Part shown: positions 1 to 53,864 of the stretch, one piece after another | Position numbering within the stretch: position 1 is the first letter of the stretch | How the letters are laid out: the number at the start of each line of letters is the position of its first letter | DNA from: Pelomyxa schiedti | Lineage: Eukaryota > Protista > Evosea | DNA: 53,864 nt | Assembly: GCA_020536535.1 (NCBI GenBank) | Contig: JAHLWZ010000899.1 | Span: forward strand, 1 to 53,864 | Reading direction: 5' to 3' | Notes under the pieces: generated by a model | Told to the model about the DNA's origin: nothing | Databases searched by the model: none | What the model saw: only the letters and a program-made list of their open reading frames with translations | Program-made: the position numbers and the translations under genes

Positions 1-110
1 GACCACCAGGAAGAGATTCTTCCTCTAACGAGGCAATCACAAAATAAAAATGATGACGTTTCTCAACGCGAATTGTTCCAAGGAAAACCCCACTTAATTG
101 CGAGGCACTC

Positions 111-1222
111 ATGACTGGCCCAGTTTCGGTGCTCAATCTCATTGTTACAGGCGACGATTTGGGGTAAACAACACCAAACACTTGCGCTCTTTTATCCTTT
201 TTTTTTCCGGGCCACACCAGCACCAAGAATACAGGTACTGCGAGGAGCGCACGCGAGGAATTCTGAGATGCTGGAAGGCAGGGAGGTTGTCTGGAGCGTC
301 GCTAATTGTGAACATGGAAAACTCTCAGCAGGCGGCGAGAGAAGCGAAGGAGGCCAACATGCCCCTGGGGCTGCACTTGAACATCACAGAAGGGTCGCCT
401 GTGTGCGTCGCCAGCGACGGCGACACGGCTACCTCGTCGATCACAAGGCGGGACTCGCGAGGAGGCCAGGCGCAGTTCCTGGGGAAGTTTGCGTTCGCGG
501 CCAAGGCAATGAGCGGTGGGGTCAGAGAGGACGACGTTGTGCGCGAGGTTGAGGCCCAGATTGCCAGATTCGAGGAGCTGGTGGGCACGTGTCCCACGCA
601 CGTGGACTCGCACCAGCACTCGCACGTCTTTGTGGCCGGGATTATGGGACCGCTCTTCCAGAGGCACGGCGTGACCAGCACGAGGATCCCGGGGGAGCGG
701 TACCGCGCCCTGATGGTCCCGCCGCCGGAAATCCCGGCGAGATTTCCGGACGCGGACGACAAGGCGGACGCTGGCACCAGGGCGTGGTTCTACGACTCGG
801 TCTCCCGGCTGGCCGAGAAGTCGCGCAAGATCTACGCGGCCGCTGGGCTGAAATCCACGACGTACTTCACCGGAGTATGGAGGGGAAACTCCGCTGATTC
901 CAGATCTACTGCGGCACTGTGTGAGGCCTTGGACGACGTTATGTCGGAGATTCTGGAACCACGGCAGGAACCACAGGCAGAAAGAAGGGAAACCGAAGGA
1001 GACCCTCGACCAAAGATCCCACTGGACCCCGAGATTGGACGCTTGGTTCCCAGCGTAGAATTCATGCTGCACCCCGGCTACGTCCAAGTCGGTGGCGGGG
1101 ACGATTTTTCCCGTAGCCAAGATCGAGTGCTGGAGATGGAGGCACTTTGTGCTCCAGATTTCGGACTGCATCTGGAGCTGAGACGCCCCTGCGTTGTCCT
1201 TGTTTCATGGGATCAATTGTAG
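111..1222 (+). CDS. ydjC: YdjC/ChbG/HpnK-family carbohydrate deacetylase
   Basis: ATG at 111 reads MTGPVSVLNLIVTGDDLG. A GT-AG intron at 164-234 joins it to YCEERTRGI. Family motifs are present: ASLIVN, GLHLNITEG, PTHVDSHQHSH, EFMLHPG. Confidence 0.9.
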
Positions 1223-1305
1223 GTCTCCCTGTCCTGTGCCAGTATCAAAAAAAAAAATCACGAATTCGTTACCTCGTCCTCCTTGTGATCAAAAAAAAAT
1301 AAACA

Positions 1306-4143
1306 ATGACAGACGGTGGGTCGTGCACGGTACCTTCGGCAAACAGTAACGAGGCAACATCAACCAATGCAGAGGATAAGAGAACGTGCGTGTGACGAAT
1401 TGACTGTTTCCATTCCCACGTGGCGTCGTTCTGTGTGGGGCTTAGGTTTTTTCGCAGACAATTTGAGCAAGGACTTACCAATTACACGGGCTCTGATCCT
1501 TTGGATTTGTGGTCATGTTTCATTACTTGGTCAAAGCAAAATTCACCACCTACTGTTTACAAGCAACTTGTGAAAAGATGCACAGGCACCCTCTCTTTGT
1601 TTTCCATTGTTCTCATATCGGCGAAGGCTTATTCATGAGTTCTACACAATACAAAAACGACCCAAGATACCTCAAGATTTGGATTGAATATGTTCGCCTT
1701 GCCACAATGACGAACATCCAAAATCTCTTTTTTTTTCCCTCTCTTCCTTTCCTTTAGGTTGGATGCAGCAAAAGTCCCTTAAAACATTTCCACACTATGA
1801 AAGCAAATGGGATCGGGTTGAGCCTTGCATTATTTTGGGATGCTTGGGCAGTCATGCTCGAAACAAATTTCAAGTACAGAGAAGCTTACCAAACATATAA
1901 AGATGGGATCGCATGGTTAGACTCCCTTCCTCCCCTGCTACAAAGTGTGATTCACTTCAGCAATGCTCGCCCAGTGGAGAGATTAAAGTCACATATGACC
2001 AAGTTTCTAACGAGAATGGCTAATAGGAAAAAGCCAGACACAACTTCCCCTGATTCCAAACAAGGTATTGTATTTCTAGTGGGGTTGGTGATTAATGTAA
2101 AATCAAGAGAAACCGCAACAAGTGCTAAAACCAACAGTGATTCCCCCGTCGATTCCAGTTATCCCTGTCGAAACACAAACAACCTTCCATTCACCTGAAA
2201 GACCCACTCAAGCCCTTCATACACCCATCCCTCAGACCCCAGAAAAACACTCTGTAGATTCACCTTCACAATTGAATCAAACACCTCACCCAAATGCATC
2301 TGCCTCCGTGCAGACCAGACCTACGGCCACGCCACCCCCAGTACAGGACATGCCGAAATCCATTACACCACCAAGTACACAGGAAGTGCAAAATGTTCAG
2401 ACAAGCCCCATGGTTGATCAAGAACAGTGCTCCCCACCCCCAAATAAAAAGATTTGTCTCACTGCAAGCCACTTGACCCCAAGTTTCCTTCCCTTTAAAT
2501 TAGTACAACTGAAGCTATCTAGGGCAAAATGACGATAACTCAGCTCCTAGTATTGATGCTTTATCTTACATACCTCTACAAGGCAAGCCAACTGAAGATG
2601 AAGCCTATATGCCACTTCACGTTAAATCGAGCCCGTCACGGCACACAGTTACTCCTGCAAAATCCCCTAAAACGGCTGCAGTAAAGCACACAACACCACT
2701 CATGCCACGGGAAGAAGAAGATAAAACACGACATATTTCTAAGCCAGTACTGCAGAGCATACAGAAACCACCCCCATTATCTCCGCCAAACACACCAATG
2801 CAGAGTCGTTCCTCCACTTCTCCCCTTATAGGCACCCACCCAACCAGTGTGCATCTTGTTCAACACAAGGCGCCATCATCTGCACTTGTGGACATGGACT
2901 TGTTTGACGAAAAACTTGTCATATTAGGTTTGGTACCCTTCTTCCAGAAGATCTTACAAACATTTAATGTTAGGTGACAAGCTTTTCTGGGCCAAACCCC
3001 ACGATAGGCCTCCAAGAGGAACAAACAGTGAAGAGTTTATTGTGTGGGAAGCTTCTGGATTAGGTGGGGAGGATCATGAATACCTTCTGAAGGTAGCTTC
3101 CTTGTGTGTGAGGCCTCTGATTCCCTATCAGATTTCCCCTGCTTTGCAGTCGATGTTATGTCACAGGGAAGAAGTTATTTTACATAATTTGTCTGAGAGA
3201 GCAAGCAAAGATGAGGTAACCAGCAAAAGTGAGGTTCCACAAAGTGATCCCGCTATTAGATGAAGCGAATATCCAATTTAGTTACAATGGTTCATCAGGA
3301 TGATGTTTGTTGCATGCTATTTGATTACTCATTAGTTTTGAAATTTTCTTTGGAGGTTCTTTCATTCTCTTCAAACTTATTTTCTTTACCATGGGTGACA
3401 ATAAAGGATGTAATAAAATGTTCAGTGCCTTCCTCAGCGGAAGTTTATATGTTCTTCCTAATTGATATCTTGCTCATCCTGAAAACTCTGACTACCAACA
3501 ACATCGCCCATTGTGCTTTATCTCCTGTGAACTTCATTTTAAGACTAGGATCACCGTTGCGTGTGCTTTGAAACCGCCCTTTTTCCCCCAGCATACTCAC
3601 CACTGTCTAGGTTACTTCCCGCTAAACCCTGGAATCCCACAGAGTGGCATGATAGGGTTAGTGCAATTACAAAAATACAACAAGTACTCATGTCTCTAGG
3701 GGTTGAGATTAATCAATTTTGAAAAGGCGGTAATTTTTGGTGATAATCCAAGTGGCCACACTAAACATTTGGTAACATTACCACCTACCTTTCATTCAGT
3801 ACTGACGTTTACATACCAGAACGATCTGACCGCATTTGCCACAATTTTGGATCTTTTCTCTGCGGCCTTGGACAAGGAAAATTCTGAACGGTATTGATTG
3901 TCACCCCCGAGCTTTTAGGCTCAACAATATTTTAGTCCTCAAAATGAACCTTTCAAGCAATTCCGCAACTCTCTGGAGACATTACTGGCAACCTCCGAGA
4001 AACCCAACTGGTTGGAGATAGTAACAGAATTTCTTGATAAGATGGCAGCACAAGCAACCAGCTGGTTACAGGACAAATCCAACAATGAGCCATTGAAATT
4101 ACAGGAGTCGATGAGCCTGCTTCTCATGGAATTGCTGAACTAA
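1306..4143 (+). CDS. Bub1/Mad3 (MadBub) family spindle-checkpoint protein: N-terminal TPR domain, Pro/Ser-rich linker, degenerate C-terminal kinase
   Basis: The Mad3/BUB1 homology region appears across exons: SDPLDLW, QYKNDPRYLKIWIEY, MKANGIGLSLALFWDAWA, NARPVERLK. C-terminal kinase-like motifs are NIAHCALSPVNFIL and GLRLINFEKA. Multi-exon; stop TAA at 4141-4143. Confidence 0.85.
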
Positions 4144-4266
4144 GTTTCTCTTCCGACTAAAGGCCTTGACCAAAGATAATCCAAAACAATCTTTCCAAAT
4201 ACTCCCCGGGTTTGGCTTCTTTTCCATTTTCAAATTAACTACGCCAAAACACCAACCAGCCATCAT

Positions 4267-4902
4267 CTAAACAGACAAGAATCGTTCCACTGCCTCATAC
4301 AGTGATGTGTAGTCTATGGCGTCATAGTCCGTAGTATCCACCAGCAAGGTTCCGCCCCCGCACCCCCCCTTCCCTCCCACGACATCAGCCGGGCCGTACA
4401 CCCCGTCCCGCAGCTTGGCCTCCAAGTCCCCCGAGGCCAGGCCCTCGGCGTCCCGGTGCCCCGGGTGCCTCTCCGAGGCCCTGAGGGCCACGCGGCGCAG
4501 CAGGGTGCCCACGTCTGCGGTGCAGTGGATCTGGAGGATCGGCTGGGCCGAGAAGCAGGGGTCGGGCAGCAGCACCGACTGCACGAACTCGCGCCGGAAG
4601 TTGGACTCCACGACAAAGGGCCGGCCAGAGGCCAGCTGGACCCTAGCTATCTGCAGAAGCAGGGCTATCGTGGCTTCATTATGGGTCTGCAACAACGCCG
4701 GCGTGGCCGTGCCGTAGTGCCCAAACAGCAACTCCTTGATGTCGTCCTACATTTGTTTATTTGTTTAATTGTTTGTTGGTGCCTGGGCACATGTGGAATG
4801 TACCTTGTTGAATACTGGGAGGGAGAACTTGGATCCCAGTTTGTGGCTGAGTGTTGTCTTGCCACTGCCAGAGGGTCCCGTGATGAGAATAAACAGCCCC
4901 AT
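4267..4902 (-). CDS. Small P-loop kinase, AAA_33/gluconokinase-like (bacterial-type predicted kinase)
   Basis: Exon 1 reads MGLFILITGPSGSGKTTLSHKLGSKFSLPVFNK (Walker A). After one intron comes DDIKELLF...FVVESNF...ILQIHCTAD...LLRRVALRA...RHPGHRD...LLVDTTD. Confidence 0.8.
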
Positions 4903-4942
4903 TTTCCGTTGATGGTTTAAAATGTTTTACGCAAAAAAACTT

Positions 4943-7525
4943 TTATGTTTTTTGTTGTTTGGTGTTGGGTGGAGGCCTGCCATGTGAAGTGGGAATAGTT
5001 TACAGACAGCGGGGAATGTTGTTGTTGGAGCGTTATGCTTTCTTTACCAGTTGGTGTACCGGGCCAGGCAGACAAGGAGCCCAGAGTCAATAAGGTCGAT
5101 GTTGAATACGTTCTTGAGTCCGTTGGTAACATAAAGCTCCCAGTTGTTCATGCCAGTTTCGGCACAGAATGTAGTCTCATAAGAAGAGATAGACACGCGG
5201 TAGCGTGGCTGTGTGAGGTCCAGGTTGGGTTGTTCCGGCTTTTGTGGAGTTTGCTGTTGGTGCTTTTGCTGGTGCTCTCTGCTGAGAGACTGTGAGTGAG
5301 CGTTGTCTCGATTTGGTGTTTGATTGGGAACACCCCCAGAATCTGACAGGGACTTCTTGGAATTATGTGTTTTGGCATCTTCTGCTTCCGGCGATGTTTT
5401 ACTTGGTTTTTCGGGGGTGACGGGTTTTGGGGCCGGTGTTGCGGACTGGGGCAGAGGCAATCTATCGAACTTCGCCAGCTTTGTGCCGATATATCCCGGC
5501 ACTCTGGGTACTGTCACGTAATAGTAGTGCGCACTGCAGACCGCCATGTAGCTGGTGAACTGGGGAGCAAGGAGCAGAATTCGTACAACCACTGCTGGAC
5601 CTGGTTTGGCATTAAGGATAGGACAGTAAGACTGAAGTGAATACCTCCAACGCGACAAAGGAAGGCTGCATCTAAAGGGTGCGCGGCGAAGGGCGGGGAT
5701 ACTCGGGGCTGTTGTGGTCGGACTTGCATATGACGGTGTGAGTGTCTGTGCCGATGGTGCCTGGGTTGATAGTGGTAGGGTACATATGGATTATACAGGA
5801 GCGGAGAGTAGGGGAGAAACTGTTGCTGTTGGCGATACAAGTTGTTTTCTTCATGCATGATGGCCTGTTGTGAAAGGACAGCTCTTTGAAGGTGTGGCGG
5901 AACTGGGTCGTGTCTGTGTCTTAGAGGAACCATGGGAACATATCTCGGCATATACTGTGGCTGCTGATTACTTACAAACTCTTCTTCGGTATCTCCATAA
6001 TCATCAGGCACGTCTTCCTGTAGCCGAGGACGATAGTGGGCTCTGGTGGGAAGTTGCACTTGCTGTGGAGCGTAGTTCTCATATTCTTCTTGGAGATACG
6101 AGTAATCTGCTGGCGGTGCATACCCTTGGATGCCAGCAGCATATGGATTGATTTCCTCGGTCTGATAATCTGGAGATGGATATTCTTCTGCCTGGTCATT
6201 GTCGGAGGGGAGGGTATCACCCAACACTTCAAAGGCTGGTTGCATGAAACGATTATATGCCGGAATTGTGGGTGCCATTGGAACTGGATACGGTGGTGTG
6301 GAATGAAAGGCTGGAAAACTGGCAGTATCTTCCAGCTCCTCTTCATACGTCACAGGTTGATTGTGGTGATCCTGTGGAGGAGGTATCATCATGCGAAGCC
6401 TTTCTTGTGGGACTCGGCATCTTGGTTGACTATTGTTTGGACGAACGGTTCCACGTGAAACTTTAGTTTGTGGGGGCCGTTTGCCAGTGGCTCGGACTGA
6501 AGGAAGGGAGCATGCTTCCTTCTGTGCAATGATGTGATGTTTGTTAGGAGACCTTTGAGATAGAGGAGGAAATGATTGCACTAAGGTTTCCTCAGTTACA
6601 GTGTGCTGAGGGCTTGAAGGAAGAGGAGGGGGTGAGGGCGGTGCTCTTGGAGCATCAGTCTGCGGTTGTAAAGGGTGAACGGGAAGGCCGGATTGAAACA
6701 ACTGCTGCTTTTGCTGCACAAGGTCGATTTCGTTACTATCACACACTGAGCGAACCACGTCAACTTCAAAAGAAGAAGTAAATCGGAGGGTAGCAAAGGA
6801 AATTACATAAAACGTAAATAGATTACTTACAGTTTTCCTGACAAGGCCTTGATTGAATTTGAAAGGGTGTACTTATGAGTACTTGAGATCTTAAGTTCAC
6901 CACCAGACAAAGAGACGAGACTTGCATATGTATTCTGAAAGGGGTAGATGAGACTTGTACGGATTTAGCTAAAACAAGACCTCGAAGAGGAACATATTCC
7001 CCTTGCCTCGAATTTGTACTCCTCAACATTCCCGTCACGAATTTTTGGAACCCGCTGAGTGGCAGTCACTCTCACTGGAGACTTACCATCACCACAACAA
7101 GTAGCACATGTTACGTCTGTGATTAACCGAATAGTTAACTTCGTCAGAATCTCAGTTGGGTAACACACTTTCTAATGTTTGCCACGCGCAGGTACTTGCA
7201 CGAACACATGAAGTACATATTTCTTCATTAGATATCCCCTCCTTATTGCGCCAATCCTGCTTCACCAGTAATAGCATCTTCGTAGCTAGTCAGTAAAAAC
7301 TAAAAAAAGGAAGCTGGGGTTCTTCAATCACCCATGACTCAAAAGGAAAAAGACCAAAAAAGGGGGGAGAGAAGACGAACACAATCACATTTTAGTGCAC
7401 ACCAGTGAAGTAGAACGAGAAGAAATCCTTGGAGGAAGAGCCAACACCGCCACTGTGTTTGGCCACATTACAACAGACACTCCCTTTTCACTCTTCTCAG
7501 CCTTCTCACCCTTCTCACTTGCCAT
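4943..7525 (-). CDS. Hypothetical multi-exon protein: DnaJ-CTD/zinc-knuckle-like N-terminal part (CATCCGDG) and a long Pro/Gln/Tyr-rich middle region
   Basis: Long ORFs 5514-6758 and 5044-5658, plus upstream short exons (SYEDAITG, CATCCGDG, VEEYKFEARG) bounded by GT/AG. The start is uncertain. Confidence 0.5.
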
Positions 7526-8601
7526 GGCACTAGTCCAGCTCCACCAACTAGGTCTGTGTGCACAGAGGTTGGTGTCAAAAAAGGGGCAGTATTTGCCAAA
7601 AAAATAACCAAATGAAAAACCAAGTGGTTTCTCTCACTCTGTGGGTGATATACAACACAACACAACAAACCCAACAACAAGAGCACACAGACACACCTTT
7701 CGCGATAACGGTGATGGGATTCAGCTATTTGGTTTTTGTGTTGTTCTTTATGCAACAGCATGTCCCTTCTCGAAAATGACAGCCACACCAAATTGCATTT
7801 TTCGCGGTGTTACAAACACCACCTGTTTCTTGTCCGTGTGTGGAAGTAGTAGCTAACATAAAAGGGAACTGTCGTAACCGAAGTTCTCGTCCCGGCGTTT
7901 TTTCCTTTTGCTTTTTGTGCTGACCAGCGTCTTTTTTTCCTCCGAGTTTCTCGGGGGTGCCGATCAAACTTGTTCCAATTCAGTCATCGGAGAGATGCAG
8001 ATACAATAATGTCTGTGATCAAGCTCCCCTTAGCAGAAGGCGAGAGAGTGGAACTGCGGAATTGGGCAGAATCTCTCCCGTTTTTAGGGTTGACGGCAGA
8101 GAAAAAAGTGTGTTGTCCGCGAAAAGGCCGGTGTCATTTCGCCCCTCGAATTAATGCAAGTCCCTCTCCCCCGATGAGTTGCTCCTTTGCTTTTTACACT
8201 GACTCAGATACGGTTGATTCTCCTGGACGAGTACTCAGTGGTGCTTAAGATAGGTTTGTGTTGGGAGTGTCTGATATGATTGTTTGGGATGTAGTTGGTG
8301 TGCTTGATGTGGGGAACTAAGTTGGACAGCTCAAGAACCCCTGTATTTGAGCTTTGAACACTCTGAACAATTCAGCGGTGCTTGTTTGGGCAGTGTGTTC
8401 CACTACAAAATCATTTTGTTCCCCGTGGGGAAGCATTCCATGTGATCAGAGGCCATAAAGGAAGGTGGGCGATCAACAAATCCAGCCCAACTGATGTCTC
8501 ATTCGACGAAAAGCCTTTTTTGTTTTTCGTCCCCTGGACGCACACGCGAAAATGCCAGCCACGAAAAAAGGCTGTGTGAAGAGCAATTAAATACCACCCA
8601 C

Positions 8602-11600
8602 ATGAGCTCCATTGAAGAGCAACAGGCCGTTGGCGCCACTTCGTCAGCATCACCTTCAGCAACAACCACCACCACCACCGCCGCTACCACCACCCACCAC
8701 AGACACCGCAGGACCCTATCATCTCCATCACCAGAAACCACCTCCGCCGGCAGGAACTTGAACCGCGGCGCGGGGGGCACAGAGTACTCTAGGATGGATG
8801 GGACAGGGAGTAAACCTGGAAGTGTGGTGGAAGACCAAGGAGGGGTCGATGACATGGCTCTGGGTTCGTCGTCGTCTGGAAGCTCCGAAGAATTGGCGGG
8901 AGACAATAAGGACCACTCGTCGCCGAGCGGTGGCCGTACTAATAGCTCCGGGGGAACCACTCTTACTGGGACTAGGTACAGGTCGTTTGATGCAATTCAG
9001 TTTGCTAGCTTCCAGTCTCTGAGGAGGGAGCTGCCCTTCAGGCTCAATTCGCGGCCTCTGTTCAACTGCTTGATTTACGGCCTGTTTGCTATTCAGATTC
9101 TGGGGTTTGGATTGCATCCGAATGCATACTACTCACTTTCCCCATCTGCCTCGGCGTCAACTTCCGAGTATTCTGAATCGCTTACTGAGGCTCAGGCCTG
9201 TGCTGATGGCTGGACAAGAAAGGCCGCTGATGTTGGGTGGTGGATTCTTATGGGCGTAAATTATGTGAGAGGAGGCATTGACTTCGTGCCGATTTTATTC
9301 TGGGTTGCTGTTGGTATTACACTGGCATACAATTTCGCCTTTCTATTTGGCCTTTTTCAGATATCGAGAGGCCAATATGGTGAACCAATACTTCTTTTTT
9401 CCTCCCCACTGATCTTTTCATAGAGTCTTCATTTTGGTTGCTATTCCCATTTTTAAAGGTATGGCGCTAGTTCAAGCTTTTTTGTATTAATGTTGTAATA
9501 AGTTCTCAAGTGTCATATCTCCGTGCATTTTTCCTCTATTGTTCCGAGTGTGTCTCAGTGCCGTAAATAGAGATAGTGCTTGGCAATCTGCCTCTAGTAA
9601 TGTAATCTCAGCTGTTGGAATTATCTGCTTCATTTTATTACTGCTCGATTCTCTGCATATAAGCAATTTGTATTTTCTTGACCACCATCACTCCACATGA
9701 CTGTAATTTAGAATGTACGAATTTCGGAAAAGTTGGGGAATGTTGAGTTGCACAACTGGCTTCCATAAGTCACTGATCTATTGTGCAGCTGCACTATCCA
9801 CTTTGACTGAGTGCCTTCTACTTCCAAAAGGTGGTACTTCAGCAGTTGCACATTTCTGCATCATAGGATGCTTCTGGGTTGTTTGCCTAGCTGAACACCT
9901 CTATCTCCAGGTTTTGTTGTCTAATTTCCACTTGAATCTGAGATATTTTTTATCATTTAAAGGCTTATTTCAATACGACTATCAATAAAGTAGAAGCTGG
10001 ATTTTTAAGCTGCTTAGTATTCAGTTGCTTCACTGCTGTAGCAGTAACAGGTGCTCAAGCAATCAATTTTCCAGCCTGTGGCACCTGCTTGATTATTTTG
10101 GCTATTACTTTTATTGGCCTATTTCTTTCTTTTTGGGCTGGTATTCTGTTTATATGGATACGAAATTTCCGGATCCTGAAGTATCTTCCAAATGCACTAC
10201 ATCGGGGGACAAAGGCAGTCCCTTTTAGGTTTCACCCTAATCCAACCTCACTCAATTAAAGTTAACTGCACTTACAGCAGTGTTGTCATGTATGATATTG
10301 CCGCAAAAATTGTTTCTGCAAGTGCTACTCCGGAGACTCTCAAGCAAGCAGAAAAAATTTATAAACGCGGCAGAAAGTACTTAAAAGTTTTTGAGTCAAA
10401 CTAACAATAAAAAGAGCTTATCCTAATTCTGCATACCTGTGCCTGAACTTTGCCTCATTCTTAATTGATGTGAAAAAAGACTCCCACGCAATGGCAGTAC
10501 AGGTAACTTCTATGTGTGATTCTTCCAATGTTGAATGTATTATTTAGATTCGTCATGCTAAAGATATGAAACCTTGGGAGATTCAGCTTTATGCTTCATA
10601 CTGCCTTTCAAAAAGTGTAAATGGAAAGAGTAGTGATGGTGATGAAAAGGAAATGAACCTTGCTATTGCACGCCAAAATCATAGGTTTTCATACCCAATC
10701 CGTGTTAACTATTAAATTAATCACTCCAGTGCTGCCAAGAAGAAAATTGTTGAATTTTGGACAACTCTGCTCCGGAACAATAAGTCAGGACAAAGAAGTA
10801 AGCAGTTGATGCTTTTGACCTCTAGTCTGGATTTCCACGAGAAAACTGCCAATCAACTGTTCCAGAAGCTTGTGTATGTATGCACATCTGTTAAAACACT
10901 TAGAACTTGTAGGGCCAAGTTCTCACGTGATCCTGAAGTATTGCGATATTATGCTCTTTTCTTGATGGACATTTGCGATGACCGTGAGCAAGCAGACCAA
11001 CTCTATGCAGTGAGTATAATTATTTTGACTCTGTATCTGATATGACAACAGCTAGCTGATGAGTTTGACTCCACACCGGCTGGCTCTAAGAACAATAAGT
11101 AAGTTGAGCTATTTTTGCACTTCTCTGACCAACTGCGTAGGGATGTTCGTTTTTTTCTCCAGACTCAAGCTGCTGCAGAACAACGAATGGTGCAAAACCA
11201 GGCGAAGCAGGAAATTCCACCTCACACAGCTGATTCCAACCAAACTTCTCTCAAAGACCAGCTGCAACCCCCACAAATTCCTGCTAGTTCATCAGTGCAT
11301 TCTCGAATTTCTCAGCTTGTTACGAACTCATCTGATCTTCAACCTAGTACCTCTAGCAACGTCGTTTCGAATCTCGCAGTGTCCCCTTCCCACAGTAGCA
11401 TCAGTGAATCCCCGTTTTTACCTTCAACATCTCCTGGTGTTGTTAGTGCTTCAAGTGTACATAGTGCAGGTCAAATGAATAGTGACAATAGAACAAAGTT
11501 GCTCCAGTTCAAGAGTGAAATTGATGGAATGAGGTTTAATAAGATTTATTTACTGTTAGCCAACAACCTACAGGTCACAGACCACCCTGTTTTTGCGAAT

Positions 11601-14600
11601 TGCACTAGCTTCTACAATAATATTGCTTCTCGTCTGCACTTTTGCCATAGTAATCATTCACAAAAAAAGTATAGCAACTATATATCAACACTATGAAAAT
11701 ATTGCTGATGCCGGTATACCTGCCAATGTTTCCTTGTTTATTTCATTTTTTTCAGGTGACGTGTTTTACACCCTTATGTCGGTTTTGTCTGTTGTGCGAG
11801 GCTGGCAATATCAAATTAGCAATGGGCTCAACATGACACCCAGTTTTGCCCACGAGAAACTGTTGAATGCGTCACAGAAATGGACATCTTTGTATGACAT
11901 TGAAACTGACATTGACTTGTTCCAGTTGAATACTACGGATTTTTTCCCAGACGGGTGAGATGGAGTGTAAATTTTGTGTACAACTAATTCCGGTTTAGCC
12001 CATGCAACACCAATTACTGCAACAATGGGGAGTGGGCAAATTCTTCACAGACCTTGAACGATGCTGTTACCCAAACAGTGTACAATCTCAGAACCCTGTT
12101 ATCAATTGGTAGTAAAACTATTTGTTTCTTTGAGCTAACCACTTGGAAGATATGAGTAAAGTGGGTAATTGTGAGAGCTCTGAGCTTAGATTCTTACTTG
12201 ACAACTTCGTACAAAATATTTCCCCAATGCAAGATGGCCTTCTAGATGATATGCTGCTAACCCCAGTGAGGGTTGCCGACAGAAGTCTGGTTATAATTTG
12301 CTCAGGTATTCGTCAACCCTCAAACCATATAATATATCTTAATGTGAACTAGTCTTCTGTATCACGAGCGTTTTATGCATTACAATATTTTTGTTACTCT
12401 TCTCTTTCAATATCAGAAAATTGGGCAAAGAAAGAGAATCCACCTTGGATCTGTTCTATGACATTCCCAAAGTACCACTTTTTCAACATATTTTTCCCCT
12501 TTTTTCTCATTCCCTTGATTATTAGTCTACTCTGCACAACTTATTGATGAAGTTCTCCTCAGAAGAAGACAGGTTTTCCCTTTCCTTTCCGAAATGGATG
12601 TGAGTGACCATATTAGGCTTAAAATCGAAGGAAAGCGCCTTGCTTCTGGGTTTGCGCGTGTGGATACATTACAACTTATGTGGATATCCTTTTCAGTCGC
12701 CATATTGCTTGTGTTTAGTGTCACCACCGTTGTGTTTGTGATCAGTGTTACTTGTTTTTCAAGTGGGGAGAGTTCAAGTGGTAAGTTCTTCCTGGTTTTT
12801 AAACCATGCCTCTTAATAAAAAGCCTAGTATACTACTTGCATGACGCTTTAGAGTTACAACATTCCCTTGGGCAAGTGGCATTCCTAAACAGAGAGCTGG
12901 TTGTGAGTGATGTCTCTACCTGGTCCAGGCAGGAGGTAAATCTAAGGGTTTCCTTTCACATATACAAATATTCCCAGGTTGAGGGCTTCATTGTTCGCGA
13001 AGTTGATGAGGCCAGGGAATTCAGCAAGCTGATAGATGCAGAAAGATTGTATGACCCATTCCCCATACCGTTCCTAATTTCATCTAGAGATGAATCAGAT
13101 TATTTAATGTTTGATAAAGAATGCCCTCCAGTGGAGCACCTACAACCATGTATCGGAATGTCAAACTTGATGTCTAATTTCATGGATATGTCTTTGTTGC
13201 TGACCAAGCAAAGTCAAGTCAATTCTACAAATGAAATTTACCTCTCTTCTTCTGCAGCCTATTCTGTCATCTACGAATGGTGAGGCTCTCCTTCTGTGTG
13301 TATGTTTGACCTATGGCAGGAAAGAGAGCGCAGTTCAAGCAATCTTTTCGGAACCCACAAAGTTTCTGAATCAGATGCTTTCATTAGCAACGTTCATCTC
13401 GATTATAAATTTACCTATAGCACTGGTGGCATTTGCATATTCGTATTCAGTCCTTGGGCGCCTCTCTTCGGAAATCTCCAGAACACTGCGCTTGTTGTTA
13501 ATGCTTCCACTGAACATTTTGGAAACTGTGGATTCAATAAGAGAATTTTTCGAAAATGGTTGTTGTTCCGCCTACATTAAGGTACGGATCCAAAAAATAC
13601 TAATAATGACACTTGACATCATCTTTTCCATAGGCAAGCTACGAAGATCAACAGCGAAGAACTCAGCTTATTCTCCAGGCCTCCAAGGATGCTGTTATTG
13701 GAACAAATCAAAAGTACATTGGGGAAATTGATTGTTCTGACCAAATTCAGGTGCTCAATAACGATCTTCAATCCTTCTGCCGAGCAACTCTTTGGCTATG
13801 CTGCAGACGAGGTGATTACCCTCCATTTTTTTTTGGTTGTTCCGACGGAGCAGTAGGTACTTGGGAAGAATATCCGAATGTTCCTAAATGATGTCAAAGC
13901 TGACTCTCATGCCCAAGCTGTAACGGTTGATTCTAGTACTTTAATTTGCAAAGCAGTCTAACATACTTAAAAGAATTGGGTACGGGCACATAGTGGGAGA
14001 AAGAGCGTTTTCTCCAAGAAAAAGAGGTCCTCTAAAGTGCAAAATATGGACGAATCTACAGCTTCTGCACTAGATACTGGAATACTAAATGACAACGAGG
14101 AACTGCAAATGAAAGGAAAAGGTTTGACCATGACCAATTAATTGACCGCACGATGATAATCGGGACCAGATGGGGCGTCCATATCCGTTTTGATGTCAAC
14201 GTGTTGCTGCAATGACTCTGATGGCTTCACATTCGTTAGCTTTATAAAAGTACACATAGCACCTGCAACCTCCTCTAATTACTTTTGTCTAGGACATACG
14301 AACTCTGAAGCAGCAACAAGAAGAGCTGGAGAAGCAAAGGCGTCGTGCTGATGAGCTATTGCTGAACATACTTCCATCTGCGGTCATTGAAGACCTGAAA
14401 TTTGCGGAACCTGGAAAAGTTGTAGCTCAGCTGCACACTGAAGTAACCATATTGTTTGCTGGTATTATCATCAGATTAAGTATTGGAAAACTCACTCAAT
14501 GGGTAGATATTCAATCCTTCACACCAATGGCAAGCTTAATGGACCCTACTTCACTGGTTTACTTCCTTGGAATAGCTCGTTTTGATAACCACTGTTCTAT

Positions 14601-15346
14601 AGGTTATACTGTTAAATGACCTATTTAGCCGCTGGGACAGCTTGTGCCCAAAATATGGAATAGAGAAAAGTATGTTCCTCAAAGCAGAGTTTCAAACAAA
14701 CCTGGTTCTTTAGTTAAAACCATTGGTGATGCCTTCATGGCGGCAAGTGGTCTACCTCACCCTTGTGAAGACCACGCCTCCCGAATGGTATAATTATGTA
14801 AGATCAAAACGGGGACTCCTAACACCGAAATAGATAGAATTTGCAATGGCAATGCTTCGGTCGCTGGCAGCATTTAATAAAAAACATGCTTCCAATCCTC
14901 CTCTCTCTGTGCGAATTGGAGTGAATACCGGCAGCGTTGTAGCAGGCATCATAGGAACAAACAAGTTTCAGTATGACCTGTATGTACACATTCAGTTGAC
15001 AGAGTTCAGGAATTAATTGGTTTTTTAGGTGGGGTGACGCCGTGAATCTAGCAGCACGATTGGAAAGTGTGGGAGTTCCAAACAGGATTCAAGTTGGTCC
15101 AAGAACTTACGAAATTCTTGCTGATACCTTCACTGTATGCCTTTACCACCATTCTATTCAGTTTCTCACACATAACCCACCAAAACAAAAAAAAAGTGGG
15201 AAAGCCGTGGATTGATCAATATCAAGGGGAAGGGCGATGTGCCATGCTATTTACTTGAAGAGAGTGTTGGTGCTTCCACGACGGCCAGCACTGCCAGTAT
15301 CAAGTCACAAGATCTCACTAAAGCACGAGATCAAGTGTTGTTTTAA
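8602..15346 (+). CDS. Multi-pass membrane TmcB/TmcC-like protein with PAS domain and C-terminal class III adenylate cyclase
   Basis: Many hydrophobic exons. TPR-like helices YPNSAYLCLNFASFL and PEVLRYYALFLMDI. PAS exons FNPSAEQLFGYAADE|VLGKNIRMFL. Signalling helix RRADELLLNILPSAV. Cyclase motifs EVTILFA|DIQSFT, EK|VKTIGDAFMAASG, VRIGVNTGSVVAGIIG, KFQYDL|WGDAVNLAARLES, IKGKG. Confidence 0.9.
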
Positions 15347-15620
15347 CCTTGGGCTTATTGTGTAAATAACTTCGAATTCACTGTAAAAAGCCTATTTAAA
15401 AAAAAAGAAAACTCAGTCGGTTTTTTGTGGCAAAGTTTCTTTTAACCAAGGAAACAATTTACCAGTTGTTTTTATAGCTATTTAGTTAATTGGTAACAAT
15501 TTAACCTCGGTAGAGGTTTCCGAACTGTTGAATGAAGCCAGGGTGTTGCCTCCATTGGAATCCCATTGTGTGGTGTGGCTGGGTTGTGAAATTAGTTTAC
15601 TAGTTTGATTGGTCTCTAAT

Positions 15621-16683
15621 TCATACTTTGGGCATTTTGGAGGGGTGTCGTGTGCGTGGATAGGTACAACATAGCTGCTGCATGCTCATGCGGAACTCGT
15701 CATAAGAAACACGTCCATCGCGGTTTTTGTCCTGGAAAAGGTGAAAAAAAACAAAAGCGTGTTTATCTCTTACCAAGTGGTTCAAAAACATTTGGCACTC
15801 AGTTCTAATATAGCAAGGTATTAGAAGTGAACTATGTGATGAAAACCTACGGGTTGAGGTGGTATCCGAAGCTCTTGAGAGCTTTTTGCACCTCGGCAGC
15901 ATTCATTACTCCATCACGCATGATATCCATCTAATGCCACCAAAAAGGTCACAAAAGAAAATGAACAAAGGAAGTCACACATAGATTTTCTGCAACTTCA
16001 TATCTCTCTTTGGCGTCCACACAGGCTACGTTATTCATGCATTAATGCCAATACGAAAAATTACATCACTACCTTGTAGTACATTCCCTGCATAAGTTGA
16101 GACATATAAGTAGGGAAACCCATTGGGTTCATTCCCATGCCCATTCCAGGCTGCATCCCCATGCCCATCCCTGGTTGCATTCCCATTCCGGGCTGCATCC
16201 CCATTCCCGGCTGCATTCCCATTCCCATTCCCATGCCCGGTTGCATTCCCATTCCGGGCATTCCGCTCATTCCCATTGGGTTCATTCCCATTCCCATCCC
16301 GGGCTGCATTCCCATGCCCATTCCAGGTTGCATTCCCATTCCTGGCATTCCGCTCATTCCCATTGGTGGCATTCCCATCCCTGGCATTCCGCCCATTCCC
16401 ATTGGTGGCATACCCATTGGAGGAGGCATTCCCATTGGTGGCATCCCTAATATACAAAAGCATGGTATTAACACCAAACAAAAACAAAGTGGGGAAAAAA
16501 ACGGCTTCAACAAGTTCTTGCACTCACACAACAACATGAAGTAATTTCGAGCCCATAATATTCGGTTTAAAATAATAGCGCAATAACACAAAACAACGAG
16601 TCACCGGGCATTGCTGACATTCCCATTGGAGGCATTCCAGGCATGCCCATTCCAGGCATCCCCATTGGTGGATAGTAGGCCAT
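15621..16683 (-). CDS. EF-hand calcium-binding protein with Gly/Met/Pro/Gln-rich repetitive N-terminus
   Basis: Starts MAYYPPMGMPGMG and continues in (GMGMQP)n repeats. EF-hand-like loops MDIMRDGVMNAAEV and DKNRDGRVSYDEF. Confidence 0.8.
16120..16447 (-). repeat. Coding tandem repeats (GMGMQP / GMNPMGMSGMP units)
   Basis: Reiterated cccatt/cccatg/ggctgcat units on the + strand keep several reading frames open on both strands. Confidence 0.9.
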
Positions 16684-16885
16684 TTTCTTTATGTGTTCGT
16701 TGTGCTGTTGGCTATGAGTATGGTTTATTTTGTTGTTTTTCCTTCTTCGTATGAAATTTTTTAGGCGTTGTGGCTATTGATGTTTCCAACTCCAGTAACT
16801 TCAGTTGCAAGCAATAGATACTAGATCCTGTAGGGGCTTCTCTCTTTCTTGGTTCTCACATCAAAAAAATAATCAACAGACCGTA

Positions 16886-18097
16886 ATGGCCCAAGATCGG
16901 CCTTCTGGTGTTTATTATCCCATGAGTGACGTCTGTTGCCTGCTGCTTTGTGGCACAAACAAAAAGAAACACAACGCACGGAAAATATGGATACAACGTT
17001 AGCGTGGTCAACTGTACGAGCTGTAATATTCGTATCTGTGTTTATGCAGCACGCACTGAGATCTGACTACCCTTGTACCCACAACATGCGGTCCTACTTA
17101 TTTTATCCTTACGAACTCCGTAATAGATGCGATGGAGAGTGTCTGTTGTATGAATGGCGTTGGATTGACTAACTACACCCCGATTTTGAACTTGCCCGAA
17201 GAACGCCGTCCGGCGACCTCTGATGGCAGATATGTGTTGGAGCATCCCAATACAGGTCAATCTGAACCGACTGTAATTGAGTCACGATCGACCGCCGGTC
17301 CCGCTTACAAAACAATGTGGCATTTGGCAGTTAGACTTGAGGATCTCTCGCAGAGAGATACTACAGATGTGGTTACAATGGGTGCTGCTAAGGAAACAAA
17401 GCAGTCTGCCTTGGCGTATTGGATCCCATTTCGGCCCGCTCTGTGGAGTTCTGTTCCATCTTACGTGGAAGATACCAGCCAAGAGGCAGAACCAGATTTC
17501 GCGCTCTGTGAAGGCTCTAAGAGAAATTCTATCCGACCCAGTCTCAGTATTACGCCCAAGGCTGTAGTATCTCCCTCAGATCCATCCATCCTCTTGTTAC
17601 AGAGTCTTCCAGGTTTGGCGCTCGCAAAAGTTGAATTTCCAACACTAGACTCTACTTATGTATATTCTAGTGACATTTCACCTCCTATTCCTTCCAAACA
17701 GTTTGAAAGCGATGTAGAAGAGGAAGGTGCCACTGTACCTAGAACTGGCACAGAAGGGTCCACGTTTTTTCCTCCTCAGAAGAACCCGATCTCAACAAAC
17801 CACATCATGCAGAGAAGTCAATGCGAATCGACGCCGCCCCGTAACATTTCCCCATTGGAAGGCATAGAAGTACCGCTCGTTCCTTACGAGACTGCATTAC
17901 CCAGTTACACAGACACAAAGCACCCAAAGAAATCTGGAACACCAAACGCAGACGCAACCAGCAGTGAGTTGGCCACACTCATGAGAAAGTACCTCCGAAG
18001 CCCGTTCCTTGGGATTTTCTGGCTACTGTCTGTTACAATTGCTACCATCACTCTCACTCTTTGGCACTGGAAATCCCCAACCACTCAACTCCCTTAA
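16886..18097 (+). CDS. Hypothetical protein with C-terminal transmembrane anchor
   Basis: 321-aa terminal ORF 17132-18097 ends in a hydrophobic helix (PFLGIFWLLSVTIATITLTLWHW). The 5' exons and start are uncertain. Confidence 0.55.
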
Positions 18098-18182
18098 TTG
18101 CTTCCAAATACAATAAATGGTGTTACTACTATGTTGGGTTCTTCCCTTTGTTGGGTTGTGAGTAAAAAAAAACCCACAACAC

Positions 18183-20153
18183 TCACCATATTGGCATACA
18201 GTACCACTCAGGAGTAACCACGTCCTCCAGTAGCTTATCAGGGTTTGTTGTTATGTGAGGCCTTGGTGAGTCCGGTACCAGCTTGATGTCCGTCACAACT
18301 GGGGGGTGTGTGGTGCTGTACTGCCACGGGTTCTCAGAGTAGGATTCTGAATCCAGCAGGTAAAAGGGGGTGGTAGGGTGAGCTGAAGGGGGGTTGCTGG
18401 CGCTTCTGGTGCTGTTGACTGGGGTGGGGGGAGGTACAGTCTTTCCTATTATGAGCTCAGCTGTGGTAGCGGGCTTGTTATAGCTCCGGTTGAACGTCAT
18501 GGAACCAAATTCGTGTAGTTCAAACATTCTGTACTTGGTGGTGGAGAGCGTCATTGATGTGGGGTCTTCTGATACAACGCGCCATGTGCCTTCCTCAGCC
18601 CAGATTGATATTCTCCTCTAATGAAAGGTAAGATGGTGAAACCAATAGAGATATTAGCAGTACCCCTTTGCTGTAGCCTTGAGAGTAGAAAACTCTTCTG
18701 CAAGTACCATTCTGCCGCAGTGTGAGGACTAGAGCGGAATTTGGTAAATCCAACCCAGGTTATATGGTGGATGCTCACCGTAGTTTTCTTTTGTTGTACG
18801 GCTGTCATGGAAAAAGACTTCACTGCGTGTATCAAAAAGTGTTTCCCAGTGTACTTTGGGTGAAAATGGGACTGCCTTGAGAAAAGCTTTCCCTTTTTCC
18901 TTGAGGTCAGGGATGGATGAAGAGCTATCATCAAGGTCGAAATTTCTTTCCATCCAACTTCCACATACTTTGTCGAAGATAGTTGAAGGAAGATCCAGCA
19001 ACGCACTCAAACCGGATTCGATTAGCTTGTTTCTCTTCCACACAAGTAAGGGAATTCTGACCTGTAGTACTAAGTCAAGTTTGGGGAAGAGCCAAAAGGG
19101 GAAATTACTCGCTTAAGCAATGTCTGTAGCCTCCTGCGCATCAAATTTTGCTTGAATAAGGCCACAGCCTCCAAGTCAACTACAATCACTAGACAGCACA
19201 TGATAAGTCATTAATCCAATTATCCCGAATTTCAGGCTGCAAACCGGAAATATGGTTCCAGATCCCATTATATTTAGGTTTCTTGAGTTCATTGAACCAA
19301 ATTTGGTAGATGGCAGGTTTGCCAACATGAACTTGAGGAGAAAAACTATAGACGTATTTCTCGTACGGGCTGTCATTTCTTGAGCTCTCAAGAGGGGTCT
19401 CTAGTGGAGTATCCTCTGTCACATTCGGTGACTGCAACAACGTGGGTGCATGATTTGGTTCCCACTCTCCTTGACTTGGCTGAAAATGGAGGATACCCTT
19501 GCAAGAAGTTAAGATGTGCAATGTGGTGTTGCAATTCAGGAGATGAGTTGGGAATTCGAACTGGTACATCTCTGTGGTGGTTTTTATTTTCTCCTGTTTG
19601 GTCTGTCAATAGGATAGTACGCAAGAGTTCCTGGCGAAAAACCTGCTTAAAAGAGAACTGCTTCACTGTGGTTACAGGCCGTCTTATTTTAGTATACAAG
19701 TCTTTTCTTCTTTGACTGGCGCCGGAGTCACAAGTCAATAGACTGAGAAGATCATTCTGTGCTTGGTGAAGGTTCTGCAATGCCTCGTCAATTCCATCCC
19801 TATGCCTGAATTTCGATCGATACAGCTCGATTCTGTTGTAAGTATCGTATATCTAACAAGCTTTGTTTAGCATTGGCCCCAATTAACAGCTCTTATTTTT
19901 TTTGTTTTGAGTTGCCTACGTCCTCCCAGTGCCCAACTCCAGCGAATTGCGCAATTGACTGCCTAACATGGTCAGGCAGCAAGTCCGGAAGGGCGTCCAC
20001 GATACCGGCCGAGAACTCGTCTCGAACGACATTATCCACATTAGACGCCGCCGTTTCCGCTGTCGCTTCTACTGCACAACTAGATGTCTCAGTTGTGCTC
20101 TCCTGTGGTCTTGCAGTGGCGCGAGACAAGAAACCTAGCCGATCTTGTAACAT
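18183..20153 (-). CDS. Hypothetical multi-exon protein
   Basis: A chain of same-strand ORFs (19893-20153, 19388-19780, 19189-19569, 18729-19043, 18183-18554) separated by plausible short introns. No domain recognised. Confidence 0.5.
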
Positions 20154-20255
20154 GTCCGTTGACAGGACAACCTGGTTTTTTTTTTCTTGGTTTTACGGTT
20201 TCTGATTGGCAGAAAATTCGTGTTATGTCTATCCGGGTTTGTAATTACACAGTGA

Positions 20256-23200
20256 TCAAGGGGTTTTGTTGGCGTTTGGTGGCGGCTTGCTTGCTGGTGT
20301 TGGGGGAAGTCCCACAATCGAGTGCGAGGCAGCCGGATTAGTGCGAGAACACACAGAAGTTGGTGAGGCAGCTGTGGTAGTGGAGCTTGGAGGTGGCGAG
20401 TGTGTCGCGGTTGTGTGTGGTTTGGGCGGTTTGGGCAGTGCCCGCGCCGGCACGCTTGCGCTGCATACGAGATTGTTGCGGTGAGCTTGCTGCTGTGATA
20501 GAGGTTGAGGTTGAGGTTGTTGTTGCTGCTGCTGGGCCGGTGTTGCAGGTGGTGGTTCTGTTGGTGACTGAGTGGCGGCAGGGTGCGGTGGTTTGGCTGC
20601 GGTCCCGCCGCCGGGTTTGGGTGTGGTCTGTGGGGACGGTGCAGCGGACGATGACGTGGATGGAGACTGCGATGATTGGGGGGAAGGGTTGGGTGTGGTG
20701 GGGTTGGATGACGACGATGACGACGATGACGATGTGGAACCCGGTGTTGTGGTGGTGGGATTGGCGGCGGCGGTGGTTGGTGAGGCTGTTGTGTTTGTGG
20801 GTGTGGCGCCTGAGGAGCTGGAGGACGTTGTTGTGTTGGATGATAGGATAGATGACTTTTCTATTCTGGCTGTTTTTGTTGGGGTTTTTGGGTCAGTTTT
20901 GGGGGTTCTTGTATTGGGAAGGAAGTTACCTAGTAAGTCACCAACAATATGGTTAGGGGACAACATCTCTTGCCAGTTCTCAATAGAGAGTGAACCAGAG
21001 GGTTTTGGGGGTGCAGGTGAAGGTGTTGCTGTGCTAGAGGAACTAGTGGATGTAGAATTTGAAGGAGTGCTTGACTCATTGCCGTGAATGAGGCAAGTCA
21101 TTGTTTTACCAAATTTCTTAAAACTTTGCATTGATAATGATGCTGAATCATACGGTAATATCTTAGCTTTTGTACGGCGTCTGTCTTTTGTCGGATCTGG
21201 GGGCTCAAGAAGATCTTTTTGGTCTTAAGGACGTTATTTCTGAGATTTGAAAGGTTACCTGGATCAGAGGCACAGGTCTCACACAGGAGAGAGCCAGTGG
21301 CGCTTCCCAACGCGAGATCTCCTTCCAGAAATATGTGGCAAGCTGAGCAAAAAAAGCACTGGAGGAATGAAGAATGAGTTGGAGAAGGAACGAGAGGAAA
21401 TCAAGTACCTTCGTATGGAAGAAATGTTCATGGAAAACAGAGCAAGGCTGTGATGCCTCCATCTGAACATTGCAATTGGGACAAATATCTCTAGAATCTC
21501 TAAGGGCGATAAGTTATGCAAAAAAAATGGGAACATGTGTGACCTTAGGAAGGCACTATATGGCCGGTATGGTGGTTCTTTATCTGGCTTTAGTAGAATG
21601 CATTGGGATTCCAGTGTCCCTCGAATTGCAAGGTCTTCTCGTTCGTTAATGAACATCCAAAAAATTTGAGAGGCTTCAAAGACTTCTAGAAACTGCAGGG
21701 CAAGGGATGTTAAAATAACAGATACAAACTGCATCAGCTACCTTTCTTGATGGCTCGTCGCGAGATGCGATAAAGGCTTCGGTATCAAAATTGACTTCCT
21801 TTGGTTTTCGCTTTAATTTGGCAATAGCTGGATCCCGAGAGAAAAATCTCTCATAACCCTTGAATATGGTACGAAAAAAGTGCAGGAAAGCTTTGGAAAT
21901 TGCGTGGTCAAGTTCTTTGTTTTCGGGGCTTACTATTTGGGCCGTTAAAACAAAAGAGAGTAGGACTTGGACAACAATTAAAGGAGCCAGTAATAGTGGA
22001 GAGGGAGTTCAGCAGCAAGCCTGTTGGCTCTTCTGGGAGTGATTTTGGAAAAGGAGGTTTTGCAATAAATAGACTTTTGTCAATATCTAGAATTACCACC
22101 TGTAAGTGAGGCAGGGACTTAAATCAGGAATAAGCGCGTGAGGTATACCTCTTCAATGGGAATGCCTGACCTCTTCATTTCTTCATAGGAATTTCTCAAG
22201 CACCCAATAAAAAACGGCATAGGTGCACTTATGTACCCAATAAGAGATTTGGGAAGTATTGGTATAAATACATGCTGTGTGGTGTAAGTGGCAGCACAAA
22301 GGAGGGGAAGGAATATTGCCTGCCATGTGAAAGGAAAAAGAATGGCACAAAGCGCATTTATAAATGAACTCAGAAGTTCCAACTTAGATGATACAATCAA
22401 AATCCTATTCTCACAGAGAAGAGAATGCCATAATTGCACAATTGCTGTGACGGAGAATTTTGAAAAAATTGGATATAATGAAACCTGGGCAGAAAGATTT
22501 TAACAATTAAAGGAGCTAACTTCGTCGATTACGATACATAGTCAAGCATGGTATCAGATGCTGGACGAGTTAGGGTGTATTCTGTCATTCCCTGCCCAGG
22601 GGTATTGGAGAATGTTTTTACAACAAAGCTCTCCCCCGCTTGTGGAAATGGGTGTGCTAAAACAGTCTGTGAATGTGGTGAGATTTGCTTGGCAGTTTCC
22701 AGTTAAACTGACCCGCAGGAACGCGAAGACTTGTGAGGAAGAGACTTTCCTCTTTTCCTCTACAATATCCAGAAGGGTACTGAATAGGGTCAACGAAGGT
22801 CTTGAGTGGGAAAAAAAAGAATCAGAGTCCAATGTGCCAATTTAAAGTAAGGAAAGACCTACACAAGGCTGATAATGCAAAAGCACTCTGCTGGTGTTAG
22901 TTGAACGAATCTTCGGCAGTATCCAAATCGTTTTGAGCCATCAGTGGCTGTTAGGACGAAGGAAAACGTTTCAGATGCCCTTTTTTTTGGTAAGTTGATA
23001 AATCAGAAAGGGTCAGCGTTAGAGTCACTTCTTAGGCGCCTTCGACGAGGCAACAGTTGGTGGCGCAGTGGACAAGAGAGAATCCTCTTCAGGAAAGCAA
23101 AATTGTGCTATTGTGGCAGACTCATCACCAACATTTGTTTCTCCAGGCTGTAAAGGAGGAAATCGGTAGTTCACAGTTGGAAATGGCTTTCCTCCTTTTT

Positions 23201-23352
23201 TTTTTTTAAATTTGTTAAATAGGGTGCCAGGCACTACAGCAAAGTGGAAATTGGAGGAAAAAACCCACAATACCCTTTGATTCCAGACGGATCACCAACA
23301 CATAGTCAAACAGCTCCTCAACTGTCTTTGTCGTCTTTTTGTGCTTCGACAT
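20256..23352 (-). CDS. DENN-domain protein (Rab GEF: uDENN-cDENN-dDENN) with Ser/Thr/Pro-rich tail
   Basis: Starts MSKHKKTTKTVEELFDYVLVI. Motifs: YRFPP, IAQFCFPE, FSFVLTATDGSKRFGYCRR, LLCENRILIVSSKLELLS...LFPFTWQ|HVFIPILP...APMPFFIG, FLEVFEASQIFWMFINER. Confidence 0.9.
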
Positions 23353-23603
23353 CCACCGCACGGATCTCTGAGGTTTGATGGTTTTTTTTCTTTCCGTTGA
23401 TCGAACAAAGCGAATTTCACTGCTGCGTGACAGCCCAGAAAAAGAATAAGACGATTTCTCATAGAGGAAGCAAAAAAAACTTTTGATTTTTTTTGTTCAT
23501 GATTGGTGGTGGGGAGAATCCTCCGCACGGCAGGGTATTCTATTTGATATTGGGGTGTGGTAGCTTACAGGTAGTGCAGAACCGGGATCCGGCAATTTAT
23601 TTA

Positions 23604-25555
23604 TTACTGGTTCTTGCACTCTTGCTGTTGAGCATTCGCGGCTCCTCCTGTGTTTCCTCCAGAACCGGAAGGTGAGAATGCGGGCGCAGCCTGAATTGGG
23701 AGTAAGTAAAATGATGGAACAGATAATGGGATAGCGTTGCTTTCGTGTATGGATTGCAAAAGCGAGTGGTGTTGAGACCAGAAAAGAAAAGAAAAGAAAA
23801 ACAAGAAGAGAGAATTGAATGAATTATATTTTGGAGTATATGTGGCTTTATTTTGTGTTTATTTGTATTTGTGTTTAGGGTGTCAAAATACTGTTGGCAG
23901 GCTGCCCTTTCCTCTGCCTTCACCTCTTCCGCCACGGCTTCCCCTTCCGCCCCTGCCTCTTGGTGCGGGCTTCTCCTCTTCCTCCTCCTCGTCATCATCG
24001 TCATCGTCGTCATCATCATCGTCATCATCGTCATCATCATCGTCTTCATCATCATCGTCATCGAAGTCCTGGTACGAAGTCATTTAGATAAAACCGCACG
24101 GTGATGGAGGTATGTTAGGATACATACAAAGTCATCCTCTTCATCCTCAAGTGCCTCGCCCGTGTACCACTTGATGGCGTCAGCACACAGTTTCTGCTTG
24201 AATTCCATGCCAACTTCGAAGTCAGTTTCGAATTCGGTTCTCAGTTCCTCTTCCTGTAGGAGCATAAGGTGTGTCAACCGAATGAAGAGAGCTTGCCTCC
24301 TCTTCGTCCATATCCTCAAGATTCTCTGGAATGACTGGTGGGGTGAAGAATTTGAAGAATGAAGGGACTGGTTCCTCCACAACCTTGGTGGCAGCTGCCT
24401 TACCACCTCTGCCGCCTCTCTTTCTATTTTTAGATAAGTGTGGACTTAAAGGAGTTTAACTCCGCACCCTCCACGTTTTGGAGCTACTTGCTTGCGAACT
24501 TTGCGCACTGTGAGGTTCTGATCGGCCTTCCAATGAACAGTGCATCTAAGGAAGAGTCAGAATTCCATTGTATTCTAGTCTTGGGTAACTGACCCTTCGG
24601 CTTGATCGAAAGTGATGGAACCACTGTTATCTTCGAGCAAAAGATATGTCTTGGTGAGGACTGGGTCGCTGAAGAATGGGTTTTCGGCAAACTCGAAATG
24701 GAGCTTGAAACCAGTCTGGATGGCGGTGATTTTATTCTTGGTGACTGATGTTCGTGGAAGGAGCTCAATTCGGACGTTCATGAGGAAGGAAAGGGCCTCG
24801 TTGTCCTTCTCGCTAAGTTCGGTCAACTCGGTAACAGTCTTTGAGTTATTGATGACTTGCTTCCAGAACCCGGGAATGCCCTTGGCAGCTAGATGAAAAA
24901 GTCAATAAACAAAGGGGAAAAAAAGAGGGGAAATACGCTCAGCGGGTGTCTCCGCAGTAGTAGTAGAAGGGACGAAGCCCTCGCATTCCTCGGGAGCGGG
25001 TTCAGCAACACCAGTTACAATTGCGGTGCGCTAAAAGTATGGAGGTGATTCCACAAGCTTTCGTACAAAGAACAAAAATACCTTCTCGTAGAGTGGGGTG
25101 TGAAGAGCAAAGTACTTTCGCTCCAAAAGGTCAATTTCTTCCTGCATTCTGGCCTCGAGAATTGCGTGTTGTTTCTGCAGGTTTTGAAGGGCAAACACTC
25201 GGCGTTGCACTGGGGCAGCAAGTGACTGAACGAACATTTCTGCTGGCTAAAAGCAAGAAGAAAAGGAAAAAAAGGGAATTAAAAACCGAGAAAGTGACCA
25301 CACCAAAGAAAAAGAAAGAATGCACACTGTTGGTTCTGCAGATTCCTCGGCAGCTGTCTTAAGCGCCTCAGTTACGGCTGCAAGCTCGATCGTCTCTGCA
25401 TAACCACATTACCAACTAACTAGGAACACACAAAAAAAAGGAAAATAAAAACACTGCAACGTGCGTATCGGGAACAACGCCGTAAACCGTACGAACACAA
25501 CGTAAAAAATGCAACGCCGCGAAAATGCAATACCTTTTGGTGCTGTTCCGGACAT
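23604..25555 (-). CDS. NAP1: Nucleosome assembly protein 1 (NAP1/SET family histone chaperone)
   Basis: VQRRVFALQNLQ...LERKYFALHTPLYEK, GIPGFWKQ, FKLHFEFAENPFFSDPVLTKTY, SFFKFFTP, DFEVGMEFKQKLCADAIKWYTGEA. An acidic D/E tract and RGG stretch follow. The last exon ends QQQECKNQ* (CaaX-like). Confidence 0.93.
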
Positions 25556-25862
25556 GGTGTTGTTCCCGAGTTTTTTGGTTGTTGCGGCCACAAGGAGCTA
25601 TGGGTTTGTTGAATAAAAAGAATAGAAAGTTTAATCGAATTATTTATACTTTAATTTAAAATTGTGACGTAGTCAACTGATTGGAGATGATAAAAAAAAA
25701 ATTGCTTTCGCTTTCGCGGTGGAGAAAAATCGGGCATGATAAAGTGATCCAAAAAATCCATTGCTCTGATAGGAGAGTGGAATAGGTGATGTGTAGGTGG
25801 TTGATTATTGGGGTGGTGTATAATGTAGTGTATGGCTCGATTAGTATTGGTAGCAGTAGGTC

Positions 25863-27092
25863 TCATACATGGCGGTTGAGGTTGAGTGAGTGCACAATGG
25901 AGTCGTAGGGGTGAGGAGGGAGTGTGGTGTAGTCGTCTGTGTCTTCCCAGTTGCAGTTGGTACTGCAGGCACAGGCCTCTATTGAGGAAACAGATACGGG
26001 GGTGAGAGGCGATGTTACAGTTGTGGGGAACCAGTCCTCGAAGAATGGGGACATGGAATGCACAAGCAACTCGTCGTGGTTGGGATTTGCTGCTGCCGTA
26101 TTTGGAGATGTGGATGTTTCATGTGTCGGTGAGTGCGGTGTGTTAGTGTTGGTAGACGTTGTTTTGAGGGTAAAACGGGTAGATGTGGGCTCTTCATCAA
26201 AAATTGGGTCGTAAACCTCACACTCCAGGGGGTCGGTGATGTTGTCAGGGCTTGGTGACCTCTCTGTCGGTGTGGATGGAGACCGCGGGGAGTCCATTGG
26301 TGTGGTGGGTGAGGGTGTGCATGTAGATTCGCAAAACGGTGTCAAGTCGTAATCAATGTCATGCGGAGAGATTGCGGATTGTGATAGTTCACAATCTTCT
26401 TTGAATGGAGGGGATGGTGATTCAGAGCGCTTGCAATGTGATTTTCTTGGTGCTGGTGGTAGTGTTTTATTTTGTTCCTTTCTCCATCTCAGGCCACATG
26501 CATTGCATAAGCTAAACAATAATGTCAATACAATTACAGGACTTTTTAAAACTTACGTGCTGTAACCTGCAGGCCCAGACCTAATGCACCGGGAAGCGTA
26601 ATTGAGTGAAAGAAAAAAAAAGAAAATAAACATACCTCCATTCCGGAGTCTCCCTTGTGCCACAATTTACACATCTAAAAACCGAGTAAGTTAAAATACA
26701 AGTAGGTGCCGGGATGTTGAGGGGAAAAGCCACGCACGGTGGATGAGCCAATGGATCACCTCGATTAATATCCTCACTATGAATTACATTTTTGCGACCG
26801 ACAGAATGCTGATTTTGTTTGTGATTCTTGTGGCCACTTGTATGTCTTGTACTGTGTCCTGCAAAAACAATTAATTTCATACCATACAAGTGAAAGGCAA
26901 TGTGTGCTGTTTAAGAGTGGAATAGGAAAGAGGAAAAAAAAAAGAATAAAGGGGAGATTTGGGAGTACTTTTGCTCCTCATTTCTTTCAAAAAAAAATGA
27001 GAAGTAAGGAGCAAAGAAAATAAAGACAAGCACGGAGGGAAGTGACTGCTTTTTAAAATTGTCACAACAGGGCATTGCTGTCCACTTGTCAT
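25863..27092 (-). CDS. GATA-type zinc-finger transcription factor
   Basis: Spliced finger CVNCGTRETPEWR|SGPAGYST|LCNACGLRWRK, followed by a Ser/Pro/Thr-rich tail. The 5' end is uncertain (at least to ~26860). Confidence 0.88.
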
Positions 27093-27330
27093 TACGCCAG
27101 GGCACCACCGCTGACCATAATTTTTTTTCCCTGTGTGTGTTGGTTGTTTGTTTTTTTTAATTTGTTATTTTTCCTTTTTGATTTTGACAATCACACAGTT
27201 CACCGGGCGCCTCTTTCGATAGATTAGAATTTTTGATTTTCCTTTACTGATCAAAATTCACAAAAGAGGAAAACTTTCCTCAGAGCTCTGTACTGTGCCC
27301 TTGGTGCTATTGCATGTAGTTCTATTTCTA

Positions 27331-30300
27331 TTAAGTCCTGAGGAGCGAAAAAACTGCTTTGGTAATTAACTCTGAGGCCTGTGGTGCCTCAATTCCTCCC
27401 TGTTGGGGTTGCATAAGTCCACAATTAACATTAAACATGTGGGACTTACATTTGGATAGATGTTGGCAATAACGATGTACTTGAACTTTCCATTGGGCAA
27501 GGCGAGAGCAAGGTCTTTGGCCGAGTAAGCCAAAAGTTGAGGAGGAAAATTATGGGAAGTGGGGTACATGCACTCATGCTCCTTGATGATTCTAATGATC
27601 CCCCAGGACGCTCTCCTATCAGTGAAATAGTCACTCTTGATTTCACAATAGAGGCCACATCTTCCACTAATTTCACTCTGCCATAACGGGAAACTATGTG
27701 AGTTCCAACACTACATTTCCTTGTGCAGAGAGGGTCGTCTGTAAGTGCCGAGTTTTTCAGAATTTTCTCCAGTAGTGGAAGCAAAACAGGAATGTTGTGA
27801 TGAATGGCTTCCGCACTAAGTCCATCTGATATCTGGGTTGTTTTTTTGAATGAATGTCACTAATTGAATGTGGTAGTATCGAATTACAATTATTTGAACA
27901 TCATTATTTTCAGCAGAAAGGGATGATCTGGACTCTGCAGACAATGTAGCACCAGAGGCTGGATCTGATAGATGTGCACTCTTATTTGGAGCTGTTGTGA
28001 AGAGGAGCCTGTACTTAATATCACGAAGTATGCCAAGGTCTAGCTCTGTATGCACAACAGACCGTGACCCTTTAAGGCACATTAAGTTTATTTTGTGAAA
28101 GTTTGGCACTCACAAGCTTCATTAGCTCTCACGGCTAACGCAATGTCGTTTGTCGGACGAGGTCCAGCATGCTGGATTTAATGAGAGAAAGTTAAAAGGG
28201 AAAGCTACCGTAAAGCCGTAGTTCCTACTCAAGTGGGTGAGAAGCTCAGTCAACTCGGCTTTGCTCTTACAAAACAGTTCTGGGTTTCCCCATGCATCAC
28301 CTCTTTCAAGTTCTCCGTTCTGAGCTTGTAAGAGCCAGATTGGGTGCGTGAGCCTACCTCATTTCTACGAAAGATTCCTCTCTTTTCCGCCCACAAACAG
28401 AATTCGGGAGCTGGGGAAAGGCCATGCACTTCCCTCATTGTCTGGTCATCATGTCCTGAAACATCAAAGTAAGCCAGCATGCGGTCACATCCTAAAAACT
28501 GGGCTATATTATTGTGGGCAGACATTGGCAGATACATACTACATCCATGTAGTAATTAGCCCCCGCAGAAGCAAGGAGTTGGGCAGCCATTTGTTGGCCT
28601 TCGCGCGTAATTCCAGCATGCATTGTGAAGCACGGGGCCATACCCATTGGTAATCCTATGACCTTTCCACAAAACAGGTCTTGCAGGCAAGACATCTGTA
28701 TGACGAGTTAAAATCCGGAGATCGCATGCCATGTACCGACACACTATAAGCTGATGATTATCTGCGTGCGTTTCTGGACCTATGAATCCTGTCACATTGT
28801 TTACCATGAATGGGTGGTATCTTCTTGCTAAGCCATAGGCCAGAGCCTCACATGTTGCCATATCAATACCGTTATGGGCACCATAGCTATAGGAATTATT
28901 AATTTTGACACTATCGTCACTTTTGTTATTAGATATACCTGACTGAGCTTCCTTGGCCCGTTTCGAAGTACATGAAATTCCTTGCTTCTTTTCGCAGGGG
29001 ACCCGTTTCTTTCATGGCATTGTATGCTTGATCTGATAAATGCAAGATTGGTTTAATCTTTCAAACAATACACCAACCTAACAAATCCACAGAGATATTG
29101 AACTCGTTGACATTGGTACGATCCGTTCCTGCGAGACTTTGAAACATTATTTCTACTGGGTATCCCTCTTGAAGGCACTGTAATTGTGTCCTTATGTGCC
29201 CCAGGACACATATCTGGAAGCAGAAAGCAAGTAAGGTAACAGAAACACTGTAAGGAATTTACTTGTGTTGGCACTTGGTGCTCCTTTCTAATAGAATCCA
29301 GTGTTCTAAGAATTTTTCCGATGTTGTCAACGGTATCTATAGAGGGATTCACACCCAGCATGCAATCTCCCATTCTTCTTAATGTAAGAATACATTACCA
29401 TTCATAAGCTGTAATGTACCCCATTGACAGCCCCATTAGAGTCAATAGCCTTCATGTTGCATTAGAGATTGCGTTGGGGTTCCTATTACCTTACTTTATT
29501 CCATCCAAGTCATCTGTTTGGTGATTCGGCTGAAGCCTGGAAGACAATGTTCCCCGGGTTCCAATGCATGTTCTGGCCTAGTATGTTTTTTCTTAAATTT
29601 TTTTTTTGTTGCGGAGGCATTTACTTTTGTTGGAAATTTTAACTTCTTGGAGATATAGATTAGTTCATGGACATCCATAAGTTTGGATAGTGCTGCAACA
29701 ATCACGCCTGTGCACCCTTTTCCGATCTCGAGGATCTGGAACTGCTTACATCACCGTTAAAAATCCTTAGAGATACCTCAGTTCCAGAACTCGATAGCAT
29801 CAGATCTTTCAACTGACCCATAGTGAGATGACGGAATTTATTGAAGGAGTCGATGTCGATGTCATAATTGACCCGCATCACTGTGTCTATTTGCCTGTAA
29901 TAAGGTAAGGCATTTTGTGCCATATTCCAAGTAGGTATATCTCGCAAACCCATTAATATCACGCAGAGGATGTGCCCAGAGATGTTCCACCTCCAGGCCA
30001 CTGAGTGCAGTGCGTGCGGCCTCTCGCAAAAGCTCGTCTCTCTGACAAATAGGCCCAGTGCTGCTCGTTGTGGTAGTCAGCTTATCTCCGCTCTTCGACA
30101 CATCAGCAGCTGTAAGAAGTTCCGTAAGCCCATTAAACGTGTAACTTCGATTCTAAACTGAGCCATTAGTTGCCGGGGATGACTCCTCGTTGATTACCAT
30201 TAATGACACCCTATAGGTAGTGCAAGGCGACGCGATCCCAGCCTCCTCCGCAATCCCACAAGCCTCACACCGCGGGGGCAAGCAAATCGAATCGAAGGGC

Positions 30301-30524
30301 CTGAGACTCTGGGAGGGAATGGAACTACAGCACGGCATGCACGAAACCACCCTGCGGCGTGCCTGTTGCTGCACTCGTGTTCCTGTCATGTGACTGAGCG
30401 AAGGAGTTCCCGTTCCCTTTTGGACACCAGACTCATTTCCCTCCAGCAATATCTCTTGCGAGGAGCAACTGTTGCGGAACTGGCTTTCAAGCTCAAAGGT
30501 TGTTCCCTGCGCCCTCCTCATCAT
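27331..30524 (-). CDS. eutBC: Ethanolamine ammonia-lyase-family protein, fused heavy (EutB) + light (EutC) chain, adenosylcobalamin-dependent
   Basis: Spliced EutB motifs: YTFNGLTELLTAADVSKSGD, SSRLQPNHQTDD, GDCMLGVNP, FQSLAGT, MYFETGQGS, VNNVTGFIGPE, DRMLAY, PAPEF. These run on without a stop into EutC motifs: HLSDPASGATLS, DVQIIV|ISDGLSAEAI, RYGRVKL, LIGERPG, SMSAY, IANIY. More than 10 short introns. The exact 3' end and start Met are uncertain. Confidence 0.92.
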
Positions 30525-30977
30525 CGTAAAAAGTGTTCCTTTTTGTGCAACGTCGACAAAAAAACCTACTCGGTTCAGGAGACAAGCCCCCGAAGATTAT
30601 TCCCCGAATGGAAACTCCGTCCACATTTGACATCTCTTGATGTCAACGCTTCCACAGAGCAGTCAAAGGAACAAAGAGGAGAAGGTAACAACCACGACCA
30701 AACCAATGCCGTATTTTTGCCCTTCATTGTGGGCCACTTCCGCGAGTTGTAAGTAGACGGAATCCCCGGGATTCTGCCGGGTTTTCGCTTGCTGATGCTG
30801 GAATTTGGCCTTGCGGTAATTTCTCTGAGTTCCTGGAAATCTATTTACATAAATGCCCTTTTTAATTCCCGATAATTAATTCAATCACAATTGTGTTTTT
30901 TCAAGGGAAAAAAAAGTAAATAATCAAAACAAACAAACAAAACCCCCAACCAACCCAACCGATCTCCTGCTTCAGAC

Positions 30978-31559
30978 ATGGACTTGTTAGAGAAAATCGC
31001 CAACGCCATTGAACCCCAAGACAAGTGGAACAACAAGTTCTGCGGTTGCTTGAGCGACCCAGTTTCATGTACGCCATTTTTTTTTCTTCGTGTCTACGGC
31101 TTGCGATCGTAACGCGTTACAACATTTTTTATTTTTGTTTTTGCACTCTTTGTAACGCTTCTTTAGGCCTTATTTCATGGTGTATTCCTTGCGTACAGTA
31201 CGGTATGAATGCTGAGAAGCACGGAGAGGGAATCGTTGGTAACAGGTAACTCCTTCGACTTTTAAGGAAAGATTAATTTACGTATTTATAACGTCTTTTT
31301 CTTACCACACCCTTAGCATGATTGTCAATGCTGCTGTTTGGTGCCTTCTTGGCATGTGCGGCCTTTCCTTCTGGCCAACATGCCAGCAGAGACAATCCAT
31401 CCGAAACAAGTACAACATCGATGTATGCTCCCTCCCTCTTTGCGATTCCTTGCCGGTACTTACTGGCAACAGGGTACCCCTGTCGGTGACTGCATTCTCT
31501 CCTGGTGCTGTGGCTGCTGCGCCCTTTCCCAGGCCCACAGAGAACTCCACAGCCGGTAA
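30978..31559 (+). CDS. PLAC8/cornifelin-family cysteine-rich protein
   Basis: WNNKFCGCLSDPVS|CLISWCIPCVQYGMNAEK...QRQSIRNKYNID|GTPVGDCILSWCCGCCALSQAHREL. Confidence 0.9.
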
Positions 31560-31710
31560 ACCCTTGCCGGTTCGACTTCTCTGCTGTACGCCTTGCTATT
31601 TTTCAACAAACTTTTTTTTGGAGTTCCATGAGCCCTTGTGTAAAAGAGCAGAGTTTTTAAACACACTTTTTTATTCTTTCTCGGGGGATTCAAATTTGTT
31701 TTCTTAAACA

Positions 31711-34700
31711 ATGTCGTACGTACGAGGTTCGGTGGCCGAAGACAACACAGAGAACCAACAGCAAGACGATGCAGGTGCCGACGAAGACGAAGACACCGAC
31801 GTCGAGTTTCTCACGCAGCCCGACTCTTCGTCGTCCACGCCGCCGTCCACCCCTGCTTCAAAATGCGCGGCGGCTGCACACGCGCCCACGCCGCCGTCGT
31901 TTCGCAAGCGGGAGTACATAGATCTCAGCATCAGCCCCGCCAAACCTAGGCGAAAATCAACTCTCGTTACTGCCACCACTACCACTACCACCAGCTCCAA
32001 CAGCAACAGCGGCCACTGCACACCTCGCCACCCACTACAACAGCAACAGCAACAACAAAACAGCACCAGCAGCGGCGTGTCTCGTCTTCTTCATCGCCAT
32101 GATCAAAGGAAGAAGCTGGAGCAGGAGCGGCAGCAACAAAAGCCAAAGCGGGGGGATGTCGCTGCGGCTAAAAATGCCGCCGGCGGCACTATTGTGGGAC
32201 GAGGCAAGGAAAAGGGGCACACGGCGCAGAGCCAGCCGTCGCCGAGGCAGGAAAAGCATGTGAAAAGACTGGCGCGCGCGACCAAGTTGGATCCTGGCGA
32301 AACATGTTCGTGCAGTTGTACACTTTGTCACTTTTCTTCATGTGTGTCTTGCTGGGAAACTAATGCGAAATATCATCACAGGCACTGACGGTCCAAATGT
32401 AGCAACAGGACACACTCCAAAGGTTACACATTCTGCCCACGAGAAAGGAATATCTGTCTCTGACACCAAAACTGTTATATCCTCCGACGTGGACCTAAGT
32501 TGGCTGGAGGCAGCGCAATTAGCCTCGCCACACAATCGGCATTCTCCAACGCGTGAACAAAACGCCGGAGATCAAGACTTTCATATCCAAAAACAAGATG
32601 ACCTAGTCAAAACGCACTCCGTTGATGTGATATCACAACATGTAGCGGACAGTAATCGGTGCATTCCCGAGTGTTCTACCTTGGATGCCGATACCACACT
32701 CGTTGATGCTCCACCAGCCGGCGTTACTTTGTCATCACCCAAGATATCTCAGACTGATTTGGGGAAATCTCAATCATTTGACTGCTCTTCACAATTAAGT
32801 CAAAAGGACACCCAACTAGATGGCTCTGAGTGTTCAGTACAAGCGATTGATAGAGTGACTCACGAACATAAATCTGCTCCAATGGATCCCCCTGTAACTG
32901 ATTTGAACTTGGTATCAAGTTGCCAAAAGGATGCACAGCTGGAACATTCTTGCTCCCAGAATCATGAGCATTCAACCCACGCATCACAGACCCCACCAGG
33001 TACAATCGTCAAACAAACTGAATGTCGTAATGGTGACACTTCTCAACAAACACCAGACTCCAAGCCCACATCAGAGACTGCACATACTTCAAACTTTCCG
33101 GATGCAATGCCGGGAACTAAAGTTACTGCTAGTGAAGAGAGCACTACCAACACCAACGACGGGAACGCAAACATTGAATCTGTGAAGACTTTAACAGATT
33201 GTGACACCGGTGGAACCTACATAAACAGTGCATTATGCCCGGTTTGTCAAATCAACCTATCAGTATTCGATGAAGCAGTATGATTAGAATACCGTACGTA
33301 CTTGATTTTAACATATGTCGAATTACAGGCAAGAGATCATCATGTAAATGCCTGTTTGGATGGGAAACCTGCATCCCAGAAGAAGTTTGAAAATTCTCCC
33401 CTCTCTTTTTTTTTTTTTTGATTCTGTTCCAGTATGACAGCACCTGAAAGTACAACCAGTGAGGATGATGTATTTGATAAACCATCACTGACCGCTCTTG
33501 GGCCCAAGGTAGACAAGAAATTTCAAAACGAGATTTCAATGAACTATGAACATTCAGTCCAATGTATCCGATATCAGTGCGCCTGTGGAACAACCAAGTG
33601 ATATTCTACATGGAGTTTACACTTGCCCTTGGTGTGGAAAAGATCTCGCTACGAAAGATTTTAAATCCCGATTTCAACACACAAAAGCATGTGCAAAGAA
33701 GTTCAAGATTACCACACATGACACCCGGAGGTACTTAAAAAATACTTATGGTTTCTTATATTGAACCAAGCCATTCTACAACATCCACAAATGCTACAGC
33801 TGTGCCAGTATCCAAGGCCAAGCCAAAAACTACTAAACCGAGAGCACCCTCATATAAAAAGAGAAGGGTATATCTATTTGAGGAAGTACGAGCTCAAATG
33901 AAACACAGAAAGGTGGAATTGATTATTCACTGTTACAACCAAATTCTACTGAGCAAGAGCGCTTGATGCTCGCTGTAGCCATTTCCGAATCAGAATCGCG
34001 GCAACAAAATCAGTTATTATCCAATCCAAATAACAAAGTTTCATCTGGCTGTGAGACATCACCAACCTCAGCAATGGCTAAAATTGTTATTGGCCCGGCC
34101 AAGGTAATGACTGATGCGCCCAACTCCGAAAATCAAGGGTCTGACGAAGAGGACCCACCCCCAACACCAAAACTTCCTGAAAGTATTCTAGCCAAGTCAA
34201 TGGCACCCCAGGTAAACACTTTTCAATTGTGTACTCTGGTAACGGTACATTACAGACAGGACTTTCAATGTGGGCGTTATCTGCTGGTGACTCTTCCATA
34301 CTCGATAAGGTTAACCTGGATGTTTTGCCTCCTGATTCACAACCCAAACGACCCACAGTGCACAAAAAAGTTAAAGTAGCCAGTCCTGTGAAAACACCAA
34401 AGAATCCGAGCGTGAATGCATGTTGTACACCCGCTGATGAAAAAACCGCCACTAAGAAAGATAAAACATCCCACCTTTCAGGGCCTTCTGCCTCTGACTC
34501 TGAGCCAGAGGAAGATATAAATGCTCATGCACCATTACCTTCCGATGTCGGTGCAAGCAAGACAGCACCCTTGCTCATCCACCCCTCTGATGCTGTCTGC
34601 TTGCCCCCAGAAGTCACTTCGAAGGAAGACACACATACAAAGCAGCCTAGTACTCCAGAAGAGTTGCACAATTCCGTGTCATCACCGCTCAGTGTACAGG

Positions 34701-35237
34701 ATTCTAAAGAAGTACCCAAAGAGGATGTTCGGAAGCAACCAGAACACATGCAAGCACCGTGTCCCGAGCCTCAGCAGGGGCCACAACAGAAGCTGCTGCC
34801 ACAACTACAAGTTCAACCACAACAACAGGAGCAACCGCAACCGCAACTTCCACCACCACAAAACCAACAACAACTTCAACCAGAAATGCAACTAAAACTA
34901 CAACTACAACAACCCCAACAACCAGGTTCAAGACCGCAAACAAAGGAACCTGCTTTGGAAGACTCTGATATCAGTGGTTAACATAGCCCTGAAGGTGATC
35001 CAATAGCTAATATTTCCAAAGAACAAATCCAGAAGATAAAGGAGGATTACTTCAAGGCCTGTGCGGAGAAAGCAATTGAACTGGAGTCGTGTATCTCCCA
35101 CCTGAGATATGCCTTCAATCAACAGGTACCTTAACCATCCCTAAAAGCCGCAACCTAACAAATTTCCCAAATAATAGATACAACAACTCACAGTGGAGAA
35201 AGACACCAAAATAAAACTACTCCAAAAGAAACTGTGA
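31711..35237 (+). CDS. SLX4-like N-terminal module protein (tandem UBZ zinc fingers + MLR-like helix), long disordered regions, C-terminal coiled coil
   Basis: CPVCQINLSVFDEA|ARDHHVNACLDG, then CPWCGKDLATKDFKSRFQHTKACAK, then LMLAVAISESE. This order matches UBZ1-UBZ2-MLR of SLX4. Stop TGA at 35235-35237. Confidence 0.65.
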
Positions 35238-35270
35238 ACACACTGCCCGTCATTGTATTCAACGCGCTGA

Positions 35271-37073
35271 ATGTTCATGATCACATTTCGGCGAACCTTT
35301 AGCGGTCCGCTAAAAACTATGGAGTACGCAGCCAAGGGTACATTTGACGATGTCTATGTCAAGCTCAAGGGGGATTTCCTTTGCCGTCTACGAACAGCAC
35401 AGGTTACTTTGTTGTGGCTGTTTGGTACAACAATTTTCCCCAATTATTTTGCCCTTTACGAACGAGCAATTTCGGGTTTTTGGCCTGCAGACCGTCGTGA
35501 TACGGCTGAGAAGTGGGGAAACGTTGTGTGGGGAAGTAGTTGCACTGAAACGCTATTATGGTTCGCCTGCTGCTGTTATTGCTCTGGCTAGTGATGATGC
35601 GCCCGCTACGGTGAAAAATTTTTATCCCGGCTTTGAATGCTCATTTTCGCTGCCGAGCGAGTGCCCCTGTGGATCACATATGTGTGAATCTTTTCCCACT
35701 TAACATTTTTGTAATACTTTTTGCTACATCCACGTGGCTAGGAGTTCTTTGGGTTTTCCTGTATTGGGTTTGCATATTCCTAGAGATTCAGTTCTTATGG
35801 CGGGAGCCCATTTTAGAGTAAAGCAACTTGTTTGTTGCCCTACCACAGAGTTTGACAGTGCTTCATATCAAGTTGTACCACTTCACCCTTGTTTCATGGA
35901 GGATGCTCCACAGCCACTGGAATGCGCACCGACGCGATCACTCTTGATAGAGACGGGGATACCTGGAATTGATCTTTGGAATCCCATATTTAAAGGTGAC
36001 TCGGCCGCTGTACGTTCTCACTGTTTGTAATGTACATTGATTTTTTTTTTAAGATTGGTGTTTCTTCCGTTAACGTTGCATATCTTATTGTATCCCGCCT
36101 CGCAGAGGCTCGTGTCCTAGGATCGCAGCAACCCATGCAATGCATTGTAACTTTATTGCATCCAAGGGACATGCAGCGACCCTGGGATGATTGCCTTGGA
36201 CAATTACCCTCTAGTACTATCATTATACATGCCCCAAGTCTTGCAGAGAGATTGGTATCTCCATTTGTATGCCTCAGTCTGGCTTCTTCTCTTGCAAACA
36301 GCACAGGAGGGTATTTCGCCAACTAATGACCTTCCCAACTCTCACCTTGTGCAGCAATATTTTGGTCATTCTTGTTTCTGTGGAGTATCTGTTTCAAGGG
36401 GAGCACCCCAACTACCCAGAACCTAGATATTTGCGGCAGATGTTCACTGAACAACCTGTGCGCAGAGGATCCGTAACAGTTGTCTCAATTCTCACAACGA
36501 AGCTGGCGTCTCTGAATAGGCATGCACAGAACACTACTTGTTTAGCTAGGCCTGTAATGGACTTTGAGGATAAGATATTTCATCCTGGCAACTCATCAAC
36601 TCAACTGGAATTTACCCGCACAATGGACAGATGGCGGGCAACGCTGCTGCTATCGTTACACCCGAGACTTGGAATCAATTCCATTATACAACAGGTCTGA
36701 CTTTGCATTTGGCTATCCTCCCATGCAAAAAACGCACAATCTTTCCACAGAATTCCTTCACGATTTTGACGCCGTGCATCAGTTACAGGTTCCACCCGAA
36801 ATTCTACGACGGATAGCAGGATTCCTGCCTGGCAGTTTAAGTCAATTAATAAACACAGCACATAGCCTCTACGGGCTCTCAGAATGGGCCAGGGCAGCTG
36901 AAGCCGTAAGTGAAGAACCAGCCGGCCCTATCACAAATTTTGCCCCACAGTGGAACAGTGCAATTATTGGCCTTGCAGCATGCACGGAGCGAGTGCCATT
37001 CTACAAGTCTCTCAGCCAAGCACAAAGCCTCATTGAACAACATTCCACCCACCACCTCTCCTTCCTCCCATAG
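35271..37073 (+). CDS. Highly divergent F1-ATPase alpha/beta-superfamily protein (predicted pseudo-ATPase) with presequence-like N-terminus
   Basis: GEVVALK...AVIAL (beta-barrel-like). APQPLECAPTRSLLIETGIPGIDLWNPIFKGDSAA|IG resembles AP..R....PL.TGIKAID...PIGRGQR..IIG. Also ERLVSPFVCLSLASSL, RGSVTVVSIL, TDG and LRRIAGFL. No GxxxxGKT. Confidence 0.6.
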
Positions 37074-37265
37074 TGAGGAAAAAAGGTGCCACTTAAATTA
37101 CAGTTATGTGAAGAAAAAGTTGTAGGAAAAAAGAGTATTTTTTTTTTTTTTTTTTGATGTTGTGTTTCCTTTGGGCCCTGTTCCCGAAAGGTAGGTCTCT
37201 TCAGGCCGCGATTTGTGTTCCTTGTGTGTATTAGTGGTTCTGTTTTGGTTCACGTTTCCAGTACT

Positions 37266-38444
37266 AGCTAGAAAACGATGTTGGAAGCCCAACCAATAAT
37301 CTCCAGCCAAGGGTTGGTGGGTTGGAACAATTCAAGGAAATTTGTGTGCAAGGATGTCCAGCGGGAGATAAATGTACTTCACACCAGAGACGGAAATACC
37401 TTAACTACAGCTGATGTCCCTCCTGTTAGTGCGTTATTAGACAGGAAGGACGTTATAATGATTGCACCTGAAAGTTGAAAAGCAATCGGCTTTATGCCAA
37501 AGTCACCTGCACAGCTCAGCCACACAGAGTGCAACTCTTCGAATTCAGGTTTAAAACGTACAATGCACACCCAGATGAAAGGTCCTGATGAATTGAATCG
37601 TGAGCTGGGCTGTATAAACGTGATGGGGACATACGTGTGAATTGAATTTCCTCCATCTGTCGGAGTGCTTTTGAGAAGGAAAGAGTGTTTGGTGGATGTG
37701 CTGTTGCCTCTGCTCGATAGGCGATTTGTGGTAACAAGGAAAAGCATTCATAGAACATTTGGCCATCCTCTATTCCAAGTAACAGCCTGAAGTCTCCGTG
37801 TGGCATACTTGGTAACTCGCTGTTGGTGGTGAGCTGGTTTGATATGGGTTGGCGCCTTCGCGAGGTCCGTGAAAGCAGCGTCACTGGATGTGAGACAAGA
37901 TGCAGTCCTGGTAGGCCTTGAATGACAAGTACAATCTGGGAACCAATATGGGACCTGTTTGTAGTACAACATGTGAGTCGCATTACAAAGCAAAAAGCAA
38001 CACAAGGACCATGCCTGGTGGAGGTACACACTGGGGTTAAATTAAATTCCACTGAATTACAATCTGATGGCAGCGGAGCAGGGGACATTCTTACCACAAT
38101 TCCGTTCTTTGGATCACAAGTTCTGCACACAGCCTCTTAAATAGGGCAGCAAATGAGGTGAAGAGAAGAAGAAGGAAAAAGTGACAAAGTGGCGAGACCT
38201 TTCAAAGTTGACAAGTGGCACCACTTTGAGTGCTTGTGCACAGCGAACGACAGCGAGTACCTGTCCACTCCCTGTCGTTCCCACCACCCCGCATCCGTCA
38301 CTGTCACCCTGGCCTGTGTGGGCACATGTCGTGCTCGTTTAGAGACAAATAACATCTCAGCAAATGTCAACGGGTGGAAAGGCGGCCACAAACCTTGTAG
38401 TGATGATACTTACACAGCTCGTACGAGCTCAACGTCACTTGCAT
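37266..38444 (-). CDS. Hypothetical protein, possibly CudA-like (amoebozoan) transcription factor
   Basis: Multi-exon ORFs with a CRTC...FNLTPVCTSTRH pattern reminiscent of the CudA core (recalled similarity, not tested). The 3' end is uncertain. Confidence 0.4.
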
Positions 38445-38508
38445 TTTACCAGAAACCGACTGTGTCCAATAGATCCGGAGACGAAACAAGGGCGGAACAA
38501 AGAAAAAA

Positions 38509-41153
38509 ATGCCGAAGGGAGCGAAGACGACAAGCAAGGCCAACAACGGATCAAACACAGCGAGATCCAGCAATGGCAGCGGCGGCGGCGGCGGCGATGG
38601 TGCGGTAGCGAGATCTGGGAGTCCGTGTTCGCCCGGCGTTACTGCGCGTAACACCGCAAAGACCACCAACACCTCCGCGAGTGCCGCCACGAGGAGCGCG
38701 GCCACGTCGGCGAACGCAACGGCCAGCAGCGCGGCGACGGTCGCCGCGGCCAAGTCGGCCAAGTACTGTATCGTTTGCTGCGAGGCGGAGGAAGTGTGGT
38801 GCGTCGGGGACTGTGATCACTCCGAATTGTGCGCTTTGTGCGGATTGAGGCAAAGATTTCTGTTTGGCGACAAGTCTTGCTGCTTGTGCAAGGTGATGAG
38901 ATTTCTTTCTTATATCCAAAACTCAAAACGAGGGAAGGTGGACTGGCCAAAAAAAAATATACTGGGATATATCTTTAACTGTTTATAATCTTTGTTTCTA
39001 CCGCCCACACACAGGGTTCTTTCCCCCTTTCAAATTCTTTTTCCCATTAGGTGCCTCAAGAGACTGTGGTGTTTACAAGTAAGCACAGTACACCATTTTC
39101 CAGACTTATACAGAGGAGTCTTGTATATGATGAGTTCTTGAAGATTCACTTTGATGGTGAGCATATAAGGCGTCAAATTCTGGATATAATATCTGCTGCT
39201 TGTGTCACTTGTGCAAGCCCTTTCCCCTTGCGTGTGCTTGCTAGACCGGCAACTGCTGCTCATGCAAAAACTCCCTTTCCGTCTCTCGCTGCTTTGAAGC
39301 AGCATGTGAAAAAGTCTCACCCTGGGCTCAATTTTTGGTATCCACCTTCTCTCATGGATACTAAGTATATATTGTAATATCTGTTGCACGGTACACTGTG
39401 CACATAGTAAGCAGACTTCTGTTTACACTCATTGGCAAATAAAACTTTTATGCTTTCCAGTCATATTTGTCTATCTGAACGAAAAGTTTTCATCGTAGAA
39501 CAACTGTTGTTTACGCCTCCCGAGTTGGAAAAGCACATGCGAGAATGGGATGGCGGGATTTCACAGGAAAATAAGAAATGTGGAAAAGGTAAATCCACAC
39601 AACAGAAAAGTCTTTACTCAACCATTCTTTTCTAGCTGTTGTTAAAGGGCACCCATCTTGCCTGTTCTGCCGTCAGCACTTCTATAACCTTGATCACTTG
39701 TATGAACACCTTAACCGAGTGCACACTACCTGCTTTTTGTGCGAGCGTGAGAGTGTTCGAACCCAGTACTACGAGAACAGTGAACAAGTAACAGTCTTGA
39801 TTTCTTCTCAGTTGTAATAGTTAATCCATTATAGCTTATGAAACATTACAGTGACTGCCATTACCTGTGTTTACATCCCGAGTGCGTTCAAAATGCCTCT
39901 GTTACTGTGTTCCTCACTCCAATGGAGCTCCACACCCACCAAGTGATTTTGCCTCTTTCTATCCTTTTTCTCATTGGGTAAGGCCCTGGAACACTCAGCT
40001 GGAAAGCGGAAATCAGCACCTCTGCTTCTTGGCTACAAGGTTTGCATTCGTCCACTAAAATGCCAAATAAATCCAGAGCAGATAAAACGGATGGACCGTA
40101 GTGGTTCTGGGCTTGCAGCAGAGTCAAATACTGTATAACACAGTTATTCTGCCATCTCTCATAATATCAGGAAAAGTCAGAGACAAGCACTACTACTACC
40201 AGCAGTACAGAAATCTCCGAGACCAAACCGGCTGTTGCCTACCAAAGGACCGAAGTTGGGCTAGCGACGTTCATGACACCGATGCCAACTTCAACGAGCT
40301 ATGTAGGGGCAGCACTTGCAGCCTCAAATTCCTTCCCTGGCGGAATTTCACAAGAACCTACTAAGTCCAAAGGCAAAAAAAAGGGTAAGAAGCGGTCACA
40401 AGCATCAAGTCTTGAACCAGGGGAGGGAGACAGTGATCCCTATCCCTTGCCACCTATGCGACTTCCTCCTCTCCCTCCACCGTCAACAGTCACAGAAGCA
40501 CCGATTGCCTTGAATACCGGATTACAACCAACCTCACAGGAGCAACGCCCCACAGCATGCGCAGACTCGCCCAAAGTCAGTGTTGCCAAACCTCTTGTGG
40601 AACCACCAAAGCAAAGTGTACTGGAAGAGATTAAGAGCACCCTTGGACCCGAAAAATTCCAAGAATTTCGGAACCTCTCTGCAGATTTCATTGCCTCTAG
40701 AATTGACGCTTACGACTATTACACGTACTTCTTCCAGTTCTTTGGCAAAACACCATCAAGCAACAGTCTGTTCTTGCGATTCGTGGACATGGTTCCCAAT
40801 AAAGACAAGCTGAACGAATTGACTAGTTTACATCAAGCCATTATCTCCGTATGTGTCCAAGTAAGTTCCCACACCGGCTCTAACAACAACAACAAACAAC
40901 AACAAAACAAAAAACCCAACAGTCTGGGCAGACTGCGCAACCACAACAACAACAGGGGAATCCCCCACCACCACCACTTGCCCCAAGCCCATCACAATCA
41001 CACTCACACACCCTCCCGCTATCCAGCGCAGATGAATTCCCCAGTCTCAGTGAATCCTTTACTCGCTCCTCTACTCCAAGCCGTTGGTTCCAAACAAGAA
41101 GCTCTGCATTTGACCCAACCTACATTCACAACGACACGTCGTCTCAGTTCTAA
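38509..41153 (+). CDS. ZNF598: ZNF598/Hel2 RING E3 ubiquitin ligase (ribosome quality control)
   Basis: RING CIVCCEAEEVWCVGDCDHSELCALCGLRQRFLFGDKSCCLCK. Also HICLSERKVFIVEQLLF, KGHPSCLFCRQHFY...HLNRVHTTCFLCE, a PAH-like helical domain (FQEFRNLSADF...IDAYDYY) and DEFPSL. Confidence 0.92.
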
Positions 41154-41323
41154 CCCCCCCCCCCCCAGTTATTGCCAAACTGGCAAATTTAAATGAATTC
41201 CCCCTTCACCCCTTTTGACACCTTACGTACATCGCCTGGGCTAGAAGATCGGCATCAAAGTTCTTGGAAGAGGTGGAAACACGATAAAAAAACAAAAAAA
41301 AAAAATAAAAACATAGCCAGGAG

Positions 41324-44300
41324 ATGTTGGGTTCCCGATCTGCCACGTCTGCGTCGTCAACAAGCACTACGACGAGTGCTACCGGATCTACGAGCAGCAC
41401 ACGTGGCGCGACAACTACGACCAGCCGGCCGCCATTAAAGAGATCTGTCTCTTCTTCGGCACTCGTAACGGCCCCACTGCAGCTCCTCGGAATCGGCGGC
41501 AGCAAGGACACCACCGCGGCGTCGCCGCCGCCGTCTTCCTCGTCGCCGACGTCTGGTGCTTTCTCGTTCACGTCCTCTTCCGCGTCGAGCTCTGGCGGTG
41601 GCTTGAGGTCGTCGATGCCTGCTAGCTCGTCGTCTGCTTTGGGTGGTGCGGCGGGCCTGAGATCGAGCGCTCCGAGGTCGTCATTTGACCACGTTGGGGG
41701 CAGTTCGGCTTCGCCACTTGGCTCTGATATGGGCACCTCGAGGCGAGCACCCTCGAGAATGCTGCTGAGCACGTACTACTCTGTGGATGACAATGACACC
41801 ACCACGGCGAAAACAAAAGCTGCGGCGGCTGGGAGGAGGGTCGCAGGTTTGCCTGCGGAGACCAAAACCGGCGGTGCAACGGGGAGCGGTCCTACTGTGG
41901 CTCAAAAACCTGAAGAGGTGGCTGACATCAATATTAACAGTCCCACATTCAATGCCCAGGCGTACTTCAACACACTGATCAAGTCCATGAATCTAGTGGC
42001 TTTGTCGGCCAGGGACAAGGAACTTGTTGCTGGTTGGCATGCTTGGACATTTGTTATACTGAAAATTCACTTTTTTTAGAAATGAAGGATCTGGATGAAA
42101 AAATGAAGGCCCTTGTCTATGACAATTACAATAAATTCATAAATGCAACTGATACTATTCGCAAAGTATCTCCCACTTCACCCCCTCCTGGATGGGCTAA
42201 CTTCTTTTCCTCCTCTTCAAGATGAAATCCAATGTGGAGAATATGGAGGATGAAATGAAACAGTTGAAAGAAAACATGAAAGACATCGGGAATTGTAGCG
42301 ATAAGATCAATTCCTCTCTGTCCTTCCGGAGGGAAAAAATTGACCACCTTGCTGCTGTCCACACATTACTTACTCGGGTTTCTTTTCTTTTATGAAACTA
42401 TGTTCCTGATTGATGGATTATACCTTGTAGCTACAATTCATTGCAGAATTGCCTGCTCGACTAAGAAAGTGTCTAACTATGAAAGCGTACTCTCAAGCAG
42501 CAAAATATTTCATGCAATCCTCGGGGATGTTAAAAAAGTATAATCTACCATCATTCATTAGAATACAAGTAAGCTGGTATGGGGCCATGTTCAAGTCTCA
42601 TGTTACTAGGCAGAATGTGAGGAAATTATCAAAGAGCTCAGAACAATTCTGTACGCCCAGATAAAAGTCTCCCCACCTCCTCCTCTTCCCGTTGGAACAC
42701 CAATGCCATCATTCGAGTTCCCTGCTCGGGCTGTAGAGCAAGCAGGAAGTGTTTTGATGATGCTACATGAACCTGAAGAAACTGTGAGGCACCTATTTTT
42801 GGACAGGTGCATGATTTTCTTTTTTTTTTTTTATTACTCGGCAGCATCTGACACAGGTTCAGTTACCAAGTTGCCTTTGACTATTTGACAGAGCAGTACA
42901 GTGCAGATAGAAATAAAAAGTATTACCAAATCACCAAACTACATTCAAATTCCAGTCACATTTTCCACTAGACTCACAACATCATTTCAGTTGTGCAATG
43001 CATGAAATTGCGAAGATGCTGTGCCCTCCATTCTTTTCCCAGCTGCTTCTCACCTATGAATCATACCGAATGGTATTCTTGGGCGGAGATAGCCTTGTTG
43101 GTGATGAAGACCTAGAAGCACCGTAAAAAACCCAAATCCTTACAATGTCACACTAACTGCCTTATAGCCACTATGAAGGACCAGCATGGGATGACATTTT
43201 CAATTTTTTAAAAGATAAATTTGAACAGTACTTGCGCTCAGTGCACAGAAGAGTCGCTGTAAGTATTCCATAACTCTCTTATACCCTATTCAGTATGAAT
43301 TTCAAGGAAGCCAGAGCAACAGGCCAAGCCGTTCAGGCAGATGAAGTGGCTTCTTGTCTTGCAGTGGTACATGAAGTTAGCCTTCAGGTTCATCATCAAC
43401 TGCCATTTCTCCATATAGCCGAGAGGACAGCTGATATGGTTTAAATTTCTCGTGTCTTTGTTCTTTCCATTTAATTTTCATAAGATTGGAAGCACAGTTC
43501 TTGCTTCCATTGAGTCACACTTCCTGGGGTTACATTCAGCATGCTCTGGTGTGATTCATCTTACTGAAAATACTTTTCCTCATCAATCCCTCCAAAAAGA
43601 ACAACTTCTTACTTTACACAATAACGTCGAGTCCCACAAGGTTGTAAAACCTGGTGACGATTTCTGGTCCACAACCCTTGATTCTATCGCAAAATCTGTG
43701 CTAGAGCAGCTAGTTGATGTGGTTAAAAAACTTCAGGCAAAGTGACCTTCCCTTAAACAAAATACTCACCCCCTTTGTTAGCCTTTCCTTGAACCGGAAA
43801 AACGATTCTTGATTCCACACCAACTCCAGATTTCTACTAATATTTATGTCAAAGCTCAGCAGTTTTTCCTGTTTCTTGAACAGCTGTTTATGGTGAACAA
43901 AATTCTCTGCTTGTACTTCATTTACTCAAACATTAGGATTGCGAAAACTTGGAAGATAACCCAACACACCCTTTACGCAGTATGAAAATAAGGTACTTGC
44001 TATCAGTCAGGGAACAAACCTTAAATTAACATTATACAAGCCCACCTCTGTTCTTTGTGTTAGTTGGGGTCCTCCACAGAATCGATGCCCTTCTCGACGA
44101 ATTTGTTGTTCAACTCCAATGTACTTTTATCATTCAAGACAAACTTGCGTCTGACCTGGTATTCGGCTTTTCTTCATTTTTTCCTCATTGACAGGGAGCA
44201 GATAAATGCAGATGAGATTAGGCAGAGATTCAGGACAACAGCAAGTAAATTACTGCAGTTGTATGTAATTGTTGAGGGACGACAGCTCAGTTCCTACATG

Positions 44301-44964
44301 CACAAGTACATTGAATCAGCTAATTGGCTTCGTTCTAAGGTTTGGTTGTACTGAGCCAATCCACCAATAATCTCACCCTCCAGGAAGTAAGAGGAGTTGG
44401 TCTGGGAGCTCAATTATTCATGCATCACATCCAAGAAATTGATATGCTGGGTAGACAAATTATTCCAGATACTCCTCCCGCCAGTGCCGGAGTTTCTGGA
44501 AGGGGAACTGCATCACGCGGTTCCGCACAGAGCAAGTCCTTCTTTGGCCACAAAATGGATATGTTTGCAAGAGTCGACTACAATAGGGATGCTGTTATGG
44601 TTTCTATAAGTCGCATTGGAATGAAGGTGCCCCAACCAACATATGATTACACTTCTAAAAACAACAACAGACTATGTGTGAATGCATTCGCTTAAGCAGT
44701 TTTGGTCGCTGTGGCTATCAGCAAGTCCAAGTAGATGTTGCGTATCTACAAGCCGGGCTTTCCCAGCTGCTTAATACCAAGAGGTTACCCAATAAACACT
44801 GTCCATCCTCTCTCACTTCCTCCCTCATTAGTGATGTCAACATCTTCTTTGCTGAGGCCGAAGTTAGTGCACAGCGTCGCTGTATCGACCCTGTGAAGTT
44901 TGATACAGTTTTGATACAACACATTCTACACCCACAACTAGCCGCACCCTCATCCTCCCTGTAA
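41324..44964 (+). CDS. VPS51: Vps51/Ang2 subunit of GARP/EARP tethering complexes
   Basis: MLLSTYYS, DININSPTFNAQAYF, EMKDLDEKMKALVYDNYNKFINATDTIRK|MK, LQFIAELPARL, YVIVEGRQLS...ANWL, ECIRLSSFGRCGYQQVQVDVAYL...RRCIDP. Confidence 0.93.
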
Positions 44965-45056
44965 AAAAAAGTAACAAGGAATAAACCCCAACGGCACAGG
45001 CCTGTGCCATACCCCCGTACCGTCTTCTAGAAATTCGCCACCAAGTTGGAAACAGA

Positions 45057-46348
45057 ATGTCGTGGCTGGTGTACGGGGGCGGTGGATGGATCGGAAGGCA
45101 GTTTGTAGATCTACTACGGAGGCAGGGGAGGGTGGTGCAACTTGGTTGTGCTCGTATAGAGGACAGGGAACACGTCGCCAGGTAGTTGGATGAGGGGCAA
45201 TTTTTGTGTGGTTGTTTTTGACTGTGGGTGCCACTACTTTAGGGAGATTGATGCGTGTCATGCTGATAGGATAATAAACCTGGCAGGCAAAGTATTAATT
45301 TCTTTACGTTACTTGGTCACAACCCACCTTTTCACAAAAGACTGGTGTTCCCAATGTGGATTGGTGTGAGGACCACAAAGAAGAGACCCTAAGGTAATTA
45401 AACAAATTTGGGAGAAAGATGTTAAACCATGCATGTGCAGATCAAATGTTCTCGGAATTATGACCTTGGTGGATGTTGCTTTTCTCAAAGGAATTCATGT
45501 CACCCACTTTGGAACTGGTAATGTTATTTTTTCTGATTTTTGAACCAATTAGGTGCTGTGCAGGGTGCATTTATGAATATGACTCTTCCCACCCAATTGG
45601 CTCTGGAATTGGTTTCACAGAAGAGGATCCCCCAAACTTTGACAAATCGTTCTACTCCAAAACAAAGGCTCTAGGAGAGAAGGTGCGGTTTTTCCCCTGC
45701 ACTGTCTTCTTTTTTAGTCACAACAACATTGCATTGGCTAGTTATTGGTGCATTATCCGAATTTACTTATATTACGCCTTCGGATGCCAATTTCAGAAGA
45801 CTTACATCCCCGATCATTTCTAACCAAGATTGCATCCTACCGCTATGTTGTCTTTCCTTACCCAAACTTATACCAATACCAATAGCTGTAAGGTTGTGAA
45901 TGTACCAAATAGTATTTCCCTACTGCCAGACCTTTTACCAGTGGCAACTGATATGTCCGAGAAGAAAATAACGGGGGTATTTAATTTTACGAACCCTGGG
46001 ACTCTTTCTCACAATGAGATTCTGGACCTCTATCGTGAAGTGTGTGCAGCCCACAAAACGCAAACGTTAAAAGAAATACAGTACCTTGACCCCGACTATG
46101 TATATGAAAATTTCTCACTAGAAGAACAGGCCAAAATACTTAAAGCTGGAAGGTCAAACAACGAGCTGGTTTCCTCCCTACGTTTTAATTTACTGTTTCA
46201 TTGCTACAAGGATTGCACGAAGCTGCTTAGTTTATATCCGGGCATACCTCCTGCAAGGAAGTCCATTGTGGATCTCTTTCTCAGGATGAAATTAGCCAGA
46301 ATACCACCACTACCACGACGAGTTTTATCAACACCATCATCTTCCTGA
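45057..46348 (+). CDS. NDP-4-keto-6-deoxyglucose 3,5-epimerase/4-reductase (NRS/ER, UER1-type; NDP-L-rhamnose synthesis)
   Basis: MSWLVYGGGGWIG, NLAGK|TGVPNVDWCEDHKEETLR|SNVLG, GCIYEYDSSHPIGSGIGFTEEDPPNF..SFYSKTK, LRLRMPI, GVFNFTNPGTLSHNEIL, AGRSNNEL|D. Confidence 0.93.
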
Positions 46349-46374
46349 TATTGAGAAATAAAAGGGAGGTATAT

Positions 46375-47917
46375 TTATTCCCTATGCACCAAGAAGTAGT
46401 CCTGTTGTGTTGGCATGGTTGGAGGATTTCTCGGAGGGAAAACAACAGCCATCATGTTGTCCAGCACAATGTGACCTTTCTTCTCTATTGTTCTGCCATG
46501 GTGCCCACACACTAACGTGAATTTGCTGCCATGCAGTTCAGTAGGCAAAGTGAGCACTTCACTACGTGCCGATAGCTGATTTGATATGACATAATACGGT
46601 AGTGTTATATGACAGCCGTTAGTGATGTCAAAAAGCCACGACACCCACATCAAGACAGTAGGTACCTGAGAGACACGAGGGACGGAGGTATCTCTTCTTA
46701 GGAGCATTTTGATTTGATCAGTGCAACTGACATCGTGGAGAAGGCCGGCGTGTATGCATATGATGTACTGGTCCTCTGGCAATTTGACTATTTGAGCCTG
46801 AAGCATTGTTTTGTAAATATGGTAAATACTTCAGAAAAAAGGATGAATTCAAAAGCATACCCACTTGAGCTGACGAAAAAATTGTTTGTGTCTTTCAGGG
46901 ACATTTTTAACTAAATCAGTATGGCTTCGGGCGTTGTATGATCGAAATGTATCAACATTGCAGTACACACTCGTGGATTCCCCATATCGAAGTCCCTAGA
47001 ACAGGGAACTATTTAGAGAATTTCTCACTGGAGAAGGGGCCGTACTTGGAGGTGCGTTTTATTTTTTACAGTTCCCCCATTCCAGAGGATTTCTCCAGGC
47101 TGTAGTCTTAGCAGTTTGGGAGGCAAGTCCCACGTCTGCGTAAATCCACCGGGAGGTTCTGGTAGAAGCTGCAAGTAAGCAGACATGGCATGGTCGTGAT
47201 TGCCTTTAGAAAGTATGAGTGAGCCACTTGTCAAGTCAAACAAACCATTTGAGTGCGGGGGGAGAAACCTGCAAGGAAGTACTGCCTTTGGTTTGGGTAG
47301 CGTGATGGCAGGTCAATAAGCCACTCTACCACCTCTTTCACCTTAGGACCACGATCAACATAGTCACCCAAAAAAATCACTATTGCCCTAGAGTAAGTAA
47401 AACAACCCCAAAACAAAATACCCTTTGGCGGTGAATACCTGTCAAATGCAGCATTCCCACAAGTAGCCCTTACTCTCTTATTTATGTTGGTTAGTTGTGC
47501 GTCCCATAATCACTGTGGGGTGTGCGAGCTTAGGTCCACAACAACACCAAAAAAAAGAGGCATGTTTCGACGGGGACGCACCTCCTCAGTTGACGCCCAC
47601 AACGCCACGAGGCCGTCGTAGTCCCCGTGTATGTCACTCACGCACACAACCGCGCATTCTCGCACCTGTCGTCCGCTCGCCCCCTCCGTCGTCCCACAAT
47701 CCCCGCCACTGCTTCGGCACGCCCCTTCGCCGGTCCCCGAATTCACCGTAGTAGTCGTCGAGGGGGGGCAGGAGGATGTCTTTGAGTCGGTTGAAACTAC
47801 ACCGTTGAGGTCGGTGCTGCTTACGTCGCAACACGCCGGGGCGACGTCGTCGCTGCCACTGGCCCACAACGACGCAAGGTACGCGCCAACTTGGAAGTCC
47901 CCCCCAACGTAGGTCAT
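46375..47917 (-). CDS. Rhizobiales-like (RLPH-type) PPP-family metallophosphatase
   Basis: VCVSDIHGDYDGLVALW, IFLGDYVDRGPKVKEVVEWLIDLPSRYPNQRQYFLA|GNHD, HLQ, ICIHAGL, LSAR, VCGHHG. The arrangement follows plant RLPH proteins. Confidence 0.85.
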
Positions 47918-48085
47918 GGATCGCGTGGATGTTTACTGTGATTGAAAAAGATGTGGATGAATGCATTTGTTTTTTTCATGTATAAAATCTCTCGTCAGCT
48001 CGACCCATCATCGCTTCAGAGCCAACAAGAAAAGAATATTCAGGAGAGGAAGTTTTCTTTTTGATTTAATAGTGCCCAAGCCACC

Positions 48086-48156
48086 ACCTTACCGCAGCAC
48101 ATAGGCGCGGACCAGCGGCCGACCAACCTTACCGCAGCACATCGGCGCGGACCAGC
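48086..48156. repeat. Two-copy direct repeat (31 bp, period 40)
   Basis: accttaccgcagcacat(a/c)ggcgcggaccagc at 48086-48116 and 48126-48156, one mismatch. Confidence 0.9.
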
Positions 48157-49590
48157 CGGTCAGGCAAAAAACACCCCAAAGAGGCTACTTTGACATCAGG
48201 TTTGGGTGCAATCGTACAGAGTGGTGCCAAGGAAGGGATCGGCCGCTCCCCGCCTTATTAAAGAACAGGCCCACATAAATTGGACGCCCTCCCCTGGCTG
48301 TTCACCAGAGTGGTAACCCGCAACGCGGGCCGAGTTTTGTTTCTTCCTCTCGCATCGACTTTTGTTCGTGCCTCCCTCGCGGTCATTATGGGATGGAAAA
48401 AAAAAAGAAAGAGGAAACGGCAAAAGAAAAACAACAGCCGAAGGGCGTCGTGCGGATCTACGACAAACAGCGACACCCCCGCGCCCCCCACAACGACAAC
48501 AACAAAGACCTCCTCATCTCTTCACTCTCTGTCGAGATCTTCGATATATCGGCGCGGGGTGTCGTGTCGATCTCCGGCTCTAGTGTGCGGTTTTGTTTGC
48601 ATCAGACCAATTGTCACACCACCGCATTCCCCAGCAAACAACAGCAAGAAATCGTTCGTCTAGAGTGCATGGCATACGTCTTTTTTTTTGCGTGTTTCTG
48701 GAATGAACTGACATTGTGTTGTGTTCGTCACTGCATCATTTCCCTTTGGAGCGCTTTTCGTTCTTACTTCACTCTGGCATAATTTTGAGGTTGGAGTCCA
48801 TTATCAATTAAATGGTCTAATTGCCATTCCCAGTTTCACACGGGAAAAATAAAAGGGACGTCTGCTCCTAAATGAACGGCGACTAAAAATCAAAGAGGCT
48901 CAAAGATAATAAGATACACAGACACAGCACTGTGCGGCGCCTGTTTGGAAATCGGGCGTAGGTTCTAAAGGAAACCCAAGTTACCTTTGGCTATGGCAGA
49001 CTTAGTATGTTGGGGATTTGAGCTTGAATTGAATTTTATGGGCGCAATATATCTATTATCCACTGGTCTGAGTAAATATGAATGAGAGTTTGAACAAAAT
49101 CGACAACAAAAGCTACAAAGTACAAGTAATTCCTCTGTACTGTCATATCTAATAAAAACTTGCAGATGTACCACTATTGGCTTTGTGTTCCTGCCTAGTT
49201 ATAGGTAAATGGCAAATGTATGCTACGCATTTAACTGCAACTATAAGGTTTCATTCTACAGGCACCCTTGGAAGTGCCAACACTCTACGCTTCAGAGTAT
49301 TGATGGTTTTCCCAGCTGATATTCAATACACACGTATCTCCAGCAATTAGGATCTGTATGATAGCTACTGTGCCTTTTTGAGTGCCAAGGGAATTTTGAA
49401 TATCATGGTGCAAGAAAAGTCTCTTTATACTTGGGTACAACCTTGCTTATGCACTAATACCACAAAGGACACCAAGCAATCACAATAGAAAGTGCACCCT
49501 GTCACTAAGCTGGTAATAAACTCTTTATTTTGTTCTAATTATTGGGGAAAGCCAAAGTTTTGTTGTTTTCAAACTTTTATTTTGCTTTGT

Positions 49591-50039
49591 CTATGCCTTT
49601 GCATTAGCGCAGTAACAGGTCCTTTGGCATTTCCCCCCCCTTTTAACACAACCACACCTTTGGCTTGTGCACCGTTGGTCTACTTGACAGCGGCAACAGT
49701 TCCTTGCCTTGGTTGGCTTTTTTGGTGCCTCTTTTTGCACAGGTGCAGTTGCCTTGGCACTCGGGGTCTCCTCCTCTACCGTGTCCTTCGCTTCACTCGC
49801 GTGGTGCTGTACAGCATCAACGACGCTTTTGTCAACGTTGCCAGTACCATCGGCGTGACGTGCCACCTTATGGGGGCTGTGCGACTTAGAAAACAAAGAG
49901 AAGGGCAATAAGGGTACCGCGAGTTCTGCACGGTGTCAAGGAGCCCTACTTCCCGGCGCGACTTGCCCGCTGCCCTGCCACGTGGCCTCGTTCGAACTTT
50001 CTTCGTCTCGTCTCTTGTCTCAGTCCCTCGGCCGCTCAT
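49591..50039 (-). CDS. Small basic protein with C-terminal CXC (tesmin/TSO1/kinesin-4-like) cysteine cluster
   Basis: MSGRGTETRDETKKVRTRPRGR..., one intron, ending CCRCQVDQRCTSQRCGCVKRGGKCQRTCYCANAKA*. Confidence 0.65.
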
Positions 50040-51126
50040 TTTTTTGTTGCAACACCGACGTGCTACTAGTGCTTTCTTTTTGAAAAATTACTTAAGGAGC
50101 AACTGCAGCAACAGTAGCTCTTGTTGTCATCCTTCTGGACGACTGAGAAAAACGGAGGGATGGACATATTGGAGTGAGGAGGGTCCAAAAAGGGATGGTC
50201 TCAGTATCTACTGTCAGATGGAACCATCGGCAGGATTGTGGGAGGATCCAGGTAGTGGGGAACGGCGCTCTTATTCCTCTGCACAAGGGAAAGTGTAATG
50301 CACTCTTGTACCACACCGATGAATCTGGTATTGCTCACTTGATCTCATATATTTACCCAACTTCTTCATACTGTTAGTTCCTCCTGAGATTTCTGTTACG
50401 TTATTAAGTTATCACATCCTTCGCTTCGACTCTGCCGAGTCCCTTTGCTGGAGGAACTGCCCCTGGCTTCTTTTATTTGCTCGTGGCAGCACAGCAGGCC
50501 CTTCTTGTCCAAAGATGGAATCGGCACGTTGGCACGTTGAACACACCGTAGTGGATTCGCACTTGTGGAGTGCCAGCTTGGTTTTCCTGCCGTGTAATCC
50601 AAGTGCCTTGTTCCGCGGAACGCGGTGCACTGCAGTTGCACACTGGGGTCATTGATCAAAGTTTTCAAGTACACTGAACTCAACGGTAATCTTAATCAAA
50701 GTTGAGGGATTAGGTAAAGTGTTTCAGCATGGGGTTTACTGTGAAATCTTGTCCCATTGCAATGGGGAGTCCAGTGACATTGTCCTGCGCGATAATTAAT
50801 TCGGATTAGAAATCAGGGGTTTTTTAGGGAGTTTAAGCCGGATGTTTCTAGATGAGAAGTCCTATCCCAAGTAATGTAATTTAAGGGGATTTTCATGTTC
50901 CTTAGTAACCATCTCTTATATTGAGACCCTTATTCAATCACGTGGATATCAGACATAAGTCTCGAACCCCTCAGAATGAATTGCCCAAATACTTCTCACC
51001 TAGTCGATATGAGGTGAGACCAGAAGTATTACCTTAACCGCAGGTTCCACCCATAATGGTGCATTATAGCCAACTAAACTGAACTATTATCAGAAATCTA
51101 TAATTAACTAGACTAGAAAGAAATCT

Positions 51127-51393
51127 GGAGAGGTGATGGAGTCCCACCCTGACAAAGAAAAAGCCATTTCACTTCTGCAGGATACTGTTCAGATTAACGA
51201 TTGACAAGCATTATAGCTCAGAAAATGCTATGACAGTGGAGATGGTGTCAAAAAAGCAGTTGAGCTTTACCAGAGGTCTGTGGAACGTGGCTCTGTTCAA
51301 GCAACATATAACCTCAGCCTCAGCAAACACTGCATGAAAGGCGATGGTTTACAGTTTACCCAGAACAATCCATTTCGCTTTGAATGGATAGGG
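51127..51393 (+). pseudogene. Decayed Sel1-like repeat gene fragment
   Basis: DKEKAISLLQ...ND*QAL*LRKCYDSGDGVKKAVELYQRSVERGSVQATYNL...KGDG. Sel1 consensus with two in-frame stops and an apparent frameshift at the start (RGDGVP). Confidence 0.7.
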
Positions 51394-51833
51394 CTTCAAA
51401 TATTCAGTTGACGCTGGAGATACACTTACATTACATCCTAACAAGACAGTCGTGCTATGGACGATGGGAAGTATACGTTTTGTTTTTTTTTGAAATCGCG
51501 ATTTCTCGTGGAAATACTGTGTGTGGCAGTACTTTAATTACGGTGAGCGGAGAAAAACAAAACACACCACTTGACGAAGCATGGCACCAAGCAGGATCTC
51601 TTTTTTCTCAACAAAATGGAAAATGACACGGAATTGAAGTCTCGCAGGGCAATTACTCTTGTCACCTGTCACCCAAGCCCAAAATCAAAACTTGAGTTTT
51701 TTCGTACGAAAGGGACGTTTTCTTTTTCCTAGTTGTGTAACAAACAAAGCAACAGATAGAGGCTTGGGGTTGGTATCAGGTGTTAAGGTTCATGGCGGGT
51801 TGGTCGGCACCACAAACCGCACCGGCGCCGCGG

Positions 51834-53864
51834 TCATCCACGTCCATCCTTGGAGTCGTGACACCCACAGAATCTAGCGTGTTGCCTGCCAATGGTGCCG
51901 GGGTGTGAGCGGCCGCGGGATGACGACGTAGGCGGCACGACGGGAACGTAGCGCGGGCGCGGCGTGGGGGGTTTGCCTGCTGATGATGAGGACTTGGCGG
52001 AAACTGAATCAATGCAGGCCTGCACCCACTTTGGGTGGGGAATTTGGTACCTTGGGGTAAGCTTCAGCTTCAGGCGGAGCAGTTGGTCGCTCATGGGAGG
52101 CTCCGAAAACACTGCCACAGTACCGGTAGGATCACGTTGGATTGTGGGCGCCGATGTAGGAAATGACCAGGGATCAGCTGAGGAGGGTGGTGGCATGGCA
52201 ATTGAGATTGGGACAGTGCGGGGATCAAAGGGCGTGGAGGGGGTGGTGGAACGGTGAGAGTGGTGTGAGGCTGAGGAGTGGGAATGGTGGGAGGCTGAGG
52301 AATGGGAATGTGGGTGGGAATTGTAACGTGAGGGTGTGGAGTTTGTTGATGTAGGAGGTGGTAGGATGAGAGAAGATGATGGCTCGGCGCTGCTGGATTG
52401 CCGGGTACCAGGCAGCACTTGCTCGGACTGGTGGTGGCGCAATGAGCGGTAGGATGGTGGTATTGAGGTAGGTGAGGTCCAGTCATAGAATAGGATAGAG
52501 TCATCTTCGTCATCGTTACCACCTGCATCCAAATCTGTAGAAGACATCTGAGCATCACTGGCACTCTCAGCGGGCACTGCCACGGCCGGATCCACAACGG
52601 AACTATGAAGCACGGAGAGCTGCGGCAGTGAACCTGGAATTGAGGGCGTCGGCTGCACTGAAGGAAGTTGCAAGAGGGGTGAGGACGGAACAGCCGGAAG
52701 CTGCTGTGAGTTGTCCAGCGAGGAAGGGAGTGCGTTAGTGGAATGGGGGGGAGAGGTAAAGGCCGAGTCTGACAAGAATGAGGAAGAGGAAGAAGGTACA
52801 GTCACTTCGTATTCCATATTGCTGTGTGGAGCAGGGGAGGATGATGGCTGTGTGGGGGTAAATTGGAGTGAGGTAGATGTGGCGCAATGATGGGGAGAGG
52901 GGTGTGTGGAATATGTTTCAGCACAATCGGACATGGTAGGTCCATCATCAGCATCAAAATCTCTTATTCTATTCATTTGATCACTGCGGGCCACGGTCAG
53001 GGCCACGGAAGTGTGATCCACTGAGGGTGGCAGTGAACTGGGAATTGAGGGTGGGGGCTGCAGGAGAGGTGATGTGGTCACCGCCGATGACCGAGCTGGT
53101 GAGGAAGGGGGTGAAGAATGGGGAGAGGGAAAGGCGGAGGCTGAAGCCGAAGAAAGTGCGGAACTTGTTCTCCCATCATCAAGCACAGGGTGCTTTTCAT
53201 AATCTATTATTGGGGCATCACTACTGCTGCTAGACTCAGCTGGCTTAATAACCACTTCTCCGGAATCAGCATGTTTCAAAGTGAACTGCAGGATCCTGCG
53301 TTTTTTCACTACCAGCTTGAGAAACTCAGGGTGAGGTATCATCAGAACCACTGGAGACTTTCTATGGGCTATCTTATATGTCTTCTTCTCTGCTGTTGTT
53401 GCTGCTTCTACAGTTTTGAACCGTACATAGTTCCTTGAACTCCAGCGCCTCACTTGACGCTTACTGACTTTGAATAACTTGGCCAGGCTGTCTCTGTTCA
53501 GACTGTCTCCACCGAACACTCGTCTAGTTCTGTGGTCCTTGGGGAATGTGGCTGCTGTGCCATCATCGTTATACTCGGCAGCTGGCTCGTGCAAGGCCAT
53601 CCCGCCGCGCTGGAGTGCTCTGCCAAGCAAAGCGGACACACGTGGCCTCTCGACCACGTAAATGTGGTCACCAACAGCAAAAACTCTGGCAAAAACACCC
53701 CTTCACATATGAGAATGGTAACTGATTCATGTGGCATTACACACCCTGTTCTGAGCAAGGATCGGACTCGTTTCTCGGTCACGTTTGGACCCAGAACTCT
53801 TTTAGTGTCCTTGGGGAGAGTGAGCGGTTTAATTCTCGGAATTCGCCCCGCGCGGTTCCCTCTG
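51834..53864 (-). CDS. Hypothetical Ser/Pro-rich protein with HTH-like N-terminal segment (probably 5'-truncated by window edge)
   Basis: 607-aa ORF 51834-53657 containing NRDSLAKLFKVSKRQVRRWSSR (HTH-like). Upstream ORF 53498-53782 suggests further exons. Confidence 0.55.

Follow-up and report, generated by a model that had tools for sequence, protein, structure and literature searches.

The window analysed here is the whole of a 53,864-nucleotide contig (JAHLWZ010000899.1) of the Pelomyxa schiedti assembly GCA_020536535.1. On its minus strand, from 30524 to 27331, lies a gene of 18 exons and 17 introns that encodes the two subunits of ethanolamine ammonia-lyase (EC 4.3.1.7), EutB and EutC, as one fused protein. 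We built the gene model from coordinates. The coding sequence (2403 nt) begins with an ATG at 30524, ends with a TAA at 27333-27331 and has 800 codons with no internal stop; this span is exactly that given for the gene (27331-30524) by an earlier, sequence-only reading. In frame order, an EutB domain is followed by a short linker and an EutC domain. All 17 introns are of the GT-AG type and 37-55 nt long, and GC content is 47.1% in the exons versus 38.4% in the introns. The flanking genes named in that reading are present on either side: a GATA finger in two halves (26.5-26.9 kb, minus strand) and pieces of a PLAC8 gene (31.3-31.7 kb, plus strand). The parts of the fused gene are listed below, with the support for each; "model" is the coordinate model, and "guided alignment" is a spliced alignment computed independently by dynamic programming, with a bacterial fused protein (P0156) as the guide.

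27331-30524, minus strand: complete coding region for the EutB-EutC fusion, 800 aa plus stop (model; exons 2-16 reproduced by guided alignment)
30198-30524, minus strand: exon 1, N-terminal extension of ~80 aa, then start of EutB homology from about 30275
29950-30152, minus strand: exon 2, N-terminal region of EutB (model and guided alignment; weak Pfam EutB match)
29777-29894, minus strand: exon 3, EutB (model and guided alignment)
29625-29735, minus strand: exon 4, EutB (model and guided alignment)
29495-29577, minus strand: exon 5, EutB, RLQPN motif with Arg267 and Gln269 (Pfam; alignment to 2QEZ and 3ABO)
29420-29449, minus strand: exon 6, mini-exon of 30 nt (model and guided alignment)
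29263-29374, minus strand: exon 7, EutB, GVNP motif with Asn300 (alignment to 3ABO chain A)
29078-29213, minus strand: exon 8, EutB (Pfam, model and guided alignment)
28939-29032, minus strand: exon 9, EutB, FETGQGS motif with Glu397 (Pfam, model and homologue survey)
28745-28886, minus strand: exon 10, EutB, GFIGPE motif (Pfam E=1e-16; NCBIfam)
28540-28695, minus strand: exon 11, EutB, PMGMAPCF motif and Ala472 (alignment to 3ABO chain A; 182 bacterial homologues)
28358-28498, minus strand: exon 12, end of the EutB barrel (Pfam, model and guided alignment)
28209-28319, minus strand: exon 13, final EutB residues (GDAWGNPELF) and linker of ~20 aa, residues 558-588 (model; linker matches bacterial fused proteins)
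28114-28171, minus strand: exon 14, first EutC-homologous residues, HAGPRPTN (model and guided alignment)
27888-28069, minus strand: exon 15, N-terminal part of EutC (model and guided alignment)
27568-27832, minus strand: exon 16, EutC core (ISDGLS, RYGRV, GERPG, SMSA) with a loop insert of ~10 aa (Pfam EutC E=3e-17; NCBIfam EutC)
27450-27514, minus strand: exon 17, EutC (model)
27331-27399, minus strand: exon 18 and TAA stop (model)

The guided alignment gave borders for exons 2-16 identical to those of the manual model, and the last exon is the only one at which the two disagree. The alternative last exon (27378-27272) was rejected because it has no similarity to the conserved C-terminus and a weak donor. 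Retention of any single intron, checked for all 17, causes a frameshift or adds a stop. The 18-exon model, the guided alignment and the intron-retention check agree on a single chain with many spliceosomal introns, and the continuous frame that had been proposed from manual splicing is borne out: the 800 codons are open, and RLQPN, GVNP, YFETGQGS, GFIGPE, GDAWGNPELF, HAGPRPTN, ISDGLS, RYGRV, GERPG and SMSAY all lie in the spliced frame. There is no stop at the EutB/EutC junction in the gene model, in which exons 13 and 14 span the junction in a single frame. The presence in the window of an intron-containing, single-frame EutB-EutC gene is thus confirmed.

Database searches used individual window exons or the GenBank paralog proteins as queries, and the joined 800-aa model served for the frame check, alignments and trees. 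Profile searches detected both domains. Pfam EutB (PF06751) matched six exon stretches from 29628 to 28361, and Pfam EutC (PF05985) matched at 27838-27569, both on the minus strand. Single-exon Pfam E-values in the window were 6e-15 to 5e-4; single EutB exons pass the 25-bit gathering score of PF06751, and exon 16 scored 63 bits against PF05985 (cut-off 25.8). Exon 1 matched no Pfam family, and its extension, which has an Arg/Ser-rich stretch after Met46, has no bacterial counterpart. EutB and EutC were also the only NCBIfam families matched by window exons. Among solved structures, the only relevant relatives are the EutB chains 3ABO and 2QEZ; exon 9 alone, too short as a query, matched no solved chain. 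The E. coli and Listeria enzyme (3ABO, 2QEZ) has the same two domains in the same order and presumably the same adenosylcobalamin (AdoCbl) radical reaction, but it is made of two separate chains from two genes, and the window exons do not come near the curated cut-offs set for full-length EutB and EutC.

The nearest proteins are bacterial and already fused. They are EutB-EutC proteins of ~730 aa that are 50-56% identical to the window protein over the full length, and matching proteins number in the thousands (for example in Sorangium, WP_438040763.1, Desulfospira joergensenii, Hyphomicrobium, Pseudomonas and Planctomycetota). A clade motif, defined as PMGM[AD]P[CG][YF]T plus a hydrophobic residue at position 367, was found in 506 bacterial species genomes; the version in the window copy is PMGMAPCFTMH. 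Fusion order, an alignable linker and the motif PMGM-A-P-C-[YF]-T-[LMI]-H are the same in the bacterial proteins and the window protein. Because the bacterial relatives are already fused, with the same linker and active-site motif, the fusion was inherited by gene transfer and not made in the amoeba. Compared with the bacterial fused clade, the window gene adds its 17 introns, the ~80-aa N-terminal extension and the 10-aa loop insert.

The Pelomyxa schiedti genome has two further, diverged copies, on contigs C1129 and C801. Both have the architecture of the window copy and are intron-rich, and both are named "ethanolamine ammonia-lyase" in GenBank (KAH3732714.1 for C1129; a 795-aa protein for C801). 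The GenBank model of the C1129 copy carries ~480 unrelated N-terminal residues and skips the FETGQGS stretch. Identity between C1129 and the window copy is 62-65%, and 13 intron positions are common to the two in the same phase; these copies therefore arose by a duplication that followed intron gain in a eukaryote. The 16 introns of C801 sit at entirely different positions.

We put the probability at roughly 0.7 that the window gene is a genuine Pelomyxa schiedti nuclear gene, one of three paralogs derived from a bacterial, already-fused, AdoCbl-dependent ethanolamine ammonia-lyase, and predicted to act as a single chain. The analysis shows how the gene is built, which domains it has, that its ancestry is bacterial, how far it is conserved and which accessory genes are present; the substrate, activity, cofactor route and expression assigned to the window copy are predictions. 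On this reading, a bacterial gene with its EutB and EutC subunits already fused would have been transferred to a Pelomyxa ancestor, where it would have taken up spliceosomal introns and been duplicated.

Phylogenetic analysis against fused bacterial EutBC grouped the window copy with C1129 (support 100/99), and a 100/100 branch separated the fused clade and the amoeba copies together from five other fused proteins. All three amoeba copies fell outside the sampled bacterial clade. These results uphold the bacterial origin proposed in the sequence-only reading. Its description of the transfer as old also stands, since the window copy has acquired 17 introns, the three paralogs have diverged, and there is no close donor in the 506 bacterial species genomes. 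It is possible, although we doubt it, that there were two separate transfers, one giving C801 and the other the ancestor of the window copy and C1129, and not one transfer followed by duplications. C801 is as distant from the other two copies (50-52% identity) as it is from bacteria, it has no exact intron position in common with them, and the branch uniting the three amoeba copies received support of only 69/27. Against this, the best tree joins the three copies and places the bacteria in a separate clade (support 99 in a tree of 58 rows, 81/74 in the careful tree). In addition, five C801 introns have a same-phase intron of another copy no more than three codons away, which exceeds chance in a simple permutation (P about 0.001).

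We compared residues likely to contact the substrate. Shibata and Mori, in work of 2010 and 2014, respectively, are said to have described the substrate-binding residues of the E. coli enzyme, which we take to be Arg160, Gln162, Asn193, Glu287 and Asp362. Four of the five are kept in the window copy: Arg267 corresponds to Arg160 and Gln269 to Gln162 (alignment to 2QEZ and 3ABO), Asn300 to Asn193 (3ABO chain A) and Glu397 to Glu287, the role of which in the E. coli enzyme has been described (PMC8473560). The equivalents of these four are invariant across the whole fused clade. The exception is Asp362, at which the window copy has Ala472 (3ABO chain A). Ala is the usual residue in the bacterial fused clade, present in 166 of the 182 proteins surveyed; C1129, C801 and the canonical enzyme have Asp. 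At position 367, Asn of the E. coli and Listeria enzyme is replaced by Leu, Met or Ile in the fused clade and by Met in the window copy.

These differences bear on whether the enzyme, if active, uses a substrate that is not (or not only) ethanolamine, such as another vicinal amino alcohol, with Asp or Ala at position 362 marking specificity. Besides the substitutions at positions 362 and 367, members of the fused clade fall below the curated NCBIfam cut-offs (EutB, NF011649, 554 bits; EutC, NF003971, 230 bits), with 444 and 141 bits for the bacterial P0156 and 446 and 141 bits for the full-length C801 paralog (P0160). One bacterial locus has the fused gene beside an OpuAC-type (betaine/choline-type) binding protein, and the Pelobacter genome paper raised the possibility that its two fused copies differ in substrate. 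We nevertheless consider a different substrate unlikely, given the four invariant substrate-binding residues, the growth on ethanolamine of Pelobacter strains that have only fused copies (PMC3543383), and the usual neighbours of the bacterial fused gene, which are EutA and amino-acid-type permeases, as in short eut loci. Our search of the literature found no measured activity for any member of the fused clade.

A further alternative appears very unlikely, namely that the window copy is redundant and being lost, with weak or no expression and crippled by its missing C-terminal end, and that C1129 and C801 do the work. The window protein stops ~20 aa short of its paralogs and the bacterial proteins and therefore lacks the conserved AAGNRL stretch; the missing residues include five that are invariant in 182 relatives. 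C1129 and C801 retain both Asp362 and the C-terminal end, whereas the window copy has neither. A single RNA run contained only 0.11 of the sampled words from the window copy, and its own product was absent among the matches listed in two protein searches. On the other hand, all 800 codons are open, the splice sites of all 17 introns are intact and so are the catalytic residues, and of the 198 alignment columns with 98% or higher conservation among 182 bacterial homologues, the window copy keeps 176 (89%, the same level as C801). None of the C-termini of the three Pelomyxa copies is SKL-like.

Bacterial contamination or a chimeric assembly has a negligible chance of explaining the locus: the assembly comes from amplified single cells with three prokaryotic symbionts, and contig C801 is a perfect palindrome that looks like an assembly artefact, but the window gene, interrupted by its seventeen GT-AG introns, lies within a contig of 53.9 kb, flanked by GATA and PLAC8 genes that are themselves split by introns, and the closest bacterium is at most 56% identical. 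The intron structure already refutes contamination, and the contig is eukaryotic, as the sequence-only reading had held.

If the window gene is a transferred ethanolamine ammonia-lyase, as we favour, the 800-aa chain would bind adenosylcobalamin between the EutB barrel and the EutC domain and convert ethanolamine to acetaldehyde and ammonia by radical chemistry, without a protein shell. Ethanolamine would probably come from the phosphatidylethanolamine of ingested prey, or from the amoeba's own membranes. Corrinoid may be supplied by cobalamin-making endosymbionts or prey and adenosylated by a host PduO/MMAB-type enzyme, and the acetaldehyde formed would be cleared by aldehyde and alcohol dehydrogenases of the host. 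The N-terminal tail of EutC targets the enzyme to a microcompartment. This tail is present in the E. coli and Listeria EutC, an enzyme served by EutA, EutT and shell proteins, and is missing from the window protein. The loci of the bacterial relatives are shell-free, and both observations fit the earlier proposal that no microcompartment is involved.

The sequence-only reading had also foreseen a need for an AdoCbl supply and a reactivation mechanism, and the first part has found support. A corrinoid adenosyltransferase of the PduO/MMAB type (PF01923) is encoded by two exons at C850:45441-46024 (E=4e-17 and 7e-16), unlinked to the EutBC locus, and MM_CoA_mutase and B12-binding domains have matches elsewhere in the genome. 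Published Pelomyxa tables include the B12-dependent MetH and IcmF, and their host entries also cover ALDH, ADH and ACS; according to published data, the endosymbionts express CobD, CbiB and corrinoid adenosyltransferases. The part concerning reactivation found no counterpart: neither the PF06277 profile nor a Sorangium EutA query matched anything in the 52-Mb genome, which in a draft does not prove absence, whereas four of the five bacterial loci examined have EutA immediately upstream of their fused gene. Pelobacter carbinolicus, the described physiological example of fused EutBC (eutBC1 and eutBC2), likened here by the fusion, lacks eutA, yet strains of it live by splitting ethanolamine (PMC3543383). 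This growth provides a precedent for EutBC working without EutA and without a shell.

The family provides a clean case for studying introns gained following gene transfer. More tentatively, and with some doubt on our part, Pelomyxa may have expanded a laterally acquired B12 radical enzyme to three paralogs differing at position 362 (Ala or Asp), so that amino-alcohol lyase specificity would have diversified inside a eukaryote on the corrinoids of methanogen and syntroph endosymbionts. With an intronless ancestor, the three copies would also record at least 36 intron positions gained after the transfer, and two lineages would have been colonised independently by introns, with five near-coincident same-phase positions. 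If this is true, the EutBC family amounts to a dated natural experiment in how introns are gained or slide.

The fused EutBC gene in Pelomyxa is real and rare in eukaryotes, and a similar protist case has already been published. A 2009 survey listed only methionine synthase, methylmalonyl-CoA mutase and class II ribonucleotide reductase as eukaryotic B12-dependent enzymes (PMC2667541). Ethanolamine ammonia-lyase was first reported in a eukaryote in 2024, as a fused, laterally acquired, B12-dependent EutBC of Anaeramoeba flamelloides (Nat Commun 2024, PMC11550330, Supplementary Note 3). The degree of novelty first attached to the window gene is accordingly reduced: the fusion is bacterial in origin, the sister copies are named in GenBank, and the Anaeramoeba case is in print. 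Pelomyxa is not mentioned in the Anaeramoeba paper, and we found no literature linking Pelomyxa or Mastigamoeba with ethanolamine.

Two candidates from other sources were rejected. One, a contig of 6.4 kb (L017) that carries EutA, EutB and ELMO-domain genes and was considered as a second eukaryote, was read as bacterial because it is intron-free, has 31% GC and groups with Entomomonas. The other (L018) carries a fragment 68% identical to a C1129 query exon; over the full length it is just 40% identical to the window model.

Compared by its published description, A. flamelloides is, like Pelomyxa, an anaerobic, symbiont-bearing protist with its own cobalamin adenosyltransferase and with symbionts that make B12 (PMC11550330). 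It belongs to Metamonada and Pelomyxa, with its three EutBC paralogs, to Amoebozoa, a different supergroup. A second such protist, this one with three copies under constraint, suggests a recurring pattern in which B12-making symbionts let their hosts keep bacterial radical enzymes. The predicted conversion of ethanolamine to acetaldehyde and ammonia adds a reaction to the metabolic map of the Pelomyxa consortium, which was published without it.

The predicted gene for a fused EutB-EutC ethanolamine ammonia-lyase lies on the minus strand and could be read as a single spliced frame. We took the exon borders from the sequence and then verified them from coordinates alone. In the resulting coordinate model the gene begins with an ATG at 30524 and ends with a TAA at 27333-27331, the limits proposed in the sequence-only reading. 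It has 18 exons and 17 introns; all of the introns are GT...AG and 37-55 nt long. The spliced frame is 2403 nt (800 codons) with no internal stops, and retention of any one intron gives a frameshift or a stop. Every motif named in that reading is present in this one frame. The expected matches to profiles for both subunits were obtained with the Pfam models: six separate minus-strand stretches, from 29628 to 28361, match EutB, and 27838-27569 on the same strand matches EutC, with short stop-containing interruptions between the matching stretches. The proposal of a single chain also held, as one frame runs through exons 13 and 14 (28319-28114), which hold the EutB-to-EutC junction. The G+C content was 47.1% for exons and 38.4% for introns.

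As an independent check we used a purpose-written, protein-guided spliced aligner with a bacterial fused EutB-EutC protein (P0156) as guide. Exons 2-16 were recovered base for base, and the sole difference from the coordinate model was in the last exon. The aligner's alternative last exon was rejected because it has no similarity to the C-terminus of the family. The introns of the gene fit the published statistics for P. schiedti, an anaerobic amoeba whose genome, assembled from amplified single cells, has 7.4 introns per gene, with GT-AG at 98% of the borders (PMC8887013). In one RNA run from the same study, a fraction of only 0.11 of the sampled words of the window copy was found.

The flanking genes had been described as eukaryotic, and this was borne out by an intron-split GATA finger at 26.5-26.9 kb and pieces of a PLAC8 gene at 31.3-31.7 kb. 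Both halves of the GATA finger match the Pfam GATA model, below the cut-off only.

Downstream neighbour of the window gene
26356-26889, minus strand: GATA zinc finger, with an intron separating its two Cys pairs

At the N-terminus, residues 46-78 of the model (30290-30389, minus strand) are Arg/Ser-rich, follow an internal Met46 and include 32 residues without an acidic residue. There are five Glu within residues 1-45. The stretch after Met46 resembles an organelle presequence; any organelle targeting is putative, as is the start codon of the model.

There are other copies of the gene in the genome, one on contig C1129 and two on contig C801. The two C801 copies (loci L015 and L016) mirror each other with 100% identity on either side of the centre of the contig (139,094 bp); 15085-24999 and 114000-123915 are identical reverse complements, covering at least 9.9 kb around the gene. 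The entire contig looks palindromic, likely an artefact of single-cell amplification or assembly, and we therefore counted three distinct paralogs. The window copy has 62-65% identity to the C1129 copy and about 50% to that on C801. In a search of protein representatives, an exon of the second copy gave a 100% match to KAH3732714.1, named "ethanolamine ammonia-lyase [Pelomyxa schiedti]". Among the matches listed in two protein searches there was none to the product of the window copy itself. Database queries were single exons or the GenBank paralog proteins, and the joined model served in local scripts.

Paralog on contig C1129
about 2900-6300, minus strand: C1129 paralog (L014, G000:C1129), GenBank KAH3732714.1 (P0001)

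The KAH3732714.1 model is 1144 aa long. It begins with about 480 residues of unrelated sequence, and it skips about 25 codons, including FETGQGS and the catalytic Glu, that the genome encodes in frame. These oddities are probably gene-model errors.

The window and C1129 copies have 13 intron positions in common, with identical phase, and their duplication therefore followed intron gain in the eukaryote. In an alignment of the three models, C801 has no exact intron position in common with either. Five of its 16 introns are 2-3 codons from introns of the other copies and in the same phase, which exceeds simple permutation (P about 0.001). Sliding of introns, insertion hot spots in common or chance could each account for these near-coincidences.

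Bacterial proteins of about 730 aa are the nearest, at 50-56% identity, and they have both Pfam domains in one chain. They come from Sorangium, Desulfobulbaceae, Desulfospira, Hyphomicrobium, Methylocystis, Pseudomonas and Planctomycetota, among others, and have in common with the window protein both the interdomain linker and a clade-specific active-site motif. By pattern scan the motif occurs in 506 species genomes, none of them closer than 56%. The nearest bacterial proteins are already fused, with the same linker and motif, and the EutB-EutC fusion is therefore older than the gene transfer. In maximum-likelihood trees rooted on five other fused proteins, the window and C1129 copies were sisters (support 100/99), and the bacteria grouped in a clade apart, with support of 99 in a tree of 58 rows and 81/74 in a careful tree of 35 rows. 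C801 grouped weakly with the other two amoeba copies (69/27).

Across 182 bacterial fused homologues, 198 alignment columns are conserved at 98% or more. Of these, the window copy keeps 176, C1129 182 and C801 177. Using numbering from single-exon alignments to the solved E. coli enzyme, Arg160, Gln162, Asn193 and Glu287 are invariant in all amoeba copies and in 182 of 182 bacteria. At the Asp362 position the window copy has Ala (Ala472) and both paralogs have Asp; Ala is the rule there in the bacterial fused clade (166/182), and the change is thus a feature of the clade as a whole and not peculiar to this gene. The window protein ends about 20 residues early and is missing five residues that are invariant in its relatives. 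Both P0156 and the full-length C801 protein (P0160) score under the NCBI curated EutB and EutC cut-offs, and no biochemical work on a fused member turned up in a literature search. In Pelobacter carbinolicus there are two fused eutBC genes but eutA is absent, and strains grow by splitting ethanolamine (PMC3543383). This case would count against doubts about the predicted activity that arise from the sub-cut-off scores, the short C-terminus and the literature search.

The gene had been expected to need a cofactor supply and a reactivation mechanism, and genome checks answered this in part. A PduO/MMAB-type cobalamin adenosyltransferase, matched in two exons, is on contig C850, and MM_CoA_mutase and B12-binding domain matches are on other contigs. 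EutA was not found in the draft assembly with either the family model or a Sorangium EutA query; because the assembly is a draft, its absence from the amoeba is not proven. Of five bacterial loci examined, four have EutA as the immediate upstream neighbour of the fused gene, and all five lack shell genes. Several other requirements of the predicted enzyme are provided for in the amoeba genome. Among the enzymes in published P. schiedti tables are B12-dependent methionine synthase and B12-dependent isobutyryl-CoA mutase, along with aldehyde dehydrogenases, alcohol dehydrogenases and acetyl-CoA synthetases of the host. Expression of cobalamin-synthesis genes is recorded for the Syntrophus and Methanoregula endosymbionts (PMC10579272, supplementary expression tables).

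In a 2009 survey the B12-dependent enzymes of eukaryotes numbered only three (PMC2667541). A 2024 paper on the anaerobic protist Anaeramoeba flamelloides, which has a fused EutBC, termed ethanolamine ammonia-lyase undescribed in eukaryotes and proposed symbionts as the source of B12 (PMC11550330); it does not mention Pelomyxa. The searchable tables and texts of two Pelomyxa papers (PMC8887013, PMC10579272) do not mention the enzyme. Pelomyxa is the second eukaryotic lineage with a predicted ethanolamine ammonia-lyase, which is named in GenBank and, as far as we searched, is not discussed in print. Given the Anaeramoeba paper and the copies named in GenBank, the window gene therefore adds to a kind of enzyme already known in eukaryotes.

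Two bacterial loci were also of note. On a Desulfospira-like contig (L026, 327-8205), genes for an ABC transporter with an OpuAC-type (betaine/choline) binding protein precede the fused gene and EutA. This neighbourhood hints that some bacteria may import, as the substrate, a quaternary or other amino alcohol. A second locus (L017; GCA_040391985.1, JBEBWU010000113.1, 207-6080) is bacterial with 31% GC. Its genes include one for a periplasmic binding protein, together with those for a frameshifted EutA and a truncated EutB. The EutB, which groups with Entomomonas, is cut off just past the YF of the YFETGQGS motif, and next to the eut genes are two others that encode the eukaryote-typical ELMO_CED12 domain. 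This may be a decaying eut locus of a host-associated bacterium.
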